Origin: a virus
Taxonomy: Duplodnaviria; Heunggongvirae; Uroviricota; Caudoviricetes
Length of the DNA stretch: 32,349 nucleotides
Virus record (IMG/VR): IMGVR_UViG_2917865565_000006
Coordinates: 1 to 32,349 of that record
Reading direction: 5' to 3' (one strand)
Shown here: positions 1 to 32,349 of the stretch, one piece after another
How positions within the stretch are numbered: the first letter of the stretch is position 1
Layout: every line of letters starts with the position of its first letter
Position numbers and translations under genes: made by a program
The notes under the pieces: generated by a model
The model's input: only the letters and a program-made list of their open reading frames with translations
What the model was told of the DNA's origin: nothing
The model's database searches: none

Positions 1-996
1 TTATGGACGCATTATGGACATTCCTGACACCGGGTTAAGAGTCACAGCATCTTGTAAGAAATCCGGTGCAAAGTGTGCGTAGGTCATAGTTTGCTGAATG
101 TCAGAATGACCCAGGATGCGCTGCAATGTGATTATGTTACCTCCATTCATTATAAAATGTGTGGCAAATGTATGCCTCAAAACATGCACTGCCTGTCCGT
201 CAGGTAAATCGGGTTTTACTTCCCTGAGAGCGTTGCGCACTTTGTAGTAACTGGCATTAAAAAGCCTGCCTGAATTTTTGGTCTTGATCCGTTTAATCAG
301 GTCCTGCGAAACGGGAATTGTCCTGCGCTTTCCGTTTTTAGTTTTCATAAACGTAACCATCTGGTTAATGATGTGTTCAGCTTTCAAATTAGACACTTCA
401 CTCCAGCGTCCACCAGTAGAAAGGCAGACCAGAGTTGCATTTAACTCATCACCATCAAGCATGGATAACAGCCGCGTAATCTCTTCACTGGACAAAAAAG
501 CCATTTCCGTAACAGCTTCACGTAACCGCTTAACCTCACGGAACGGGTTGTGAGAGTGATATTCACCGGCGTCAATTAACTTGGTGAACATCCCGCTCAT
601 TATTGCCAGATGCCGATTTACGCTGGCTGGTTTTAGACCATCGTTCATCATTACAACGCGATAATCAGTTATCGTTTTCTTTGTTAGCTGGTCCGCCCTG
701 GACACTCCCATCTCAGCAAATTTGGCGATTATTGTCGTCAAACGCCCTCGTTCAATATCTCCACGCTCATGTGATTTTCCGTGATATATCCACCATCTGC
801 CTAACAACTCTGTAAGAGTTCGGCGGTCGGCCGGCTTCTCCAACCACTCTTTGTTGTGGAAGTTAACCAGTACATGACGTTCGAATGCCTGAGCTTCACC
901 TTTAGTTTTAAATTTCCGCCTGATACGTTTTCCATCTGCACCCTGCGGTCTGACGTCCACTTCATAACGACCATCATCGAGCTTTTTAATAGACAT
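1..996 (-). CDS. int: Tyrosine integrase (P2 Int-like), 331 aa
   Basis: Minus-strand ORF at the left edge; C-terminal LRHTFAT and LGHSDIQQTMTYAH motifs match the tyrosine-recombinase catalytic signature; sits next to the C repressor as in P2. Confidence 0.9.
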   Translation of the reverse strand: MSIKKLDDGRYEVDVRPQGADGKRIRRKFKTKGEAQAFERHVLVNFHNKEWLEKPADRRTLTELLGRWWIYHGKSHERGDIERGRLTTIIAKFAEMGVSRADQLTKKTITDYRVVMMNDGLKPASVNRHLAIMSGMFTKLIDAGEYHSHNPFREVKRLREAVTEMAFLSSEEITRLLSMLDGDELNATLVCLSTGGRWSEVSNLKAEHIINQMVTFMKTKNGKRRTIPVSQDLIKRIKTKNSGRLFNASYYKVRNALREVKPDLPDGQAVHVLRHTFATHFIMNGGNIITLQRILGHSDIQQTMTYAHFAPDFLQDAVTLNPVSGMSIMRP

Positions 997-1089
997 AAAG
1001 CCCTCCGATGACGCTGTTTACTTCTACTACTTGAAAATTAATGCAATTTTCTTTCGTACATTTACTGCACACATATGCTGAATAAATCG

Positions 1090-1389
1090 TCAGCCAGTCT
1101 TTTGGTCTGAGTGGTGCAAGGTTGTTGAGTCTTGCCCAATGTGTGCGAGCGCCGGGGCTATTTGTCCGGCAGCGGGATCTGTCTCATCAAACATGAACCA
1201 GTCACGATATTTACGGAATCTTGGGTGTTTCAGAAGTCGCACTACCGCGTCATGTGAAATGGATGATTTCCCATTTTCGTACCCCACATAGGTAACGTAA
1301 TTAATACCTGTCATTTCAGCTACTTCCTTCTTCTTGAGGCGTTCAGACTCACGAATAAGTTTAAGTTTCTCACGAATCTCAATTGACAT
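1090..1389 (-). CDS. C: Immunity repressor C (P2 C family), 99 aa
   Basis: 99-aa minus-strand ORF between int and the divergent early operon; C-terminal GQIAPALAH tail as I recall for P2 C; N-terminal half appears divergent, suggesting a different immunity specificity. Confidence 0.8.
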   Translation of the reverse strand: MSIEIREKLKLIRESERLKKKEVAEMTGINYVTYVGYENGKSSISHDAVVRLLKHPRFRKYRDWFMFDETDPAAGQIAPALAHIGQDSTTLHHSDQKTG

Positions 1390-1493
1390 AATGAATCAGA
1401 TCTCTTATTTTTAATCCGTTGTGATATTCCACACCTAACTCTAGCCAACTCTAACTAGCTTTAGTTTGTGGAGCCAATTAGGAGAATAGCAAA
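1390..1493. promoter_or_regulatory. Divergent early/repressor promoter region (Pe/Pc analogue) with direct-repeat candidate operators
   Basis: 104-bp AT-rich gap between the divergent C and cox-like genes; direct repeats AACTCTA at 1437-1443 and 1447-1453 and CTAACT at 1435-1440 and 1451-1456; RBS AGGAG 9 nt before the ATG at 1494. Confidence 0.55.
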
Positions 1494-1850
1494 ATGAATG
1501 TCGGATCTGAAATTTCTGACGAGACAAGACAAGAAGTCTCAGTTCTTACAAAAGCAAAACGTCATTCAGTTAAATTGGCTGCTGTGCCTTCAGATTTGCT
1601 GTCGAAAGAGGGTTTTGCTCTTTACATAGGTAAGACACCACGCGCTGTAGCAGAAATGGCGAGAGCAGGCAAGCTCCCTGCGTTCTATATGACAGACCCA
1701 CTGAAGCCAGGGGGGAATGCTGAGTTATGGATTAATCGTCGTGAGTGGGACAAATATGCAGCTCAACTAGTCGATGAAGCTCCGACAGAATGGCATGACT
1801 GGAAGAACCGCATTAGTTATAGCAAGTCGAAATTAGGGCGTATGGTGTGA
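1494..1850 (+). CDS. Cox-like excisionase / early regulator (118 aa, longer than the 91 aa I recall for P2 Cox)
   Basis: First gene of the rightward early operon, opposite C; good RBS; GKLP..MTDP segment; assignment is by position and weak similarity only. Confidence 0.5.
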   Translation: MNVGSEISDETRQEVSVLTKAKRHSVKLAAVPSDLLSKEGFALYIGKTPRAVAEMARAGKLPAFYMTDPLKPGGNAELWINRREWDKYAAQLVDEAPTEWHDWKNRISYSKSKLGRMV

Positions 1851-1859
1851 GGGCATGTT

Positions 1860-2457
1860 ATGAACACTATAGTAGGAAACACGGCAGCTAAAAAAAATTC
1901 AATCGTTGATCATCGAGCTGCGCACGAGACTTTTGTCGATTGAAGGGCAATCTAACGTATCAGCCATAGTTGATGACATAGAAATTGAAGCGAAAAAATT
2001 AGAAGAAGAAGTTAATTTTCTGGCTTTACCTGTAAGAGCTGCAGAAATTGAGACTTTGACGCATTTAATTAAATGTGGATGTGTCAGGCTGGAAAATAAC
2101 AAAAGAGATGAACGTAATGAGATTATAAATAATTTACAAGAGTCATTTGCGTTAATCAGCCAGAATCAACATGCCCCAACTAAAACAAAAAGAAGCAAAT
2201 CAAGTAAATTTGAGGTTTTGCGTTTTGGTGATCTTTCTATTATTGGTTGCGAGCTAACCCCATTACGCAACTATGTGACTCTATACTGTAGAGCTTGTTA
2301 TGAAAATGACAGGTTTATCGGTCATGTGTACTACGGAGTATCAAAGTTATCGGGTGACGAAAAAGGTTATAGCGAATTTGATGCGCTGAGTATTATTAAT
2401 GCTGTAGAAAAATATGCGCCAGGAATGCAAAAATACTCATGGCGCAAAGTAGATTGA
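1860..2457 (+). CDS. Hypothetical protein in AT-rich moron island; probably starts at ATG 1860 and is broken by a +1 frameshift in an A8 run (1890-1897); the ORF track shows only 1906-2457
   Basis: Strong RBS GAGGG 7 nt upstream of ATG 1860; a 27-codon ORF in frame 0 becomes continuous with the 183-aa ORF if one A is removed from the A8 run (MNTIVGNTAAKK then IQSLIIELRTRLL...). No recognisable domain. Confidence 0.45.
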
Positions 2458-2459
2458 AA

Positions 2460-2666
2460 TTATTTTTCTTTATTCAGCTCTAAGTATTCGCCGATAGTAG
2501 CATGAAGATTTTTTAATTGCTCGAGTTGAATACTAATTGCAAGAACATTATCGCTTTTTAGGTTTAAGTCGGTATGAAGGTGTGCGAGTAGTCTCATCTT
2601 ACCCTCACTGACAATACCATCGATAGTGATTTTGTCTGGAAATACAGTAACAGTTTTTTTGTCCAT
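2460..2666 (-). CDS. Hypothetical small protein (68 aa from internal ATG), convergent with the upstream moron gene
   Basis: Minus-strand ORF; internal Met (MDKKTVTVFPDKITIDG...) preceded by AAGGTG RBS; the longer GTG-initiated form (to 2714) has no RBS. AT-rich. Confidence 0.45.
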   Translation of the reverse strand: MDKKTVTVFPDKITIDGIVSEGKMRLLAHLHTDLNLKSDNVLAISIQLEQLKNLHATIGEYLELNKEK

Positions 2667-2765
2667 TTTTACACCTTTTGTGGTTGGTTGTTTTTGGCGA
2701 TTCGATCTTACCACAAGACCATGTGCCGGACATGGCTAAAAACCGGCTCTGTTTCAGGAGGAGTT

Positions 2766-2936
2766 ATGCCGGAACCTCGTTGTATTGCTCAGTTATTGCG
2801 TAACGAAAGCCCAAGGGCGATTGACTTCACCATCACCCACGGTAAGGGGCGTAAGGGAATCATTATCCGCACCAAAAAACAGAGTCCGTTAAAAAAGGCT
2901 CTGACCTTTCTGAAAAGCCGGAGGGTATGGAAATGA
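2766..2936 (+). CDS. Small basic protein, orf78-like (56 aa)
   Basis: ATG at 2766 preceded by CAGGAGGAG RBS; immediately upstream of B and overlapping its start; position matches P2 orf78. Confidence 0.55.
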   Translation: MPEPRCIAQLLRNESPRAIDFTITHGKGRKGIIIRTKKQSPLKKALTFLKSRRVWK

Positions 2937-3433
2937 CAGTGATGACGCTCAATCTCGTTGAAAAACAGCCAGCAGCTATGCGCCGGATAATTGGTAAGCA
3001 TCTTGCCGTTCCTCGCTGGCAGGATACATGTGATTATTATAATCAGATGATGGAGCGCGAACGGCTAACAGTTTGCTTTCATGCGCAGTTAAAACAGCGT
3101 CACGCAACGATGCGTTTTGAAGAAATGAACGACGTCGAACGTGAACGACTGGTATGTGCAATTGATGAATTGCGTGGGGCATTCTCAAAACGTCGTCAGG
3201 TCGGTGCAAGTGAGTATGCATATATTAGTTTTTTAACAGTCAGTCAGCGCCGTACTTTATTTATGCATGCCGGATTGACTGAAAAAGAATTCAACCAGCC
3301 ATACTGGCGAATTAATGAAGAGTCATGTTACTGGCGTGATGCTTTATTCCGTGCATTACGTGAATTATTCAGTCTGTTTGAGTATGCACCGACAATTCTG
3401 ACGTCGGTAAAACCAGAGCAATATCTGCATTAA
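2933..3433 (+). CDS. B: Replication protein B (P2 gpB-like, 166 aa)
   Basis: Position in the early operon between cox/orf78 and orf80-83/A; length from the second ATG (2933) equals the 166 aa I recall for P2 B. Confidence 0.7.
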   Translation: MTVMTLNLVEKQPAAMRRIIGKHLAVPRWQDTCDYYNQMMERERLTVCFHAQLKQRHATMRFEEMNDVERERLVCAIDELRGAFSKRRQVGASEYAYISFLTVSQRRTLFMHAGLTEKEFNQPYWRINEESCYWRDALFRALRELFSLFEYAPTILTSVKPEQYLH

Positions 3434-3496
3434 GTAATTAACCAGAGTTTTTAACGCACTTAATCGTGCGGGGCTTCTTTTTGCCTGGAGAAAGTT

Positions 3497-3721
3497 ATGC
3501 ATACAGTTTCTGAAAATCAGTGCGGTAAATACGCATTACTGCTGCAACAGGCCAGAACCGAAGCACAGGCCGACGCTGCGACGCGCTTTTCTTCTCATCT
3601 TGATGCCATGATTCGCCACATCACAAAGGCGGAGTTATCCCGCGTGGAGATAGTCGAGCTGCTCAGTCAGGAGTCGGAAAAATTTCACAATATCGGATTG
3701 TCTCGCGGGGAGGTGCTTTGA
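3497..3721 (+). CDS. Early-operon hypothetical protein (orf80-like, 74 aa)
   Basis: ORF with GGAGAAAG RBS; stop overlaps the next start; synteny with the P2 orf80-83 cluster. Confidence 0.6.
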
Positions 3722-4023
3722 TGTCCTGTTCTCGTTCAGTTGTATTACTGAATAACGCCTTAAAAATCGCCGTTATGAAAAATGGCGATTTGTCTCTTAT
3801 TCAACTTGGTCTTGATAAAGAAAAACGCGAAATAACTGAGTCTGTTATCGCGATTTATCAGAACGAATTAAACCTCCTGTCTGATGTGGTCAATTTACTT
3901 GTTAAACGCGCTGTGTTTCACAAGCAAATCTCCTCCGTGGATGAACTGACGAAATTAACGACAGAAATCGCCAGCTATTGCGCTGATGAATTTAAAAACC
4001 TTAACGACAAAAGGAACTGGTAA
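3718..4023 (+). CDS. Early-operon hypothetical protein (orf81-like, 101 aa)
   Basis: Translationally coupled ORF (ATGA overlap with upstream gene) in the early operon. Confidence 0.6.
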
Positions 4024-4247
4024 TGCCGGACAACGTAGATTTTATTCAGGAACAACAGGCTGAATTACTGGAGCGCCAGATTAACGCGGCAAGGGTAAAA
4101 CATTGCGGTGCTTCTGCGCTGGTTTGCGAAGAGTGTGACGCGCCAATACCTGCTGCCCGTCGTGCAGCTTATCCGTCAGCCACGCGTTGTGTTTCCTGCC
4201 AGTCAGTCTTTGAAGCAAAAAACAAGCATTACCGGAGAATGGCATGA
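4023..4247 (+). CDS. TraR/DksA-family C4 zinc-finger protein (orf82-like, 74 aa)
   Basis: CEEC...16 aa...CVSC four-cysteine motif typical of TraR/DksA-type zinc fingers; coupled to neighbouring genes. Confidence 0.7.
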   Translation: MPDNVDFIQEQQAELLERQINAARVKHCGASALVCEECDAPIPAARRAAYPSATRCVSCQSVFEAKNKHYRRMA

Positions 4248-4519
4248 GTATTCGTATCGAAATTGGCGAACGTTATGTCGTTACCAGTGACAGCTTTCAG
4301 TTTATTCTCCACGAGAAAAAGAGAGCGGAAAGCGGTAAAAACGCTGGTCAGGAATGGCTGGCGGTGGTTGGTTATTACCCGAAATTAAGCCAGCTCGTTT
4401 CCGGCCTGATGCATCACGATATTCTGACCGGAAACGCAAAATCTTTTGCTGATTTAAACGCGCAGGTTGAGCAACTCAGCAAGCGTTGTTCAGAGGCTTT
4501 TGGCTCATATGGCCGTTAA
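4244..4519 (+). CDS. Early-operon hypothetical protein (orf83-like, 91 aa)
   Basis: ORF overlapping the start of A; position matches P2 orf83. Confidence 0.6.
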   Translation: MSIRIEIGERYVVTSDSFQFILHEKKRAESGKNAGQEWLAVVGYYPKLSQLVSGLMHHDILTGNAKSFADLNAQVEQLSKRCSEAFGSYGR

Positions 4520-6791
4520 AGCCTCCGGGCGTTTTGTCCCTCCGTCAGCATTTGCCGCAGGCACCGGTAAGGCGTTTACCGGTGCTTATGCATGGAACGC
4601 GCCACGCGAGGCCGTCGGGCGCGAAAGACCCCTTACACGTGACGAGATGCGTCAGGTGCAAGGTGTTTTATCCACGATTAACCGCCTGCCTTACTTTTTG
4701 CGCTCGCTGTTTACTTCACGCTATGACTACATCCGGCGCAATAAAAGCCCGGTGCACGGGTTTTATTTCCTCACATCCACTTTTCAGCGTCGTTTATGGC
4801 CGCGCATTGAGCGTGTGAATCAGCGCCATGAAATGAACACCGACGCGTCGTTGCTGTTTCTGGCAGAGCGTGACCACTATGCGCGCCTGCCGGGAATGAA
4901 TGACAAGGAGCTGAAAAAGTTTGCTGCCCGTATCTCATCGCAGCTTTTCATGATGTATGAGGAACTCTGCGATGCCTGGGTGGATGCGCATGGCGAAAAA
5001 GAATCGCTGTTTACGGATGAGGCGCAGGCACATCTGTATGGTCATGTTGCTGGCGCTGCACGTGCTTTCAATATTTCCCCGCTTTACTGGAAAAAATACC
5101 GTAAAGGGCAGATGACCACGAGGCAGGCATATTCTGCTATTGCCCGCCTGTTTAACGATGAGTGGTGGACTCATCAGCTTAAAGGCCAGCGTATGCGCTG
5201 GCATGAGGCGTTACTGATTGCTGTCGGGGAGGTCAATAAAGACCGTTCTCCTTATGCCAGTAAACATGCCATTCGTGATGTGCGTGCGCGCCGCCAGGCA
5301 AATCTGGAATTTCTTAAATCGTGTGACCTCGAAAACAGGGAAACCGGCGAGCGCATCGACCTTATCAGTAAGGTGATGGGCAGTATTTCTAATCCTGAAA
5401 TTCGCCGGATGGAGCTGATGAACACCATCGCCGGTATTGAGCGTTACGCCGCTGCAGAGGGTGATGTGGGGATGTTTATCACGCTGACCGCGCCGTCAAA
5501 GTATCACCCGACACGTCAGGTCGGAAAAGGCGAAAGTAAAACCGTCCAGCTAAATCACGGCTGGAACGATGAGGCATTTAATCCAAAGGATGCGCAGCGT
5601 TATCTCTGCCATATCTGGAGCCTGATGCGCACGGCATTCAAGGATAATGATTTACAGGTCTACGGTTTGCGTGTCGTCGAGCCACACCACGACGGAACGC
5701 CGCACTGGCATATGATGCTTTTTTGTAATCCACGCCAGCGTAACCAGATTATTGAAATCATGCGTCGCTACGCGCTCAAAGAGGATGGCGACGAAAGAGG
5801 AGCTGCGCGAAACCGTTTTCAGGCAAAACACCTTAACCGGGGCGGTGCTGCGGGATATATCGCGAAATACATTTCAAAAAACATCGACGGCTATGCACTG
5901 GATGGTCAGCTCGATAACGATACCGGCAGGCCGCTGAAAGACACTGCCGCGGCTGTTACCGCATGGGCGTCAACGTGGCGTATTCCGCAATTTAAAACTG
6001 TTGGCCTGCCGACAATGGGGGCTTACCGTGAACTACGCAAATTACCTCGCGGCGTCAGCATTGCTGATGAGTTTGACGAACGCGTCGAGGCTGCACGCGC
6101 TGCCGCAGACAGTGGCGATTTTGCGCTGTATATCAGCGCGCAGGGTGGGGCAAATGTCCCGCGCGATTGTCAGACTGTCAGGGTCGCCCGTAGTCCGTCG
6201 GATGACGTTAACGAGTACGAGGAAGAAGTCGAGAGAGTGGTCGGCATTTACGCACCGCATCTCGGCGCACGTCATATTCATATCACCAGAACGACGGACT
6301 GGCGCATTGTTCCGAAAGTGCCGGTCGTTGAGCCTTTGACTTTAAAAAGCGGCATCGCCGCGCCTCGGAGTCCTGTCAATAACTGTGGAAAGCTCACCGG
6401 CGGTGATACTTCGTTACCGGCTCCCACACCGACTGAGCATGCTGCAGCGGTGTTAAATTTAATAGATGAAGGGATTCTAAGTTGGACCGAGCCAGGCATT
6501 ATGAAGGTACTTAGAGACTTATTGAGTAATGAACTGAAATGCAGTAATCGTTCACAGCAGAGCTTTACCCCTTTCATTGGTCGAAGCTACTTTCCTGCCC
6601 CATCCGCCCGGTTGACAAGGCAGGAGAGAAAGACTATCCCGAAAATTAAGGTTCTTCTTGCACAAAGTGACATTCAGGCTAGTTATTGGGAGCTTGAAGC
6701 TCTCGCTCGCGGAGCTGTTTTGGATTTTGGGCATAAGCGTTTTAAATTTGATAACGATATCGACTTTTTTGACAGACAGCGTGAGTGGTAG
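4509..6791 (+). CDS. A: Replication initiation endonuclease gpA (rolling-circle initiator), 760 aa from ATG 4509
   Basis: Large ORF at the end of the early operon; HWHMMLF metal-binding motif; length from 4509 is within one residue of the 761 aa I recall for P2 A. The ORF-track start at 4467 is probably an in-frame extension. Confidence 0.9.
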   Translation: MAVKASGRFVPPSAFAAGTGKAFTGAYAWNAPREAVGRERPLTRDEMRQVQGVLSTINRLPYFLRSLFTSRYDYIRRNKSPVHGFYFLTSTFQRRLWPRIERVNQRHEMNTDASLLFLAERDHYARLPGMNDKELKKFAARISSQLFMMYEELCDAWVDAHGEKESLFTDEAQAHLYGHVAGAARAFNISPLYWKKYRKGQMTTRQAYSAIARLFNDEWWTHQLKGQRMRWHEALLIAVGEVNKDRSPYASKHAIRDVRARRQANLEFLKSCDLENRETGERIDLISKVMGSISNPEIRRMELMNTIAGIERYAAAEGDVGMFITLTAPSKYHPTRQVGKGESKTVQLNHGWNDEAFNPKDAQRYLCHIWSLMRTAFKDNDLQVYGLRVVEPHHDGTPHWHMMLFCNPRQRNQIIEIMRRYALKEDGDERGAARNRFQAKHLNRGGAAGYIAKYISKNIDGYALDGQLDNDTGRPLKDTAAAVTAWASTWRIPQFKTVGLPTMGAYRELRKLPRGVSIADEFDERVEAARAAADSGDFALYISAQGGANVPRDCQTVRVARSPSDDVNEYEEEVERVVGIYAPHLGARHIHITRTTDWRIVPKVPVVEPLTLKSGIAAPRSPVNNCGKLTGGDTSLPAPTPTEHAAAVLNLIDEGILSWTEPGIMKVLRDLLSNELKCSNRSQQSFTPFIGRSYFPAPSARLTRQERKTIPKIKVLLAQSDIQASYWELEALARGAVLDFGHKRFKFDNDIDFFDRQREW

Positions 6792-6880
6792 TTGAAAAAA
6801 ACGGTCAAACGGGGTAACAATATGTTATTGTTGAGGAATTGTTTGTTATGGTTTAATTTTTATACACGGCAGAAAAGCAT

Positions 6881-8106
6881 ATGAGCATGGTTGAATGGAT
6901 AAGCCACGAGAAAAAAGATAGCCTGATACTATTTGTACATGGATTAAATGGTGGTTTGGAAACATGGAACTTTAATAAAGAAACTTCATTTCCAAAACTA
7001 TTAGCAGAAGATGAAGACATTAGCAATGTATTTGATATTGCATGTTTCAATTATTTCACCAAATTTACACAAACGTATGCTAAAAACGTCAGGATTATTG
7101 GCTCGTATTTTCTCTAAGAAAAATAAGTTAGAGAGAAATTTACCAACTGATGAAATAGCTGAGTTATTGTATACTGAGATTAGGGTAACGCTAAGTGATT
7201 ACTCTCGAATTATAATAATCGCCCATAGTATGGGGGGGTTAATATCAAAAAATCTAATTCTAAAAAAAGTTGAGCATGAGGAACAATCTAATATAATTGG
7301 ATTCATTTCGTTAGCAGTCCCTCACTTTGGTGCTAAATTAGCGAATATAACTTCAATGGTATCTTCAAATGCTCAGTTAGTAGATCTTGGATTGTTAAGT
7401 GAAGCGACTGATACATTGAATAGGCGCTGGATAAATTGTAGCAAAAAACTTCCTATCACTAGATATGTTTATGGTTCTCATGACACTATAGTTGATAAAA
7501 AAAAGTGCATTACCGATGGATAGTGAACGAAATAACTCAATTGCAGTTAATGAAGGGCATAGCTCAATTTGCAAGCCCGAAAACAGCTCGTCTACAGTGT
7601 TTGTTGCGGTAAAGCAATTTATTCAGCAGATAAATTTAGAAGCACCCAAGAAGATATGCGTTGAGCGTTTTTCTGATGAGAAACAATATGATAATGAGTA
7701 TTTCGTCTTAAAAATGATTGTCGCAGATATACATCAGGATATCGCTATGCATGCAAAGGAATATTATTATAATGCTGAGCTTGCGAGAAATATTTTTACG
7801 AGTGATTACGATAGGAAACTACTTGGTCATTTGTATTCTAAAATAAGGGAGATTTACCAGGAAGAGTATGAGCAATACATCGCGAATTCAATTTCCCCAG
7901 ATAAATTTATTGCTGCTGTTCATAGACGAATAGCCCAGGAGGATAAGTCGTCGTTAGATTCTCTTATAAAAAGTTTAGAAACGATACATAAGAAAGGAAT
8001 GTTGCATCAACTGGCTAACAAAAATGACAGGGATATTGTCTGGTCATCCGAAACCAGCGTAGAAACTTTGGAGCAATTACGGCGAGGTAATCATGAAGAA
8101 AAATAA
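6881..8106 (+). CDS. Alpha/beta-hydrolase (lipase/esterase-like) candidate defense effector with C-terminal helical domain; reading frame broken twice (three ORF-track pieces 6881-7117, 7011-7523, 7492-8106)
   Basis: Oxyanion-hole motif LILFVHGLNGG (about 6935-6955), nucleophile elbow AHSMGG (Ser codon 7227-7229) and candidate His in EGHSSICKP lie in three different frames; pieces join if one A is removed from the A5 run at 7082-7086 and from the A8 run at 7497-7504. AT-rich, unlike the backbone. Confidence 0.6.
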
Positions 8107-8606
8107 CTTGCCGTATATTCCTCTTGATGAAGAGTATAGCTTGAATTTTGCTATACTTGCCATTGCTATATCTATATTATCTCATAGCAAAAAAGGAGTG
8201 TTATCATTAGATATTAATAAAATACAAATTTTTTATGTATCTGATAAAAAACCCATCAAAAATAGATTATGCTCTTACAGTTTCGGGGAAAAAACCTGCT
8301 TGTGTCGAGTCCCAGTTAACTTATACAATAAAGAGTTTTTCATCAAATGTAGATATCTTATTCGACAATTCCAAAGTGAAATATCTTATAAAAATTATGT
8401 CATTGCGGGGATTGCTCTCAGCTGAGAAAAAAAATAATGAGAGTGTTAAATTATTTTTATCTGAAAAAGGTAAGGAATTTGCTAGCTCATTGACTGATGG
8501 ATATTTTAAAGAAATAAAACGACTATCCGAAGCATTGTTACCGCTACAAGCATTGCCTACATCTAAGTTAAACTCTGTTATAAATCAAGTCTTCAAGGAG
8601 AAATGA
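8093..8606 (+). CDS. Small middle component of the candidate three-gene system (about 170 aa), frame broken once (pieces 8093-8425 and 8235-8606)
   Basis: Start ATG 8093 with GAGGT RBS overlaps the hydrolase stop; stop overlaps the ATPase start (ATGATGA at 8603); two overlapping ORFs in different frames joinable at an A6 run (about 8246-8300). No recognisable domain. Confidence 0.5.
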
Positions 8607-10574
8607 TGAAATCATATCTCAATATCAATAGTTTGATTCTTGTTGGCGTTCGTAAAAACTACGTCACTACTTTTTATAAAGGTCTCAATGTTATCTACGG
8701 AGACTCTGACACAGGTAAGTCAAGCATTCTGGAGTTTATTAATTATCTTTTAGGTGCTAGCTCTATAGATTTAGCAGATGAAATAAAAACATCAGTAAAC
8801 TATGCTGCTCTTGAAGTAGTGATCAATGATACTGTATTCACAATCGTAAGAGATATCTATGATCATAAAAAAGCAATAGAAGTTTATCGTTGTAAGTTTG
8901 ATGATTTACATAAACATTTTCCGAAAAAATACGCTCCTAATTATAGCCCCTTATCAAATGTTGATGGTGTTTTTTCGGAGTTTTTACTTGATAGTCTTAA
9001 TTTTCCAAAGATTGAAATTAAGGTGTCTCCTTCTAAAGCTCATTCACAGATGCGCAGGTTAAGTTTTAGAAATATATATAAATTTGTTTATGTAAGTCAG
9101 GATGATATTGGTAGTAAATCTTTCTTGCGATTGGGTGATTGGTCCCGCTACGCATTTACGAAAGAAGTTTTTAAATACATGTTCAATGTGTTGGATGAAA
9201 GCATCGCCAGACTCCAAGGTGAAATATCTGCAAAAAGTAGTTTAGTAACTGAATTAAATAAGAAGTATCAGATAATATCTGAATTTCTTCGCGATACAGA
9301 CTATGAAACAATTGAATCAATTGATGATGAGATTAATAGGATAGATCTTGTTTTAGAAGAACTTGTTGCAGGTTTGTCTGCTCTCGATAAAAATATGAAA
9401 GCGGATTCCATGCAGTATACAGAATTGAAAGATGCTCACAATTTTATTTCGCTTAAATACAAAGAGTGCATATTAAATATTAGTGCGCTTGAGGATAAGA
9501 TTGATAAATATTCGCGGTTAAAAAATGACTATGATAATGATATTGAAAAACTCAAAGCGATTAAAACAGCAAATTCTCGCATTGGTGTATTGGATAAGGA
9601 AGTATTTTCCTGTCCAATCTGTGATAGCCACATTAAAATAGATGATTCTGATTTTCCATTTGAAATTTCATCAGAAAAAGATCTTAATGAAGAGTTGAAT
9701 TCACTTAGTCGACGTAGACGAAATATTAATGACATGATCTCAGAAATGTCATTTAAATTAAAAAAAGAATCAGGTTATAAAAAAAGAATTAGATGAACGA
9801 CTTGACGAGTTGAGAGAGTTGATTGACGAAGAAAGCCAGTCAATGATTACACCATTCTTGACTCAGAGAGATTTTTATATTAAAGAGATATCAAAAAATG
9901 AGAAAGTTAGGGAGCAGTTAGTAAAAGATTTGAAGGTTAGAAACCAGCAAGAGGAACTGCTTGAAAAGTATCAGGTACTGAGAAAAGATATTGAAGCATT
10001 AACTGAACGCTTGGAGGCGTTAAAGAAAAACGCACCTAGCATGGAGGGCATTTTACAAGGTTTAGGTGATAGATTTAGTCAGTATTTGAAGGGTATTAAT
10101 ATCAAAAACAGAACGGGGATAAAAATCTCTGAAAGCTATTACATTCCTGTTATAAGAGAAAAAGAATATTTTAAAATAACGTCCGGAGGTTTGAGAACTA
10201 TTTCTTCTATTGGGTATCTTTTGTCTATTCTTGATTATGCAATAGATCATAATGTTAACCATCCTTTACTTTTGATATTTGATACGGTTGGCAAATATTT
10301 AGGGAAACAGACCAAGGAAAAATATTCAAAAGAAACTCTTGCAGTCGAGGATGACCTTGAGGGAATGTCAGATCCGATGAAGTATCAAAATATTTATGAA
10401 CAACTATTGAATACAGTTCAAAAAGCAGAAAGAAAAAATGTTCCGTGCCAGATTATATTAGTTGATAATGATTTGCCTAATTCGTTTTCTACTGGTGAAC
10501 TTTCGAATATTATCGCTCATTATAGCTCGGTTGGTGAGGACGGTTTGCCTTTAGGTTTAATTGATGACCTTTAA
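8603..10574 (+). CDS. Rad50/SMC-like ABC ATPase with coiled coil and CxxC zinc hook (about 657 aa if joined); frame broken once (pieces 8603-9796 and 9810-10574)
   Basis: N-terminal Walker A GDSDTGKSS, Q-loop-like VYVSQDD, long charged helical region, CPICDSH (9611-9631), then in the next ORF the signature-like TSGGLRTIS and Walker B LLLIFD; frame 0 is open from 9762 and joins if one A is removed from the A7 run 9779-9785. Confidence 0.65.
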
Positions 10575-10703
10575 TACTATACATGCATTTTTTTGAATTA
10601 GATTGCATGTGGATAATGAGTCTATTTAGTGAAGGGAGGGTTTTGTGAGACGAGACTTTCGATAAAAATGCAACCGCATTAAAACCGCCCCATGAAGCGG
10701 GCG

Positions 10704-10722
10704 GGCGAGGCGGGGAAAGCAC
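10704..10722. other. Candidate cos cohesive-end site (GGCGAGGCGGGGAAAGCAC) within a GC-rich packaging region
   Basis: 19-nt string matches the P2 cohesive-end sequence as I recall it; lies between the last rightward cargo gene and the minus-strand Q-P terminase/portal genes, where cos sits on the P2 map. Confidence 0.55.
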
Positions 10723-10863
10723 TGCGCGCTGGCGGTGGTGCTGATTTTATTTTTTCAGCGTCTGAGCGCGTCGTGACGGCGTTTAGATTGTGCGCCGGGG
10801 CGTTGGGTGTCTGCGGGCTGTTTTGTGCGGTGGTGAGCGTGTGAGGGCGTGATGGCGGGTTGT

Positions 10864-10885
10864 AAAAAAGCCGCCCGCAGGCGGC
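10864..10885 (-). terminator. Rho-independent terminator downstream of Q (minus strand)
   Basis: On the minus strand GCCGCC-TGCG-GGCGGC hairpin followed by T6, starting about 5 nt after the Q stop codon. Confidence 0.7.
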
Positions 10886-10890
10886 GATGT

Positions 10891-11880
10891 TCAGCCGTTG
10901 TCAGTGTCCAGTGAGTAGTTTTTAAAGCGGATGACCTCCTGACTGAGCCAGCCGTTTATTTCCCGAATCCTGTCCTGTAACGGGATAAGCTCATTGCGGA
11001 CAAAGACCTTTGCCACTTTCTCAATATCACCCAGCGACCCGACGTTCTCCGGCTTGCCCCCCATCAACTGAAAGGGGATGCGGTGCGCGTCCAGCAGGTC
11101 AGCGGCGCTGGCTTTTTTGATATTAAAAAAATCGTCCTTCGTTGCCACTTCACTGAGCGGGATAATTTTAATGCCGTCGGCTTTCCCCTGTGGGGCATAG
11201 AGAAACAGATTTTTAAAGTTATTGCGGCCTTTCGACTTAACCATGTTTTCGCGAAGCATTTCGATATCGTTGCGATCCTGCACGGCATCGGTGACGTACA
11301 TGATGTATCCGGCATGTGCGCCGTTTTCGTAATACTTGCGGCGGAACAGCGTGGCCGACTCATTCAGCCAGGCAGAGTTAAGGGCGCTGAGATATTCCGG
11401 CAGGCCGTACAGCTCCTGATTAATATCCGGCTCCAGCAGGTGAAACACTGAGCCGGGCGTGAAAGGTGTCGGCTCGTTGAAGGACGGCACCCACCAGTAA
11501 ACATCCTCCTCCACACCACGGCGGGTATATTTTGCCGGTGAGGTTTCCAGTCTGATGACCTTACCGGTGGTGCTGTATCGCTTTTCCAGAAACGCATTAC
11601 CGAACACCAGAAAATCCAGCACAAAGCGGCTGAAATCCTGTTGCGAAAGCCACGGATGCGGGATAAATGTCGAGGCCAGAATATTACGTTTGACGTAAAT
11701 CGGTGAGCTGTGATGCACGGCAGCACGCAGGCTTTTTGCCAGACCGGTAAAGCTGACCGGTGGCTCATACCATCTGCCGTTACTGATGCACTCGACGTAA
11801 TCCAGAATGTCACGGCGGTCGAGTACCGGCACCGGCTCACCAAAGGTGAATGCCTCCATTTTCGGGGCGCTGGCGGTCAT
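10891..11880 (-). CDS. Q: Portal protein gpQ (329 aa as called; P2 Q is about 344 aa from memory)
   Basis: Minus-strand ORF adjacent to cos and upstream of the large terminase, as in P2; N-terminus may be mis-called (see finding on the T8 run at 11881-11888). Confidence 0.85.
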   Translation of the reverse strand: MTASAPKMEAFTFGEPVPVLDRRDILDYVECISNGRWYEPPVSFTGLAKSLRAAVHHSSPIYVKRNILASTFIPHPWLSQQDFSRFVLDFLVFGNAFLEKRYSTTGKVIRLETSPAKYTRRGVEEDVYWWVPSFNEPTPFTPGSVFHLLEPDINQELYGLPEYLSALNSAWLNESATLFRRKYYENGAHAGYIMYVTDAVQDRNDIEMLRENMVKSKGRNNFKNLFLYAPQGKADGIKIIPLSEVATKDDFFNIKKASAADLLDAHRIPFQLMGGKPENVGSLGDIEKVAKVFVRNELIPLQDRIREINGWLSQEVIRFKNYSLDTDNG

Positions 11881-11925
11881 TTTTTTTTGCCGCAGGTCGC
11901 GGTGTTTTCCCTTTTTTCTTGCTCA

Positions 11926-13698
11926 TCAGTAAAACTCCAGAATGGTGGATGTCAGCGGGGTGCTGATACCGGCAGTGAGTGGCTCATTTAACAGGGCGTG
12001 CATGGTCGCCCAGGCGAGGTCGGCGTGGCTGGCTTCCTCGCTGCGGCTGGCCTCATAGGTGGCGCTGCGTCCGCTGCTGGTCATGGTCTTGCGGATAGCC
12101 ATAAACGAGCTGGTGATGTCGGTGGCGCTGACGTCATATTCCAGACAGCCACGACGGATAACGTCTTTTGCCTTGAGCACCATTGCGGTTTTCATTTCCG
12201 GCGTGTAGCGGATGTCGCGCGCGGCGGGATAGAACGAGCGCACGAGCTGGAACACGCCGACACCGAGGCCGGTGGCATCAATACCGATGTATTCGACGTT
12301 ATATTTTTCGGTGAGTTTGCGGATGGATTCCGCCTGGGTGGCAAAGTCCATGCCTTTCCACTGATGGCGCTCAAGTATTCTGAATTTGCCACCGGCCACC
12401 ACCGGCGGTGCCAGCACCACGCATCCGGCACTGTCGCCACGGTGTGACGGGTCGTAACCAATCCATACCGGGCGGGAGCCGAACGGATTCGCGGCAAACG
12501 GCGCATAGTCTTCCCATTCTTCCAGCGTGTCGACCATGCAGCGTTGCAGCTCCTCGAACGGGAATACCGACGCCTTGTCGTCAACAAATTCACACATGAA
12601 CAGGTTTTTAAAATCGTCGGCGCTGTTTTCACGTTTGAGCTGCTCAATGTCGAACAGCGTGCAGCCACCTTTCAGGGCGTCCTCAATGGTGACAATCTGC
12701 CGCCACTGGCCGTCCGCACAGAGAAGACCTCCGGCAAGGGCGTTATGACTGACGTCGATTTCCACGCGTTCGGCGGCGCTGGCGCGTCCCCGGTTGAACA
12801 GTTCACCCGACCAGAACGGGTAGGCGTCGTGCGCCAGCGTGGACGGGGTGGAGAAATAGGTCGAGCGCAGGTGACTCTGTGAGGCCATACCTGATGCCAC
12901 CTTACGCAGTACCTGAAAATTCGGGATCCAGAAAATCTCGTCGACGTACAGGTCGCCGTTATGGCTCTGTGCGGTGTTGGAGTTGGTGCCGAGAAAAATC
13001 AGTTTTGCGCCGTTATTGCCCAGGACAATCGGGTCACCGGTCAGGTCAACGTCAACCAGCCGGGCAAAGGCGATGATGTATTCACGGAACACATACGCCT
13101 GCGTTTTACTGGCCGACAGAAAAATCTGGTTATGACCGGTTTTCAGGGCGCGCAGCAGCGCCTCGCGGGAAAAATAAAACGTCGCGCCAATCTGGCGGGA
13201 TTTCAGGATATCGCGGATGCGGTGCTCAAGCCCGGCACGATACCAGTGCAACTGATAGTCGAAAGACTGCTCAAAGAAAATCTGCTCCAGCTTTTCGATG
13301 GCCTCGTCACTGAAAAAATTCTTTTTCGGTTTGCGCCGTCCGCCTTTGTTGCGGTTAGCGACGTTCGGATTAAGGTCTGCCTCGTTGCCGGTCTGACTGT
13401 AGCGGTTGACCCGTGCCAGTCGTTCAATCTGGCGTCCGAGCAGGTCAATTTCCTTGAAGTCACCACCGGTTTTCTGCGGTTTGATGATGAGCTGGGTCAG
13501 CCGCGCTTCCAGACTCATTTCGACACGGCTGATGGGGGCAACGCTGTCCCAGCCGTCGCGTTGTTTCCAGCTCTGCACCGTCGGGCGTTTCATCTGCAAC
13601 ATGGCGGCAATCTGCGGTACGGAAAACCCCTGCCAGTACAGCAGCGCCGCCTGACGACGCGGGTCGTGTAAAAGAGTGGTGTCTGTGGTGATGGTCAT
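11926..13698 (-). CDS. P: Terminase large (ATPase) subunit gpP, 590 aa from ATG at 13698
   Basis: Minus-strand ORF next to Q; start at MTITTDTT with GAGGT RBS gives 590 aa, equal to P2 P as I recall; N-terminal HTH-like region. Confidence 0.9.
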   Translation of the reverse strand: MTITTDTTLLHDPRRQAALLYWQGFSVPQIAAMLQMKRPTVQSWKQRDGWDSVAPISRVEMSLEARLTQLIIKPQKTGGDFKEIDLLGRQIERLARVNRYSQTGNEADLNPNVANRNKGGRRKPKKNFFSDEAIEKLEQIFFEQSFDYQLHWYRAGLEHRIRDILKSRQIGATFYFSREALLRALKTGHNQIFLSASKTQAYVFREYIIAFARLVDVDLTGDPIVLGNNGAKLIFLGTNSNTAQSHNGDLYVDEIFWIPNFQVLRKVASGMASQSHLRSTYFSTPSTLAHDAYPFWSGELFNRGRASAAERVEIDVSHNALAGGLLCADGQWRQIVTIEDALKGGCTLFDIEQLKRENSADDFKNLFMCEFVDDKASVFPFEELQRCMVDTLEEWEDYAPFAANPFGSRPVWIGYDPSHRGDSAGCVVLAPPVVAGGKFRILERHQWKGMDFATQAESIRKLTEKYNVEYIGIDATGLGVGVFQLVRSFYPAARDIRYTPEMKTAMVLKAKDVIRRGCLEYDVSATDITSSFMAIRKTMTSSGRSATYEASRSEEASHADLAWATMHALLNEPLTAGISTPLTSTILEFY

Positions 13699-13871
13699 GA
13701 ATACCTCGCCGTGATGAATACACGGCAAGGCTACTGAGTCGCGCCCCGCGATTCGCTAAGGTGCTGTTGTGTCAGTGATAAGCCATCCGGGACTGATGGC
13801 GGAGGATGCGTATCGTCGGGAAACTGATGCCGACATGTGACTCCTCTAATCACTATTCAGGACTCCTGACA

Positions 13872-14726
13872 ATGGCAAAAAAAGTCTCAAAATTCTTTCG
13901 TATCGGCGTTGAGGGTGACACCTGTGACGGGCGTGTCATCAGTGCGCAGGATATTCAGGAAATGGCCGAAACCTTTGACCCGCGTGTCTATGGTTGCCGC
14001 ATTAACCTGGAACATCTGCGCGGCATCCTGCCTGACGGTATTTTTAAACGTTATGGCGATGTGGCCGAACTGAAGGCCGAAAAGATTGATGACGATTCGG
14101 CGCTGAAAGGCAAATGGGCGCTGTTTGCGAAAATCACCCCGACCGATGACCTTATCGCGATGAACAAGGCCGCGCAGAAGGTCTACACCTCAATGGAAAT
14201 TCAGCCGAACTTTGCCAATACCGGCAAATGTTATCTGGTGGGTCTGGCCGTCACCGATGACCCGGCGAGCCTCGGCACGGAATACCTGGAATTCTGCCGC
14301 ACGGCAAAACACAACCCTCTGAACCGCTTCAAATTAAGCCCTGAAAACCTGATTTCAGTGGCAACGCCCGTTGAGCTGGAATTTGAAGACCTGCCTGAAA
14401 CCGTGTTCACCGCCCTGACCGAAAAGGTGAAATCCATTTTTGGCCGCAAACAGGCCAGCGATGACGCCCGTCTGAATGACGTGCATGAAGCGGTGACCGC
14501 TGTTGCTGAACATGTGCAGGAAAAACTGAGCGCCACTGAGCAGCGCCTCGCAGAGATGGAAACCGCCTTTTCCGCACTTAAGCAGGAGGTGACTGACAGG
14601 ACGGATGAAACCAGTCAGGCATTCACCCGCCTGAAAAACAGTCTCGACCACACCGAAAGTCTGACCCAGCAGCGCCGCAGCAAGGCCACCGGCGGTGGCG
14701 GTGACGCCCTGATGACGAACTGCTGA
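13872..14726 (+). CDS. O: Capsid scaffolding protein gpO (284 aa)
   Basis: First gene of the rightward late operon, divergent from P; start at MAKKVSKFF gives 284 aa as in P2 O. Confidence 0.9.
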   Translation: MAKKVSKFFRIGVEGDTCDGRVISAQDIQEMAETFDPRVYGCRINLEHLRGILPDGIFKRYGDVAELKAEKIDDDSALKGKWALFAKITPTDDLIAMNKAAQKVYTSMEIQPNFANTGKCYLVGLAVTDDPASLGTEYLEFCRTAKHNPLNRFKLSPENLISVATPVELEFEDLPETVFTALTEKVKSIFGRKQASDDARLNDVHEAVTAVAEHVQEKLSATEQRLAEMETAFSALKQEVTDRTDETSQAFTRLKNSLDHTESLTQQRRSKATGGGGDALMTNC

Positions 14727-14784
14727 CTGGCGTCAGTCAGTCCGGGAAAACCTTCACGATTAACCCTTAATTTCAGGAAAAACT

Positions 14785-15858
14785 ATGCGCCAGGAAACCC
14801 GCTTTAAATTTAATGCCTACCTGTCCCGTGTTGCCGAACTGAACGGCATCGACGCCGGTGATGTGTCGAAAAAATTCACCGTTGAACCGTCGGTCACCCA
14901 GACCCTGATGAACACCATGCAGGAGTCCTCTGATTTTCTGACCCGCATCAACATTGTGCCGGTCAGCGAAATGAAAGGGGAAAAAATTGGTATCGGTGTC
15001 ACCGGCTCCATCGCCAGCACCACCGACACCGCCGGTGGCACCGAGCGTCAGCCGAAGGACTTCTCGAAGCTGGCGTCTAACAAGTACGAATGCGACCAGA
15101 TTAACTTCGATTTTTATATCCGCTACAAAACGCTTGACCTGTGGGCGCGTTATCAGGATTTCCAGCTCCGTATCCGTAACGCCATTATCAAACGCCAGTC
15201 CCTTGATTTCATCATGGCCGGTTTTAACGGCGTGAAGCGTGCCGAAACCTCTGACCGCAGCAGCAATCCGATGCTGCAGGATGTGGCGGTCGGCTGGCTG
15301 CAGAAATACCGCAATGAAGCCCCGGCGCGCGTGATGAGCAAGGTCACTGACGAGGAAGGCCGCACCACCTCTGAGGTTATCCGCGTGGGTAAGGGCGGTG
15401 ATTATGCCAGCCTTGATGCACTGGTGATGGATGCGACCAACAACCTGATTGAACCGTGGTATCAGGAAGACCCTGATCTTGTGGTGATTGTGGGACGTCA
15501 GCTACTGGCGGACAAGTATTTCCCCATCGTTAACAAGGAGCAGGACAACAGCGAAATGCTGGCCGCTGACGTCATCATCAGCCAGAAACGCATCGGTAAC
15601 CTGCCGGCGGTACGCGTCCCGTACTTCCCGGCGGATGCGATGCTCATCACGAAGCTGGAAAACCTGTCCATCTACTACATGGATGACAGCCATCGCCGCG
15701 TGATTGAGGAAAACCCGAAACTCGACCGCGTGGAGAACTACGAGTCAATGAACATTGATTACGTGGTGGAAGACTACGCCGCCGGTTGTCTGGTGGAAAA
15801 AATTAAGGTCGGTGATTTCTCCACACCGGCTAAGGCGACCGCAGAGCCGGGAGCGTAA
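14785..15858 (+). CDS. N: Major capsid protein gpN (357 aa)
   Basis: Position after O and length equal to P2 N. Confidence 0.9.
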   Translation: MRQETRFKFNAYLSRVAELNGIDAGDVSKKFTVEPSVTQTLMNTMQESSDFLTRINIVPVSEMKGEKIGIGVTGSIASTTDTAGGTERQPKDFSKLASNKYECDQINFDFYIRYKTLDLWARYQDFQLRIRNAIIKRQSLDFIMAGFNGVKRAETSDRSSNPMLQDVAVGWLQKYRNEAPARVMSKVTDEEGRTTSEVIRVGKGGDYASLDALVMDATNNLIEPWYQEDPDLVVIVGRQLLADKYFPIVNKEQDNSEMLAADVIISQKRIGNLPAVRVPYFPADAMLITKLENLSIYYMDDSHRRVIEENPKLDRVENYESMNIDYVVEDYAAGCLVEKIKVGDFSTPAKATAEPGA

Positions 15859-15861
15859 CCG

Positions 15862-16605
15862 ATGACGAGTCCCGCACAGCGCCACATGATGCGGGTCTCG
15901 GCAGCGATGACCGCGCAGCGGGAAGCCGCCCCGCTGCGACATGCAACTGTCTATGAGCAGATGCTGGTTAAGCTCGCCGCAGACCAGCGCACACTGAAAG
16001 CGATTTATTCAAAAGAGCTGAAGGCCGCGAAAAAACGCGAACTGCTGCCGTTCTGGTTGCCGTGGGTGAACGGCGTGCTGGAGCAGGGCAAAGGTGCACA
16101 GGATGACATTCTGATGACAGTCATGCTGTGGCGTCTGGATACCGGCGATATTGCCGGTGCGCTGGAGATTGCCCGTTATGCCCTGAAGTACGGCCTGACC
16201 ATGCCGGGTAAACACCGCCGCACCCCGCCGTACATGTTCACCGAGGAGGTGGCGCTCGCGGCCATGCGCGCCCACGCTGCCGGTGAGTCTGTGGATCCCC
16301 GCCTGCTGACGGACACCCTCGAACTGACCGCCATGGCTGACATGCCTGATGAAGTGCGCGCAAAGCTGCATAAAATCACCGGTCTGTTTCTGCGTGACGG
16401 TGGTGATGCCGCCGGTGCGCTGGCGCACCTGCAACGTGCGACACAGCTCGACTGTCAGGCCGGCGTCAAAAAAGAGATTGAACGACTGGAGCGGGAGCTG
16501 AAACCGAAGCCGGATCCGCAGCCCAAAGCAGCGCCCCGCGCCCCGCGTAAGACCCGGAGCGTGACACCGGCAAAACGTGGACGCCCGAAAAAGAAAGCCA
16601 GTTAA
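15862..16605 (+). CDS. M: Terminase small (endonuclease) subunit gpM (247 aa)
   Basis: Position after N; length equals P2 M; basic proline/lysine-rich C-terminus. Confidence 0.85.
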   Translation: MTSPAQRHMMRVSAAMTAQREAAPLRHATVYEQMLVKLAADQRTLKAIYSKELKAAKKRELLPFWLPWVNGVLEQGKGAQDDILMTVMLWRLDTGDIAGALEIARYALKYGLTMPGKHRRTPPYMFTEEVALAAMRAHAAGESVDPRLLTDTLELTAMADMPDEVRAKLHKITGLFLRDGGDAAGALAHLQRATQLDCQAGVKKEIERLERELKPKPDPQPKAAPRAPRKTRSVTPAKRGRPKKKAS

Positions 16606-16704
16606 CAACCGAATGCGCCCCGCGCCAGGGCGGCACGCCGGTCAGTGAGGGTGAATCACCTGACGCTGTACCGGCGTCCACCGCCCGACTTTTCAGAGGT
16701 AGTC

Positions 16705-17214
16705 ATGATGACGCTGATTATTCCGCGAAAGGAGGCTCCCGTGTCCGGTGAGGGTACGGTGGTCATCCCGCAACCGGCAGGCGACGAGCCGGTGATTAAA
16801 AACACGTTCTTTTTTCCCGATATCGACCCGAAGCGCGTCCGGGAACGTATGCGCCTTGAGCAGACCGTCGCCCCCGCCCGTCTGCGTGAGGCCATCAAGT
16901 CAGGCATGGCGGAGACCAATGCGGAGCTGTACGAGTACCGCGAACAGAAAATTGCCGCCGGTTTTACGCGTCTGGCGGACGTCCCGGCGGACGACATCGA
17001 CGGTGAAAACATCAAAGTTTTTTACTACGAGCGCGCCGTGTGTGCGATGGCGACCGCGTCGCTTTATGAGCGTTATCGTGGCGTGGATGCCAGTGCGAAA
17101 GGCGACAAGAAGGTTGACAGCATTGACAGCACCATTGATGAGCTGTGGCGGGATATGCGCTGGGCAGTGGCGCGCATCCAGGACAAGCCGCGCTGCATCG
17201 TGAGTCAAATCTGA
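16705..17214 (+). CDS. L: Head completion/stabilisation protein gpL (169 aa from ATG 16705)
   Basis: AGAGG RBS before ATG 16705; that start gives 169 aa as in P2 L; the ORF-track start at 16645 is an in-frame extension. Confidence 0.85.
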   Translation: MMTLIIPRKEAPVSGEGTVVIPQPAGDEPVIKNTFFFPDIDPKRVRERMRLEQTVAPARLREAIKSGMAETNAELYEYREQKIAAGFTRLADVPADDIDGENIKVFYYERAVCAMATASLYERYRGVDASAKGDKKVDSIDSTIDELWRDMRWAVARIQDKPRCIVSQI

Positions 17215-17417
17215 TGAAGACCTTTGCGCTACAGGGCGACACGCTCGACGCCATTTGTGTCCGGTATTACGGGCGCACTGAGGGCGTGGTCGAGACTGTG
17301 CTCGCCGCAAATCCGGGACTGGCTGAACTGGGTGCGGTGCTGCCGCACGGCACCGCCGTCGAACTGCCCGACGTTCAGACCGCGCCCGTGGCTGAAACTG
17401 TCAATCTGTGGGAGTAA
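17214..17417 (+). CDS. X: Tail protein X (67 aa)
   Basis: ATG at 17214 overlaps the L stop (ATGA-type overlap); 67 aa as in P2 X. Confidence 0.8.
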   Translation: MKTFALQGDTLDAICVRYYGRTEGVVETVLAANPGLAELGAVLPHGTAVELPDVQTAPVAETVNLWE

Positions 17418-17420
17418 CGC

Positions 17421-17702
17421 ATGACAGCAGAAGAAAAAAGCGTCCTGTCGCTTTTCATGATTGGGGTGCTGATTGTTGTCGGCAAGGTGCTTGCCGGTGG
17501 CGAACCCATCACCCCGCGTCTGTTTATCGGGCGCATGTTGCTCGGTGGTTTTGTCTCGATGGTTGCCGGTGTTGTTCTGGTGCAGTTTCCTGACCTGTCA
17601 CTGCCTGCGGTGTGCGGCATCGGCTCCATGCTGGGTATCGCCGGTTATCAGGTGATTGAGATAGCCATTCAGCGCCGCTTTAAGGGCAGGGGGAAACCGT
17701 AA
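17421..17702 (+). CDS. Y: Holin gpY (93 aa)
   Basis: Hydrophobic protein with predicted transmembrane segments immediately upstream of the endolysin; length equals P2 Y. Confidence 0.85.
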   Translation: MTAEEKSVLSLFMIGVLIVVGKVLAGGEPITPRLFIGRMLLGGFVSMVAGVVLVQFPDLSLPAVCGIGSMLGIAGYQVIEIAIQRRFKGRGKP

Positions 17703-18199
17703 TGCCGGTAATTAACACGCATCAGAATATCGCCGCCTTTCTCGACATGCTGGCGGTGTCCGAAGGGACGGCGAATCATCCGCTGACGAAAAACCGGGGC
17801 TATGACGTGATAGTCACCGGACTGGACGGGAAGCCGGAAATTTTCACCGACTATAGTGACCACCCGTTCGCGCATGGCCGACCGGCGAAGGTGTTTAACC
17901 GTCGCGGTGAAAAATCCACGGCCTCCGGTCGCTATCAGCAGCTTTACCTGTTCTGGCCGCACTACCGCAAACAGCTTGCCCTGCCGGATTTCAGTCCGTT
18001 GTCACAGGACAGGCTCGCCATTCAGTTGATCCGCGAACGCGGTGCGCTGGAGGACATCCGGGCGGGACGCATTGAGCGCGCCATTTCACGCTGTCGCAAT
18101 ATCTGGGCGTCCCTGCCGGGTGCCGGTTACGGTCAGCGTGAGCATTCACTGGAAAAACTGGTCACCGTCTGGCGTACCGCTGGCGGCGTACCGGCTTAA
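17702..18199 (+). CDS. K: Endolysin gpK (165 aa)
   Basis: Follows the holin; length equals P2 K; lysis-cassette position. Confidence 0.85.
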   Translation: MPVINTHQNIAAFLDMLAVSEGTANHPLTKNRGYDVIVTGLDGKPEIFTDYSDHPFAHGRPAKVFNRRGEKSTASGRYQQLYLFWPHYRKQLALPDFSPLSQDRLAIQLIRERGALEDIRAGRIERAISRCRNIWASLPGAGYGQREHSLEKLVTVWRTAGGVPA

Positions 18200-18213
18200 A
18201 CGGAGTAAACACC

Positions 18214-18639
18214 ATGAAGAAATTATCCCTTTCACTGATGCTGAACGTGTCGCTGGCACTGATGCTGGCACTGTCCCTGATTTACCCGCAGAGCGTGGCC
18301 GTCAGTTTTGTCGCTGCCTGGGCGATTCTGGCGACGGTTATCTGTGTGGTTGCCGGTGGTGTCGGCGTGTATGCCACTGAGTATGTGCTGGAACGCTACG
18401 GACGGGAGCTGCCGCCGGAATCGCTGGCCGTGAAGATTGTCACGTCGCTGTTTTTGCAGCCGGTGCCGTGGCGCAGACGGGCGGCGGCTCTGGTGGTGAT
18501 GGTGGCGACGTTTATCTCGCTGGTCGCTGCCGGGTGGATTTTTACCGCACTGATTTATCTCGTGGCATCGCTGTTTTTCCGGCTGATACGTACGGCCTGT
18601 CGTCAGCGTTTTGAGGGGCGGGAACTATGTCAAAGCTGA
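18214..18639 (+). CDS. lysA: Lysis regulator LysA, membrane protein (141 aa)
   Basis: Multi-pass hydrophobic protein after K; length equals P2 LysA. Confidence 0.8.
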   Translation: MKKLSLSLMLNVSLALMLALSLIYPQSVAVSFVAAWAILATVICVVAGGVGVYATEYVLERYGRELPPESLAVKIVTSLFLQPVPWRRRAAALVVMVATFISLVAAGWIFTALIYLVASLFFRLIRTACRQRFEGRELCQS

Positions 18640-19052
18640 TGATTGTGCTGGTCGTGTTGTTATCACTGGCGGTGGCGGGGCTGTTTCTGGCGAAGCATGA
18701 AAACGCCAGACTGCGCGCCTCGCTGGGCAGGGCGAACAACGTCGCCAGCGGGCAGCAGACGACCATCACCATGCTGAAAAATCAGCTTCATGTTGCCCTC
18801 ACCAGGGCAGACAAAAACGAGCTGGCGCAGGTGGCACTGCGTCAGGAACTGGAGAACGCCGCGAAACGTGAAGCACAGCGCGAGAAAACCATCACGAGGT
18901 TACTTAATGAAAACGAGGATTTTCGCCGCTGGTATGGCGCTGACCTGCCTGATGCTGTGCGCCGGTTGCACCAGCGTCCGGCCTGCACTGACGCCAGTGA
19001 TTGTCGCCAACGCCTGCCCGAAAGTGAGCCTTTGCCCGATGCCGGGCAGTGA
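18627..19052 (+). CDS. lysB: LysB, Rz-like inner-membrane spanin (141 aa)
   Basis: N-terminal transmembrane helix followed by charged helical region; position after lysA. Confidence 0.8.
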   Translation: MSKLMIVLVVLLSLAVAGLFLAKHENARLRASLGRANNVASGQQTTITMLKNQLHVALTRADKNELAQVALRQELENAAKREAQREKTITRLLNENEDFRRWYGADLPDAVRRLHQRPACTDASDCRQRLPESEPLPDAGQ

Positions 19053-19197
19053 CCCGCAGACGAACGGCGATTTAAGTGCCGATATCCGGCAGCTTGAGAA
19101 CGCGCTGGCACGCTGTGCCAGCCAGGTAAAAATGATTAAACACTGTCAGGACGAAAACGATGCTCAAACCCGACAGCCTGCGCAGGGCGCTGACTGA
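18907..19197 (+). CDS. lysC: LysC, Rz1-like outer-membrane lipoprotein spanin (96 aa from ATG 18907), starting inside lysB in another frame and extending past its stop
   Basis: Alternate-frame ORF with signal peptide and lipobox (LCAGC) beginning MKTRIFAAGMALTCLMLCAGC; overlaps lysB and the start of R. Confidence 0.75.
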   Translation: MKTRIFAAGMALTCLMLCAGCTSVRPALTPVIVANACPKVSLCPMPGSDPQTNGDLSADIRQLENALARCASQVKMIKHCQDENDAQTRQPAQGAD

Positions 19198-19627
19198 TGC
19201 CGTCACGGTGCTGAAAACCAGTCCCGAGATGCTGCGGATTTTCGTGGATAACGGGAGTATTGCCTCCACACTGGCGGCGTCGTTGTCATTCGAAAAGCGT
19301 TACACGCTCAATGTGATTGTGACCGACTTTACCGGTGATTTTGACCTGCTCATTGTGCCGGTGCTGGCGTGGCTGCGGGAAAATCAGCCCGACATCATGA
19401 CCACCGACGAAGGCCAGAAAAAGGGCTTCACGTTTTATGTAGACATCAACAATGACAGCAGCTTTGATATCAGTATCAGCCTGATGCTGACCGAGCGCAC
19501 GCTGGTCAGTGAGGTTGGCGGCGCACTGCATGTGAAGAATATCCCGGAACCCCCGCCGCCGGAGCCGGTCACCCGCCCGATGGAGCTTTATATCAATGGC
19601 GAACTGGTGAGCAAGTGGGATGAATGA
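19160..19627 (+). CDS. R: Tail completion protein gpR (155 aa)
   Basis: Synteny and length match P2 R. Confidence 0.85.
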   Translation: MLKPDSLRRALTDAVTVLKTSPEMLRIFVDNGSIASTLAASLSFEKRYTLNVIVTDFTGDFDLLIVPVLAWLRENQPDIMTTDEGQKKGFTFYVDINNDSSFDISISLMLTERTLVSEVGGALHVKNIPEPPPPEPVTRPMELYINGELVSKWDE

Positions 19628-20072
19628 GTTTAAGCGTTTTGAAGACCGGCTGGCGGGACTTATTGAATCGCTGTCACCGTCAGGGCGTCGGCGACTGAGC
19701 GCCGAACTGGCGAAACGTCTGCGTCAGAGTCAGCAGCGCCGGGTGATGGCACAGAAAGCTCCGGACGGCACACCCTACGCGCCACGCCAGCAGCAGAGCG
19801 CCAGAAAAAAGACCGGTCGCGTTAAGCGAAAAATGTTTGCGAAACTTATCACCAGTCGTTTTTTGCATATCCGCGCCAGCCCTGAACAGGCATCAATGGA
19901 GTTTTACGGCGGAAAGTCACCGAAAATCGCCAGTGTGCATCAGTTCGGCCTGTCGGAAGAAAACCGGAAAGACGGTAAGAAAATTGATTATCCGGCGCGT
20001 CCTCTGCTCGGCTTTACCGGTGAGGATGTGCAGATGATTGAAGAGATTATCCTTGCTCACCTCGACCGTTAG
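19620..20072 (+). CDS. S: Tail completion protein gpS (150 aa)
   Basis: Synteny and length match P2 S. Confidence 0.85.
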   Translation: MNEFKRFEDRLAGLIESLSPSGRRRLSAELAKRLRQSQQRRVMAQKAPDGTPYAPRQQQSARKKTGRVKRKMFAKLITSRFLHIRASPEQASMEFYGGKSPKIASVHQFGLSEENRKDGKKIDYPARPLLGFTGEDVQMIEEIILAHLDR

Positions 20073-20138
20073 TTGTGCCATTCCTGACACCTCATCGTCA
20101 CATTGCCGCCGGTATGACCCGGCGGCATCCTTCCCGTT

Positions 20139-20774
20139 ATGAACACTCTCGCAAATATTCAGGAACTCGCGCGCGCACTGCGCAACATGATCCGCACCGG
20201 CATTATCGTCGAAACCGACCTTAACGCCGGTCGCTGCCGTGTGCAGACCGGCGGTATGTGCACCGACTGGCTTCAGTGGCTGACCCATCGCGCAGGACGT
20301 TCGCGCACATGGTGGGCACCTTCCGTGGGGGAACAGGTGCTGATTCTGGCCGTGGGCGGTGAACTCGACACGGCGTTCGTTCTGCCGGGGATTTATTCCG
20401 GCGATAACCCCGCGCCGTCTGCGTCGGCGGATGCCCTGCATATCCGTTTCCCTGACGGGGCGGTGATTGAGTATGAACCTGAAACCAGTGCACTCACGGT
20501 AAGCGGAATTAAAACGGCCAGCGTGACGGCTTCTGATTCTGTTACTGCCACGGTGCCGGTGGTCACGGTGAAAGCATCAACCCGCGTCACTCTGGACACG
20601 CCGGAGGTGGTCTGCACAAACAGGCTGATCACCGGCACGCTGGAAGTGCAGAAGGGCGGGACGATGCGCGGCAACATTGAACACACCGGTGGTGAACTTT
20701 CATCAAACGGTAAGGTACTGCATACCCATAAACACCCCGGCGACAGCGGCGGCACAACCGGGAGTCCTTTATGA
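20139..20774 (+). CDS. V: Baseplate spike/assembly protein gpV (211 aa)
   Basis: Synteny and length match P2 V. Confidence 0.85.
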   Translation: MNTLANIQELARALRNMIRTGIIVETDLNAGRCRVQTGGMCTDWLQWLTHRAGRSRTWWAPSVGEQVLILAVGGELDTAFVLPGIYSGDNPAPSASADALHIRFPDGAVIEYEPETSALTVSGIKTASVTASDSVTATVPVVTVKASTRVTLDTPEVVCTNRLITGTLEVQKGGTMRGNIEHTGGELSSNGKVLHTHKHPGDSGGTTGSPL

Positions 20775-21118
20775 CAGCGCGTTATCTCGGAATGAGTCGC
20801 AGTGATGGCCTGACTGTCACTGACCTTGAGCATATCAGCCAGAGTATCGGCGATATCCTGCGTACACCGGTCGGCTCACGGGTGATGCGTCGTGATTACG
20901 GCTCGTTGCTGGCGTCAATGATTGACCAGCCGCAGACCCCGGCGCTTGAGTTGCAGATTAAGGTCGCCTGTTACATGGCGGTGCTGAAATGGGAACCCCG
21001 CGTCACCCTGTCATCCGTCACCACGGCGCGCAGTTTTGACGGGCGAATGACGGTCACGTTAACCGGTCAGCACAACGACACCGGTCAGCCACTTTCGTTA
21101 ACCATCCCTGTGAGTTGA
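20771..21118 (+). CDS. W: Baseplate protein gpW (115 aa)
   Basis: Overlaps the V stop; length matches P2 W. Confidence 0.85.
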   Translation: MTARYLGMSRSDGLTVTDLEHISQSIGDILRTPVGSRVMRRDYGSLLASMIDQPQTPALELQIKVACYMAVLKWEPRVTLSSVTTARSFDGRMTVTLTGQHNDTGQPLSLTIPVS

Positions 21119-21122
21119 AACC

Positions 21123-22031
21123 ATGCCGATTATCGACCTGAACCAGCTACCCGCACCGGATGTGGTCGAGGAGCTGGACTTTGAAACCATTCTTGCCGAA
21201 CGCAAGGCGACACTGATTTCCCTTTACCCGGAAGACCAGCAGGAGGCGGTCGCCCGTACCCTGACGCTGGAATCGGAGCCTCTCGTCAAACTGCTGGAAG
21301 AAAATGCTTATCGTGAGCTTATCTGGCGTCAGCGTGTGAATGAGGCCGCACGGGCGGTGATGCTGGCCTGTGCCGCCGGTAATGACCTTGATGTGATTGG
21401 TGCCAATTACAACACCACACGCCTGATTATCATCCCGGCAGATGATTCGACCATCCCGCCGACACCGGCAGTGATGGAATCTGACACCGATTATCGTCTG
21501 CGTATTCAGCAGGCGTTTGAAGGTTTAAGCGTTGCCGGGTCGGTGGGAGCCTATCAGTATCATGGTCGCAGTGCCGACGGGCGTGTCGCGGATATCTCTG
21601 TCACCAGTCCGTCTCCGGCCTGTGTCACTATCTCCGTGCTGTCCCGAGAAAATAACGGTGTCGCATCCGAAGACCTGCTGGCTGTGGTGCGTAACGCTCT
21701 TAATGGCGAGGACGTCAGGCCGGTGGCTGACCGTGTGACCGTGCAGTCTGCCGCCATTGTTGAATACCAGATAAACGCCACGCTGTATCTTTACCCTGGT
21801 CCAGAAAGCGAACCCATCCGCGCCGCCGCCGTGAAAAAACTGGAAGCGTACATCACGGCACAGCACCGGCTGGGGCGCGACATTCGTCTGTCTGCCATTT
21901 ATGCCGCTTTGCATGTGGAAGGCGTGCAGCGTGTCGAACTGACTGCACCGCTGGCTGACATCGTGCTCAACAGTACGCAGGCGTCTTTCTGCACCGAATA
22001 CAGCGTCGTGACCGGAGGCTCGGATGAGTGA
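21123..22031 (+). CDS. J: Baseplate protein gpJ (302 aa)
   Basis: Synteny and length match P2 J. Confidence 0.85.
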   Translation: MPIIDLNQLPAPDVVEELDFETILAERKATLISLYPEDQQEAVARTLTLESEPLVKLLEENAYRELIWRQRVNEAARAVMLACAAGNDLDVIGANYNTTRLIIIPADDSTIPPTPAVMESDTDYRLRIQQAFEGLSVAGSVGAYQYHGRSADGRVADISVTSPSPACVTISVLSRENNGVASEDLLAVVRNALNGEDVRPVADRVTVQSAAIVEYQINATLYLYPGPESEPIRAAAVKKLEAYITAQHRLGRDIRLSAIYAALHVEGVQRVELTAPLADIVLNSTQASFCTEYSVVTGGSDE

Positions 22032-22554
22032 TTCGCGACTGCTGCCGACCGGCTCATCACCGCTTGAGGTCGCCGCCGCAAAAGCCTGTGCGGAAATTGA
22101 AAAAACACCGGTCAGTATTCGTGAGCTGTGGAACCCGGACTCCTGTCCGGCAAATCTGCTGCCGTGGCTGGCGTGGGCGTTTTCGGTCGACAGGTGGGAT
22201 GAAAAGTGGCCGGAAGCGACAAAACGCGCCGTTATCCGCGATGCCTATTTCATCCACTGTCATAAAGGCACTATCGGCGCAATCCGGCGTGTGGTGGAGC
22301 CGCTCGGCTATCTCATTAACGTAAAGGAATGGTGGGAGACAAACGACCCGCCCGGAACCTTCCGCCTTGATATCGGCGTACTGGAAAGCGGCATCACGGA
22401 GGAGATGTATCTGGAAATGGAACGGCTGATTGCCGATGCCAAACCCGCAAGTCGCCACCTTATCGGTCTGAACATTATCCAGGACATTCCCGGCTATCTG
22501 TATACAGGCGGTGTGGTCTGTGATGGTGATGTTATTACTGTTTATCCCGGATAA
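22024..22554 (+). CDS. I: Baseplate protein gpI (176 aa)
   Basis: Synteny and length match P2 I. Confidence 0.85.
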   Translation: MSDSRLLPTGSSPLEVAAAKACAEIEKTPVSIRELWNPDSCPANLLPWLAWAFSVDRWDEKWPEATKRAVIRDAYFIHCHKGTIGAIRRVVEPLGYLINVKEWWETNDPPGTFRLDIGVLESGITEEMYLEMERLIADAKPASRHLIGLNIIQDIPGYLYTGGVVCDGDVITVYPG

Positions 22555-22564
22555 GTGAGAAACA

Positions 22565-25087
22565 ATGAGCACGAAATTTAAAACCGTTATCACTACTGCC
22601 GGAGCCGCAAAGCTGGCAGCCGCCACTGTCCCCGGCGGGAAAAAAGTAAACCTGTCTGCAATGGCCGTGGGTGACGGTAATGGCAAATTACCGGTGCCGG
22701 ATGCCGGTCAGACGAAACTGGTGCATGAGGTCTGGCGTCACGCTCTGAATAAAGTCAGCGTGGATAACAAGAATAAAAACTATATCGTGGCTGAACTGGT
22801 TGTACCGCCCGAAGTGGGCGGCTTCTGGATGCGTGAGCTTGGTCTGTATGACGATGCCGGAACACTGATTGCGGTATCCAACATGGCAGAAAGCTATAAG
22901 CCAGAACTGGCTGAAGGCTCCGGACGTGCGCAGACCTGCCGCATGGTTATTATTCTCAGCAACGTGGCGTCCGTTGAACTGAGTATTGATGCCAGCACGG
23001 TGATGGCGACGCAGGATTACGTCGATGACAAAATCGCAGAGCATGAGCAGTCCCGCCGCCATCCTGACGCCACGCTGACAGAAAAAGGCTTTACTCAGTT
23101 AAGCAGTGCAACAAACAGCACCAGTGAGTCATTGGCGGCAACGCCAAAAGCGGTCAAGGCAGCAAATGACAACGCAAATTCACGTCTGGCGAAAAATCAG
23201 AATGGTGCAGATATCCAGGATAAATCAGCTTTTCTGGACAATGTTGGCGTTACCAGCCTGACGTTTATGAAAAACAATGGCGAAATGCCGGTTGATGCTG
23301 ATCTGAATACGTTTGGTCCTGTTAAGGCTTATGTGGGTGTCTGGTATAAATCCACATCCTCCAACGCAACACTGGAGAAAAATTTCCCTGAAGACGGTGC
23401 AGTCGGTGTTCTTGAGGTATTCAATGGCGGTAATTTTGCAGGAATGCAGCGTTATACCACCAGAACTGGCAATGTTTATATGCGCAACCTTTCTGGCACC
23501 TGGAATGGCTCAGACGGTCCGTGGAGCTACTGGCGTCAGATTCAGTCAGCAACACGCCCCCTGAGTACAACCATTGACCTGAACACGCTCGGAGACGCAG
23601 AGCATCTTGGCTTATGGCGAAACAGTAGTGGCTCTATCGCTTCATTTGACCGCAACTATCCGGAAGAAGGAAGTTATGGTCAGGGACTCCTTGAAGTTCT
23701 TGAAGGTGGTGGGTACTCACGCATGCAACGCTACACGACCCGCCGTGGGAATGTATATGTTCGCTGCCTTTCTGCTACATGGAATGCAGAGAATCCACAG
23801 TGGGAACCGTGGTTAAGAGTCGGTCATCAGTCAGAGAGTCGTTATTACGACGGGGATTTGAATGATGTGACTTCACCAGGTATTTACAGCGTTACAGGGA
23901 AGGCGACAAACGGTCCAATGCAGGATACCGCTGGAGCGACACTGCTTGGGATACTGGAAGTAATCAGACGTTTTGATGGTGTATCTGTCTGGCAGCGTTA
24001 CACAACCACAGGGAAAGCAGAAACCACAAAGGGGCGCACTTTTGAGCGCATCTACGCCGGGAGCACATGGACTGAATGGCGAGAAGTATATAACTCCTTT
24101 TCGTTGCCCCTGAATCTGGGTATCGGCGGTGCAGTGGCAAAACTCACCAGCCTGGACTGGCAGACCTACGATTTTGTGCCGGGCAGTCTGATAACCGTTC
24201 GGCTTGATAACATGACCAATATTCCCGACGGTATGGACTGGGGCGTCATTGATGGCAACCTGATAAACATCTCAGTCGGTCCGAGTGATGATTCCGGTAC
24301 GGGGCGCTCAATGCATGTGTGGCGCAGCACTGTAAGTAAAGCGAACTACCGCTTTTTTATGGTGCGTATTTCAGGAAATCCGGGAAGCCGCACGATCACG
24401 ACAAGACGTGTGCCAATTATCGACGAAGCTCAGACATGGGCGGCGAAACAAACCTTCAGCGCCGGTCTTTCAGGCGAACTGTCCGGCAATGCTGCTACAG
24501 CTACAAAGCTGAAAACGGCACGAAATATTAATGGTGTCAAATTTGATGGCACCGGCGATATAAATATTAATACGCTGGTATCCCGGAATCGCGTCACAGC
24601 ATTAAGCGGGAGTGCAAAGGGGACGCCTGGTATTCAGATGTATGAGGCATATAACAATGGCTACCCTTACGCCTATGGCAATGTGCTTCATCTTACGGGA
24701 GTGTCCGCAGTTGGAGAAGGTGAGTTACTTATCGGCTGGAGCGGCACCAGTGGAGGTTACGCGCCAGCATATATCCGTTCAAGGCGGGATACAGATGATG
24801 CTCAATGGTCTGGATGGGCGCAAATTTATACGACAGCTCATAAACCATCGGCAGGTGATATTGGTGCTTATACTCAGGCGGAATGTAATTCGCGTTTTAT
24901 TACAGGTATTCGCTTAGGTGGTTTGTCATCCCTTCCAACGTGGAATGGTACTGGCTGGCATGACAGGTCAGGGCATGTTCTTACTGGTGTCGTCAATAGT
25001 AATACTGATGAATTAATTGATATCGCGCAGGCAAGACCTGTTCAGTATTGTATTAATGGCACATGGTATAACGCAGGGAGTATTTAA
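22565..25087 (+). CDS. H: Tail fiber protein gpH (840 aa, longer than the 669 aa I recall for P2 H), with three tandem repeat modules in the distal half
   Basis: N-terminus typical of P2-family fibers; three roughly 75-aa repeats each containing a QRYTT..GNVY/..TW-type core (about 23330-24095). Confidence 0.85.
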
Positions 25088-25617
25088 TGATGATGCATTT
25101 AAAAAATATTAAGGCAGGGAATCCAAAAACTATTGAACAATATGAATTAACCAAACGATTTAATATTGTCTGGCTATGGTCAGATGATGGTAAAAACTGG
25201 TATGAGGAACAAAAGAATTTCCAGCCAGACACTTTAAAAATGGCCTACGACGAGAACGGTATTATTCGTTGCATTGAGAAAGATGTGTCAATGCTCAACC
25301 CTGATGGCTTGAGTGTTGTTGAGTTACCGAATATAACCGCCAACCGTCGCGCTGATATTTCAGGTAACTGGATGTTCAAAGATGACACTGTAATTAAACG
25401 TGTATATACGGATGCAGAACGGCAGCAGCAAGCCGAAGTCCGAAAGTCAACCTTGCTTGCAGAAGCTGAGGCATTGATTCAGCCGCTGGAGCGTGCGGTC
25501 AGGCTGAATATGGCAACAGATGAGGAGCGCAGCCGACTGGAGGCATGGGAACGCTACAGCGTTCTGGTCAGTCGTGTGGATCCTGCAAATCCTGAATGGC
25601 CGGAACTACCACAATAA
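25087..25617 (+). CDS. G: Tail fiber assembly chaperone gpG (176 aa)
   Basis: Start overlaps the H stop (ATGA); AT-richer than the backbone; position matches P2 G. Confidence 0.8.
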
Positions 25618-25621
25618 ATAC

Positions 25622-25650
25622 AGGCGGGCGGATTGCCCGCCTTTTCTTTA
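25622..25650 (+). terminator. Rho-independent terminator after G
   Basis: AGGCGGGC-GGATT-GCCCGCCT hairpin followed by TTTCTTTATCTGTTGTTT. Confidence 0.75.
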
Positions 25651-25746
25651 TCTGTTGTTTCATCCACTGACCAGTCAGGACAAATAGCGTCTCATGCCCT
25701 GTACAACTGAAAATACCACTCACCCATTAACCACGGAGTTAAACGG

Positions 25747-26937
25747 ATGAGTGATTATCATCACGGAGTGCAGGTGCTGGAGATTAACGACGGCACCCGC
25801 GTCATTTCCACCGTATCCACCGCCATTGTCGGCATGGTCTGCACGGCCAGCGATGCGGATGCGGAAACCTTCCCCCTCAATAAACCGGTGCTGATTACCA
25901 ATGTGCAGAGCGCAATTGCAAAGGCCGGTAAAAAAGGCACGCTGGCGGCATCGTTGCAGGCCATCGCCGACCAGTCAAAACCGGTCACCGTTGTCGTGCG
26001 CGTGGAAGACGGCACCGGCGACGACGAAGAAACGAAACTCGCGCAGACCGTTTCCAATATCATCGGCACCACTGACGAAAACGGTCAGTACACCGGACTG
26101 AAAGCCCTGCTGGCGGCGGAATCGGTAACCGGTGTTAAACCGCGTATTCTCGGTGTGCCGGGGCTGGATACCAAAGAGGTGGCTGTTGCACTGGCATCAG
26201 TCTGTCAGAAGCTGCGCGCTTTCGGGTATATCAGCGCATGGGGCTGTAAGACCATTTCCGAGGTGAAAGCTTACCGCCAGAATTTCAGCCAGCGTGAGCT
26301 GATGGTCATCTGGCCGGATTTCCTCGCATGGGATACGGTCACCAGTACCACCGCCACCGCGTATGCCACCGCCCGTGCGCTGGGGCTGCGTGCCAAAATC
26401 GACCAGGAGCAGGGATGGCATAAAACGCTGTCCAACGTCGGGGTGAACGGTGTTACCGGCATCAGCGCATCTGTATTCTGGGATTTGCAGGAGTCCGGCA
26501 CCGATGCTGACCTGCTGAACGAGTCAGGCGTCACAACGCTGATTCGCCGCGACGGTTTCCGCTTCTGGGGTAACCGTACCTGCTCTGATGACCCGCTGTT
26601 CCTCTTTGAAAACTACACCCGCACCGCGCAGGTGCTGGCCGACACGATGGCTGAAGCGCACATGTGGGCGGTGGACAAGCCCATCACCGCAACGCTGATT
26701 CGCGACATCGTTGACGGCATCAATGCCAAATTCCGTGAGCTGAAAACAAACGGCTATATCGTGGATGCGACCTGCTGGTTCAGCGAAGAATCCAACGATG
26801 CGGAAACCCTTAAGGCCGGAAAACTGTATATCGACTACGACTATACCCCGGTGCCTCCTCTTGAAAACCTGACCCTGCGCCAGCGTATTACCGATAAATA
26901 CCTGGCAAATCTGGTCACCTCGGTTAACAGCAATTAA
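25747..26937 (+). CDS. FI: Tail sheath protein gpFI (396 aa)
   Basis: Synteny and length match P2 FI. Confidence 0.9.
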   Translation: MSDYHHGVQVLEINDGTRVISTVSTAIVGMVCTASDADAETFPLNKPVLITNVQSAIAKAGKKGTLAASLQAIADQSKPVTVVVRVEDGTGDDEETKLAQTVSNIIGTTDENGQYTGLKALLAAESVTGVKPRILGVPGLDTKEVAVALASVCQKLRAFGYISAWGCKTISEVKAYRQNFSQRELMVIWPDFLAWDTVTSTTATAYATARALGLRAKIDQEQGWHKTLSNVGVNGVTGISASVFWDLQESGTDADLLNESGVTTLIRRDGFRFWGNRTCSDDPLFLFENYTRTAQVLADTMAEAHMWAVDKPITATLIRDIVDGINAKFRELKTNGYIVDATCWFSEESNDAETLKAGKLYIDYDYTPVPPLENLTLRQRITDKYLANLVTSVNSN

Positions 26938-26949
26938 GGAGCCTGACCG

Positions 26950-27468
26950 ATGGCAATGCCGCGCAAACTCAAGTTAATGAACGTCTTTCTGAACGGCTAC
27001 AGCTATCAGGGCGTTGCAAAGTCCGTCACGCTGCCAAAACTGACCCGTAAGCTCGAAAACTATCGCGGTGCGGGGATGAACGGCAGCGCACCGGTAGACC
27101 TCGGCCTTGATGACGATGCGCTGTCAATGGAGTGGTCGCTCGGGGGCTTCCCGGATTCGGTTATCTGGGAGCTTTACGCCGCAACCGGCGTGGATGCCGT
27201 GCCGATTCGTTTTGCAGGCTCTTACCAGCGCGACGATACCGGCGAAACGGTGGCCGTCGAAGTGGTCATGCGTGGCCGTCAGAAAGAAATCGACACCGGT
27301 GAGGGTAAACAGGGAGAAGACACCGAGTCGAAAATCTCCGTGGTCTGCACCTATTTCCGGCTGACGATGGACGGTAAGGAGCTGGTCGAAATCGACACCA
27401 TCAACATGATTGAGAAGGTGAACGGCATCGACCGGCTGGAGCAACACCGCCGCAATATCGGCCTGTGA
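26950..27468 (+). CDS. FII: Tail tube protein gpFII (172 aa)
   Basis: Synteny and length match P2 FII. Confidence 0.9.
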   Translation: MAMPRKLKLMNVFLNGYSYQGVAKSVTLPKLTRKLENYRGAGMNGSAPVDLGLDDDALSMEWSLGGFPDSVIWELYAATGVDAVPIRFAGSYQRDDTGETVAVEVVMRGRQKEIDTGEGKQGEDTESKISVVCTYFRLTMDGKELVEIDTINMIEKVNGIDRLEQHRRNIGL

Positions 27469-27524
27469 TTTTCATCCGGTCAGCCAGGCTGACCGGTTAA
27501 CCCTGATTCAGAAGTGAGAAAACC

Positions 27525-27800
27525 ATGAACAAAGAAAATGTCATTACCCTGGAAAATCCGGTCAAGCGTGGTGAGCAGGTCATCGAACAGGTCACGCTGA
27601 TGAAACCCAATGCCGGGACGCTGCGCGGTGTCAGTCTGGCAGCGGTCGCAAACTCCGAAGTCGATGCACTGATTAAGGTGTTGCCGCGCATGACGGCACC
27701 GATGCTGACCGAGCAGGAAGTCGCCGCACTGGAACTGCCTGACCTTGTGGCGCTGGCCGGTAAGGTGGTCGGTTTTTTGTCGCCGAACTCGGTGCAGTGA
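27525..27800 (+). CDS. E: Tail assembly chaperone gpE (91 aa)
   Basis: Small ORF between the tube and tape-measure genes; ends just after a GGTTTTTTG slippery heptamer. Confidence 0.85.
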   Translation: MNKENVITLENPVKRGEQVIEQVTLMKPNAGTLRGVSLAAVANSEVDALIKVLPRMTAPMLTEQEVAALELPDLVALAGKVVGFLSPNSVQ

Positions 27801-27952
27801 CGTTTCCGAAAAATCTCTCGGTCGATGACCTGATGGCGGATGTGGCAGTGATATTTCACTGGCCGCCATCAGAACTGTATCCCATGAGCCTGACCGAACT
27901 CATCACATGGCGCGAAAAGGCGCTCCGGCGAAGCGGAAACACGAATGAGTAA
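27525..27952 (+). CDS. E': gpE+E' frameshift fusion product (about 142 aa) made by programmed -1 ribosomal frameshift at 27771-27779
   Basis: Slippery T6G at the end of E; the -1 frame stays open to TAA at 27950-27952 (...FVAELGAVTFPKNLSVDDLMADVAVIFHWPPSELYPMSLTELITWREKALRRSGNTNE), overlapping the T start. Confidence 0.75.
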
Positions 27953-30392
27953 CAATGTAAAATTACAGGTATTGCTCAGGGCTGTTGACCAGGCATCCCG
28001 CCCGTTTAAATCCATTCGCACAGCGAGTAAGTCGCTGTCGGGGGATATCCGGGAAACACAAAAATCACTGCGCGAGCTGAACGGTCACGCATCCCGTATT
28101 GAGGGATTTCGCAAGACCAGTGCACAGCTTGCCGTGACTGGTCATGCACTTGAAAAGGCGCGGCAGGAAGCCGAAGCCCTTGCCACACAGTTTAAAAATA
28201 CCGAACGACCGACCCGTGCTCAGGCGAAAGTGCTGGAATCCGCAAAGCGTGCGGCGGAGGACTTACAGGCGAAATATAACCGCCTGACGGATTCCGTTAA
28301 ACGCCAGCAGCGGGAACTGGCCGTTGTGGGAATTAATACCCGCAATCTTGCACATGATGAGCAGGGACTGAAAAACCGTATCAGTGAAACCACCGCACAG
28401 CTTAACCGTCAGCGTGACGCGCTGGCGCGTGTCAGTGCGCAACAGGCAAAACTTAACGCAGTCAAACAGCGTTATCAGGCAGGAAAGGAACTGGCCGGAA
28501 ATATGGCCTCAGTGGGCGCTGCCGGTGTGGGGATTGCTGCTGCGGGAACGATGGCCGGAGTTAAGCTGCTGATGCCCGGTTATGAGTTTGCGCAGAAAAA
28601 CTCAGAATTACAGGCTGTGCTCGGAGTGGCAAAAGACTCCACCGAAATGGCCGCACTACGCAAACAGGCGCGCCAGCTCGGCGACAACACCGCCGCCTCA
28701 GCAGATGATGCGGCCGGTGCACAGATAATCATCGCGAAAGCGGGTGGGGATGTTGATGCCATTCAGGCGGCAACGCCGGTCACGCTGAATATGGCGCTGG
28801 CGAACCGTCGCACGATGGAAGAAAACGCCGCCCTGCTGATGGGGATGAAATCCGCCTTTCAGCTTTCAAACGATAAGGTCGCTCATATCGGGGATGTTCT
28901 CTCCATGACGATGAACAAAACCGCCGCCGATTTTGACGGTATGAGCGATGCGCTGACCTATGCCGCACCTGTGGCAAAAAATGCCGGTGTCAGCATTGAA
29001 GAAACCGCCGCAATGGTTGGGGCGCTGCATGATGCAAAAATCACAGGCTCAATGGCGGGGACGGGAAGCCGTGCCGTGTTAAGCCGTCTGCAGGCACCGA
29101 CGGGAAAAGCATGGGATGCACTCAAAGAACTTGGTGTGAAAACCTCAGACAGTAAGGGAAACACCCGGCCAATATTTACCATTCTGAAAGAAATTCAGGC
29201 CAGTTTTGAGAAAAACCGGCTCGGTACTGCCCAGCAGGCTGAATACATGAAAACCATTTTCGGGGAGGAGGCCAGCTCAGCCGCCGCTGTGCTGATGACT
29301 GCCGCCTCAACCGGAAAGCTGGACAAACTGACCGCTGCGTTTAAAGCCTCAGACGGGAAGACCGCAGAGCTGGTAAATATCATGCAGGACAACCTCGGCG
29401 GTGACTTTAAGGAGTTTCAGTCCGCTTATGAGGCGGTGGGGACTGACCTGTTTGACCAGCAGGAAGGCGCACTGCGTAATCTCACGCAGACGGCCACAAA
29501 GTATGTGTTAAAACTCGACGGCTGGATCCAGAAAAACAAATCACTGGCGTCAACCATCGGCATCATTGTCGGTGGTGCACTGGCACTGATTGGTGTCATC
29601 GGTGCCATTGGCCTCGTAGCCTGGCCGGTTATCACCGGCATCAATGCCATCATCGCGGCAGCAGGCGCAATGGGGGCAATCTTCACGACGGTTGGCAGTG
29701 CTGTTATGACCGCCATCGGGGCGATTAGCTGGCCGGTTGTGGCCGTGGTGGCCGCCATTGTCGCCGGGGCGTTGCTTATCCGTAAATACTGGGAGCCTGT
29801 CAGCGCATTCTTTGGCGGTGTGGTGGAAGGGCTGAAAGCGGCATTTGCGCCAGTGGGGGAACTGTTCACGCCACTTAAACCGGTGTTTGACTGGCTGGGT
29901 GAAAAGTTACAGGCCGCGTGGCAGTGGTTTAAAAACCTGATTGCCCCGGTCAAAGCCACCCAGGACACCCTGAACCGTTGCCGTGACACGGGCGTCATGT
30001 TCGGGCAGGCACTGGCTGACGCGCTGATGCTGCCGCTTAATGCGTTCAACAAACTGCGCAGTGGTATTGACTGGGTACTGGAAAAACTCGGTGTTATCAA
30101 CAAAGAGTCAGACACACTTGACCAGACCGCCGCCAGAACTCAAGCCGCCACGTATGGCAGCGGTGGTTATATTCCGGCGACCAGCTCTTATGCAGGTTAT
30201 CAGGCTTATCAGCCGGTCACGGCACCGGCTGGCCGCTCTTATGTAGACCAGAGTAAAAACGAATATCACATCAGCCTGACGGGTGGTACTGCGCCGGGGA
30301 CACAGCTTGACCGCCAGTTACAGGATGCGCTCGAAAAATACGAGCGGGATAAACGTGCGCGCGCCCGTGCCAGCATGATGCATGACGGTTAA
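27945..30392 (+). CDS. T: Tail tape-measure protein gpT (815 aa)
   Basis: Long helical and glycine/alanine-rich ORF; synteny and length match P2 T. Confidence 0.9.
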   Translation: MSNNVKLQVLLRAVDQASRPFKSIRTASKSLSGDIRETQKSLRELNGHASRIEGFRKTSAQLAVTGHALEKARQEAEALATQFKNTERPTRAQAKVLESAKRAAEDLQAKYNRLTDSVKRQQRELAVVGINTRNLAHDEQGLKNRISETTAQLNRQRDALARVSAQQAKLNAVKQRYQAGKELAGNMASVGAAGVGIAAAGTMAGVKLLMPGYEFAQKNSELQAVLGVAKDSTEMAALRKQARQLGDNTAASADDAAGAQIIIAKAGGDVDAIQAATPVTLNMALANRRTMEENAALLMGMKSAFQLSNDKVAHIGDVLSMTMNKTAADFDGMSDALTYAAPVAKNAGVSIEETAAMVGALHDAKITGSMAGTGSRAVLSRLQAPTGKAWDALKELGVKTSDSKGNTRPIFTILKEIQASFEKNRLGTAQQAEYMKTIFGEEASSAAAVLMTAASTGKLDKLTAAFKASDGKTAELVNIMQDNLGGDFKEFQSAYEAVGTDLFDQQEGALRNLTQTATKYVLKLDGWIQKNKSLASTIGIIVGGALALIGVIGAIGLVAWPVITGINAIIAAAGAMGAIFTTVGSAVMTAIGAISWPVVAVVAAIVAGALLIRKYWEPVSAFFGGVVEGLKAAFAPVGELFTPLKPVFDWLGEKLQAAWQWFKNLIAPVKATQDTLNRCRDTGVMFGQALADALMLPLNAFNKLRSGIDWVLEKLGVINKESDTLDQTAARTQAATYGSGGYIPATSSYAGYQAYQPVTAPAGRSYVDQSKNEYHISLTGGTAPGTQLDRQLQDALEKYERDKRARARASMMHDG

Positions 30393-30406
30393 GGAGGTGA
30401 CGAAAA

Positions 30407-30886
30407 ATGATGCTCGCGTTAGGTATGTTTGTTTTTATGCGCCAGACGCTGCCACACCAGACCATGCAGCGTGAATCAGATTATCGCTGGCCGTCAAATT
30501 CCCGTATCGGTAAACGGGATGCCTTTCAGTTTCTCGGTGTTGGCGAGGAAAACATCACGCTTGCCGGTGTGCTTTATCCCGAACTGACCGGCGGAAAGCT
30601 GACGATGACCACGCTCAGGCTGATGGCAGAGGAAGGCCGGGCGTGGCCGTTGCTGGATGGCACCGGCATGATTTACGGCATGTATGTCATCAGCAGGGTG
30701 AGTGAAACAGGGAGTATTTTCTTTGCAGACGGCACACCCCGGAAAATTGATTTTACGCTGTCGCTCACCCGCGTTGATGAATCACTGGCCGCGCTTTATG
30801 GCGATATCGGTAAACAGGCGGAATCGCTCATCGGTAAGGCTGGCAGTATGGCGACTAAATTCACGGGTATGACGGGGGCGGGATAA
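30407..30886 (+). CDS. U: Tail protein gpU (159 aa)
   Basis: Synteny and length match P2 U. Confidence 0.85.
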   Translation: MMLALGMFVFMRQTLPHQTMQRESDYRWPSNSRIGKRDAFQFLGVGEENITLAGVLYPELTGGKLTMTTLRLMAEEGRAWPLLDGTGMIYGMYVISRVSETGSIFFADGTPRKIDFTLSLTRVDESLAALYGDIGKQAESLIGKAGSMATKFTGMTGAG

Positions 30887-32049
30887 TGCTGGATGCGCTG
30901 ACATTTGATGCAGGCAGTACGCTGACGCCGGATTACATGCTGATGCTCGACAGCAGGGATATTACCGGCAATATCAGCGACCGTCTGATGAGCATGACCC
31001 TGACGGATAACCGGGGCTTTGAGGCTGACCAGCTTGATATTGAACTGAACGATGCCGACGGGCAGGTCGGGCTGCCGGTTCGTGGCGCTGTCCTGACGGT
31101 GTATATCGGCTGGAAAGGTTTTGCCCTGGTGTGCAAAGGGAAATTTACCGTTGATGAGGTTGAACACCGGGGCGCGCCGGATGTGGTCACCATCCGCGCC
31201 CGGAGTGCAGATTTTCGCGGGACGCTCAATTCCCGCCGTGAAGGCTCCTGGCATGACACCACGCTCGGTGCGATTGTTGAAGCGATAGCCTCCCGTAACA
31301 GGCTGGAAGCCAGTGTCGCTCCGCCACTGGCCGGAATTAAAATCCCGCACATTGACCAGTCGCAGGAGTCAGATGCGAAATTCCTGACCCGTCTTGCTGA
31401 ACGCAACGGCGGTGAGGTGTCGGTAAAAATGGGAAAACTGTTGTTTCTCAAAGCGGGGCAGGGGGTGACGGCCAGCGGTAAAAAAATCCCGCAGGTCACC
31501 ATAACCCGCAGCGACGGCGACCGCCATCATTTTGCGATTGCTGACCGTGGAGCCTATACCGGCGTAACGGCAAAGTGGTTACACACCAAAGACCCGAAGC
31601 CACAAAAGCAGAAGGTAAAACTGAAACGCAAAAAGAAAGAGAAACACCTGCGCGCACTGGAGCACCCGAAAGCGAAACCAGTCACGCAGAAGAAAGCGCC
31701 AAAAGTACCGGAAGCGCGCGAAGGTGAATACATGGCTGGTGAGGCTGACAACGTTTTTGCCCTGACCACGGTATATGCCACGAAAGCGCAGGCCATGCGC
31801 GCCGCTCAGGCGAAGTGGGATAAGCTGCAACGGGGCGTTGCGGAGTTCTCCATCAGTCTGGCTACCGGTCGGGCAGATATTTACACGGAAACGCCGGTCA
31901 AAGTGTCAGGCTTTAAGCGCGTCATAGACGAGCAGGACTGGACAATCACTAAGGTGACACATTTTCTGAATAATAGCGGCTTCACGACGTCCTTAGAGCT
32001 TGAGGTCAGGCTTTCTGATGTGGAGTACGAAACAGAAGGTGATGAGTGA
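30886..32049 (+). CDS. D: Tail protein gpD (387 aa)
   Basis: Synteny and length match P2 D. Confidence 0.85.
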   Translation: MLDALTFDAGSTLTPDYMLMLDSRDITGNISDRLMSMTLTDNRGFEADQLDIELNDADGQVGLPVRGAVLTVYIGWKGFALVCKGKFTVDEVEHRGAPDVVTIRARSADFRGTLNSRREGSWHDTTLGAIVEAIASRNRLEASVAPPLAGIKIPHIDQSQESDAKFLTRLAERNGGEVSVKMGKLLFLKAGQGVTASGKKIPQVTITRSDGDRHHFAIADRGAYTGVTAKWLHTKDPKPQKQKVKLKRKKKEKHLRALEHPKAKPVTQKKAPKVPEAREGEYMAGEADNVFALTTVYATKAQAMRAAQAKWDKLQRGVAEFSISLATGRADIYTETPVKVSGFKRVIDEQDWTITKVTHFLNNSGFTTSLELEVRLSDVEYETEGDE

Positions 32050-32130
32050 TGTGTTTTATTTATCTGTTTGTTTTATAAGGATAAATTAACTAAAATGGCA
32101 CCGTCAACAAAACCGGAAGAGGTGCTCGCG

Positions 32131-32349
32131 ATGTTTCATTGTCCTTTATGCCAGCATGCCGCACATGCGCGTACAAGCCGCTATATCACTGACACGACAA
32201 AAGAGCGTTATCACCAGTGTCAGAACGTGAATTGCAGCGCCACGTTCATCACCTATGAGTCGGTACAGCGATACATCGTGAAGCCGGGAGAAGTCCACGC
32301 CGTAAGGCCGCACCCGTTGCCGTCAGGGCAGCAAATTATGTGGATGTAA
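32131..32349 (+). CDS. ogr: Late-gene transcriptional activator Ogr (zinc-finger, 72 aa from ATG 32131)
   Basis: CPLCQ...16 aa...CQNVNC four-cysteine motif; GGAAGAGGTG RBS before ATG 32131; last gene before the right prophage end as in P2. Confidence 0.85.
   Translation: MFHCPLCQHAAHARTSRYITDTTKERYHQCQNVNCSATFITYESVQRYIVKPGEVHAVRPHPLPSGQQIMWM

What the first reader, a model, noticed from the sequence alone, without database searches (positions are those of the whole stretch)
1851..2760. Second AT-rich moron island in the early operon: convergent gene pair of unknown function
Between the cox-like gene and orf78 there is an island of clearly lower GC with a rightward gene of about 195 aa (after frame correction) and a convergent 68-aa gene whose stops are 2 bp apart. 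Neither shows a domain I recognise. Morons in temperate-phage early regions are often superinfection-exclusion, abortive-infection or toxin-antitoxin modules expressed from the prophage, making this a second candidate for an undescribed function.
Basis: seen in the sequence. Interest (0 to 1): 0.65.

Follow-up and report, generated by a model that had tools for sequence, protein, structure and literature searches.

The report
Convergent gene cassette in P2-like prophage
The AT-rich island is real: it is one version of a swappable cassette in P2-like phages, made of an early gene (broken here by one extra A), a small opposing gene with its own promoter, and a conserved folded element, and no protein in it has a known function.

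Summary
Window 1851-2765 is a 37% GC insert (window average 51%) between cox and the orf78 homologue of a P2-like prophage. It holds a rightward gene and a convergent 68-aa gene whose stops lie 2 bp apart.

The rightward gene is frameshifted here. It has an A8 run where all 7 relatives examined have A7 and an intact 198-aa protein.

Both proteins are near-orphans with no Pfam, PHROGs, PADLOC, NCBIfam or PDB match. They are nonetheless conserved as a pair in five diverged P2-like prophage lineages.

The island is one allele of a cassette: early gene(s), an opposing small gene, and a conserved ~70-nt element. The element carries a putative extended -10 promoter for the small gene. It also has stems (P1, S1, S2) with compensatory changes that fit a stem-loop plus pseudoknot. 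It occurs in at least 100 prophage loci across Enterobacterales, with about 18 rightward and 17 leftward gene families that recombine.

Function was not shown. My best guess (0.35) is an early effector plus a lysogen-expressed small partner, laid out like a pore-forming colicin operon. The main rival (0.3) is two independent accessory genes. The classical toxin-antitoxin or known-defence reading is not supported.

The parts
1383..1411 (+). Early promoter (Pe-like) that would drive cox and the rightward island gene
   Evidence: TTGACA-17-TATTTT, 10 of 12 matches. It sits between the C repressor gene (1090-1389, - strand) and cox. Calling it Pe follows from the known P2 layout; transcription was not tested.
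1494..1850 (+). cox homologue; left border of the island
   Evidence: Pfam PF10743, E 2.4e-29; phrog_1831, E 6e-60.
1860..2457 (+). Rightward island gene ('p1' family). It encodes 198 aa in relatives and is frameshifted here.
   Evidence: Relatives with A7 encode 198 aa. A Shine-Dalgarno GAGGG lies 6 nt before the ATG. Only 5 distant relatives were found among 1.84 billion representative proteins. The AF2 model is low confidence: a helical N-terminal half, a disordered K/S/T-rich linker and a beta-rich C-terminal domain.
1890..1897 (+). A8 homopolymer that causes the frameshift (A7 in all relatives examined)
   Evidence: Alignment A1; run lengths in 7 loci.
2460..2666 (-). Convergent 68-aa gene ('m1' family)
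   Evidence: ATG at 2666, AAGGTG at 2677->2672. Homologues at 37-62% identity sit in the same convergent position in L010, L012 and L151. No family or PDB match.
2406..2446 (-). Intrinsic terminator for the leftward transcript, embedded in the 3' end of the rightward gene
   Evidence: Hairpin 2446->2415, dG -15 kcal/mol, z -3.5, followed by UAUUUUUCU. The + strand has no U-tract directly after the same hairpin. Each of the 8 loci checked also has a hairpin after its leftward gene, but only about half of these are followed by a U-rich tract; L007 and L010 have strong hairpins with no U tail.
2705..2713 (-). Putative extended -10 promoter (TGGTAAGAT) of the 68-aa gene; predicted start near 2698
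   Evidence: TGn+TAnnnT is kept across at least 14 different hexamer variants in related loci, while the middle bases vary. There is no -35 match. Inferred, not tested.
2676..2718 (+). P1/P2 stem-loop module of the conserved element (UUUUGUGGU ... ACCACAAGA enclosing a small hairpin)
   Evidence: The + strand minimum-energy fold pairs 2676-2684 with 2710-2718. The same architecture appears in 76 of 87 distinct related modules. Compensatory variants are TTCTGG/CCAGAA and CTGTT/AACAG.
2719..2747 (+). Conserved double-helix core. S1 is 2719-2723 with 2731-2735. S2 is 2725-2729 (the loop of S1) with 2743-2747. The linker is 2736-2742. The geometry is that of an H-type pseudoknot.
   Evidence: It occurs once in the window, with 0 expected by chance. 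S1 is 99.4% paired and two of its pairs show double changes (AU->CG in 4 rows, UA->CG in 3 rows). S2 shows GC->AT compensations at pairs 5 and 6. G.U pairs occur mostly in the + sense, and the linker length varies from 4 to 8 nt in the tally. No Rfam match.
2766..2936 (+). orf78 homologue (56 aa, pI 11.65); right border. The early operon continues into B (2927-3433).
   Evidence: phrog_273, E 7.5e-40; pI. Similarity to insert-free P2-like phages resumes at ~2772.

Best explanation
The island is one allele of a cassette-type accessory locus in the early region of P2-like phages.

Anatomy (shown). A rightward gene is fused to the Pe early operon directly after cox. A small convergent gene abuts it. 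A conserved ~70-nt element lies between the small gene's start and the next early gene.

Regulatory logic (inferred from sequence).
- The rightward gene is made only when Pe fires, on infection or induction.
- The 68-aa gene is read leftward from an extended -10 promoter inside the conserved element. Its transcript ends at a hairpin plus U-tract inside the rightward gene's 3' end. It can therefore be expressed in the lysogen and would be opposed by convergent Pe transcription during lytic growth.
- Pe transcripts must cross ~300 nt of untranslated antisense sequence to reach orf78, B and A. The conserved stem-loop plus pseudoknot sits at the end of that gap, just before the next ribosome-binding site. 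I take it to be a cis-acting RNA that secures expression of the downstream essential genes.

Function (a proposal, not shown). The pair works like a pore-forming colicin operon, in which an inducible effector gene is followed by a convergent, constitutively expressed small immunity gene and transcription reads through to the downstream gene. The early protein would act on the host or on competing phages. The small protein, present in lysogens, would neutralise it, whether it comes from leaky expression or from an incoming relative. In this window the effector gene is broken by +1 A, which leaves an orphan small gene.
For: Anatomy and borders.

The pair is kept together in five diverged lineages at the same site: the window type, L151 (49% identity for the large protein's C-terminal domain, about 60% for the small protein), Salmonella L010 (31% and 37%), L012 (30% and 40%) and L067.

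Nearly all of the more than 80 element-bearing loci examined carry a leftward ORF starting just left of the element. About 90% also carry an abutting rightward ORF. No clear locus has a rightward gene but no leftward gene; the only locus where none was called (L004) has an IS3 insertion between that gene and the element.

A few loci have the leftward gene alone (for example L023, L055, L059), like orphan immunity genes.

The C-terminal tails of the rightward proteins track the leftward gene family even on different N-terminal domains.

Promoter-like and terminator features.

Element covariation.

The leftward proteins are mostly 56-100 aa and hydrophilic, and some look acidic by eye (pI was computed only for the window's 68-aa protein: 6.25). 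This is the profile of inhibitors rather than of enzymes or membrane exclusion proteins.

The colicin operon layout comes from established knowledge, not from a tool.
Against: - No expression, toxicity or binding data exist.
- Co-inheritance of the tail and the small gene is also what homologous recombination would produce if it is anchored in conserved N-terminal domains on the left and the conserved element on the right. The small gene's terminator also lies inside the tail's coding sequence. Linkage therefore does not prove interaction.
- Leftward families pair with several unrelated rightward families. m1 pairs with p1 and p2; m2 pairs with p2, p3 and p12.
- An IS3 element separates the small gene from its putative promoter in two E. 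coli genomes that keep the rightward gene intact.
- I know of no precedent for effector-immunity pairs in phage early operons.
- The AF2 models are too poor to test an interface.
- Strand assignment of the element rests on few G.U cases. The + strand folds better in only 59 of 87 modules.
Confidence: 0.35

Rival explanations
1. Two independent accessory genes share a hotspot. The small leftward gene is a true moron expressed from the prophage, for example an inhibitor of an incoming phage's protein, superinfection exclusion or host modulation. The rightward gene is an unrelated early-lytic accessory gene for host takeover or counter-defence. They sit together only because the conserved element and cox provide the recombination anchors.
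For: Rightward and leftward families mix and match: 18 by 17 families and 31 combinations. Some cassettes have the leftward gene only. The rightward gene has no promoter of its own, while the leftward gene has both a promoter-like site and a terminator. The window keeps an intact small gene beside a broken large gene. The literature reports a minor defence hotspot between integrase and primase in P2 (PMC13586616). Early-operon accessory genes such as fil and dhr are known in phage 186 (my knowledge).
Against: p1 proteins with the APG-type tail sit next to m1 in all five diverged lineages despite intense shuffling at the locus. Abutting convergent pairs are near-universal. The small proteins have no defence-like domains and no PADLOC hits.
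Confidence: 0.3
2. It is a classical toxin-antitoxin or abortive-infection defence module expressed from the prophage.
For: It is a two-gene, AT-rich, horizontally exchanged module in a prophage. Many prophage hotspots hold such systems (PMC9122126).
Against: The genes are convergent, not co-transcribed. The larger gene depends on Pe, which the C repressor should silence in lysogens. There are no toxin, antitoxin or defence profile hits in Pfam, PADLOC or NCBIfam for these or for 20 other cargo families. The large gene is frameshifted here without loss of the small one.
Confidence: 0.1
3. The cassette is chiefly a regulatory device for the lysis-lysogeny switch. Leftward transcription, and possibly the small protein, dampens read-through from Pe into the replication genes. 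The conserved palindromic core is a DNA operator or recombination site rather than an RNA.
For: The face-to-face promoter layout resembles Pe/Pc of P2 (my knowledge). S1 is a perfect palindrome centred at about -29 of the putative leftward promoter. The cassette occurs either after cox or between C and cox.
Against: The leftward ORFs are conserved as proteins within families and differ completely between families. S2 is not symmetric with S1, tolerates linker lengths of 4-8 nt and shows compensatory and G.U changes, which fits a folded strand better than a fixed-geometry operator. Most P2-like phages manage without the cassette.
Confidence: 0.12
4. The two ORFs are non-functional remnants or annotation noise in AT-rich foreign DNA.
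For: Distribution is very narrow: one 90%-identity cluster each among 5.8 billion proteins. There is a frameshift in the window. Among near-identical alleles, 5 changes are non-synonymous and 4 synonymous.
Against: Both proteins have homologues at 30-62% identity with conserved motifs and in-frame indels at the same site in other genera. Seven of 8 copies of the large gene (7 relatives plus the window) are intact.
Confidence: 0.03

Closest known systems
Pore-forming colicin operons (colicin A, E1 type: colicin gene, convergent immunity gene, lysis gene)
   Same: An inducible promoter drives an effector gene. A small gene on the opposite strand with its own constitutive promoter lies directly downstream, 3' end to 3' end. 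The inducible transcript must read through the antisense of the small gene to reach further genes. Variable effector ends travel with the small gene. This layout is from my knowledge.
   Different: There is no sequence or fold similarity to colicins or immunity proteins. Colicin immunity proteins of this class are membrane proteins, whereas the 68-aa protein is soluble and hydrophilic. The context is a phage early operon, not a plasmid SOS operon. Toxicity and neutralisation are untested.
Phage morons and P2 lysogenic-conversion genes (old, tin, Z/fun)
   Same: It is AT-rich foreign DNA inserted between conserved genes. The leftward gene has promoter-like and terminator features of its own, and content varies between otherwise similar phages.
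   Different: The location differs: cox-orf78, not A-Q or the tail-region Z/fun site. The rightward gene lacks its own promoter. There is no similarity to old, tin or fun or to any PADLOC model.
P2/P4 defence hotspots (Rousset et al. 2022, PMC9122126; Moura de Sousa et al. 2026, PMC13586616)
   Same: Cargo is swapped rapidly between conserved flanks and chimeric proteins arise by recombination. [quoted passage not shown]
   Different: The passages I searched in those papers describe no convergent-pair architecture and no conserved element; I did not read either paper in full. The cargo here is not recognised by defence or anti-defence profiles.
Type II toxin-antitoxin modules
   Same: Two small adjacent genes on a mobile element, one of them a small soluble protein.
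   Different: The genes are convergent rather than a co-directional bicistronic operon. They are regulated differently and have no known toxin or antitoxin domains.
Compact cis-acting RNA structures in phage transcripts (T4 gene 32 leader pseudoknot; HK022 put antitermination stem-loops)
   Same: A short, strongly conserved structured module lies in an early transcript just upstream of a translation start. It has two adjacent structured units and the geometry of an H-type pseudoknot. The comparison itself comes from my knowledge.
   Different: There is no sequence relation and no Rfam family. The function, the binding partner and even the active strand are unproven. The element also overlaps a putative promoter on the other strand.

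Membership tests
Moron (autonomous transcription unit inserted in a phage genome) | Own promoter and own terminator flanking the gene | tested here: inconclusive
   The 68-aa gene has an extended -10-like site conserved across variants and a hairpin plus U-tract, z -3.5. This is in silico only. The 198-aa gene has no promoter: it starts 9 bp after cox.
Moron (autonomous transcription unit inserted in a phage genome) | Base composition differs from the flanks and the insert is absent from close relatives | tested here: met
   37.3% GC against 45-51%. The insert is absent from P2, P24E6b and most P2-like phages. It is present in ~10 of 5426 complete E. coli genomes.
Moron (autonomous transcription unit inserted in a phage genome) | Expressed from the repressed prophage | not testable with these tools
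   This needs RNA-seq or reporter data from a lysogen.
Type II toxin-antitoxin system | Co-directional, co-transcribed gene pair | tested here: not met
   The genes are convergent, with stops 2 bp apart.
Type II toxin-antitoxin system | Recognisable toxin and/or antitoxin domain | tested here: not met
   No hits in Pfam, PADLOC, NCBIfam or PDB profiles.
Known anti-phage defence systems (PADLOC-DB v2) | Match to a model of a known or candidate defence protein | tested here: not met
   No hit for either window protein. Ten other cargo representatives gave only one weak sub-threshold JAB match, E 0.0014.
Described P2 variable loci (old/tin between A and Q; Z/fun in the tail region) | Location at those two sites | tested here: not met
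   The island lies between cox and orf78. This is consistent only with the minor 'integrase-primase' hotspot of PMC13586616.
Effector/immunity (colicin-like or polymorphic-toxin-like) pair | Variable effector end co-inherited with a small adjacent partner gene; orphan partner genes exist | tested here: inconclusive
   The pattern is present. It is equally expected from recombination anchored in the conserved flanks.
Effector/immunity (colicin-like or polymorphic-toxin-like) pair | Effector is toxic and the partner binds and neutralises it | not testable with these tools
   The AF2 models have low confidence (pLDDT 48.6 and 55.5). No complex prediction was available.
H-type RNA pseudoknot | Two helices, the 5' strand of the second lying in the loop of the first, both supported by covariation | tested here: inconclusive
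   S1 has 2 pairs with double changes and 99.4% of cells paired. S2 has GC->AT compensations at 2 pairs plus G.U pairs and a variable linker. Whether the two helices form together or are alternatives, and on which strand, was not resolved.
Any Rfam 15 family | Covariance-model match | tested here: not met
   No match at E<=1 in 1300-3600 on either strand. No tRNA or tmRNA.

The most novel reading that the evidence does not exclude
The cox-orf78 island is a member of an undescribed, RNA-marked cassette system in the early operons of P2-like phages across Enterobacterales. A conserved stem-loop plus pseudoknot, also carrying the leftward promoter, serves as a portable expression and insulation platform. 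Next to it, dozens of unknown 'early effector plus lysogen-expressed small partner' pairs are exchanged, most likely as weapons and shields in competition between related phages. On this reading the pseudoknot would be a new class of cis-regulatory phage RNA.
Probability: 0.2. Interest if true: 0.8.

Novelty: new variant of a known kind. Interest (0 to 1): 0.55.

Why it matters
If the reading is right, P2-like prophages carry a third variable locus. These prophages are present in about 30% of complete E. coli genomes.

The locus has a fixed architecture and a sequence tag, the conserved element, that makes every allele findable. A single 24-nt pattern recovered 78 viral contigs and 19 stretches in GTDB representative genomes of 10 genera. 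These held about 35 protein families with essentially no annotation.

That is a defined and experimentally tractable pool of candidate phage-phage or phage-host interaction genes. It also includes a candidate new structured RNA that can be tested by compensatory mutagenesis.

For this particular window the practical point is smaller. The large gene is broken, so only the 68-aa gene and the element can be functional here.

Tried and rejected
Searches that found nothing:
- Profile searches of both proteins and of 20 other cargo representatives (Pfam, PHROGs, PADLOC, NCBIfam, PDB sequence profiles) gave nothing usable. The exceptions were a 186-type CII in L091 and the uninformative 'ECs1072 family' name for m4.
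- The word-indexed homologue search found only the proteins' own clusters. tblastn against 50,697 phage records found no match.
- Back-translated scans for the small protein in GTDB representative genomes found nothing. An alignment of the large family was too divergent to scan with.

Structure prediction:
- AF2 of the 198-aa protein gave pLDDT 48.6 alone and 55.5 with 6 sequences.
- No prediction quota was left for the 68-aa protein.

Ideas about the element that I considered and dropped:
- Known RNA family: no Rfam hit.
- tRNA-like 3' end, suggested by GGCGATTCGATC...CCA: ARAGORN found nothing and the inner hairpin is not conserved between classes.
- Sigma-54 promoter (GG-N10-GC in TGGCTAAAACCCGGCA): the match is poor and the linker length varies.
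- Rightward sigma-70 promoter: no acceptable spacing.
- Intrinsic terminator formed by S2: the 3' tract is not consistently U-rich.
- Thermodynamics alone do not support the structure (z -1.08). The case rests on covariation.

Other:
- The standard promoter scan missed the leftward promoter because it has no -35, and missed the terminator because the loop exceeds 8 nt.
- The short leftward proteins of L017 and BUCT2930 looked similar by eye but are not (E 1.6).
Full report
**Context**

The window is a P2-like (Peduovirus-type) prophage. From the left end it carries:
- an integrase (1-996, - strand);
- a C-type repressor (1090-1389, - strand);
- a Pe-like promoter (1383-1411);
- cox (1494-1850; Pfam Phage_Cox, E 2.4e-29);
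- the island;
- an orf78 homologue (2766-2936; phrog_273);
- B (2927-3433);
- homologues of orf80-83 (by position; only some relatives carry DUF annotations), then the A replication gene from 4467.

**Checking the observation**

The island is real.
- Composition: positions 1851-2760 are 37.3% GC, against 50.8% for the whole window and about 45% for the flanking genes.
- Borders: P2, P24E6b and most sequenced P2-like phages join cox to orf78 directly. Similarity to them stops at the cox stop codon and resumes at about 2772.
- Convergent gene: it is exactly as described. It has an ATG at 2666 preceded by AAGGTG, encodes 68 aa and stops at 2460-2462. This is 2 bp from the TGA (2455-2457) of the rightward gene.
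ATG 1860 runs into a stop at 1941-1943 because of an A8 run at 1890-1897.
- Four complete E. coli genomes and three IMG/VR contigs carry the same island at 99-99.7% identity (identities for the genomes). All seven have A7 and an intact 198-aa ORF, annotated 'hypothetical protein'.
- In this window the gene is therefore either a null allele or a homopolymer sequencing error.

**Are the genes real, and what are they?**

Neither protein matches anything in Pfam, PHROGs, PADLOC, NCBIfam or PDB sequence profiles.

The word-indexed search of 5.8 billion proteins found only each protein's own 90%-identity cluster.

An exhaustive HMMER scan of 1.84 billion representatives found five distant relatives of the 198-aa protein at 30-49% identity. 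I could place four of the five:
- one in Salmonella Manhattan (L010);
- one in a Logan assembly (L012);
- one in a 466-kb metagenome contig (L151);
- relatives of the fourth in IMG/VR contigs (L016-L019).

All lie at the same place in P2-like prophages, directly after cox.

In L010, L012 and L151 the neighbour is a convergent 68-aa homologue of the window's small protein. These share 37-62% identity and the motifs V.V(F/Y)P..IT..G and HLHT(D/N)L. Both ORFs are therefore protein-coding genes kept over long divergence.

The large protein aligns as three parts:
- a helical N-terminal half with an E.L.HLIK.G motif;
- a K/S/T-rich linker;
- a beta-rich C-terminal domain with the motif FGD..G.E..P....(Y/F)SR.YY.NG.H.G..YYG.

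AlphaFold gave only low-confidence models (pLDDT 48.6 and 55.5). Fold searches on them returned generic helical hits, which I disregard.

**The island is one allele of a cassette**

Other P2-like prophages carry unrelated convergent pairs at the same place:
- E. coli BUCT2930: 154 aa rightward and 64 aa leftward;
- E. coli L3Cip3 and Yersinia phages vB_YpM_115 and 117: 62 aa rightward and 58 aa leftward.

All share a conserved stretch between the leftward gene's start and the next early gene.

A 24-nt pattern from that stretch (window 2718-2741) occurs once in the window, with none expected by chance. The same pattern occurs elsewhere:
- in 78 IMG/VR contigs;
- in a few GenBank phages (Salmonella SEN4 and SEN5, Yersinia vB_YenM_42.18);
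- in GTDB representatives of Escherichia albertii, Pectobacterium, Xenorhabdus, Serratia, Pantoea, Brenneria, Sodalis, Erwinia, Izhakiella and Kosakonia.

In every locus inspected, the element lies to the right of a leftward ORF of 43-159 aa. It lies to the left of the next early gene. That gene is usually an orf78-like gene. In nine contigs it is cox itself, so the cassette there sits between C and cox. In one contig the cassette follows a 186-type cII gene.

About 90% of loci also have a rightward ORF abutting the leftward one.

Clustering gave 17 leftward and 18 rightward families in 31 combinations. Of the 20 representatives I scanned, essentially none has any annotation.

In E. coli, 1669 of 5426 complete genomes carry a P2-type orf78-B. 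About 60 of the 5426 have an element-bearing cassette detectable by megablast, and about 10 have this island.

**Regulatory anatomy**

*Rightward gene.* It starts 9 bp after cox with a GAGGG ribosome-binding site and no promoter. It must therefore be read from Pe and be silent in a stable lysogen. This is an inference from the P2 paradigm.

*Leftward gene, promoter.* On the - strand the element contains TGGTAAGAT (2713->2705). In related loci at least 14 different hexamers occupy this position. All keep TG-n-TA...T while the middle bases vary, which is the signature of an extended -10 promoter. There is no -35.

*Leftward gene, terminator.*
- Downstream of the stop codon, inside the last codons of the rightward gene, lies a hairpin. 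It spans 2446->2415 (dG -15 kcal/mol, z -3.5) and is followed by UAUUUUUCU. The + strand has no U-tract directly after it.
- Each of the 8 loci checked has a hairpin after its leftward gene. Only about half of these are followed by a U-rich tract.

The small gene is therefore an autonomous leftward unit of about 300 nt. It is opposed by Pe transcription, and Pe transcripts must cross about 300 untranslated nucleotides to reach orf78, B and A.

**The conserved element is structured**

Relaxed pattern scans left one helix free at a time, and both helices then showed compensatory variation.
- S1: CCATG/CATGG becomes CCCTG/CAGGG and CCACG/CGTGG. In the formal count, S1 is 99.4% paired and two of its pairs show double changes. 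No shuffle out of 500 reached the observed covariation score.
- S2: this pairs the loop of S1 with a downstream CCGGC. GCCGGG/CCCGGC becomes GCCGAG/CTCGGC and GCCGGA/TCCGGC. There are G.T pairs in the + sense in five distinct cores, against two in the - sense. The linker varies from 4 to 8 nt in the tally.
- P1: upstream, TTGTGGT pairs with ACCACAA around a variable GC-rich hairpin in 76 of 87 distinct modules. Its compensatory variants are TTCTGG/CCAGAA and CTGTT/AACAG.

The geometry is a stem-loop followed by an H-type pseudoknot, or alternatively two competing hairpins.

Rfam has no match. Thermodynamic z-scores alone are unremarkable. The + strand is only modestly favoured.

I conclude that there is a conserved folded element. 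It most likely acts as RNA in the early transcript just before the next ribosome-binding site, and it overlaps the leftward promoter. Its function is unknown. Candidate roles, all inferred:
- insulating or stabilising the downstream early mRNA after the antisense gap;
- countering polarity;
- acting as a binding site for a conserved factor.

**What the proteins do**

Nothing here shows function. Two readings fit the anatomy.

*(a) Effector plus cognate small partner.* The layout resembles a pore-forming colicin operon.
- Points in favour:
  - The p1 proteins with the APG-type tail sit next to m1 in all five diverged lineages.
  - No clear locus has a rightward gene without a leftward one.
  - Orphan leftward genes exist.
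  - C-terminal tails of p1 and p2 proteins track the leftward family even on different N-terminal domains.
- Caveat: recombination anchored in conserved N-terminal domains and in the element would produce the same linkage. In addition, my survey was baited with the element, so rightward-only inserts would have been missed.

*(b) Two independent accessory genes sharing a hotspot.* In its favour are the extensive mixing of families and the different regulation of the two genes.

I rate (a) at 0.35 and (b) at 0.30. A classical toxin-antitoxin or known-defence module is unlikely, for three reasons: the genes are convergent, there are no profile hits, and the large gene depends on Pe.

**Comparison with the literature**

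The P2 hotspots described by Rousset et al. (PMC9122126) lie elsewhere. Moura de Sousa et al. 2026 (PMC13586616) note a minor 'integrase-primase' defence hotspot. I searched these and two other papers by keyword rather than reading them in full. In the passages returned I found no description of the convergent-pair architecture or of the conserved element.

**Verdict**

- The locus is a new variant of a known kind (a phage accessory hotspot).
- It has an unexplained conserved structured element.
- The gene function is unknown.

Noticed in passing
window 1890-1897: An A8 run frameshifts the 198-aa gene. All 7 other copies examined have A7. This could be a homopolymer sequencing error, a real null allele or a slippage-prone tract.
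   Followed up: partly
L004 (E. coli 2013C-4830; also 2012C-4227), locus 3932-5160: An IS3-family element is inserted between the start of the 68-aa gene and the conserved element (window-equivalent about 2686-2690). This cuts the small gene off from its putative promoter while the 198-aa gene stays intact.
   Followed up: partly
L131 (E. coli TUM11352 'plasmid' pMTY11352_3) and L003: The 88-kb 'plasmid' carries chromosomal genes (dmsBC, ycaC, ycaD, pflA) plus the prophage left end. The chromosomal copy of the same region is full of frameshifts. This is probably an assembly artefact rather than a plasmid-borne prophage.
   Followed up: no
L030, L035, L038, L047, L053, L066, L070, L085, L090: In these P2-like contigs the cassette (rightward gene, leftward gene, element) lies between the C repressor gene and cox, not after cox. 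The cassette therefore occupies more than one site in the early region.
   Followed up: partly
L091 (and L134): The element and a leftward gene (158 aa in L091) follow a 186-type cII gene (PF06892, E 2.9e-34 in L091). The cassette therefore also occurs in 186-like phages.
   Followed up: no
L104 (two elements ~530 nt apart); L132/L133 (E. albertii, same contig); L145/L147/L148 (Xenorhabdus bakwenae): Some contigs or genomes hold two or three copies of the element. L104 may have tandem cassettes.
   Followed up: no
Rightward cargo proteins of several families (p1, p2 tails, p6, p15, p16, p18), for example window 2299-2346: A short motif, roughly R-x-Y-[YF]-x-N-G-x-H-x-G-x-[IV]-[YF]-Y-G, recurs in otherwise unrelated rightward cargo proteins. 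By eye it resembles a single MORN-variant repeat, but no Pfam model reaches significance.
   Followed up: partly
window 2766-2936: The orf78 homologue immediately downstream of the element is extremely basic (56 aa, pI 11.65) and of unknown function. A nucleic-acid-binding role, possibly on the adjacent element, is conceivable but was not tested. P2 has orf78 without the element.
   Followed up: no
L022 (IMGVR_UViG_3300031414_000675): A 113-135-aa rightward protein carrying the window protein's E.L.HLIK.G..RLEN motif sits in a cassette. The phage has a different, CI-like 199-aa repressor, which shows module exchange across immunity types.
   Followed up: no

Follow-up and report, generated by a model that had tools for sequence, protein, structure and literature searches.

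Six frame breaks in a Lamassu-carrying P2-like prophage of Escherichia sp. E2562 are almost certainly homopolymer errors of an Ion Torrent-only draft

The window analyzed in this study, a stretch of 32,349 nucleotides taken as a whole, comes from contig PDIJ01000007.1 of Escherichia sp. (cryptic clade II) strain E2562, assembly GCA_004745205.1, with which it shares 16,791 identical bases and equally fragmented gene calls. It contains a P2-like prophage in which an AT-rich cargo of three genes (about 32% GC, vs about 55% GC in the backbone) is placed between the replication gene A and the portal gene Q, and in which a further AT-rich moron gene lies between cox and the early genes. The coordinates of these genes and of the six homopolymer runs at which their reading frames are broken are collected in Table 1. 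The position of the cargo is the same as that of the A-Q hotspot of P2-like phages, where P2 itself carries tin/old, and is in no way unusual; at this place, relatives whose terminase protein is identical have different cargo, its domains including GmrSD plus HEPN, AAA_13 and HipA/HIRAN. The terminase protein is itself very widespread among prophages.

Table 1. Genes with interrupted reading frames and the homopolymer runs that interrupt them (positions in the window)
Feature	Position	Strand	Remarks
Moron gene, AT-rich, between cox and early genes	1860..2457	+	198 aa after deleting one A; intact 198-aa protein in relatives
A8 run, moron gene	1890..1897	+	True length A7; A7 in three base-aligned copies, including both Logan contigs
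LmuA, Lamassu/ABC-3C effector	6881..8106	+	407 aa corrected; three ORFs in window; annotated intact in relatives
A5 run, LmuA	7082..7086	+	True length A4, from base-level comparison with intact copies
A8 run, LmuA	7497..7504	+	True length A7, from base-level comparison with intact copies
LmuC, ABC-3C middle component 4	8093..8606	+	170 aa corrected; ORFs of 110 and 123 aa in window
T6 run, LmuC (actual break of the middle gene)	8229..8234	+	True length T5, from base-level comparison with intact copies
LmuB, SMC/Rad50-like ATPase	8606..10574	+	655 aa corrected; ORFs of 396 and 254 aa in window
A7 run, LmuB	9779..9785	+	True length A6 in this allele, from base-level comparison
Portal gene Q, P2 backbone, essential	10891..11926	-	344 aa corrected; out of frame beyond codon 15 in window, where the remaining 329-aa ORF starts at an internal ATG
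T9 run (+ strand; A9 on coding strand), portal gene Q	11880..11888	-	True length 8; sixth over-called base

Once the frames are restored, the cargo is, as far as domain content and gene order tell, a Lamassu (ABC-3C) system of a known type with a predicted role in anti-phage defense. In relatives the genes follow the order LmuA-LmuC-LmuB with overlapping ends. LmuA combines an N-terminal alpha/beta-hydrolase of the lipase type (DUF676/PGAP1/Abhydrolase_1, residues 10-208; PF05057 at 2e-09) with a C-terminal CTD8 domain (PF20284 at 1.4e-35, residues 265-389), and matches the PADLOC model of LmuA at 3.6e-109. LmuC is recognized both by PF20290 (MC4, 1.1e-26) and by the corresponding PADLOC model (2.4e-52), while LmuB matches its PADLOC model over the full length (3.9e-235) and the Pfam family AAA_23, shows weak SMC/Rad50 matches in its coiled-coil region, and bears GDSDTGKS at residue 32 as its Walker A motif and CPIC at residue 336 as its CxxC hook. 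The N-terminal fragment of LmuB in the window is 397 aa long, but the source annotation begins at the second Met, which gives 396 aa. The three overlapping genes, their order, the effector with CTD8, the MC4 component and the ATPase with Walker A and CxxC motifs are all shared with the short Lamassu/ABC-3C type that has a lipase-like LmuA effector. In contrast, the effector that has been studied structurally is the Cap4 nuclease, in place of which an alpha/beta-hydrolase (DUF676/PGAP1-like) is found here; published models of Cap4-type systems propose that LmuB and LmuC detect DNA ends or intermediates of replication and release LmuA (bioRxiv 10.1101/2025.04.02.646746).

The exact 198-aa protein of the moron gene occurs on 16 contigs, and neither this protein nor its convergent 68-aa neighbor had a match in Pfam, PADLOC, PHROGs or NCBIfam. 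Gene D of the backbone is intact, as had been read from the window before, although its A7 run lies at 31480-31486 and not at 31481-31487.

An earlier, sequence-only reading of this DNA had proposed at least five frame breaks, each explained by one extra A and all confined to the AT-rich cargo genes. Over the 28.3 kb that could be compared we found six extra bases. The four runs it had placed at 1890-1897, 7082-7086, 7497-7504 and 9779-9785 are present with the lengths it gave, and deletion of a single A rejoins the moron gene (198 aa), the hydrolase (407 aa) and the ATPase (655/656 aa), yielding products that match proteins annotated as intact in other genomes. The middle gene behaves differently: its break had been sought in an A6 run near 8246-8300, but alignment to intact copies at base level locates the surplus base, a T, in the run at 8229-8234 (T6 vs T5). 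Deleting an A at 8246, 8258, 8289 or 8390 also produces a 170-aa ORF, but one with the wrong local residues. The confinement to the cargo did not hold either, since the portal gene is hit as well, at a T9 run (11880-11888) whose true length is T8, beyond the stretch in which breaks had been reported.

That reading had recommended re-sequencing and a comparison with the same prophage in related genomes, and public data offer both. The genes are in frame in two Logan assemblies and in a second assembly of E2562. The reference-free Logan contig SRR8835204_21 covers positions 1-16796 and 20886-32349 of the window (28.3 kb) and differs from it by no substitution and by six single-base insertions, all in the window. 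A second reference-free contig, SRR6148323_78, can be aligned over 11.9 kb, again with no substitution and with only the first five insertions, and it stops exactly at the sixth run, the T8 of the portal gene. All six differences from these otherwise identical copies are gains of one base, and all fall in A/T homopolymers. In the second E2562 assembly, GCA_005781075.1 (VATM01, locus tags FEK43_), exact protein-sequence matches show the proteins of 407, 170, 655 and 344 aa to be intact. They sit on the 423,630-bp contig VATM01000004.1 as TLI83717.1, TLI83716.1 (LmuC), TLI84022.1 (LmuB) and TLI83715.1 (portal); the matches across the cargo are at the protein level, and the late region of the contig is base-identical to the window. 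A literature search on VATM01 and E2562 found no report of the platform used for this assembly. Conversely, an exact protein search found the fragments of 170, 123, 396, 183 and 329 aa, the last being the truncated portal protein TGC19353.1, solely on the 110,502-bp PDIJ contig.

The same cargo occurs in 96 complete genomes of E. coli, O157:H7 and E. coli B among them, and is at least 99% identical in 84 of the 96; a search of a phage collection gave no near match to it. Among the 60 of these genomes that were listed, the cargo alignment spans 3797 nt in 56, vs 3801 nt in the window, and 58 have three intact annotated Lamassu genes. The run lengths of the window recur in none of the four complete genomes for which a base-level alignment was made. 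More generally, we observed no tract-length polymorphism: every base-aligned copy that spans a given tract has the in-frame length (n = 6 for the cargo, n = 3 for the moron gene and n = 2 for the portal gene). O157-type alleles read AAAAAGG at the run at 9779.

In flow-based sequencing, a homopolymer gives a single signal, and the number of bases has to be derived from the strength of that signal. The platform reported for PDIJ00000000 (E2562) is Ion Torrent only, with single-end reads of 35-400 bp at 50x coverage, assembled with MIRA and SPAdes (PMC6639607); on this platform long homopolymers are miscounted and coverage is biased on extremely AT-rich DNA (PMC3431227). We conclude that the six frame breaks are almost certainly consensus errors of the draft GCA_004745205.1. 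The systematic over-calling of homopolymers already suspected from the uniform direction of the breaks is thus borne out by the Ion Torrent-only source, by the intact proteins in the second E2562 assembly, and by identical prophage copies that differ solely at the runs. Because the genes are intact both in the second E2562 assembly and in independent assemblies of the prophage, the frame breaks represent an ordinary sequencing artifact. Under this explanation, the MIRA/SPAdes consensus would have retained a surplus base in each of six A/T runs whose true lengths range from 4 to 8, and the over-call itself may have arisen at either the base-calling or the consensus step. By this reading E2562 carries an intact P2-like prophage, an intact three-gene Lamassu system and an intact 198-aa gene beside cox.

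The relation of the errors to run length favors this explanation. Their rate climbs with true run length, from 1 in 229 runs of A4/T4 through 1 in 113 runs of five bases and 1 in 47 of six, to 2 in 10 of seven and 1 in 2 of eight. A point against it is that the errors are clustered and not uniform: five of the six lie in the two AT-rich cargo segments, which are rich in such runs, and one in the portal gene, and neither the 5.5-kb chromosomal flank nor the final 20 kb of the window contains any. After conditioning on run length, the excess in AT-rich segments is only mildly non-random (P about 0.026), and the bias toward the cargo is mostly a matter of homopolymer density; what remains of it we attribute, more tentatively, to biased coverage or quality on AT-rich DNA, and poorer Ion Torrent coverage of these segments may have contributed to the errors. 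The indel errors known from flow-based platforms (Ion Torrent PGM, 454) have in common with those described here single-base changes in homopolymers, a lack of substitutions, a rise with run length, ORFs that are split and database entries for spurious 'partial' proteins. They differ in two respects: Ion Torrent data contain both over- and under-calls, whereas here there are six over-calls and no under-call, and the errors fall together within 12 kb that is AT-rich or borders on AT-rich sequence and are not spread evenly.

The sequence-only reading had kept genuine inactivation and slipped-strand switching as live alternatives, which the Ion Torrent-only source and the intact copies make very unlikely. 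If the genes were truly pseudogenes, six +1 slippage mutations would have inactivated the Lamassu system, the moron gene and the portal gene in the isolate used for the first assembly. There is some precedent for this, as AT-rich defense cargo, which can be toxic, is inactivated in some cases, and copies of this cargo elsewhere have breaks of their own, namely a 2-bp TG duplication in LmuC of REL606 and a G7 instead of G8 in LmuA of O157:H7 E32511. However, six indels without a single substitution in 28 kb, relative to otherwise identical copies, form an unnatural mutation spectrum; all genes are intact, by exact protein matches, in the second assembly that bears the name of this strain, the fragments are confined to one contig, and the draft was produced on the platform best known for such errors. 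The fact that the portal gene was hit likewise also argues against the selective silencing of a toxic defense system, and we regard true gene decay as very improbable. An origin in a mismatch-repair-deficient mutator was considered and rejected in view of the lack of substitutions.

A related possibility is that the tracts were heterogeneous in length in culture and that the consensus caught the OFF (+1) state at each of them by slipped-strand phase variation. Tracts of A7-A8 can slip in vivo, and the end of SRR6148323_78 exactly at the portal T8 run indicates that run-length calls were ambiguous in those reads, but the sequencing chemistry alone would be expected to make reads ambiguous across homopolymers. 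The window shares with phase-variable contingency loci the presence of frame-determining A/T tracts within coding sequences, and departs from them in the lack of tract polymorphism among relatives, in the shortness of some tracts, and in the involvement of an essential phage gene. The tracts are invariant in all four base-aligned relatives, in agreement with the equal cargo length of 56 of the 60 listed complete genomes; A4 and T5 are too short for contingency tracts, and it is improbable that six independent loci were all caught OFF. Phase variation at all six sites is therefore, in our judgment, an exceedingly unlikely account. The narrower proposal that only the longer tracts (A7 at 1890 and 7497, A6 at 9779 and T8 at 11880) are truly heterogeneous in E2562 cultures, with a +1 subpopulation captured in the draft, deserves very little credence too; if it were true, this heterogeneity would amount to slipped-strand ON/OFF switching of the prophage-borne Lamassu system and of the viability of the prophage.

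Programmed ribosomal or transcriptional frameshifting, in which poly-A slippage would restore full-length products from out-of-frame genes, can be practically dismissed: transcriptional slippage can occur on poly-A tracts of 7 to 9 bases and P2 does have a programmed frameshift in its tail genes E/E', but the defining sign of recoding is a conserved out-of-frame arrangement, and this was absent in the homologs and identical prophage copies compared, which encode each gene in a single frame.

With the six breaks read as consensus errors, the biological importance of the finding is small, as the prophage is intact and an ordinary one of the P2-like kind, and its Lamassu system is of a known type. 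The finding carries a caution nonetheless, in that AT-rich defense cargo can look pseudogenized in drafts based on Ion Torrent data only. The resulting fragments are now separate database entries, such as WP_240783007.1 ('GPI inositol-deacylase'), WP_240783009.1 ('ATP-binding protein') and the 329-aa portal protein noted above, and a filter on sequencing platform is advisable in surveys of the decay or phase variation of defense systems.

The window is a P2-like prophage whose frame breaks are not a real biological feature. The homopolymer runs named in the sequence-only reading are present, and deleting one A at 1890, 7082, 7497 or 9779 fuses adjacent ORFs, as that reading had observed; the fused products are a protein of 198 aa, a hydrolase of 407 aa and an ATPase of 655/656 aa. 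The break in the middle gene cannot be placed from sequence alone, because several different single-A deletions yield its 170-aa ORF. Base-level alignment with relatives identifies the four extra bases of the cargo as A at 7082, A at 7497, T at 8229 and A at 9779, and therefore places this break in a T run (T6 in the window versus T5 in relatives) and not in the A runs that had been proposed. The AT-rich moron near cox is intact in E. coli 90-3040, where it encodes 198 aa and has A7 versus A8 in the window. When the late region was aligned with a prophage of 97% identity, a sixth single-base insertion came to light in a T run of portal gene Q, outside the span (1860-10574) given in the sequence-only reading. 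It shifts the frame after codon 15, so that the remaining ORF begins at an internal ATG and encodes 329 aa, the form in which the source annotation calls the portal. There are thus six breaks rather than five, and since one affects a backbone gene, the claim that they were confined to the cargo is wrong. Gene D is intact, as claimed, and its exact protein is found on 17 contigs; its A7 run had been placed one base too far to the right (31481-31487).

The same prophage, with intact genes, is found in two Logan assemblies. Contig SRR8835204_21 matches window positions 1-16796 and 20886-32349 (approximately 28.3 kb in total) and shows no substitution; it departs from the window at just six sites (1890, 7082, 7497, 8229, 9779 and 11880), at each of which the window has one base more. 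The first five are shared by contig SRR6148323_78, whose 3' end coincides with the T8 run of portal gene Q (equivalent to window 11887), which fits ambiguous run-length calls in its underlying reads. Over 5.5 kb of chromosomal flank, the window's source contig and both Logan assemblies show no difference.

Four contigs were found to carry a gpA protein identical to the window's, and PDIJ01000007.1 (NCBI GCA_004745205.1) is identical to the window across 16,791 bases, with gene calls fragmented in the same way (78, 170, 196, 123, 396 and 251 aa, plus the 329-aa portal). The strain behind PDIJ00000000 is E2562 of Escherichia cryptic clade II; it was sequenced only by single-end Ion Torrent (35-400 bp, 50x), with MIRA and SPAdes as the assemblers (PMC6639607). 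A second NCBI assembly of E2562, GCA_005781075.1 (VATM01, locus tags FEK43_), was identified by exact-sequence look-up on a 423,630-bp contig. Its late region is base-identical to the window, and exact protein matches give, at the protein level, intact versions of 407, 170, 655 and 344 aa; records of the fragments are confined to the 110,502-bp PDIJ contig, and several of the fragments persist as E2562 database proteins.

Errors become more frequent as true run length grows, from about 0.4% for runs of 4 through 0.9% (5), 2% (6) and 20% (7) to 1 of 2 for runs of 8. Even when run length is conditioned on, the placement of five of the six errors in AT-rich segments is mildly unexpected (P about 0.026). 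Long homopolymers are miscounted by Ion Torrent, whose coverage is also biased on extremely AT-rich DNA (PMC3431227), and a milder effect of this kind, at 32% GC, may account for the excess in the cargo. No assembly other than the Ion Torrent-only one has the six +1 homopolymer changes, which come with no substitution: the second E2562 assembly lacks them, as judged by protein matches, as do identical copies elsewhere. One of the six falls in an essential phage gene, portal Q. This combination is characteristic of run-length miscalls by flow chemistry that have passed into the consensus, and the Ion Torrent-only source, the Logan copies and the intact second assembly support the homopolymer artefact preferred earlier. 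Real pseudogenisation of the broken genes, phase variation at the runs and programmed frameshifting were also considered, and all three are at odds with a spectrum that contains no substitutions, with the intact VATM01 proteins of the same strain, with the lack of tract polymorphism in relatives and with homologues that are all in-frame.

Comparison with the same prophage in related genomes, suggested in the sequence-only reading, found intact genes and, in copies aligned at base level, in-frame run lengths at the break sites. Complete E. coli genomes with the cargo number 96; most are O157:H7, E. coli B is also among them, and in 84 the identity to the window is at least 99%. Among the matches listed, the alignment spans 3797 nt versus the window's 3801 in 56 of 60 genomes, and 58 of 60 carry three intact annotated genes ('ABC-three component system protein', 'middle component 4', 'AAA family ATPase'). 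Other genomes have breaks of their own in this system, real or technical, none at the window's break sites: a 2-bp TG duplication splits LmuC in E. coli B REL606 (about 1592-2106 of its locus), and LmuA is split in O157:H7 E32511 (382-1604 of its locus), where the G run of window 7232-7239 is G7 and not G8. PHROGs families match the LmuB halves separately (phrog_21162, 395 aa; phrog_18263, 254 aa), with the split point as in the window, so reference libraries already contain split versions that come from some other genome; phrog_20993 (130 aa) matches the LmuA N-terminus only.

The prophage is integrated with pflA on its left and pflB-focA-ycaO on its right (1-5492 of locus L006, from the source contig; 11783-21164 of locus L009, from the VATM01 contig), which splits the pflB-pflA neighbourhood. 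A related prophage also adjoins pflA in E. coli 90-3040.

Features of the prophage and of related loci (window coordinates unless stated)
Feature	Position	Strand	Remark
Integrase	1-996	minus	
Repressor C, cox, AT-rich moron, early genes	right of integrase, in that order		
Module between cox and early genes	1860-2666		36% GC
Replication gene A	4509-6791		
Cargo block	6881-10574		AT-rich, ~32% GC
LmuA	6881-8106		corrected
LmuB	8606-10574		corrected
Portal Q, terminase P, remaining late genes through D, ogr	right of cargo		
Portal gene Q	10891-11926	minus	
T9 run in portal gene Q	11880-11888		true T8
A7 run in gene D	31480-31486		
E2562 database fragments	7011-7523, 8235-8606, 8606-9796, 1906-2457, 10891-11880		WP_240783007.1 ('GPI inositol-deacylase'), TGC19352.1 / WP_135406308.1, WP_240783009.1 ('ATP-binding protein'), TGC19343.1, TGC19353.1
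Other A-Q inserts, loci L018-L027	about 12.8-16 kb of each locus		between portal and gene A

The cargo encodes a Lamassu/ABC-3C system. In LmuA, a DUF676/PGAP1-like alpha/beta-hydrolase is joined to a CTD8 domain; LmuC is the middle component (MC4), and LmuB is an SMC/Rad50-like ATPase with a Walker A motif (GDSDTGKS) and a CxxC hook (CPIC). For Cap4-type Lamassu, it has been proposed that LmuB/LmuC detect DNA ends or intermediates of phage replication and release LmuA (bioRxiv 10.1101/2025.04.02.646746); in contrast, the putative effector in the window is of the hydrolase type. The A-Q interval is the P2 cargo position, and relatives whose terminase protein is identical to the window's have many very different inserts in it, including GmrSD with HEPN and a DNA methylase, AAA_13, AAA_21/AAA_15, HipA/HIRAN with an Rv2179c-like protein, FRG and ParB_N. 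GC content dips to 0.41 at 25001-25750, the junction of the tail-fibre assembly and sheath genes, which is the Z/fun position of P2; the window has only a 130-nt gap at this position, and the related loci L010-L012 and L017 have a resolvase/invertase gene there. The module between cox and the early genes comprises the 198-aa ORF and a convergent 68-aa ORF, neither of which matched a family in Pfam, PADLOC, PHROGs or NCBIfam. In Escherichia and Shigella, 16 contigs encode exactly the 198-aa protein; its 90% cluster also includes Salmonella, and the module may represent a third cargo position in P2-like phages.

What the first reader, a model, noticed from the sequence alone, without database searches (positions are those of the whole stretch)
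6792..10600. AT-rich three-gene cargo operon at the P2 tin/old hotspot: candidate Lamassu / ABC-3C-like anti-phage system
Between replication gene A and cos, where P2 carries tin and old, the window holds a translationally coupled operon of much lower GC than the backbone. It encodes a serine alpha/beta-hydrolase, a small middle protein (about 170 aa) and a Rad50/SMC-like ABC ATPase with a zinc hook. Effector plus small protein plus SMC-like ATPase is the architecture described for Lamassu (LmuA-LmuC-LmuB / DdmABC-type order) and the broader ABC-3C family, which carry swappable N-terminal effector domains. The hydrolase-to-LmuA assignment is unverified, so this could be a new effector variant or an unclassified system. 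P2-type prophages are known to carry defence cargo at this locus.
Basis: partly seen in the sequence, partly recalled or inferred. Interest (0 to 1): 0.9.

Follow-up and report, generated by a model that had tools for sequence, protein, structure and literature searches.

The report
Known lipase-type Lamassu defence cassette
The AT-rich three-gene insert in this P2-like prophage is a well-documented Lamassu (ABC-3C) anti-phage system with a lipase-like effector, nearly identical to copies already annotated in about a hundred E. coli genomes, so it is real but ordinary.

Summary
Window 6792-10600 is 32.8% GC against 53.2% elsewhere. It sits between P2 replication gene A and an exact P2 cos site, and carries three overlapping + strand genes.

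Four +1 insertions in A/T homopolymers (7082, 7497, 8229, 9779) break the reading frames. Removing them gives proteins of 407, 170 and 656 aa.

All three proteins match PADLOC's LmuA, LmuC and LmuB models end to end (E = 4e-109, 2e-52, 2e-235). Pfam finds the ABC-3C markers CTD8 and MC4. A confident LmuB model best matches solved Lamassu LmuB chains, then Rad50.

The same cassette, at 97.6% identity or more, is in 96 of 5,426 complete E. coli genomes, including O157:H7 and E. coli B. PGAP already names it an ABC-three-component system. Lipase-type LmuA with CTD8 is described in the literature, and an E. coli lipase Lamassu has been shown to protect against lambda.

The hope of a new effector or an unclassified system is not supported. 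Two more +1 insertions of the same kind lie outside the cassette, one of them in the portal gene, so the frameshifts are probably sequencing artefacts. Verdict: already known, low interest.

The parts
4509..6791 (+). P2 gene A (replication endonuclease), the left boundary of the cargo hotspot
   Evidence: ORF. Annotated as replication endonuclease in the homologous E. coli prophages. Equivalent to P2 gene A.
6792..6880 (+). Intergenic leader of the cassette, with a weak sigma-70-like site (TTGAAA, 18 nt, AACAAT at 6792-6821)
   Evidence: This is a consensus match only, and such matches are no more frequent here than in shuffled sequence. Sequence shown.
6881..8106 (+). lmuA, the effector (407 aa after repair). 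N-terminal alpha/beta-hydrolase of the DUF676/PGAP1/LCAT-like lipase/esterase type (about 6908-7602), with Ser116 at 7227-7229, Asp201 at 7482-7484 and His226 at 7558-7560. C-terminal ABC-3C CTD8 domain at 7675-8049. Broken in the window by +1 insertions at 7082 and 7497.
   Evidence: PADLOC LmuA PDLC03851, E = 3.6e-109, residues 3-406. Pfam CTD8 1.4e-35, DUF676 2e-9, PGAP1 1.6e-7. The triad is invariant in 34 homologs down to 42% identity. The N-terminal domain of the model matches alpha/beta-hydrolases in the PDB. Coordinates.
8093..8606 (+). lmuC, the middle component (170 aa after repair), ABC-3C MC4 family. Overlaps lmuA by 14 nt. Broken by a +1 insertion at 8229.
   Evidence: PADLOC LmuC PDLC03869, E = 2.4e-52. 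Pfam MC4 1.1e-26. PGAP name 'ABC-three component system middle component 4'.
8603..10574 (+). lmuB, a Rad50/SMC-like ABC ATPase (656 aa after repair). Walker A at 8699-8722 (K39). Coiled coil at about 9194-10028, with the zinc hook CPIC at 9611-9622. Signature SGGLRT at 10182-10199. Walker B LLLIFD-T at 10266-10286. Overlaps lmuC by 4 nt (ATGA). Broken by a +1 insertion at 9779.
   Evidence: PADLOC LmuB PDLC03862, E = 2.3e-235, residues 2-656. AlphaFold model of an 88%-identical homolog, pLDDT 85.5, with two long helices flanking the CxxC. Foldseek top hits are solved LmuB chains 9uxh_F, 9hqx_B, 9hqu and 9nyg_B, then Rad50. A profile hit to Salmonella LmuB 9hqu_A aligns the CPxC. Motifs are invariant in 35 homologs.
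10704..10722 (+). P2 cos (19-nt cohesive-end sequence), the right boundary of the cargo hotspot
   Evidence: Exact match. cosR is annotated at the equivalent place in P2 NC_001895.
10891..11926 (-). Portal gene Q, flanking backbone. It carries a +1 insertion in a T9 run at 11880.
   Evidence: Annotated as phage portal protein in the homologous prophages.

Best explanation
This is a type II ('short') Lamassu / ABC-3C anti-phage system, lmuA-lmuC-lmuB, carried as lysogenic-conversion cargo in the gene A-cos hotspot of a P2-like E. coli prophage. That is the slot where P2 itself carries tin and old.

Components:
- LmuA is a Ser116-Asp201-His226 alpha/beta-hydrolase (the 'lipase' effector) fused to the ABC-3C docking and oligomerisation domain CTD8.
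- LmuC is an MC4 middle component.
- LmuB is a compact Rad50/SbcC-like ABC ATPase with one CxxC zinc hook.

Shown here: the identity of all three components, their operon architecture, their conservation as a unit in unrelated mobile elements, and their location.

Inferred from published work on other Lamassu systems: an LmuB dimer plus LmuC holds one LmuA inactive through its C-terminal domain. The complex recognises DNA ends or replication intermediates of an invading phage. ATP-dependent head engagement then releases LmuA, which oligomerises through the CTD and becomes active. The infected cell dies, which is abortive infection.

Inferred from family resemblance only: the hydrolase attacks a lipid or other ester substrate, most likely membrane phospholipid, rather than DNA.

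The four frameshifts in the window are most likely homopolymer sequencing or assembly errors rather than real inactivation.

Confidence by step: about 0.95 that it is a Lamassu of this subtype, about 0.8 that the frameshifts are artefacts, about 0.6 for the release-and-oligomerise mechanism in this subtype, and about 0.4 for a membrane-lipid target.
For: Family identity:
- Full-length PADLOC matches: LmuA 3.6e-109, LmuC 2.4e-52, LmuB 2.3e-235.
- Pfam CTD8 1.4e-35, MC4 1.1e-26, and DUF676, PGAP1, Abhydrolase_1 and LCAT on the N-terminal domain of LmuA.
- LmuB model (pLDDT 85.5) best matches solved LmuB chains at E = 8e-21 to 3e-14, ahead of Rad50, SMC and JetC.
- A profile of 35 LmuB homologs hits Salmonella LmuB 9hqu_A at 1e-9 with the CPxC aligned.
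- The catalytic triad, Walker A, CxxC and signature motif are invariant across homologs down to about 42% identity.

Operon as a unit: the same three-gene order with overlapping genes recurs in a degenerate P2 in Pantoea, among conjugative-transfer genes (TraG-D_C, DtrJ-like) in P. aeruginosa, and in Methylomonas.

Distribution: 96 of 5,426 complete E. coli genomes carry the cassette at 97.6% identity or more, annotated as ABC-three component system.

Location: between gene A and an exact cos site.

Literature:
- Lamassu and ABC-3C are the same family, and alpha/beta-hydrolase is a listed effector type (PMC10586767).
- An E. coli lipase-type short Lamassu with a zinc hook protects against lambda-vir. 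Its lipase His and its LmuB Walker A Lys are both required (PMC12663957).
- LmuA is sequestered, DNA ends are sensed, and LmuA is released and oligomerises.
- Lipase LmuA of the CTD8 and CTD9 families is predicted to oligomerise.
- Lamassu family members have been seen in prophage defence hotspots.

Frameshifts as artefacts:
- All six uncompensated indels in the window are +1 insertions in A/T runs. Two lie outside the cassette, one of them in the essential portal gene.
- None of the 60 sampled E. coli genomes (of 96 carrying the cassette) has the window's cassette length.
- Differences from the O157 copy are 20 synonymous and 10 nonsynonymous codons, which indicates purifying selection.
Against: - As written, the window encodes no intact copy of any of the three genes. 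If the insertions are real, the system is dead here.
- No experiment exists on this exact cassette. The tested 'Ec-Lipase' has different residue numbers (K42 and H215, against K39 and H226 here), so it is probably a different homolog. I could not obtain its sequence.
- The substrate of the hydrolase is unknown. Fold matches are generic alpha/beta-hydrolases (esterases, monoacylglycerol lipases, thioesterases, phospholipases) with low TM scores.
- The CTD8 part of the LmuA model is low confidence, so oligomerisation was not tested.
- Walker B is Asp-Thr in this clade, not the Asp-Gln reported for the solved systems. The ATP cycle may therefore differ.
- Published structures disagree on the role of ATP.
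Confidence: 0.85

Rival explanations
1. The cassette in this particular prophage is a genuinely decayed Lamassu. The four frameshifts are real mutations, each of the three genes is inactivated, and the prophage itself is defective (portal also frameshifted). It is a relic with no current function.
For: The sequence as given has +1 frameshifts in lmuA (two), lmuC and lmuB and in portal Q. Natural lesions of this cassette do occur. REL606 has a 2-bp insertion splitting lmuC, and 3 of 60 sampled genomes have a cassette 1 bp shorter than the rest. Lamassu is toxic when overexpressed, so loss could be selected.
Against: All six uncompensated indels in the window are of one type: +1, in A/T homopolymers only. 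That is the signature of a technical error mode, not of independent mutations. Apart from the frameshifts the genes show purifying selection (20 synonymous, 10 nonsynonymous differences) and no stop codons or deletions. None of the 60 sampled genomes (of 96) shares any of these insertions. A recent survey reports that defence pseudogenes are rare in P2.
Confidence: 0.15
2. The system's main role is not protection against lytic phages. It acts against other mobile DNA, either eliminating plasmids as DdmABC does, or excluding competing temperate phages or P4-type satellites. It would benefit the prophage rather than the host.
For: Type II Lamassu DdmABC restricts plasmids as well as phages. Sensing of DNA ends and replication origins is not phage-specific. 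The cassette rides on mobile elements: P2 prophages, and a P. aeruginosa locus flanked by conjugative-transfer genes.
Against: This is a difference in target range, not in kind. The related E. coli lipase Lamassu protects against lambda-vir. No data here bear on plasmids or satellites.
Confidence: 0.1
3. The A/T homopolymers are slippage-prone switches that turn a toxic abortive-infection system on and off (phase variation). On this view the window captures an 'off' state.
For: All lesions are single-base length changes in A/T tracts within AT-rich cargo. The system is toxic at high expression.
Against: Four simultaneous 'off' changes are redundant for a switch. 56 of 60 sampled genomes share one cassette length, and none shows variation at these tracts matching the window. 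The tracts are short (4-7 nt in the intact form). The same +1 pattern hits an unrelated ORF and the portal gene.
Confidence: 0.03

Closest known systems
Lamassu 'Ec-Lipase' (short Lamassu clade H; Haudiquet et al., PNAS 2025, PMC12663957)
   Same: It is from E. coli and has three genes, a lipase-type LmuA, an LmuC, and a short LmuB with a CxxC zinc hook. It requires the Walker A Lys and the catalytic His, protects against lambda-vir, and is toxic when over-induced.
   Different: The published mutant numbering (LmuB K42, LmuA H215) does not match this cassette (K39, H226). It is therefore probably a different homolog. Its sequence and source strain were not available to me.
DdmABC / Lamassu Vc-Cap4 (V. 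cholerae) and the Salmonella enterica LmuACB complex (PDB 9NY5, 9NYG, 9HQU, 9HQX)
   Same: The A-C-B operon order is the same. The LmuB fold is the best structural match for this LmuB, and a profile-level sequence match aligns the hook in the Salmonella protein. The presumed logic is shared: sequestration, DNA-end sensing, release and oligomerisation.
   Different: Their effector is a Cap4 nuclease with CTD7 and their middle component is MC3. Here the effector is an alpha/beta-hydrolase with CTD8 and the middle component is MC4. The V. cholerae clade has lost the zinc hook, which is present here. Walker B is Asp-Gln there and Asp-Thr here. Single-sequence searches find no PDB hit at all.
ABC-3C systems as classified by Krishnan, Burroughs, Iyer and Aravind (2020)
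   Same: The effector carries a family-specific C-terminal domain (CTD8), the middle component is MC4, and there is an ABC ATPase. These Pfam families come from that classification.
   Different: None. This is the same family under another name.
Rad50-Mre11 / SbcCD DNA-repair complex
   Same: Both have a coiled-coil ABC ATPase with a CxxC zinc hook and sense DNA ends. It is the proposed evolutionary ancestor. It is the second tier of fold matches, and there are weak NCBIfam Rad50 and SMC hits.
   Different: LmuB is much shorter (656 aa). There is no Mre11 nuclease partner; the partners are LmuC and a hydrolase effector. It sits on a prophage, not among core genes. All NCBIfam Rad50 and SMC scores are far below their cut-offs.
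P2 tin and old (lysogenic-conversion genes at the same locus)
   Same: Both are non-essential anti-phage cargo between gene A and cos. old is also an ABC-type ATPase-nuclease, a point that rests on my own knowledge.
   Different: The proteins are unrelated. tin and old are on the opposite strand (minus strand in P2). They are one-gene systems, whereas this is a three-gene complex.

Membership tests
Lamassu family (type II / short) = ABC-3C | LmuB: an SMC/Rad50-like ABC ATPase with split head and coiled coil | tested here: met
   PADLOC LmuB at 2.3e-235 over the full length. In the model of an 88%-identical homolog, long helices span residues 198-325 and 357-474 between N- and C-terminal head halves. 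Foldseek top hits are solved LmuB chains. Walker A, the signature motif and the Walker B Asp are present and invariant.
Lamassu family (type II / short) = ABC-3C | LmuC / middle component encoded between the effector and the ATPase | tested here: met
   Pfam MC4 at 1.1e-26 and PADLOC LmuC at 2.4e-52. The gene lies between lmuA and lmuB and overlaps both.
Lamassu family (type II / short) = ABC-3C | LmuA: a variable N-terminal effector domain fused to an ABC-3C C-terminal domain (CTD) | tested here: met
   Alpha/beta-hydrolase at residues 10-208 and CTD8 at residues 265-389, E = 1.4e-35. PADLOC LmuA at 3.6e-109. Two other LmuA models match only the CTD region.
Lamassu family (type II / short) = ABC-3C | The three genes are conserved as one operon across unrelated hosts and elements | tested here: met
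   The same order and overlaps are found in Pantoea, P. aeruginosa and Methylomonas loci and in 96 E. coli genomes.
Lamassu family (type II / short) = ABC-3C | Anti-phage (abortive infection) activity that depends on the ATPase, LmuC and the effector's catalytic residues | not testable with these tools
   This has been shown only for other family members, including an E. coli lipase-type system of unknown identity to this one.
Lamassu family (type II / short) = ABC-3C | Intact reading frames in this window | tested here: not met
   Four +1 insertions break all three genes. They are probably sequencing artefacts. This affects whether the copy is functional, not which family it belongs to.
Short Lamassu, lipase subtype with zinc hook (clade H of Haudiquet et al.) | LmuB of about 600-660 aa with a CxxC hook at the coiled-coil apex | tested here: met
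   LmuB is 656 aa. CPIC lies at residues 337-340, between the two long helices. C336, P337 and C339 are invariant in 35 homologs. The motif aligns with the CPMC of Salmonella LmuB.
Short Lamassu, lipase subtype with zinc hook (clade H of Haudiquet et al.) | Serine-hydrolase (lipase-like) effector with an intact catalytic triad | tested here: met
   S116, D201 and H226 are invariant in 34 homologs. The domain is confidently modelled as an alpha/beta-hydrolase. Lipase activity itself was not tested.
Short Lamassu, lipase subtype with zinc hook (clade H of Haudiquet et al.) | Placement in that clade of the published LmuB tree / DefenseFinder subtype label | not tested
   DefenseFinder and the published tree are not available here. 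PADLOC model names carry no subtype label.
P2 gene A-cos defence hotspot cargo | Inserted between replication gene A and cos/portal Q of a P2-like (Peduovirus) genome, with foreign base composition | tested here: met
   Gene A ends at 6791, cos is at 10704-10722, and the portal starts at 10891. GC is 32.8% against 53.2%. A sister prophage with a 97%-identical backbone carries a different cassette in the same slot. The hotspot is described in the literature.
Rad50/SbcC DNA-repair ATPases | Reaches the family's curated score and is partnered with an Mre11/SbcD nuclease | tested here: not met
   NCBIfam Rad50 and SMC hits score 17-54 bits against cut-offs of 300-1000. There is no Mre11/SbcD gene in the operon. 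The resemblance is at fold level only.

The most novel reading that the evidence does not exclude
The CTD8-lipase clade may be a mechanistically distinct branch of Lamassu. Its LmuB has an invariant Asp-Thr after the Walker B strand, with neither the catalytic Glu nor the Gln seen in the solved systems. It may therefore act as a pure ATP-binding switch. Its released effector would kill through a non-DNA target, such as membrane lipid or some other ester, after forming oligomers that are not the cyclic tetramers of the nuclease systems. The substrate and the activation geometry of lipase LmuA are still unknown, and nothing here excludes a new killing mode.
Probability: 0.25. Interest if true: 0.45.

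Novelty: already known. Interest (0 to 1): 0.15.

Why it matters
It matters little as a discovery. PADLOC recognises the cassette, PGAP names it, and it is present in well-studied strains (O157:H7 and E. coli B). It belongs to a subtype whose antiviral activity has been shown for an E. coli relative.

It has three minor uses:
- It is a clean example of Lamassu-for-Lamassu cargo swapping at the P2 gene A-cos hotspot. A prophage with a 97%-identical backbone holds a different Lamassu subtype in the same slot, still annotated as 'hypothetical'.
- Lipase-type Lamassu effectors have no known substrate, so an easily available E. coli copy is a convenient model.
- Frameshifted genes in this assembly should be read as probable homopolymer errors.

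Tried and rejected
Searches that found nothing useful:
- Single-sequence phmmer of LmuB, LmuA and LmuC against the PDB found nothing of use. Only a 35-sequence profile reached a solved LmuB.
- I searched the C-terminal head of LmuB alone against the PDB, hoping to align Walker B with the solved LmuBs. It gave only chance hits. The Asp-Thr assignment therefore rests on position: a beta-strand hhhhD 28 residues after the signature motif.
- I looked for the source or sequence of the published 'Ec-Lipase'. No supplements are held and no strain is named in the text. Whether it is the same as this cassette is unresolved, though the numbering suggests it is not.
- GenBank phage records hold no DNA or protein relative of the cassette. 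It is known from prophages in bacterial genomes, not from deposited phage genomes.
- Rfam finds no RNA family anywhere in the window.

Limits of the models and scans:
- The CTD8 half of the LmuA model is low confidence, so no comparison with solved LmuA CTDs was possible. The fold search reports only generic alpha/beta-hydrolases.
- Promoter-like sites in the region are no more frequent than in shuffles (12 found, 17.4 expected). I make no promoter claim.

Readings considered and rejected:
- 'New effector variant or unclassified system': the LmuA HMM covers the whole protein, and lipase-CTD8 LmuA is in the literature.
- 'Phase-variable switch': rejected on the population data.


Full report
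**The observation**

The window has a sharp compositional island. Positions 6792-10600 are 32.8% GC and the rest is 53.2%.

The island begins one base after the stop of the P2-type replication gene A (4509-6791). It ends about 100 nt before an exact copy of the 19-nt P2 cohesive-end sequence at 10704-10722 (0.02 matches expected by chance). The portal gene Q follows on the other strand from 10891. In reference P2 the interval between A and cosR holds orf91, tin and old.

The raw + strand ORFs of the island change frame repeatedly.

**The frameshifts**

I aligned the window to intact copies from E. coli O157:H7 TW14359, SCU-115 and E. coli B REL606. The window has four extra bases, each inside an A/T homopolymer: 7082 (A5 vs A4), 7497 (A8 vs A7), 8229 (T6 vs T5) and 9779 (A7 vs A6).

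Deleting them restores three genes:
- lmuA, 6881-8106, 407 aa;
- lmuC, 8093-8606, 170 aa;
- lmuB, 8603-10574, 656 aa.

The proteins are 404/407, 168/170 and 651/656 identical to the O157 proteins. The genes overlap by 14 and 4 nt.

The same kind of lesion occurs twice outside the cassette. There is a +1 in a T9 run at 11880, inside the essential portal gene. There is a +1 in an A8 run at 1890 that clips an unrelated ORF.

All six uncompensated indels in the window are +1 insertions in A/T runs. The cassette genes hold 47 of the window's 173 A/T runs of five bases or more. An excess of lesions there is therefore expected under an error model that scales with homopolymers.

Among 60 sampled E. 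coli genomes, out of the 96 that carry the cassette, 56 have the intact length, three are 1 bp shorter and REL606 is 2 bp longer. None has the window's length.

Codon differences from the O157 copy are 20 synonymous and 10 nonsynonymous, which indicates purifying selection. I conclude with about 80% confidence that the frameshifts are sequencing or assembly artefacts. Only reads or resequencing can settle it.

**What it is**

PADLOC models match all three repaired proteins end to end:
- LmuA PDLC03851, E = 3.6e-109, residues 3-406;
- LmuC PDLC03869, E = 2.4e-52;
- LmuB PDLC03862, E = 2.3e-235, residues 2-656.

Pfam finds the two ABC-3C-specific domains: CTD8 in LmuA (residues 265-389, 1.4e-35) and MC4 in LmuC (1.1e-26). 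It also finds DUF676, PGAP1, Abhydrolase_1 and LCAT on the N-terminal domain of LmuA, and AAA_23 on LmuB. NCBIfam gives only sub-threshold SMC and Rad50 hits for LmuB.

PGAP already labels the near-identical E. coli copies 'ABC-three component system protein', 'ABC-three component system middle component 4' and 'AAA family ATPase'.

In 34 LmuA homologs spanning 42-100% identity, the nucleophile-elbow Ser, the Asp and the His (S116, D201, H226 in the 407-aa numbering) are invariant. In 35 LmuB homologs, Walker A, the CPxC motif, the ITSGGLRT signature and a Walker B Asp-Thr are invariant.

**Structure**

The AlphaFold model of LmuA is confident only in the hydrolase domain (about 90 pLDDT); the CTD is poorly modelled. 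It matches generic alpha/beta-hydrolases: serine hydrolase FphH, carboxylesterases, monoacylglycerol lipases, thioesterases and the phospholipases PlaF and PlaB. This confirms the fold but does not reveal the substrate.

The LmuB model was built on an 88%-identical homolog and has a mean pLDDT of 85.5. It shows N- and C-terminal head halves joined by two long helices, with the CxxC between them. Its best PDB matches are the LmuB chains of solved Lamassu complexes: 9uxh_F at 8e-21, then 9hqx_B, 9hqu, 9nyg_B and 9ux7_A. After those come Rad50, SMC heads, JetC and MukB.

A sequence profile of the LmuB family reaches Salmonella LmuB (9hqu_A, E = 1e-9), with the CPxC motifs aligned. That criterion is clearly not met.

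**Context elsewhere**

The cassette at 97.6% identity or more is in 96 of 5,426 complete E. coli genomes, always on the chromosome. The list includes many O157:H7 strains and E. coli B. In TW14359 it sits in a complete P2-like prophage between yegQ and yegR.

More distant homologs (79%, 50% and 44% LmuA identity) keep the same three-gene order and overlaps. They occur in a degenerate P2 remnant in Pantoea, next to conjugative-transfer genes (TraG-D_C, DtrJ-like) in P. aeruginosa, and in Methylomonas. The operon is therefore a mobile unit.

No GenBank phage record holds a relative. Plasmids hold only distant LmuBs.

**How it most likely works**

Reviews and primary papers equate Lamassu types I and II, 'Lamassu-like' systems, ABC-3C and DdmABC. 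They list alpha/beta-hydrolase among LmuA effector domains.

Cryo-EM work on the V. cholerae and Salmonella systems gives the following picture. One LmuA is held by two LmuB and one LmuC through its CTD. [quoted passage not shown] Released LmuA then tetramerises through the CTD and becomes active.

Haudiquet et al. also validated an E. coli 'Ec-Lipase' short Lamassu with a zinc hook. It protects against lambda-vir. It needs LmuB K42 and the lipase H215, and its predicted A-B, B-C, A-C and DNA interfaces are required. Li et al. note lipase LmuAs of the CTD8 and CTD9 families. These are predicted to form dimers or larger rings rather than tetramers, and how oligomerisation activates them is unknown.

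I therefore assign this cassette to that subtype and adopt the sequester, sense, release and oligomerise model for it. The component identities are shown here. The regulatory logic is inferred from homologous systems. A lipid or membrane target is inferred only from the Pfam families the hydrolase resembles (DUF676, PGAP1 and LCAT, all lipid-ester hydrolases).

The residue numbers of the tested Ec-Lipase (K42, H215) differ from those here (K39, H226). It is therefore probably not the same protein, and I could not retrieve its sequence.

**Rivals**

- A genuinely decayed operon, about 15%. This is the sequence as written, and REL606 shows that real lesions occur. The uniform +1 A/T pattern, its spread to the portal gene, and the purifying-selection signal argue against it.
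- A primarily anti-plasmid or anti-satellite role, about 10%. This would be a change of target range, not of kind.
- Phase variation, about 3%. The population data contradict it.

**Novelty and score**

The feature is already known. The family, the subtype, the domain combination, the hotspot and even this exact sequence are in current databases and papers.

What remains open is general to lipase Lamassu systems: the substrate, the activation geometry and the meaning of the Asp-Thr Walker B. This window does not make those questions newly testable. Interest is 0.15.

Noticed in passing
window 11880-11888 (portal gene Q, minus strand): A T9 run carries one base more than in two independent E. 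coli prophages. This frameshifts the essential portal gene: the ORF is 329 aa here against 344 aa in the references. It is the same error type as in the cassette.
   Followed up: partly
window 1860-2770: A second AT-rich patch (35.6% GC at 2001-2500) lies just downstream of the Cox-like regulator. It holds two orphan ORFs: 1906-2457 on the + strand (183 aa here, 198 aa in E. coli EC812A1 because the window has a +1 in the A8 run at 1890) and 2460-2714 on the - strand (84 aa). Neither has any Pfam, PHROG or PADLOC hit. The stretch occurs in about 60 E. coli genomes, 9 of them holding at least 80% of it, and is absent from the O157 prophage. It lies in the minor integrase-to-primase cargo zone described for P2. 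It is a possible uncharacterised accessory module.
   Followed up: partly
L003 2397-5806 (E. coli EC556, NZ_AP027440.1): A prophage whose backbone is 97% identical to the window carries a different cassette in the same A-cos slot. Its three genes (302, 154 and 673 aa) are annotated 'hypothetical protein'. PADLOC identifies them as another Lamassu subtype: LmuA PDLC03852 at 1e-29, LmuC PDLC03871 at 2e-23 and LmuB PDLC03863 at 1e-98. This is a Lamassu-for-Lamassu swap at one hotspot.
   Followed up: yes
L010 4490-5004 (E. coli B REL606, NC_012967.1): REL606 carries this cassette at 97.6-97.7% identity, but lmuC is split into 50-aa and 121-aa ORFs by a 2-bp TG insertion. Other E. coli B genomes have the intact cassette length. 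The system may be inactive in REL606 specifically.
   Followed up: partly
window 10266-10286 (LmuB residues 555-561): The residue after the Walker B Asp is Thr (LLLIFD-T), and this is invariant in 35 homologs. The published LmuB proteins are described as having Gln at this position, and canonical ABC ATPases have Glu. The assignment is by position only. A direct alignment to the solved LmuB heads could not be obtained.
   Followed up: partly
E. coli genomes H118, H119 and H123 (strain 472, ATCC 43889, O157:H7 SS17): In these three complete genomes the cassette is 1 bp shorter than in the other copies, and two of them (H118, H119) carry an extra 'hypothetical protein' annotation. These are sporadic frameshifts, real or technical, in otherwise identical cassettes.
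   Followed up: no
L005 3547-14103 (Pantoea sp. CCBC3-3-1, CP034363.1): The homologous cassette (79% LmuA identity) sits between a 129-aa fragment of phage gene A and a split portal gene, which is a decayed P2 remnant. Extra genes (DUF8209, DUF1493 and an unknown 247-aa ORF) lie between lmuB and the portal.
   Followed up: no
window 22457-25655: This stretch does not align to the O157:H7 P2-like prophage, which carries tail-fibre and invertase genes between the flanking aligned regions. It includes a low-GC dip (41% at 25001-25500). It is probably host-range cassette exchange.
   Followed up: no

What the first reader, a model, noticed from the sequence alone, without database searches (positions are those of the whole stretch)
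6881..8106. Serine-hydrolase effector with catalytic motifs distributed over three ORF-track fragments
The oxyanion-hole motif (HGLNGG), the GxSxG nucleophile elbow (AHSMGG, Ser at 7227-7229) and a candidate catalytic His (EGHSSICKP) sit in successive fragments in different frames, followed by a helical C-terminal region of about 190 aa. This is the pattern of a lipase/esterase-type effector fused to a coupling domain, which in defence systems usually mediates membrane or lipid damage during abortive infection.
Basis: partly seen in the sequence, partly recalled or inferred. Interest (0 to 1): 0.7.

Follow-up and report, generated by a model that had tools for sequence, protein, structure and literature searches.

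The report
Lamassu lipase effector split by sequencing errors
The three fragments are one ordinary, already-catalogued anti-phage gene (the lipase-type LmuA effector of a Lamassu system carried by a P2-like prophage), and it looks broken only because the Ion Torrent draft assembly added an extra A to two runs of A's.

Summary
HGLNGG (6938-6955), AHSMGG (Ser 7227-7229) and EGHSSICKP (His 7558-7560) lie in three reading frames and are followed by a helical C-terminal domain.

The split is not biological. The window comes from Escherichia sp. E2562 (GCA_004745205.1), an Ion Torrent draft. Two other read-set assemblies of the same strain show no substitutions against the window over 16.8 kb and 11.9 kb. 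They differ from it only by six extra bases in A/T homopolymers, two of them in this gene (A-runs 7082-7086 and 7497-7504). Removing those bases gives a 407-aa protein that matches WP_138158482.1, from a second E2562 assembly, residue for residue.

The intact gene is lmuA of a three-gene short Lamassu (ABC-3C) system. LmuA has a DUF676/PGAP1-like alpha/beta-hydrolase domain plus CTD8. LmuC is an MC4 middle component. LmuB is an SMC/Rad50-like ATPase with a zinc hook. The operon sits in the P2 defence hotspot between gpA and the portal gene. Ser116, Asp201 and His226 are invariant in 56 homologues.

Interest is low.

The parts
6881..8106 (+). lmuA: Lamassu effector, 407 aa once the two artefactual A's are removed. 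The N-terminal alpha/beta-hydrolase (lipase-like) domain spans about residues 1-250 and the ABC-3C CTD8 domain spans residues 265-389 (about 7675-8049).
   Evidence: Pfam CTD8 1.7e-35, DUF676 4e-09, PGAP1 3.6e-07. PADLOC LmuA PDLC03851 3.5e-108. The repaired protein equals WP_138158482.1 of E2562 exactly.
6938..6943 (+). His20-Gly21 of HGLNGG, the oxyanion-hole motif after strand beta-3.
   Evidence: H and G are invariant in 56 homologues.
7082..7086 (+). A5 run holding one artefactual A (true length A4); this is the first frame change in lmuA.
   Evidence: The extra base is absent from same-strain assemblies L028 and L030 and from all E. coli alleles.
7227..7229 (+). Catalytic nucleophile Ser116 (AHSMGG, a GxSxG elbow).
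   Evidence: Invariant in 56 of 56 homologues. It aligns with the Ser of lipase 7x2p.
7482..7484 (+). Catalytic Asp201 (GSHDTIV).
   Evidence: Invariant in 56 of 56 homologues. It aligns with the acidic residue of 7x2p.
7497..7504 (+). A8 run holding one artefactual A (true length A7); this is the second frame change in lmuA, between the catalytic Asp and His.
7558..7560 (+). Catalytic His226 (NEGHSSICKP).
   Evidence: Invariant in 56 of 56 homologues. The equivalent His of a related Ec-Lipase LmuA (H215A) is needed for defence and toxicity (PMC12663957).
8093..8606 (+). lmuC: ABC-3C middle component 4, 170 aa when repaired. Its start overlaps the end of lmuA by 14 nt. The T6 run at 8229-8234 holds one artefactual T (true length T5).
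   Evidence: Pfam MC4 5e-27. PADLOC LmuC 1.5e-52. The repaired protein equals WP_138158480.1. Indel shown.
8603..10574 (+). lmuB: SMC/Rad50-like ABC ATPase, 656 aa when repaired. Motifs are Walker A GDSDTGKS (33-40), zinc hook CPIC (337-340), signature SGG (527) and Walker B LLLIFD (about 554-559). The A7 run at 9779-9785 holds one artefactual A (true length A6).
   Evidence: PADLOC LmuB PDLC03862 1.5e-235. The repaired protein equals WP_240783147.1 / WP_138158478.1. Motifs; indel.
4509..6791 (+). P2 gpA replication endonuclease, the left border of the defence hotspot.
   Evidence: RefSeq annotation of homologues. Pfam Phage_GPA.
10891..11926 (-). P2 portal gene, the right border of the hotspot. 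The T9 run at 11880-11888 holds one artefactual base (true length T8), which cuts the called product from 344 aa to 329 aa.

Best explanation
Region 6881-8106 is a single gene, lmuA. It is the effector of a three-gene 'short' Lamassu (ABC-3C) anti-phage system, lmuA-lmuC-lmuB (6881-10574), carried as cargo in the gpA-portal defence hotspot of a P2-like prophage of Escherichia sp. E2562 (cryptic clade II). LmuA has an N-terminal DUF676/PGAP1-like alpha/beta-hydrolase domain (triad Ser116-Asp201-His226, oxyanion HG) and a C-terminal helical CTD8 domain.

The apparent split into three frames is an artefact. The deposited draft was made from Ion Torrent reads, and two A-runs in the gene were over-called by one base. 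Four more over-calls lie elsewhere in the window. In the organism the gene is intact.

The mechanism is inferred from solved Lamassu systems. An LmuB dimer together with LmuC holds a monomer of LmuA through its CTD. When LmuB senses DNA ends or phage replication intermediates, ATP-driven head engagement releases LmuA. The freed CTD oligomerises and this switches on the hydrolase. The hydrolase probably cleaves an ester substrate, most likely membrane phospholipid, and kills the infected cell (abortive infection).

Shown here: gene identity, domain architecture, conservation of the triad, and the artefactual nature of the frameshifts. Inferred only: sequestration and release, oligomerisation, and the lipid substrate.
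For: Artefact:
- The window is contained in GCA_004745205.1 contig PDIJ01000007.1.
- That assembly was made from single-end Ion Torrent reads at about 50x with MIRA/SPAdes (PMC6639607).
- Logan assemblies L028 (SRR8835204) and L030 (SRR6148323) show 0 substitutions against the window over 16,796 and 11,887 columns. They differ only by six and five single-base gaps, and every gap is an extra base in an A/T homopolymer of the window.
- The proteins I predicted by deleting one base per run are found, residue for residue, in a second NCBI assembly of strain E2562 (FEK43_07285 and neighbours) and in Logan. This holds for LmuA 407 aa, LmuC 170 aa, LmuB 655/656 aa and portal 344 aa.
- Against the nearest E. 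coli alleles there are 20 synonymous and 9 non-synonymous differences, my estimate dN/dS about 0.13. This means selection was maintained, not decay.

Identity:
- 96 complete E. coli genomes carry the intact three-gene locus at about 99% identity, annotated as ABC-three component system protein / MC4 / AAA ATPase.
- Pfam and PADLOC hits support the assignment.
- H, G, S, D and H are invariant in 56 homologues of 43-92% identity.
- The AF2 hydrolase core has pLDDT of about 85-95, and the Foldseek top hits are esterases, thioesterases and monoacylglycerol lipases.
- A profile of the family hits lipase 7x2p with Ser, Asp and His aligned.

Mechanism (literature):
- LmuA is sequestered as a monomer and is activated after release by oligomerisation (PMC12663957; 10.1101/2025.03.14.643221).
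- Lipase LmuAs with CTD8/CTD9 are predicted to form cyclic oligomers.
- The E. coli Ec-Lipase Lamassu defends against Lambda-vir, and H215A abolishes both defence and toxicity.
Against: - I could not read the raw reads, so the homopolymer lengths rest on assemblies rather than on read counts.
- The link between SRR6148323 / SRR8835204 and strain E2562 is inferred from 100% nucleotide identity and from protein names. It was not taken from run metadata.
- Two of the over-called runs are short (A4, T5), which is less typical of Ion Torrent consensus errors than A7-A8 runs.
- The AF2 model of the CTD has low confidence (pLDDT below 50 in much of residues 256-405), and I could not measure the triad geometry.
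- The substrate of the hydrolase is unknown.
- The validated Ec-Lipase system has different residue numbering (H215, K42 against H226, K39 here) and may belong to another subfamily.
Confidence: 0.93

Rival explanations
1. The Lamassu operon is truly pseudogenised in E2562. Real slippage mutations in homopolymers inactivated lmuA (twice), lmuC and lmuB, perhaps under selection against a toxic abortive-infection system.
For: Four of the six extra bases fall within the 3.7-kb island. Lamassu over-expression is toxic. Two of the affected runs are short (A4, T5).
Against: A second NCBI assembly of the same strain and two Logan assemblies, all with zero substitutions against the window, carry every gene intact. 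The source assembly is Ion Torrent. The other two extra bases hit an early-region ORF and the essential portal gene. dN/dS of about 0.13 shows no relaxed selection. Defence pseudogenes are reported to be rare in P2 hotspots (10.64898/2026.02.27.708500). The island simply has the highest density of A/T runs.
Confidence: 0.04
2. The system is phase-variable, or uses programmed frameshifting. On this reading the A/T tracts are contingency switches that turn the defence system on and off, and different assemblies sampled different states.
For: The A7 tract at 7497 appears as A6, A7 or A8 in several public assemblies. The operon holds several A7-A8 tracts.
Against: The variant assemblies show the hallmarks of error. 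L005 equals the O157 allele (1 substitution) but has +1 in four different A7/A8 tracts, one of them intergenic. L002 has -1 in A7 and A8 tracts. The other variant contigs are short, and at least one is very low coverage. The locus is intact in the O157:H7 genome checked, and all 30 listed complete-genome hits carry the three intact-gene product names. Tracts of 4-8 bases are short for contingency loci. There is no slippery site or stimulatory structure, and three genes would each need an independent event.
Confidence: 0.02
3. The three fragments are independent small genes.
For: Gene callers and RefSeq annotated them separately in this assembly (78, 170 and 196 aa).
Against: Together they are collinear with one 407-aa protein family of more than 370 clusters. 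The triad is split across the fragments, so none could be catalytic alone. Those exact 78-aa and 170-aa fragment sequences are on record only in this one assembly, though similar breaks occur in a few short public contigs.
Confidence: 0.005

Closest known systems
Short Lamassu / ABC-3C systems with a lipase-type LmuA (CTD8) and an MC4 LmuC (Krishnan et al. 2020 classification; Millman et al. 2022; PADLOC models LmuA PDLC03851, LmuC PDLC03869, LmuB PDLC03862)
   Same: The gene order is lmuA-lmuC-lmuB with overlapping stops and starts. The domain architecture is the same: alpha/beta hydrolase + CTD8, MC4, and a roughly 650-aa SMC-like ATPase with a CxxC zinc hook. All three proteins match the models over their full length.
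   Different: Nothing of substance differs. The window copy carries assembly errors. No experiment on this exact allele was found: searches for WP_000063136, WP_001325828, WP_000739990 and WP_138158482 gave no papers.
Lamassu Ec-Lipase from E. coli (Haudiquet et al., PNAS 2025, PMC12663957)
   Same: It is a short Lamassu from E. coli with a lipase effector and a zinc-hook LmuB. The catalytic His and the Walker A Lys are required for defence against Lambda-vir. Toxicity on over-expression depends on the lipase His.
   Different: The residue numbers differ (H215 and K42 there; H226 and K39 here). In 56 homologues of this family the His sits at positions 222-248 and never at 215. Ec-Lipase is therefore probably a different subfamily or allele.
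Vibrio cholerae DdmABC and Salmonella LmuACB (Cap4-nuclease Lamassu; PDB 9NY5, 9NYG, 9NXX)
   Same: The three-component logic is shared: an SMC-like sensor, a middle component, and an effector whose CTD is sequestered and then oligomerises.
   Different: The effector there is a nuclease with CTD7/MC3, and the V. cholerae clade lacks the zinc hook. Sequence similarity is too low for phmmer to find any PDB chain. Whether oligomerisation activates a lipase domain is still open.
DUF676 / PGAP1-like alpha/beta-hydrolase lipases (for example the putative lipase PDB 7x2p)
   Same: The fold, the HG oxyanion motif, the GxSxG elbow, and the Ser-Asp-His order and spacing are shared.
   Different: This protein is fused to a CTD8 regulatory domain. 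It has no signal peptide or membrane anchor that I noticed. Its substrate is unknown.

Membership tests
Lamassu / ABC-3C defence system | LmuB: an SMC/Rad50-like ABC ATPase with Walker A, signature and Walker B motifs separated by a coiled coil | tested here: met
   PADLOC LmuB PDLC03862 1.5e-235, full length. Motifs GDSDTGKS 33-40, SGG 527, LLLIFD about 554-559 and zinc hook CPIC 337-340. Weak NCBIfam SMC/Rad50 coiled-coil hits.
Lamassu / ABC-3C defence system | LmuC: a small middle component encoded between effector and ATPase | tested here: met
   Pfam MC4 PF20290 5e-27 (cut-off 28.1 bits, score 95.3). PADLOC LmuC 1.5e-52.
Lamassu / ABC-3C defence system | LmuA: a variable N-terminal effector domain fused to a conserved ABC-3C C-terminal domain | tested here: met
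   Pfam CTD8 PF20284 1.7e-35 at residues 265-389. PADLOC LmuA PDLC03851 3.5e-108 over residues 3-406.
Lamassu / ABC-3C defence system | The three genes form one co-oriented operon located in a defence context | tested here: met
   The genes overlap (8093-8106 and 8603-8606). The locus lies between P2 gpA and the portal gene, where relatives carry unrelated defence cargo. This hotspot is described in 10.64898/2026.02.27.708500.
Lamassu / ABC-3C defence system | Protection against phage that depends on the ATPase and on the effector active site | not testable with these tools
   Shown only for relatives (Millman et al. 2022; Ec-Lipase).
Alpha/beta-hydrolase serine esterase/lipase (DUF676 / PGAP1-like) | Alpha/beta-hydrolase fold | tested here: met
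   In the AF2 model the core strands and helices have pLDDT of about 85-95. 806 PDB matches have E <= 0.001, and the top 50 listed are alpha/beta hydrolases. Pfam DUF676, PGAP1 and Abhydrolase_1 all score above their cut-offs.
Alpha/beta-hydrolase serine esterase/lipase (DUF676 / PGAP1-like) | GxSxG nucleophile elbow and a Ser-Asp-His triad in canonical order, conserved across the family | tested here: met
   AHSMGG, GSHDTIV and EGHSSI are present. S, D and H are invariant in 56 of 56 homologues and align to 7x2p.
Alpha/beta-hydrolase serine esterase/lipase (DUF676 / PGAP1-like) | Triad residues within hydrogen-bonding geometry in the 3D structure | not tested
Only the secondary-structure order (Ser after the strand at 107-113, Asp after the strand at 190-196, His after the strand at 217-220) fits the canonical positions.
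Alpha/beta-hydrolase serine esterase/lipase (DUF676 / PGAP1-like) | Lipase or esterase activity on a defined substrate | not testable with these tools
   No biochemical data were found for this protein.
Real pseudogene / phase-variable locus | The frameshifts are reproduced in independent sequence data from the same strain | tested here: not met
   Three other assemblies of the same strain carry intact genes and differ from the window only at the six homopolymers.

The most novel reading that the evidence does not exclude
The A/T homopolymers inside this P2-borne Lamassu operon might be true hypermutable tracts. The culture would then hold a mixed population of ON and OFF variants of a toxic abortive-infection system, and the Ion Torrent consensus would have captured OFF alleles that were really present rather than base-calling errors.
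Probability: 0.02. Interest if true: 0.5.

Novelty: already known. Interest (0 to 1): 0.08.

Why it matters
The value here is mainly as a quality-control lesson. A defence effector that looked like a multi-frame or decaying gene is an intact member of a catalogued Lamassu subfamily, and the 'frameshifts' are Ion Torrent homopolymer over-calls. AT-rich defence islands are full of A/T runs and will collect such errors more than the surrounding GC-richer prophage. Scans for 'broken' or 'recoded' defence genes should therefore check the sequencing platform and look for other assemblies of the same strain first.

Biologically, the locus adds one more example of a lipase-type Lamassu in the P2 gpA-portal hotspot. 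This one is in a cryptic clade II Escherichia and is about 99% identical to the copy in E. coli O157:H7 prophages. How oligomerisation would activate a lipase effector, and what it cleaves, remain open questions for the family. This window adds nothing special towards answering them.

Tried and rejected
- Looking for the frameshifted LmuB fragment in public contigs found nothing under that exact start. Fragment look-ups by other starts succeeded.
- Searching isolated phage genomes for the cargo found only the flanking P2 sequence; none of the 50,697 phage records carries this Lamassu.
- I first considered real decay because four of five known indels fell in the island and the structural region showed almost none. 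I dropped this once the platform and the same-strain assemblies were found.
- Contigs sharing the 196-aa C-terminal fragment looked at first like independent support for a recurrent frameshift at the A7 tract. Alignment showed they are O157-type alleles with error-like indels in several long tracts, or short contigs, at least one of very low coverage.
The terminase was too widespread to reach the second assembly. The strain-specific gpA protein worked.
- phmmer of LmuA and LmuB against PDB sequences found nothing. Only the family profile reached a lipase.
- The sequence of the published Ec-Lipase system could not be obtained because no supplements are held, so identity with it is unresolved.
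- The promoter and terminator scan gave nothing above the shuffled expectation.

Full report
**What is in the sequence**

There are three overlapping ORF fragments on the + strand, each in a different frame.
- 6881-7117 (78 aa) carries HGLNGG.
- 7011-7523 (170 aa) carries AHSMGG, with the Ser codon at 7227-7229, and also GSHDTIV.
- 7492-8106 (204 aa) carries EGHSSICKP, followed by about 190 residues that are predicted helical.

The two genes downstream are also split: 8093-8425 / 8235-8606 and 8603-9796 / 9810-10574. The region has 32-34% G+C inside a 55% G+C P2-like prophage. It lies between the replication endonuclease gpA (4509-6791) and the portal gene (10891-11926, minus strand).

**The fragments are one gene**

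Megablast against complete E. coli genomes finds the 4.1-kb region at about 99% identity in 96 genomes. In O157:H7 TW14359 it is annotated as three intact genes:
- a 407-aa 'ABC-three component system protein';
- a 170-aa 'middle component 4';
- a 656-aa AAA ATPase.

Alignment shows that the window differs from these alleles by about 1% substitutions plus four single extra bases, each inside an A or T run. Two of these, in A-runs 7082-7086 and 7497-7504, create the three 'fragments'. Deleting one base per run restores proteins that differ from the O157 proteins at only 3, 2 and 5 residues.

**The frameshifts are sequencing artefacts**

- Exact-sequence look-ups identify the window's source as Escherichia sp. 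E2562, assembly GCA_004745205.1, contig PDIJ01000007.1. The window is contained in it with 100% identity.
- The genome announcement states that this assembly was made from single-end Ion Torrent reads at about 50x with MIRA and SPAdes (PMC6639607). Miscalled homopolymer length is the characteristic error of that platform; I state this from general knowledge.
- I looked up the proteins predicted after removing one base per run. All are present, residue for residue, under the name Escherichia sp. E2562 but with different locus tags (FEK43_...), on a 423-kb contig, and in Logan re-assemblies. They are LmuA 407 aa (WP_138158482.1), LmuC 170 aa (WP_138158480.1), LmuB 655/656 aa (WP_138158478.1 / WP_240783147.1) and a 344-aa portal (WP_138158476.1).
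- Using the strain-specific gpA protein as a handle, I retrieved two Logan contigs, L028 from SRR8835204 and L030 from SRR6148323.
- These contigs align to the window over 16,796 and 11,887 columns with zero substitutions and six and five gaps.
- Every gap is an extra base in a window homopolymer: A8 vs A7 at 1890-1897, A5 vs A4 at 7082-7086, A8 vs A7 at 7497-7504, T6 vs T5 at 8229-8234, A7 vs A6 at 9779-9785, and T9 vs T8 at 11880-11888.

Six differences that are all +1 over-calls in A/T runs, with no substitution in 16.8 kb of the same strain, is the signature of a base-calling or consensus error, not of evolution.

Three further observations agree with this.
- Against the nearest intact alleles there are 20 synonymous and 9 non-synonymous differences. 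I estimate dN/dS at about 0.13, so there is no sign of relaxed selection.
- The same tracts are mis-sized in other public assemblies in an error-like way. A Logan contig of the O157 allele has +1 in four A7/A8 tracts, and one complete genome has -1 in two.
- A recent survey reports that defence pseudogenes are rare in P2 hotspots (10.64898/2026.02.27.708500).

**What the gene is**

Pfam places residues 265-389 in CTD8 of ABC-3C systems (1.7e-35). It places the N-terminal half in DUF676, PGAP1 and Abhydrolase_1, all above their cut-offs. The neighbours are MC4 (5e-27) and an SMC_N/AAA_23-like ATPase.

PADLOC models match all three proteins over their full length:
- LmuA at 3.5e-108;
- LmuC at 1.5e-52;
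- LmuB at 1.5e-235.

LmuB has Walker A GDSDTGKS, a CPIC zinc hook in the middle of its coiled coil, the SGG signature and a Walker B. At about 650 aa it is a 'short' Lamassu in the terms of PMC12663957.

A database search finds 373 clusters of full-length homologues across Gammaproteobacteria, all about 400 aa with the same two domains. In an alignment of 56 of them (43-92% identity to the first sequence), the HG dipeptide, Ser116, Asp201 and His226 (407-aa numbering) are invariant.

An AlphaFold2 model built from that alignment gives a confident alpha/beta-hydrolase core (pLDDT about 85-95) and a poorly defined CTD. The top 50 listed Foldseek matches in the PDB are esterases, thioesterases, monoacylglycerol lipases and related alpha/beta hydrolases. 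The family profile reaches the putative lipase 7x2p with Ser, Asp and His aligned. I could not measure the triad geometry because model coordinates are not exposed.

**How it most likely works**

This part is inferred. Structures of nuclease-type Lamassu complexes show that two LmuB protomers and LmuC sequester one LmuA through its C-terminal domain. DNA ends or phage replication origins trigger release. The freed CTD then oligomerises to switch on the effector (PMC12663957; 10.1101/2025.03.14.643221).

The second paper notes that lipase-type LmuAs of the CTD8 and CTD9 families are predicted to form dimers and larger cyclic oligomers. It says the link to activation is unresolved.

A short Lamassu from E. 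coli with a lipase effector and a zinc hook ('Ec-Lipase') protects against Lambda-vir. It needs the Walker A Lys and the lipase His, and it is toxic when over-expressed unless the His is mutated. By analogy, this LmuA is a sequestered hydrolase that kills the infected cell after release. Membrane phospholipid is the most likely target, but no substrate has been shown.

**Comparison and novelty**

The system meets every sequence-level criterion of the Lamassu/ABC-3C family and of the lipase-CTD8/MC4 subfamily. It is annotated as such in RefSeq, and it sits in the known P2 gpA-portal hotspot, where relatives carry unrelated cargo. It is probably not the very system tested as Ec-Lipase, because the catalytic His is at 222-248 in all 56 homologues and never at 215. 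I could not obtain that sequence. No paper mentions the accessions of this allele.

**Verdict**

The feature that made the region look unusual, a catalytic triad spread over three frames, does not exist in the organism. The gene belongs to a known family. Interest is low.

Noticed in passing
window 1890-1897: This A8 run is A7 in the same-strain assemblies L028 and L030. The extra base cuts an early-region ORF of unknown function from 198 aa (true start near 1860) to the 183-aa ORF at 1906-2457.
   Followed up: partly
window 11880-11888 (portal gene, minus strand): This T9 run is T8 in L028. The extra base removes the first 15 codons, so the portal is called as 329 aa instead of 344 aa. The 329-aa form was annotated as the portal protein in the deposited assembly.
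   Followed up: yes
window 8229-8234 and 9779-9785: lmuC and lmuB are each split by one artefactual homopolymer base. The whole Lamassu operon therefore looks broken in this assembly, although it is intact in the strain.
   Followed up: yes
L005 (Logan ERR2740768) and L002 (NZ_AP042515.1): Other public assemblies of this locus carry error-like indels in the same A7/A8 tracts. L005 equals the O157 allele (1 substitution) but has four +1 insertions. The complete genome NZ_AP042515 has two -1 deletions, and its MC4 gene is annotated at 132 aa.
   Followed up: partly
L022-L027, between the portal and gpA genes: P2-like prophages with an identical terminase protein carry completely different cargo at this hotspot. 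Examples are GmrSD-like + HEPN + DNA methylase; an AAA_13 ATPase; an AAA_21/AAA_15 ATPase; ParB-like + methylase + ASCH; and a HipA-like/HIRAN protein with an Rv2179c-like exonuclease. L003 (E. coli EC556) has three unannotated hypothetical genes there.
   Followed up: no
window 1-996 and L028 1-5500: In E2562 the prophage integrase abuts a radical-SAM gene and an amino-acid permease. The closest structural-gene relative in E. coli EC556 sits next to yegQ/yegP. The same phage backbone therefore uses different attachment sites or integrase modules.
   Followed up: no
window 6456-6800: The last ~350 bases of gpA do not match the prophages that best match the rest of the left arm (95.7% identity up to 6456). 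They match the O157-type prophages that carry this Lamassu instead. This suggests the recombination junction of the cargo swap lies inside the 3' end of gpA.
   Followed up: no

Follow-up and report, generated by a model that had tools for sequence, protein, structure and literature searches.

Lamassu anti-phage systems, in which an effector (LmuA) and a middle component (LmuC) are encoded with a Rad50-like ATPase (LmuB), are the closest described relatives of the locus analysed here. For Salmonella LmuB, the zinc hook was found to be needed for defence and LmuA and LmuC to dock beside it; the same work described a sequestration state, reported that the zinc hook and the ATP-binding motifs are both needed for defence, and measured about 1 ATP/min for a DNA-supplied complex whose LmuB has Gln after the Walker B Asp (D-Q), leaving open the role of hydrolysis (bioRxiv 10.1101/2025.03.14.643221). 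DNA-end sensing and LmuA oligomerisation were described in PMC12663957, which also reported that Lamassu Ec-Lipase, an E. coli system with a Zn hook and a lipase as effector, protects against lambda-vir and loses defence upon mutation of Walker A or of the lipase, traced the number of CxxC copies over the LmuB tree and gave the Walker B of short Lamassu as hhhhD[Q/S/T/E]. According to a review, hooks of the CPxCG-like type occur in many LmuB proteins, and another residue generally stands in for the Walker B Glu (PMC10586767). LmuB corresponds to the ABC-3C ATPase of Krishnan et al. 2020 (cited through that review and bioRxiv 10.1101/2025.06.23.660979). Anti-phage (abortive-infection) activity requiring all three genes was reported for homologues (PMC12663957; bioRxiv 10.1101/2022.05.11.491447). 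The site between gpA and gpQ was defined as a P2 defence hotspot by Rousset et al. 2022 (PMC9122126), and Lamassu members had been noticed in prophage hotspots of this kind by Millman et al. (bioRxiv 10.1101/2022.05.11.491447).

We analysed a stretch of viral DNA of 32,349 nucleotides (IMGVR_UViG_2917865565_000006:1-32349, hereafter the window), in which an original prediction made from the sequence alone had placed a Rad50/SMC-like ABC ATPase with a CxxC zinc hook and a possibly non-canonical Walker B. We conclude with high confidence that a P2-like prophage here carries a short (type II) Lamassu / ABC-3C system against phages and that this gene product is its Rad50-like sensor ATPase, LmuB; this confidence is a joint one, taking in the LmuB identity, the operon, the hotspot, the inferred mechanism and the view that the frameshifts in the window are most likely errors.

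Identification of the Lamassu operon and its hotspot

The three genes of the locus, all on the plus strand, are as follows.

6881..8106, plus strand: lmuA, effector, an N-terminal alpha/beta-hydrolase (DUF676/PGAP1-like serine esterase or lipase) with a C-terminal CTD8 docking domain (Pfam, PADLOC)
8093..8606, plus strand: lmuC, middle component MC4, 170 aa (Pfam MC4, PADLOC LmuC)
8603..10574, plus strand: lmuB, Rad50-like coiled-coil ABC ATPase, 656 aa once joined (PADLOC LmuB, Foldseek matches to LmuB chains)

We searched the proteins against the PADLOC, Pfam and NCBIfam models. The joined ATPase matched the PADLOC LmuB model PDLC03862 over residues 2-656 (E-value 1.5e-235) as well as 12 further LmuB models, and its neighbours matched LmuC (1.5e-52) and LmuA (3.5e-108). 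Pfam detected MC4 in lmuC (5e-27) and both CTD8 (1.7e-35) and DUF676 (4e-9) in lmuA, together with PGAP1 / alpha/beta-hydrolase matches, and the GxSxG nucleophile elbow of lmuA reads AHSMGG at 7221-7238. Matches to the NCBIfam Rad50, SMC and RecF models were far under their cut-offs. Given the PADLOC and Pfam matches and these sub-threshold scores, we assign the gene as lmuB of a type II / short Lamassu with a lipase-type effector. The 99%-identical E. coli O157:H7 locus carries the RefSeq names ABC-three component system protein, middle component 4 and AAA family ATPase; the proteins of its intact operon are WP_000063136.1, WP_000739990.1 and WP_001325828.1. LmuB of Lamassu/ABC-3C is a more precise identity than that of the original prediction, which had named LmuB as a comparison set only.

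The genes are co-directional in the order lmuA-lmuC-lmuB, with lmuA and lmuC upstream of lmuB. The start of lmuC overlaps the end of lmuA by 14 nt and the stop of lmuC overlaps the start of lmuB by 4 nt (ATGA), as expected of a single operon. On the opposite strand within lmuB, the ORF listing held only ORFs of at most 70 aa, and a count of promoter-like sites gave fewer than the shuffled expectation.

The cargo (6850-10600) has a GC content of 32-34%, against 52-60% in its flanks, and is bordered by a P2-type replication endonuclease gene, gpA (4467-6791), and by minus-strand portal and terminase genes. In a P2-like E. coli prophage this is the gpA-gpQ defence hotspot, and the Lamassu locus is its low-GC cargo.

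Homopolymer insertions and reading frames

As written, the window lacks intact ORFs for the system, and full-length LmuA, LmuC and LmuB are untranslatable from it. In the ORF listing lmuB appears as an ORF of 397 aa (8603-9796) and, in another frame, one of 254 aa (9810-10574), and the break between them lies at one feature.

9779..9785, plus strand: A7 homopolymer in lmuB (A6 in all relatives), in which the extra A leads to a stop at 9794-9796 and splits lmuB

Taking one A out of this run fuses both ORFs into a 656-aa protein that differs by 5 residues from WP_001325828.1 of E. coli O157:H7 (RefSeq). The C-terminal fragment to which the signature and Walker B had been assigned is thereby explained by a single-base homopolymer insertion. 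The two upstream genes are broken in the same way, lmuA by two +1 insertions, 7082 (A4 to A5) and 7497 (A7 to A8), which leave it as three ORFs, and lmuC by an additional T at 8229 (T5 to T6).

Positions 6800-10700 of the window had matches of 95-99% identity in 96 complete E. coli genomes, a large share being O157:H7, and in the records examined the matching loci are annotated with three intact genes, of 407 aa (the length of intact lmuA orthologues), 170 aa and 656 aa. Compared with two references, the window shows 33-34 substitutions and exactly four indels, each a +1 in an A/T run, which are the three insertions of lmuA and lmuC and that of lmuB at 9779-9785 (A6 to A7). Deleting all four restored the three frames, leaving differences from O157:H7 of 3 residues in LmuA, 2 in LmuC and 5 in LmuB; the 34 nucleotide differences thus give 10 amino-acid changes over the three corrected proteins, the substitutions being mostly synonymous. 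In the part of the window alignable to the O157 prophage we found a fifth net coding indel, also a +1 (T8 to T9 at 11880-11888), which frameshifts the portal gene near codon 15. The best structural-module match among reference prophages was about 97.5% identical.

We consider the insertions in all three genes and in the portal gene to be most likely sequencing or assembly errors, because they are uniformly +1 in A/T runs, because a core virion gene is affected and because the substitutions are mostly synonymous. It is rather unlikely that the frameshifts are instead real and that the Lamassu system was recently inactivated by slippage in all three genes, for instance through selection against lipase toxicity, in which case the ATPase would be a pseudogene giving at most a 397-aa N-terminal fragment. 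Stops do occur in all three genes of the sequence as written, and the related Lamassu Ec-Lipase is toxic when highly expressed (PMC12663957). The 3.7-kb Lamassu locus takes four of the five insertions while holding about 20 of the 63 runs of at least 6 bases, a mild enrichment (p about 0.04, an estimate). The exact 397-aa product has no record in public assemblies. Against such an inactivation, every event is a +1 in an A/T run, resembling a systematic error signature, and the fifth strikes the portal gene; all 84 complete E. coli genomes with this segment lack the extra A of lmuB, the substitutions have remained mostly synonymous, and P2-like prophages are reported to contain defence pseudogenes only rarely (bioRxiv 10.64898/2026.02.27.708500).

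The breaks fall within A/T runs of 5-8 bases, and runs of such length are known slippage sites in general. This would suit an ON/OFF switch by which slippage (phase variation, or transcriptional or translational slippage) tunes a toxic system, a reading that we nevertheless judge very improbable: four sites in three genes would need simultaneous correction, the population shows no heterogeneity (A6 in 84/84 genomes), and recovering the lmuB frame at the A7 run would take a +1 (or -2) shift, which is inefficient. Under the preferred reading of sequencing or assembly errors, an ORF-based annotation of the window would leave the defence genes wrongly fragmented or absent and the portal protein truncated.

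Motifs and conservation of LmuB

We translated the joined LmuB and located the following motifs, all on the plus strand.

8699..8725, plus strand: Walker A / P-loop GDSDTGKSS with K39 (translation; G33, G38, K39 and S40 invariant; pairs with GASRTGKSA of 9hqu)
9092..9106, plus strand: Q-loop region VSQDD with Q166 (invariant; pairs with the Gln of Salmonella LmuB)
9611..9622, plus strand: zinc-hook motif CPIC (C337, P338, C340), at the coiled-coil apex (invariance, model, pairing with CPMC of 9hqu)
10182..10205, plus strand: ABC signature (C-loop) SGGLRTIS (S527, G528 and G529 invariant; pairs with Rad50 LSGGE in a weak hhalign alignment)
10266..10286, plus strand: Walker B LLLIFD with D560, followed by T561 at the catalytic-Glu position (D560 and T561 invariant)
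10287..10310, plus strand: D-loop region VGKYLGKQ, with G567 at the position of the Rad50 D-loop Asp (weak comparison with Rad50; G in 81/109 representatives)
10449..10472, plus strand: H-loop-equivalent strand QIILVDND, with N622 at the position of the Rad50 switch His (pattern comparison only)

Walker A, the Q-loop, CPICDSH (9611-9631), the signature and Walker B each translate where the original prediction had put them. Among 42 homologues, down to 43% identity, G33, K39, S40, Q166, C337, P338, C340, S527-G528-G529, D560 and T561 were all invariant. GDSDTGKS fits the LmuB Walker A pattern Gx4GK[S/T], and LLIFD followed by T fits hhhhD[Q/S/T/E]; the motif set of lmuB is far beyond chance. 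An alignment of the motifs against LmuB, which had been proposed as a check, placed Walker A, the Q-loop, the hook and Walker B in register with 9hqu.

Predicted structure and zinc hook

As a structural reference we used the AlphaFold2 model P0001, which is 87% identical to the joined LmuB (mean pLDDT 85.9). In this model a split ABC head (residues 1-190 and about 500-655) is followed outwards by an ascending helical arm (198-325, broken near 230 and 265) and closed by a descending helix (357-475), giving coiled-coil arms of about 120 residues each. CPxC lies inside the 31-residue loop between the arms (326-356), modelled with a confidence of 56-69, a lower value as expected for a monomer modelled without zinc or partner, and this loop makes up the apex of the coiled coil in place of a globular SMC hinge. 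The cysteines are thus predicted at the coiled-coil apex as a putative zinc hook, where the original prediction had expected them and away from which they would have spoken against it.

We also searched 1.84 billion cluster representatives with a profile, which gave 3280 relatives at an E-value threshold of 0.001. CPxC was present at the aligned position in 102 of the 110 full-length proteins among the best 150 of these 3280 relatives, and in the profile alignment to Salmonella LmuB (9hqu_A, E-value 6.9e-12) CPiC pairs with CPMC.

A Foldseek search with the model ranked LmuB chains at the top (9uxh_F at 9.6e-21, then 9hqx, 9hqu, 9nyg and 9ux7, the LmuB range being 9.6e-21 to 3.4e-14), followed below by Rad50 (7zr1, 1.7e-11) and then by SMC and JetC. 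The PADLOC LmuB match, the family conservation, the AlphaFold model and Foldseek agree in bearing out a Rad50/SMC-like ABC ATPase, as had been proposed. An SMC protein proper was considered and rejected: the apex has no globular hinge, and scores with the SMC models are 17-26 bits where 567-729 would be needed.

We give almost no credence to the product being instead a DNA-repair Rad50/SbcC orthologue that works with an Mre11/SbcD nuclease and is not an immune sensor. Such an identity would account for the names exonuclease SbcC or Rad50 that sources give to several homologues, for the shared CxxC hook and ABC head, and for the Rad50 structures among the Foldseek matches. Yet the Rad50/SMC models of NCBIfam score only 15-52 bits against cut-offs of 300-1000 (NF041034, 22.7 bits with a cut-off of 1000; PRK03918, 15 bits with a cut-off of 700), the LmuB structures have E-values about 9 orders of magnitude better than that of Rad50, and the coiled coil is much shorter, at about 120 residues per arm. 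The catalytic Glu is moreover missing, with Thr561 invariant in its place, and the locus is a prophage hotspot cargo, with lmuB surrounded by the genes for LmuA, LmuC, gpA and the portal protein and no SbcD/Mre11 gene adjacent.

Walker B, D-loop and H-loop positions

The original prediction had tentatively aligned the Walker B Asp as followed by T and without the catalytic E, and the profile alignment to 9hqu_A (E-value 6.9e-12) together with the conserved T561 upholds this: lliDtvGk pairs with LILDQPSQ, placing T561 opposite Gln. In an hhalign comparison with P. furiosus Rad50, which is weak (E-value 0.17), covers the Rad50 C-terminus and serves as a lead, T561 stands opposite the catalytic Glu of LILDEPTPYLD and SGGLRTIS opposite LSGGE, a register that agrees with the LmuB alignment.

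We took 109 related cluster representatives from the best 150 of the 3280 relatives. The residue after the Walker B Asp was T in 52, S in 48, G in 6, N in 2 and A in 1, and never E or Q; by these aligned sequences the non-Glu Walker B is a clade-wide trait and not peculiar to the window copy. The position of Gly567, which in the weak hhalign comparison stands opposite the Rad50 D-loop Asp, was G in 81/109 representatives. At that of Asn622, in a strand of the form QhhhVDN, 83 of 89 representatives had N and 2 had H; the H-loop-equivalent strand spans 615-620 in the P0001 model, its equivalence to Rad50 being drawn from the pattern. In the literature, we found a departure from the Rad50 catalytic set noted at the Walker B position only and not at all three.

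The slow or regulated hydrolysis suggested for the Thr variant by the original prediction would match the literature on LmuB. With Thr after the Walker B Asp, Gly in the D-loop and Asn in the H-loop, ATP probably acts mainly as a binding switch in LmuB, with very slow hydrolysis. A stronger form, in which the LmuB branch with D-T/S, D-loop Gly and H-loop Asn would have lost hydrolysis wholly and would work as a pure ATP-binding one-shot latch, is conceivable but doubtful; if true, its mechanism would set this latch apart from the D-Q LmuBs, which turn over about 1 ATP/min. The combination of D-T/S, D-loop Gly and H-loop Asn offers a simple target for asking whether Lamassu activation needs hydrolysis.

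Proposed mechanism

The mechanism proposed here was carried over from the solved Lamassu complexes by homology. Two LmuB chains would pair through their arms of about 120 residues and the apical CPxC zinc hook, and the LmuB dimer would bind a single copy each of LmuC and LmuA close to the hook, the effector being kept sequestered via LmuC and CTD8. Once ATP is bound and the heads engage on the DNA ends or replication intermediates that an invading phage supplies, LmuA would be set free; it would then oligomerise and kill the infected cell, resulting in abortive infection. Since the effector is an esterase or lipase, its target would presumably be membrane lipids. For the present LmuB and LmuA we infer zinc binding, dimerisation, ATPase rate and lipid targeting by analogy, and the release-and-oligomerise step would be an extrapolation for a lipase effector because the solved complexes carry Cap4 nuclease effectors.

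Comparison with known systems

The LmuB system and its location are already known, and the zinc hook and the odd Walker B are published family traits. The finding is correct but ordinary, because both traits have been published and a near-identical intact locus is available in RefSeq; its value beyond a correct annotation is small, as this is a textbook Lamassu in the P2 gpA-gpQ hotspot from a family with solved structures. The only additions made here are the fragmentation by +1 homopolymer insertions, the occurrence of D-T/S throughout a large LmuB branch and the non-canonical D-loop and H-loop positions.

With Rad50 / SbcC, the present LmuB shares the ABC head, the antiparallel coiled coil, a CxxC zinc hook that serves dimerisation and, presumably, the sensing of DNA ends. 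It differs in that the arms of Rad50 / SbcC are far longer, in that the Mre11/SbcD partner is missing here, and in the presence of Thr for the catalytic Glu, Gly for the D-loop Asp and Asn (by pattern) for the H-loop His. At the level of the locus, the P2 old / tin locus (Rousset et al. 2022, PMC9122126) has in common the site between gene A and portal gene Q, next to cos, and a low-GC defence cargo, whereas the cargo of the window is Lamassu and not old/tin.

The best fold matches are the Salmonella enterica LmuACB (9hqu / 9hqx) and the Vibrio cholerae DdmABC / LmuACB (9ny5, 9nyg, 9uxh), and 9hqu is also the best sequence-profile match (E-value 6.9e-12), with Walker A, Q-loop, hook and Walker B in register. 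The solved LmuB chains are only about 15-16% identical to the present LmuB. The Salmonella and Vibrio systems carry a Cap4 nuclease effector and different families of CTD and MC; Walker B reads D-Q in them and D-T here, and the hook has been lost in the Vibrio LmuB.

The likeness extends furthest to the clade with lipase effectors and Zn hooks (Clade H, Lamassu Ec-Lipase, PMC12663957), which shares the split ABC head of a protein of about 650 aa with a short coiled coil, the single apical CPxC hook and the Walker B hhhhD followed by a non-Glu residue. Also shared are the order lmuA-lmuC-lmuB, a CTD-bearing effector of the alpha/beta-hydrolase or lipase type, a middle component of the MC family, the E. 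coli host and the prophage hotspot. There is no categorical difference from this clade, the window copy being frameshifted; the reported Ec-Lipase residues are LmuB K42 and LmuA H215, as against K39 and H200 or H226 here, and with this difference in numbering the system of the window is therefore a homologue of Lamassu Ec-Lipase and not the same protein.

Extent of the prophage and comparison with the O157:H7 prophage

The window, at 32.3 kb, appears to hold a single P2-like genome (prophage or phage) in full, because it begins at an integrase ORF and its end (32349) falls at the position where the ogr gene ends in the reference P2-like prophage of E. coli O157:H7. This prophage matches the window at approximately 97% outside 1-2771 and 22458-25654, the two segments that could not be aligned to it. 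The features relevant to this comparison and to the portal gene were as follows:

1-996, minus strand, integrase ORF at the window start
1-2771, integrase and immunity end, unaligned to the O157:H7 prophage
10575-10890, non-coding stretch from lmuB to the portal gene, adjoining cos
10685-10704, 10726-10741 and 10870-10885, several terminator-like hairpins in this non-coding stretch
~10891-11926, minus strand, portal gene
22565-25087, tail-fibre gene in the unaligned segment 22458-25654, different from that of the O157:H7 prophage
25087-25617, tail-fibre assembly gene, likewise in 22458-25654
25747-26937, sheath gene

The sheath gene follows the tail-fibre genes with no cargo genes in between. 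In the non-coding stretch after lmuB, small indels relative to the O157:H7 prophage are clustered at 10787-10807.

Homopolymer insertions

Besides the A7 run of lmuB (9779-9785), three more +1 insertions were located at 7082, 7497 and 8229 in A/T homopolymers of lmuA (effector) and lmuC (middle component), splitting lmuA into three ORFs and lmuC into two. Similarly, the portal gene carries nine T at 11880-11888 where two reference P2-like prophages carry eight, a +1 frameshift at around codon 15, and its ORF starts at the in-frame ATG immediately past this run, encoding 329 instead of 344 amino acids. Since all net coding indels between the window and its relatives are +1 homopolymer insertions (7082, 7497, 8229, 9779-9785 and 11880), the sequences compared suggest a systematic sequence error.

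D-loop and putative H-loop positions of LmuB

In this LmuB branch, the Walker B Thr (T561) is accompanied by a Gly at 10284-10310, where G567 occupies the position of the Rad50 D-loop Asp (in the register of a weak hhalign alignment). A “QhhhVDN” strand is also conserved at 10449-10472 and, judged from its pattern only, may be the equivalent of the Rad50 H-loop. Rad50 has an Asp in the D-loop and a His in the H-loop, whereas this LmuB branch has Gly (G567) for the Asp and, at the putative counterpart of the His, Asn (N622).

What the first reader, a model, noticed from the sequence alone, without database searches (positions are those of the whole stretch)
11878..11928. T8 homopolymer at the portal gene start with an out-of-frame lysine-rich 16-codon ORF beginning at the P stop
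On the minus strand, an ATG overlapping the P stop opens a 16-codon ORF (MSKKKGKTPRPAAKKK) that ends in an ATGA overlap with the annotated Q start; the run of A's between them (T8 at 11881-11888 on the plus strand) puts it out of frame with Q. Fused, the product would be about 345 aa, close to the roughly 344 aa I recall for P2 Q, versus 329 aa as called here. This is either a further homopolymer length error (opposite in sign to the cargo ones), or a genuinely shorter portal with a coupled leader peptide.
Basis: partly seen in the sequence, partly recalled or inferred. Interest (0 to 1): 0.5.

Follow-up and report, generated by a model that had tools for sequence, protein, structure and literature searches.

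The report
Ion Torrent homopolymer error in portal gene
The apparent frameshift at the start of this P2-like prophage's portal gene is one extra T wrongly called in a run of eight by Ion Torrent sequencing, so the portal is an ordinary 344-residue P2 gpQ.

Summary
The run is real in the deposited sequence. It is T9 at 11880-11888, and it puts the ATG that overlaps the terminase stop (11924-11926) out of frame with the called 329-aa portal.

The window is contig PDIJ01000007.1 of Escherichia sp. E2562, an Ion Torrent-only draft. A second assembly of the same strain (VATM01000004.1) and two Logan read assemblies carry the same prophage at the same chromosomal site. They show no substitutions against the window. 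The only differences are six single-base gaps, and each is a +1 in an A/T homopolymer of the window. The other five gaps break a small early gene and the three cargo genes. The clean copies have T8.

Removing one T gives exactly the 344-aa portal of the second assembly, which is 98% identical to P2 gpQ (MSKKKGKTP...). T8 is found in at least 120 IMG/VR contigs and in every top-ranked complete E. coli genome shown. T9 is found nowhere else.

Verdict: a sequencing artefact. It is not a shorter portal, a leader peptide or recoding.

The parts
11880..11888 (-). Homopolymer called as A9 (T9 on the plus strand). The true length is 8. The single extra base is the artefact.
   Evidence: Searches give the run coordinates. 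Searches show T8 in the second E2562 assembly and in Logan SRR8835204, with 0 mismatches around it. Searches give exact-match counts in IMG/VR: A7 0, A8 at least 120, A9 0, A10 0.
11924..11926 (-). Native start codon of portal gene Q. Its A is shared with the terminase P stop TGA at 11926-11928 (TGATG coupling).
   Evidence: The same arrangement is annotated in P2 AF063097, where Q is 187..1221 and P is 1221..2993.
11935..11938 (-). GGAG Shine-Dalgarno, 8 nt upstream of the native Q ATG. The internal ATG at 11880 has only GCGGCAAAAAAAA upstream.
   Evidence: sequence read directly.
11882..11926 (-). The 15 codons MSKKKGKTPRPAAKK. This is the basic N-terminal extension of gpQ, cut off from the body of the gene by the extra base.
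   Evidence: The basic extension is family-wide.
10891..11880 (-). Portal gene as called in the deposited assembly (329 aa, TGC19353.1). It is the body of gpQ from Met16 onward.
   Evidence: Pfam PF04860 scores 53 bits against a cut-off of 39.1.
10891..11926 (-). True portal gene Q. With one T removed from 11880-11888 it encodes 344 aa, identical to TLI83715.1 / WP_138158476.1 of Escherichia sp. E2562.
   Evidence: the repaired translation equals P0031; name and accession; 337/343 identical to P2 gpQ.
11837..11926 (-). Spurious 29-codon ORF. It is the true Q leader running on in the wrong frame after the extra base.
11926..13698 (-). Terminase large subunit gene P (590 aa), upstream of Q in the same operon.
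9779..9785 (+). A second overcall of the same kind (A7, true A6). It splits the 655-aa AAA/SMC ATPase of the cargo into pieces of 397 and 254 aa.
8229..8234 (+). Overcall (T6, true T5). It splits the 170-aa MC4 cargo protein.
7497..7504 (+). Overcall (A8, true A7). It is one of the two that break the 407-aa ABC-three-component system protein.
7082..7086 (+). Overcall (A5, true A4). It is the other one in the 407-aa ABC-three-component system protein.
1890..1897 (+). Overcall (A8, true A7). It shortens a 198-aa early-region ORF to a 183-aa call.

Best explanation
The extra T at 11880-11888 is a base-calling or consensus error of flow-based (Ion Torrent) sequencing. It is not a property of the phage.

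The real sequence has T8, which is A8 on the coding strand (GCA AAA AAA ATG). The portal gene Q then starts at the ATG that overlaps the terminase stop. That start has a GGAG Shine-Dalgarno 8 nt upstream and is translationally coupled to P. It encodes a normal 344-residue P2-type portal whose first ~15 residues are a lysine-rich extension.

In the deposited contig the overcalled run shifts the frame. The annotation pipeline therefore fell back on the in-frame Met16 and produced a 329-aa product. The orphaned leader reads on as a meaningless 29-codon ORF.

Shown: the extra base, its absence from independent assemblies of the same strain, and the platform used. Inferred: that the error arose at the base-calling or consensus stage, because the raw reads were not inspected.
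For: 1. Source and platform. The 329-aa product maps only to GCA_004745205.1, contig PDIJ01000007.1, Escherichia sp. E2562. That genome was made from single-end Ion Torrent reads only, at about 50x, assembled with MIRA and SPAdes (PMC6639607).

2. Same strain, second assembly. GCA_005781075.1 (VATM01000004.1) is named Escherichia sp. E2562. It matches window 9370-19226 with 0 mismatches and 2 gaps, at 9779 and 11880. It matches window 12565-32349 with 0 differences. It encodes a 344-aa portal.

3. Logan assembly of SRR8835204. Over 22,283 nt, including 5.5 kb of host flank, it shows 0 substitutions and exactly 6 gaps. Each gap is a +1 in an A/T run of the deposited contig: 1890, 7082, 7497, 8229, 9779 and 11880. 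The other five break a small early gene and the three cargo genes, which are intact at 407, 170 and 655 aa in the clean copies.

4. Rate against run length. The overcall rate rises with the true run length: 1/167 for length 4, 1/93 for 5, 1/39 for 6, 2/10 for 7 and 1/3 for 8. From my own knowledge, this is the signature of flow-space homopolymer error.

5. Repair. Deleting one T reproduces TLI83715.1 exactly. That protein is 337/343 identical to P2 gpQ.

6. Population.
- All 40 listed phage hits and all 60 listed complete E. coli genome hits span 400 nt for the 401-nt query.
- With a 91-nt query, the best of 1,763 E. coli places is 97.8% identical with a 90-nt span, so no A9 copy is seen.
- IMG/VR exact matches are A8 at least 120, and A7, A9 and A10 all 0.
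- A9 gives 0 matches in the GTDB representative genomes and in JGI metagenomes.

7. Logan contig SRR6148323_78 carries the same prophage. It ends exactly after 8 T in this run, as expected if the reads disagree on the run length there.
Against: - The raw reads (SRX3260343) were not examined, so a real +1 mutation in the culture sequenced in 2017 is not formally excluded.
- I could not establish the platform of the second E2562 assembly, or which strains SRR8835204 and SRR6148323 come from.
- Frameshifted leaders do occur in a few other assemblies: A5 in the first A run in three SRA runs and two IMG/VR contigs, and A7 in one assembly. A portal gene with a broken leader is therefore not unheard of in databases.
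Confidence: 0.96

Rival explanations
1. The +1 insertion is a genuine mutation in the E2562 prophage. The portal is then either translated from Met16 as a 329-aa protein without the basic extension, or not made at all, which would make the prophage defective.
For: - The reads were not inspected.
- The internal ATG is in frame and preceded by an A-rich tract.
- gpQ is proteolytically trimmed during maturation (PMC7552001). From memory of Rishovd et al. 1994, not verified here, the trimming removes about 26 N-terminal residues, so the mature portal could be unchanged.
- Other lineages carry leader frameshifts that recur in three independent SRA runs.
Against: - A second assembly of the same strain has T8.
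- Six same-sign homopolymer indels with zero substitutions in 22 kb would need six independent real frameshifts, most of them gene-breaking, and no point mutation.
- The platform is Ion Torrent.
- T9 is absent from every other collection searched.
- The internal ATG has no Shine-Dalgarno.
Confidence: 0.03
2. The arrangement is functional recoding, or a coupled leader peptide. Either a short lysine-rich ORF coupled to P regulates Q, or ribosomal or transcriptional slippage on the A9 tract fuses the leader to the portal body.
For: Long A runs are known slippage sites for RNA polymerase and ribosomes (my own knowledge). The upstream ATG has a good GGAG and overlaps the P stop.
Against: - The out-of-frame arrangement is not conserved. 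Relatives have A8 or AAAAACAA and are in frame. Homologues in other genera encode the basic extension as part of one ORF.
- The same strain's other assembly is in frame.
Confidence: 0.005
3. The tract is a phase-variable (contingency) homopolymer that switches portal expression on and off by slipped-strand mispairing. The two E2562 assemblies would have caught the two states.
For: Two assemblies of one strain differ in the run length. One other assembly has A7.
Against: - The same pair of assemblies differs in the same direction at five unrelated A/T runs as short as 4-5 bases. That is not how contingency loci behave.
- The length is A8 in at least 120 IMG/VR contigs and in all listed E. coli genomes.
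- Many relatives interrupt the run (AAAAACAA in P2 itself).
Confidence: 0.005

Closest known systems
Bacteriophage P2 gpQ (portal protein, 344 aa; AAD03268.1 in AF063097) and the P-Q operon
   Same: - The repaired protein is 337/343 identical to P2 gpQ.
- The start ATG overlaps the P stop in the same way.
- It has the same lysine-rich N-terminus MSKKKGKTP.PAAK.MTAS.
- Gene order is the same: Q and P face O-N-M-L.
- It hits Pfam PF04860.
   Different: Nothing is different once the extra base is removed, apart from six substitutions. P2 itself has the run interrupted (AAAAACAA, Lys-Thr-Met), whereas this lineage and most E. coli prophages have A8 (Lys-Lys-Met).
Homopolymer length miscalls of flow-based sequencing (Ion Torrent / 454) that produce false frameshifts and split genes in draft genomes
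   Same: - The library is Ion Torrent only.
- All differences from clean copies are single-base indels in homopolymers, with no substitutions.
- The frequency rises with run length.
- The annotation shows truncated or split CDSs.
   Different: All six errors here are overcalls and all are in A/T runs. That may reflect the assembler consensus and the scarcity of long G/C runs. It was not investigated further.
Programmed -1 frameshift of the P2 tail chaperone genes E/E+E' and other homopolymer recoding sites
   Same: The only shared features are a homopolymer next to an apparent frame change and the fact that both lie in a P2-type genome.
   Different: A recoding site is conserved out of frame in relatives. 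Here all relatives are in frame.

Membership tests
P2-type portal protein gpQ (Pfam PF04860 Phage_portal) | Significant match to the Phage_portal profile above the curated cut-off | tested here: met
   53 bits against a cut-off of 39.1, for both the 329-aa call and the repaired 344-aa protein.
P2-type portal protein gpQ (Pfam PF04860 Phage_portal) | Near-full-length identity to P2 gpQ, including the N-terminal MSKKKGKTP... extension | tested here: met
   337/343 identical after removal of one T. The leader is 13/15 identical.
P2-type portal protein gpQ (Pfam PF04860 Phage_portal) | P2 head-gene synteny: Q lies downstream of P with stop/start overlap, divergent from O-N-M-L | tested here: met
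P2-type portal protein gpQ (Pfam PF04860 Phage_portal) | Dodecameric portal at one capsid vertex, processed by the gpO protease | not testable with these tools
   This rests on the literature only (PMC7552001). No solved structure is found by sequence.
Flow-space homopolymer sequencing artefact | The sequence was produced on a flow-based platform without polishing by another chemistry | tested here: met
   Ion Torrent single-end reads, MIRA and SPAdes (PMC6639607).
Flow-space homopolymer sequencing artefact | The difference is absent from an independent assembly of the same strain | tested here: met
   VATM01000004.1 (Escherichia sp. E2562) has T8 and a 344-aa portal.
Flow-space homopolymer sequencing artefact | Errors are confined to homopolymers, rise with run length, and come without substitutions | tested here: met
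   Six gaps out of six lie in A/T runs and there are 0 substitutions. Rates run from 1/167 at length 4 to 1/3 at length 8.
Flow-space homopolymer sequencing artefact | Raw reads show mixed or ambiguous run lengths at the site | not testable with these tools
The only hint is indirect: the Logan contig of SRR6148323 ends inside the run.
Programmed frameshift / transcriptional slippage site | The out-of-frame arrangement is conserved among relatives | tested here: not met
   Relatives are in frame with A8 or AAAAACAA. More distant homologues have one continuous ORF.
Phase-variable homopolymer (contingency locus) | Run length is polymorphic across strains or isolates at this locus specifically | tested here: not met
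   IMG/VR has A8 at least 120 times and A7, A9 and A10 0 times. The E2562 discrepancy is shared by five unrelated runs.

The most novel reading that the evidence does not exclude
The least ordinary reading still open has two parts. First, the A-rich leader of P2-type portal genes may be a natural hot spot for real single-base slippage. Second, portals that lose the ~15-residue basic extension may remain functional through initiation at Met16, because the N-terminus is trimmed off during maturation anyway. Such variants are seen here as A9, elsewhere as A5 in the first run in three SRA runs and two IMG/VR contigs, and as A7 in one assembly. For this window that would mean the T9 is real in the stock that was sequenced.
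Probability: 0.03. Interest if true: 0.2.

Novelty: not a real feature. Interest (0 to 1): 0.03.

Why it matters
The finding matters only as quality control. The 329-aa portal TGC19353.1 and the split cargo genes in PDIJ01000007.1 are annotation casualties of Ion Torrent homopolymer overcalls. They should not be read as pseudogenes, truncated proteins, leader peptides or recoding.

Any other homopolymer-linked frameshift flagged in this window, or elsewhere in the 16 genomes of that study, deserves the same suspicion. The corrected picture is an intact P2-like prophage with an intact ABC-three-component cargo system.

Tried and rejected
- Exact-pattern scans for the A9 variant in IMG/VR, the GTDB representative genomes and JGI metagenomes found nothing. 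A7 and A10 also gave nothing in IMG/VR.
- I looked for a solved P2 portal structure, to see where the ordered N-terminus begins. No sequence match exists in the PDB.
- I tried to verify the exact gpQ maturation cleavage site from the literature. Only the general statement that gpQ is cleaved was retrievable. The Chang 2009, Dearborn 2012 and 2026 P2 cryo-EM papers are not held, and a further search gave nothing useful.
- I tried to learn the platform of the second E2562 assembly and the identity of the SRA runs. No paper mentions VATM01, and the follow-up paper from the same laboratory does not discuss sequencing.
- Looking up the sheath protein to fetch the right half of the prophage returned only unrelated E. 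coli prophages. The lineage-specific tail-fibre protein worked instead.
- I considered mismatch-repair-mutator indels as a real-mutation variant. I rejected this because there are zero substitutions alongside six indels and the other assembly of the same strain lacks them.

Full report
**What is in the sequence**

On the minus strand the terminase gene P ends ...TTT TAC TGA, with the TGA at 11928-11926. An ATG at 11926-11924 shares its A with that stop, and a GGAG lies 8 nt upstream at 11938-11935.

From this ATG the sequence reads ATG AGC AAG AAA AAA GGG AAA ACA CCG CGA CCT GCG GCA AAA AAA AAT GAC... This translates as MSKKKGKTPRPAAKK followed by NDRQRPENGGIHLW*, an ORF of 29 codons at 11837-11926.

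The called portal ORF (10891-11880, 329 aa) starts at an ATG whose A is the last base of an A9 run. On the plus strand that run is T9 at 11880-11888, the longest homopolymer in the window. The two ATGs are 46 nt apart and therefore out of frame.

Three details do not hold. The '16-codon ORF' and the 'ATGA overlap' would both need one more A than is present. The claim that the error is opposite in sign to the cargo errors is also wrong, as shown below.

**What the relatives look like**

In the P2 reference genome, gpQ is annotated from the ATG that overlaps the P stop. It is 344 aa long and begins MSKKKGKTPQPAAKTMTASGPKMEAF.

In the alignment, P2 has GC-AAAAACAA-TG and P2_4E6b has GC-AAAAAAAA-TG. 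The window has one more A than either. Further comparisons agree:
- All 40 listed phage hits and all 60 listed complete E. coli genome hits cover the 401-nt query with a 400-nt span.
- With a 91-nt query, the best of 1,763 places in complete E. coli genomes is 97.8% identical with a 90-nt span. That equals one substitution plus one gap, so no A9 copy ranks above the A8 copies.
- A9 is absent from the GTDB representative genomes and from JGI metagenomes.

The basic extension is a family trait. About 110 full-length homologues from Klebsiella, Serratia, Cronobacter, Citrobacter, Salmonella, Edwardsiella and other genera, at 75-99% identity, all have 18-27 residues with 3-9 Lys/Arg ahead of the conserved MEAFTFGEP core. 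Most of the more distant ones have no internal Met at the position of Met16.

**Where the window comes from**

The 329-aa product exists on a single record: GCA_004745205.1, contig PDIJ01000007.1, TGC19353.1, Escherichia sp. E2562. The genome announcement states that this genome was sequenced only with single-end Ion Torrent reads (35-400 nt, about 50x) and assembled with MIRA and SPAdes (PMC6639607).

**The decisive comparison**

The same prophage, at the same chromosomal site, is present in three other assemblies:
- a second assembly named Escherichia sp. E2562 (GCA_005781075.1, VATM01000004.1; portal TLI83715.1, 344 aa);
- a Logan assembly of the raw run SRR8835204;
- a Logan assembly of the raw run SRR6148323.

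Over 22,283 nt, including 5.5 kb of host flank, the deposited contig and the SRR8835204 contig differ by 0 substitutions and 6 single-base gaps. Each gap is one extra base in an A/T homopolymer of the deposited contig.

| Window position | Called run | True run |
|---|---|---|
| 1890 | A8 | A7 |
| 7082 | A5 | A4 |
| 7497 | A8 | A7 |
| 8229 | T6 | T5 |
| 9779 | A7 | A6 |
| 11880 | T9 | T8 |

VATM01000004.1 matches window 9370-19226 with 0 mismatches and only the gaps at 9779 and 11880. It matches window 12565-32349 perfectly.

In the clean copies the three cargo genes are intact at 407, 170 and 655 aa, and the portal is 344 aa. In the deposited contig they are cut into 78+170+196, 123, 396+251 and 329 aa.

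The overcall frequency rises steeply with the true run length: 1/167, 1/93, 1/39, 2/10 and 1/3 for lengths 4 to 8. The Logan contig from SRR6148323 ends exactly after the eighth T of this run. Removing one T from 11880-11888 yields a protein identical to TLI83715.1, which is 337/343 identical to P2 gpQ.

**Interpretation**

The best explanation is a flow-space homopolymer overcall that was carried into the consensus (confidence about 0.96).

With T8 the gene reads GCA AAA AAA ATG ACC, which is Ala-Lys-Lys-Met16-Thr. Q is then a normal P2 portal gene, translationally coupled to P and served by the GGAG upstream. With the spurious ninth T, the annotation pipeline could only call the gene from Met16.

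The steps shown are the extra base, its absence from other assemblies of the same strain and from the family, the platform, and the pattern of companion errors. The step inferred is that the error lies in the reads or the consensus rather than in the DNA, because the reads could not be inspected.

**Rivals**

- *A real +1 mutation, giving a 329-aa portal from Met16 or a defective prophage (about 0.03).* It would need six independent same-sign frameshifts with no substitution, and a different state in another assembly of the same strain.
- *Recoding or a coupled leader peptide (about 0.005).* It fails because the out-of-frame state is not conserved in any relative.
- *Phase variation (about 0.005).* It fails because the same two assemblies differ in the same way at five unrelated runs as short as four bases, and because the population is fixed at A8.

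**Comparison with what is known**

This is P2 gpQ in every tested respect: the Pfam PF04860 match, 98% identity, synteny, the start/stop overlap and the basic N-terminus. The anomaly belongs to the well-known class of Ion Torrent/454 homopolymer artefacts that create false frameshifts.

It is not novel. Its only value is as a warning about this assembly and its 15 sister genomes.

**Side observations**

A few other database copies have a broken leader. The first run is A5 instead of A6 in three SRA-derived contigs and two IMG/VR contigs, and one assembly has A7 in the second run. I do not know whether those are errors or real.

gpQ is reported to be trimmed during maturation (PMC7552001). I recall about 26 N-terminal residues from Rishovd et al. 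1994, but could not verify that here. A leaderless portal is therefore not inconceivable, but nothing here requires it.

Noticed in passing
window 1890-1897, 7082-7086, 7497-7504, 8229-8234, 9779-9785: Five more +1 overcalls in A/T homopolymers, relative to clean copies of the same prophage. They shorten one early gene (198 aa called as 183 aa). They also split all three cargo genes (407, 170 and 655 aa) into fragments that could be mistaken for pseudogenes.
   Followed up: yes
window 6881-10574: The cargo between replication gene A and Q lies in the P2 variable hotspot next to cos. It is an ABC-three-component system with three genes:
- a 407-aa protein with DUF676/lipase-like and CTD8 domains;
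- a 170-aa MC4 middle component;
- a 655-aa AAA_23/SMC-like ATPase.

The same cassette, at 98.8-99% identity, is present in 96 complete E. coli genomes, many of them O157:H7.
   Followed up: partly
L126, L127, L129 (about 1455-1500); L007, L011; L133: Other database copies of P2-type Q genes have a frameshifted leader and a 329-aa call. In three SRA-derived contigs and two IMG/VR contigs the first run is A5 instead of A6 (AAGAAAAAGGG). One long-contig assembly (GCA_974498335.1) has A7 in the second run. Whether these are real or artefacts is not known.
   Followed up: partly
L150, last 40 bases (= window 11848-11887): The Logan contig SRR6148323_78 carries the same prophage and terminates exactly after eight T of this run. 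This suggests that the k-mer graph breaks there because the reads disagree on the run length.
   Followed up: no
N-termini of proteins P0066-P0180: The basic N-terminal extension of P2-type portals is conserved in composition and length (18-27 aa, 3-9 K/R) but not in sequence across Enterobacterales. The internal Met that allowed the 329-aa call is absent from most homologues at about 75-80% identity, although it recurs in several lineages outside the P2/E. coli group. The function of the extension is not established here.
   Followed up: partly
L148 4665-6489 and L161 19567-22523 (flanks of the window): The prophage sits between a radical-SAM activase gene (pflA-like) on the integrase side and pflB-like and focA-like genes on the ogr side. 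Some E. coli P2-like prophages returned (L151, L160) show the same right flank.
   Followed up: no
window 8427-8434: At this A8 run the window agrees with O157:H7 strain TW14359 and with the clean E2562 copies. E. coli OkiPb01683 has A7 and a shortened MC4 gene (399 nt instead of 513 nt). In that case the frameshift lies in the reference genome, not in the window.
   Followed up: partly

Follow-up and report, generated by a model that had tools for sequence, protein, structure and literature searches.

Here we report the modular composition of the tail fibre gene in a complete P2-like (Peduovirus) prophage, which fills the whole window, that is, the entire 32,349-nt stretch of DNA analysed (IMG/VR record IMGVR_UViG_2917865565_000006). 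The prophage begins with an integrase gene (positions 1-996, minus strand) and ends with gene D, with genes for replication, head, and tail in between, and its DNA is ~97% identical to that of Escherichia coli peduoviruses such as D8, 11W, and P24E6b. The tail fibre gene H is located in the operon V-W-J-I-H-G, with FI/FII next in order, and is adjoined by the baseplate genes, an arrangement that represents peduovirus synteny. The stop codon of H overlaps the start codon of G (TAATG), and the operon is closed by a rho-independent terminator in the 130-nt gap between G and FI, which contains no cargo gene. P2 H and G occupy the corresponding operon position, and in P2 a terminator is present at the equivalent place after G and is followed by fun(Z), whereas FI comes next in the window. 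The following features were delineated at this locus:

22565..25087, plus strand: tail fibre gene H, an open reading frame of 840 aa with Pfam domains PF12571 and PF03406, PHROG tail fibre family matches, and an exact database match
22565..23017, plus strand: N-terminal baseplate-attachment domain of the P2 lineage, aa 1-151 (Phage_tail_fib, PF12571, E = 3.6e-57)
23072..23197, plus strand: Phage_fiber_2 repeat, aa 170-211 (Pfam E = 6.1e-21; matches to PDB 5yvq and 8ju3)
23291..23551, plus strand: predicted knob domain 1, aa 243-329
23564..23821, plus strand: predicted knob domain 2, aa 334-419
23846..24097, plus strand: predicted knob domain 3, a divergent copy, aa 428-511 (pairwise z = 3.4-4.2; cross-HMM tests)
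24098..24376, plus strand: middle domain with unassigned fold, aa 512-604 (PHROG tail fibre matches only)
24377..24769, plus strand: connector resembling the start of P1 Sv/Sv', aa 605-735, containing the linker motif GNAATATKL...FDG
24770..25084, plus strand: C-terminal tip of the Mu S' / P1 Sv' type, aa 736-840 (105 aa)
25087..25617, plus strand: tail fibre assembly protein G (Tfa), 176 aa (Pfam Caudo_TAP, PF02413, E = 7.2e-35)
25622..25650, plus strand: rho-independent terminator closing the V-W-J-I-H-G operon (terminator scan and sequence)

An Rfam scan of the whole window returned no RNA family. Two alternative-frame open reading frames overlap H, at 23313-23564 and 24612-24917, and are without any support.

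The H protein is identical to RefSeq WP_135406316.1 from Escherichia sp. E2562, and by sequence criteria (the PF12571 match with E = 3.6e-57, the position in the operon, and the ~97% DNA identity of the prophage) it is assigned to the peduovirus tail fibres. Its length of 840 aa compares with 669 aa for P2 H (NP_046775.1), a difference of 171 aa that agrees with the ~170 aa noted in the initial annotation. The two proteins are not collinear over their full length: collinearity extends over aa 1-207 of H, at 84% identity, and beyond this point just the last 66 aa match, weakly, at 35%. P2 H contains no knob domain of the kind described below, and its shaft and tip are other than those of H. The extra length is the outcome of replacement of the whole P2 shaft after aa 207 by three knob-type repeats and a middle domain, and not of a local expansion of P2 H. 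Close to this junction, the Phage_fiber_2 repeat is common to H and to Mu S (aa 110-176). No Pfam model, for knobs or otherwise, matched H aa 212-840, and NCBIfam models gave no match to H, to its segments, or to G.

The tandem repeats with a QRYTT...W..W core that had been noted in the initial annotation are real, although a self-BLASTP search of H returned the identity match alone; segment alignments with shuffled controls were used instead of it. The repeat unit is ~85 aa long and occurs three times in tandem. Knob domains 1 and 2 align with a local score of 212, as compared with 27.9 +/- 5.7 for shuffled sequences (z = 32), and share 47% identity. Knob domain 3 is more divergent, with pairwise z scores of 3.4-4.2 and ~25-38% identity to the other two. 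In a non-circular test with an HMM built from knob domain 3 alone, knob domain 1 scored 22.1 bits (best of 500 shuffles, 10.8) and knob domain 2 scored 9.1 bits (best shuffle, 6.8); in the reciprocal search with an HMM of knob domains 1 and 2, knob domain 3 scored 8.9 bits, a value equalled by one shuffle. All three copies share the pattern DLN..G..(W/Y)...P...G.LEV...QRYTT...R...W..W. The internal repeat is thus significant on self-alignment, and the third copy is supported by the HMM tests. The approximate repeat positions in the initial annotation (23330-23560, 23570-23810, and 23870-24095) proved close and were adjusted to the boundaries listed above.

Comparison of the repeat profile with PDB sequences identified the R1 pyocin fibre as the best match (6cl5_A, E = 4.8e-6, chain residues 141-209), followed by the R2 fibres 6ct8 and 6cl6 (~2e-4) and by gp47 of Pseudomonas phage Pa193 (3e-3), and the alignments to the pyocin fibres fall on Knob2. 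An AlphaFold2 (AF2) monomer model of H aa 230-519 reached a pLDDT of 75.7 and shows four to six strands per repeat, knob domain 3 being its highest-confidence part (block pLDDT 81-89). When this model was used as a Foldseek query, 6cl5_A again ranked first (E = 3.4e-6), ahead of receptor-binding proteins of staphylococcal phages. With the exception of phi812 and Pa193 gp47, the matched proteins have already been named as carriers of knob-like domains (Buth et al. 2018, PMC6116203), and close partial relatives of H are named 'pyocin knob domain-containing protein' at NCBI. The predicted monomer is consistent with the knob fold, in which ~85 residues make up a small antiparallel sheet of five or six beta-strands overlaid by loops. 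By profile and predicted structure, the three repeats are pyocin-knob-type domains situated in the middle of the fibre. Their identity to Knob1 and Knob2 of R-type pyocins (PDB 6cl5, 6cl6, and 6cu2) is ~17-20%, and the arrangements differ: the R-type pyocin fibre has two knobs, followed by an iron-binding shaft and a lectin foot, whereas in H a different domain and an additional stretch of fibre come after three knobs.

The three-knob block is widespread. A tblastn search detected it in 230 phage records, in 227 of which the match extends over 80% or more of the block. Identity is 66-95% in E. coli and Yersinia peduoviruses and 55-60% in ~185 records that represent mostly T-even phages, in which the block belongs to gp37, the distal subunit of the long tail fibre. 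In T6 gp37 (AAC61976.1), aa 105-530 of 993 are 53% identical over 433 aa to H aa 226-656, so that the three knobs, the middle domain, and the linker motif are all shared. The T-even protein differs from H in its N-terminal attachment to gp36, in its other distal part and tip, and in its gp38 and gp57A chaperone/adhesin system. The middle domain accompanies the knobs in both T6 gp37 and the fibre of the peduovirus P24B2; it has no relative among PDB sequences and is unrelated to the knob profile (hhalign probability 0.2%), and an AF2 model of H aa 505-840, built from a 43-sequence alignment, had a pLDDT of 37.9. Because the block is present both in peduoviruses and in T-even gp37, the knob triplet is interpreted from these sequence comparisons as an old mobile shaft module and not as a recent local expansion.

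For the distal part of H, the closest sequenced peduovirus, P24B2, serves as the reference. The two phages have the same gene order V-W-J-I-H-G-FI, and their H proteins have in common the N-terminal domain, the linker, the three knobs, and the middle domain, with 95% protein identity in the knob block. DNA identity is 95.8% over 21065-24532, breaks at 24532, and resumes (96%) at 25620, with 78% identity in G. The breakpoint at ~24532 lies inside the conserved linker GNAATATKL...FDG. Beyond it, P24B2 encodes a longer P2-like tip (...FRPIQKYINGTWYNVAQV), giving an H protein of 911 aa (YP_009877230.1) as compared with 840 aa here, together with a P2-type G, whereas in the window the tip is of the S' type and G is a hybrid. 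By tblastn, H aa 605-757 match the beginning of P1 Sv/Sv' at 68-71% identity, and the C-terminal tip matches P1, Mu, SfMu, and P88; P1 Sv' has ~260 extra aa between the two stretches that match H. The tip is 73% identical over H aa 736-840 to residues 385-488 of PDB 8ju3 (E = 8.6e-46 for the stretch), and its DNA is 68-86% identical to S'/Sv' versus ~40-50% to P2 and P24B2. The 73% identity of the last 105 aa to Mu S'/P1 Sv' and the break from P24B2 bear out the earlier suggestion that H ends in something other than the P2 tip and that its distal part was horizontally exchanged. The tip would be the primary receptor-binding end of H. At 73% tip identity, the receptor and host range of Mu G(-), for which a host list is available (PMC4406740), are not transferable to H and may differ.

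The chaperone gene G follows the same pattern in one half only. An alternative start at 25090 would give a product of 175 aa, as in most database annotations and cluster members. Overall, G is 75% identical to P2 G (NP_046776.1). Its aa 24-100 are 77-79% identical to Mu/P1 U' versus 69% to P2 G, whereas its C-terminal 51 aa (aa 126-176) are 90% identical to P2 G versus 22-25% to U', and sliding DNA identity places the switch point at ~25440-25460. These block identities fit the two-domain layout of Tfa proteins, with a variable N-terminal and a conserved C-terminal domain, the roles of which are taken from the literature: in the structure of Mu Tfa, the N-terminal domain binds the fibre tip and remains on the virion, while the C-terminal domain trimerises (summarised in PMC9608196). 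G is accordingly described as an apparent chimera of a fibre-binding N-terminal domain that leans towards U' and a P2-type C-terminal domain. The N-terminal domain is only modestly nearer to U' (77-79% vs 69%) and could represent an independent lineage.

Base composition changes along the same modules. The G+C content falls from 0.57 in the flanking tail genes to 0.48-0.51 in the knobs and 0.441 in the tip (last 105 codons of H; GC3 0.295), in agreement with the lower distal GC first noted, reaches 0.380 in G aa 1-100, and returns to 0.535 in G aa 101-176. The most AT-rich stretch (G+C 0.38-0.44) thus comprises the tip and the N-terminal domain of G. The initial annotation had included an AT-richer G as a whole in the exchanged cassette, which holds for the N-terminal domain, AT-rich and leaning towards U', and fails for the P2-type C-terminal domain. 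The putative exchanged host-range unit, relative to the nearest peduovirus, is the tip together with the tip-binding half of G, ~24533-25450, and the coincidence of the AT-rich block with these two elements supports this delineation. The knob repeats, which had been taken as the exchanged receptor-binding tip, are excluded from it: they lie in the middle of the fibre and occur in the same order in P24B2, in many other peduoviruses, and in T-even gp37.

From the observed module identities, junctions, composition, and distribution, H is very probably a P2-like prophage tail fibre put together from modules in circulation among unrelated coliphages. The first module is the N-terminal domain of the P2 lineage (aa 1-207), which fits into the baseplate, the second a shaft block of three pyocin-type knobs and one further domain (aa ~226-656), the third a P1 Sv-like connector, and the fourth the Mu S' / P1 Sv'-type C-terminal tip (aa 736-840). 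Under this scheme the knobs would be inherited shaft modules. By analogy, H would be trimeric and anchored through its P2-type N-terminus, and the knobs would form stacked trimeric beads that serve mainly in folding and spacing and possibly in secondary sugar binding. The primary contact would be made by the S'-type tip, with the N-terminal domain of G as its cap, and would be with an LPS-core receptor like that of Mu G(-). As in Mu Tfa, the N-terminal domain of the chaperone would clamp the tip, aid its trimerisation, and probably stay on the virion, and the C-terminal helical domain of G would drive trimerisation. The locus represents ordinary, already catalogued tail fibre mosaicism and no new kind of system: public databases already contain the exact H protein as well as its architecture, and the kind of feature is known. 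Mosaicism of fibre segments among P2, Mu, P1, lambda, and T-even phages was reportedly already recognised in the 1992 paper on the P2 H and G sequences.

A possible contribution of the knobs to host recognition was considered from the variation among close relatives. The 90% identity cluster of WP_135406316.1 groups 32 proteins of E. coli, E. marmotae, and unclassified Escherichia, and the same architecture is present in four complete pig E. coli genomes at 94% DNA identity. Among the ten cluster members of 840 aa, identity is 96-100% in the N-terminal, middle, connector, and tip regions and 89-100% in the fiber-2/linker block (aa 152-242), while the knobs range over 77-99%. The knob alleles assort independently among these ten fibres (for example, 93/79/88%, 93/99/98%, and 77/79/77% for the three knobs), and in comparison with EC556 the DNA identity falls to 71-86% solely between ~23315 and ~23900. 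Variable sites show a modest preference for positions outside the predicted strands (odds ratio 1.9, p = 0.04).

These patterns raise the alternative that the knobs are receptor-binding modules, forming secondary or co-receptor sites for, e.g., O-antigen or LPS sugars, so that the host would be recognised at two levels, as earlier proposed for Knob2 and the foot of R-type pyocin fibres. We consider this possible, if on the unlikely side; if true, the 'receptor-binding-like repeats' of the initial annotation would be essentially right. Fibres with the same tip vary chiefly in their knobs, the alleles of which reassort, and the variation lies preferentially outside the strands, although this loop enrichment is marginal. 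Within R-pyocin fibres, diversity is greatest in Knob2, and sialic acid is bound by a knob-like domain in the K1F endosialidase (Buth et al., PMC6116203); knob variation has also been claimed to follow host range in Pseudomonas phages (PMC12625404). On the other hand, T6 carries the block in the proximal-to-middle third of gp37, far from the gp38-bearing tip, and the same knob alleles are combined with different tips, namely P2-like in P24B2, S'-like in the window, and of the collar/His-box type in P0026. The repeats are also recombination-prone, and recombination alone could give mosaic variation. Taken as a whole, the variation hints at a secondary role of the knobs in specificity and does not amount to proof, yet knob-confined variation among otherwise near-identical fibres fits poorly with a purely structural role.

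A further and rather unlikely reading is that the knobs form a second, independently assorting layer of host specificity, in which case knob alleles would cause differences in host range or adsorption between fibres identical in tip and chaperone. On this reading, the hybrid G would represent a natural Tfa swap at the level of single domains, the tip-binding N-terminal domain travelling together with the tip and the trimerising C-terminal domain being retained by the phage lineage. The available fibres provide a small natural panel, in which the knobs vary on a constant tip or the tip varies on constant knobs, and which could be used to test the contribution of the knobs to specificity. The practical value of the locus is modest and includes natural junctions for the engineering of P2 or tailocin fibres, located in the linker at ~24532 and between the two Tfa domains at ~25450.

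Another explanation for the distal part, namely that the tip and chaperone are the relic of a Mu/P1-type invertible switch (G or C segment) fixed in one orientation, appears improbable. In its favour, H starts to match P1 exactly where the C segment has its cix crossover, with the match extending over the beginning of Sv/Sv', and the tip is of the S'/Sv' type, the one produced by Mu and P1 when the segment is inverted. Mu and P1 possess an invertible segment, an invertase, and an alternative tip/chaperone pair, none of which is present in the window. A search for a relic of a cix/gix inversion site detected no cix-like site in the window at up to 3 mismatches; there is neither a second S/U pair nor an invertase, and the G-FI gap has no open reading frame. 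As there is no cix-like site, invertase, or second tip, the tip is therefore fixed. The C-terminal domain of G is of the P2 type and not of the U' type, and ordinary homologous recombination at the GNAATATKL...FDG linker accounts for the junction.

A recent local tandem triplication within H of this lineage, to which three head-to-tail copies of similar length within 810 nt might point, is extremely improbable and was rejected, since the copies are old by their divergence, the DNA-level repeat signal within H consists of no more than a single 97-nt match (70%), and the order of the three knobs is conserved in P24B2 (95%) and in T-even gp37 (55-60%), that of T6 included; the triplication therefore predates these lineages. 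Outside the triplet, a possible fourth knob is suggested before the tip by a weak partial match of aa 735-756 to the last ~24 columns of the knob profile (hmmsearch, 9.5 bits; hhalign probability 28%).

In the tail fibre gene H, a linker motif (22 residues, not shown) downstream of the three knob domains marks the point at which identity between H and its counterpart in P24B2, the closest sequenced peduovirus, breaks. The features concerned are as follows.

24098-24376, + strand: domain of H following the third knob (aa 512-604)
24470-24560, + strand: linker motif of H (aa ~636-665)

The motif is also present in P24B2 and in the P1 tail fibre segments Sv/Sv', and it occurs twice in the T-even long tail fibre distal subunit T6 gp37 (aa 63-101 and about 500-530). 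It looks like a recombination joint common to fibre modules.

The domain at aa 512-604 has no relative among Pfam, NCBIfam or PDB sequences and is without a usable model, and it always accompanies the knobs, both in P24B2 and in T6 gp37. A distant relative, P0037 (224 aa), appears to stop after one knob and a domain aligning with aa 512-604, which hints that this domain might once have been terminal. An AlphaFold2 (AF2) model of the knob region (aa 230-519), which represents a monomer of a trimeric fibre and whose inter-domain geometry is therefore untrustworthy, also matched staphylococcal phage RBP platform regions in Foldseek over 260-300 columns at a low TM-score (0.37-0.43).

The chaperone gene G has three successive candidate ATG start codons (ATGATGATG, 25087-25092), the first overlapping the stop codon of H; in most database entries the annotated length is 175 aa, but a record of exactly the 176-aa form exists as well. 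Only 130 nt (25618-25746) separate G from FI, and this gap contains the terminator listed below; the late F promoter presumably lies there too.

25622-25642: terminator

The cargo slot between G and FI is empty here, whereas it is occupied by fun(Z) in P2 and by a 534-nt ORF in P24B2.

Between the replication gene A and the portal gene Q, at a position matching the tin/old cargo hotspot of P2, sits a Lamassu (ABC-3C) anti-phage defence cluster ordered LmuA-LmuC-LmuB.

7011-10574, + strand: Lamassu cluster
7011-7523 and 7492-8106, + strand: LmuA, two overlapping ORFs (profile positions 47-145 and 142-342)
8603-9796 and 9810-10574, + strand: LmuB, interrupted by a stop (profile positions 3-398 and 408-641)

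Because both LmuA and LmuB are split, the system may have decayed, or else the sequence may contain errors.
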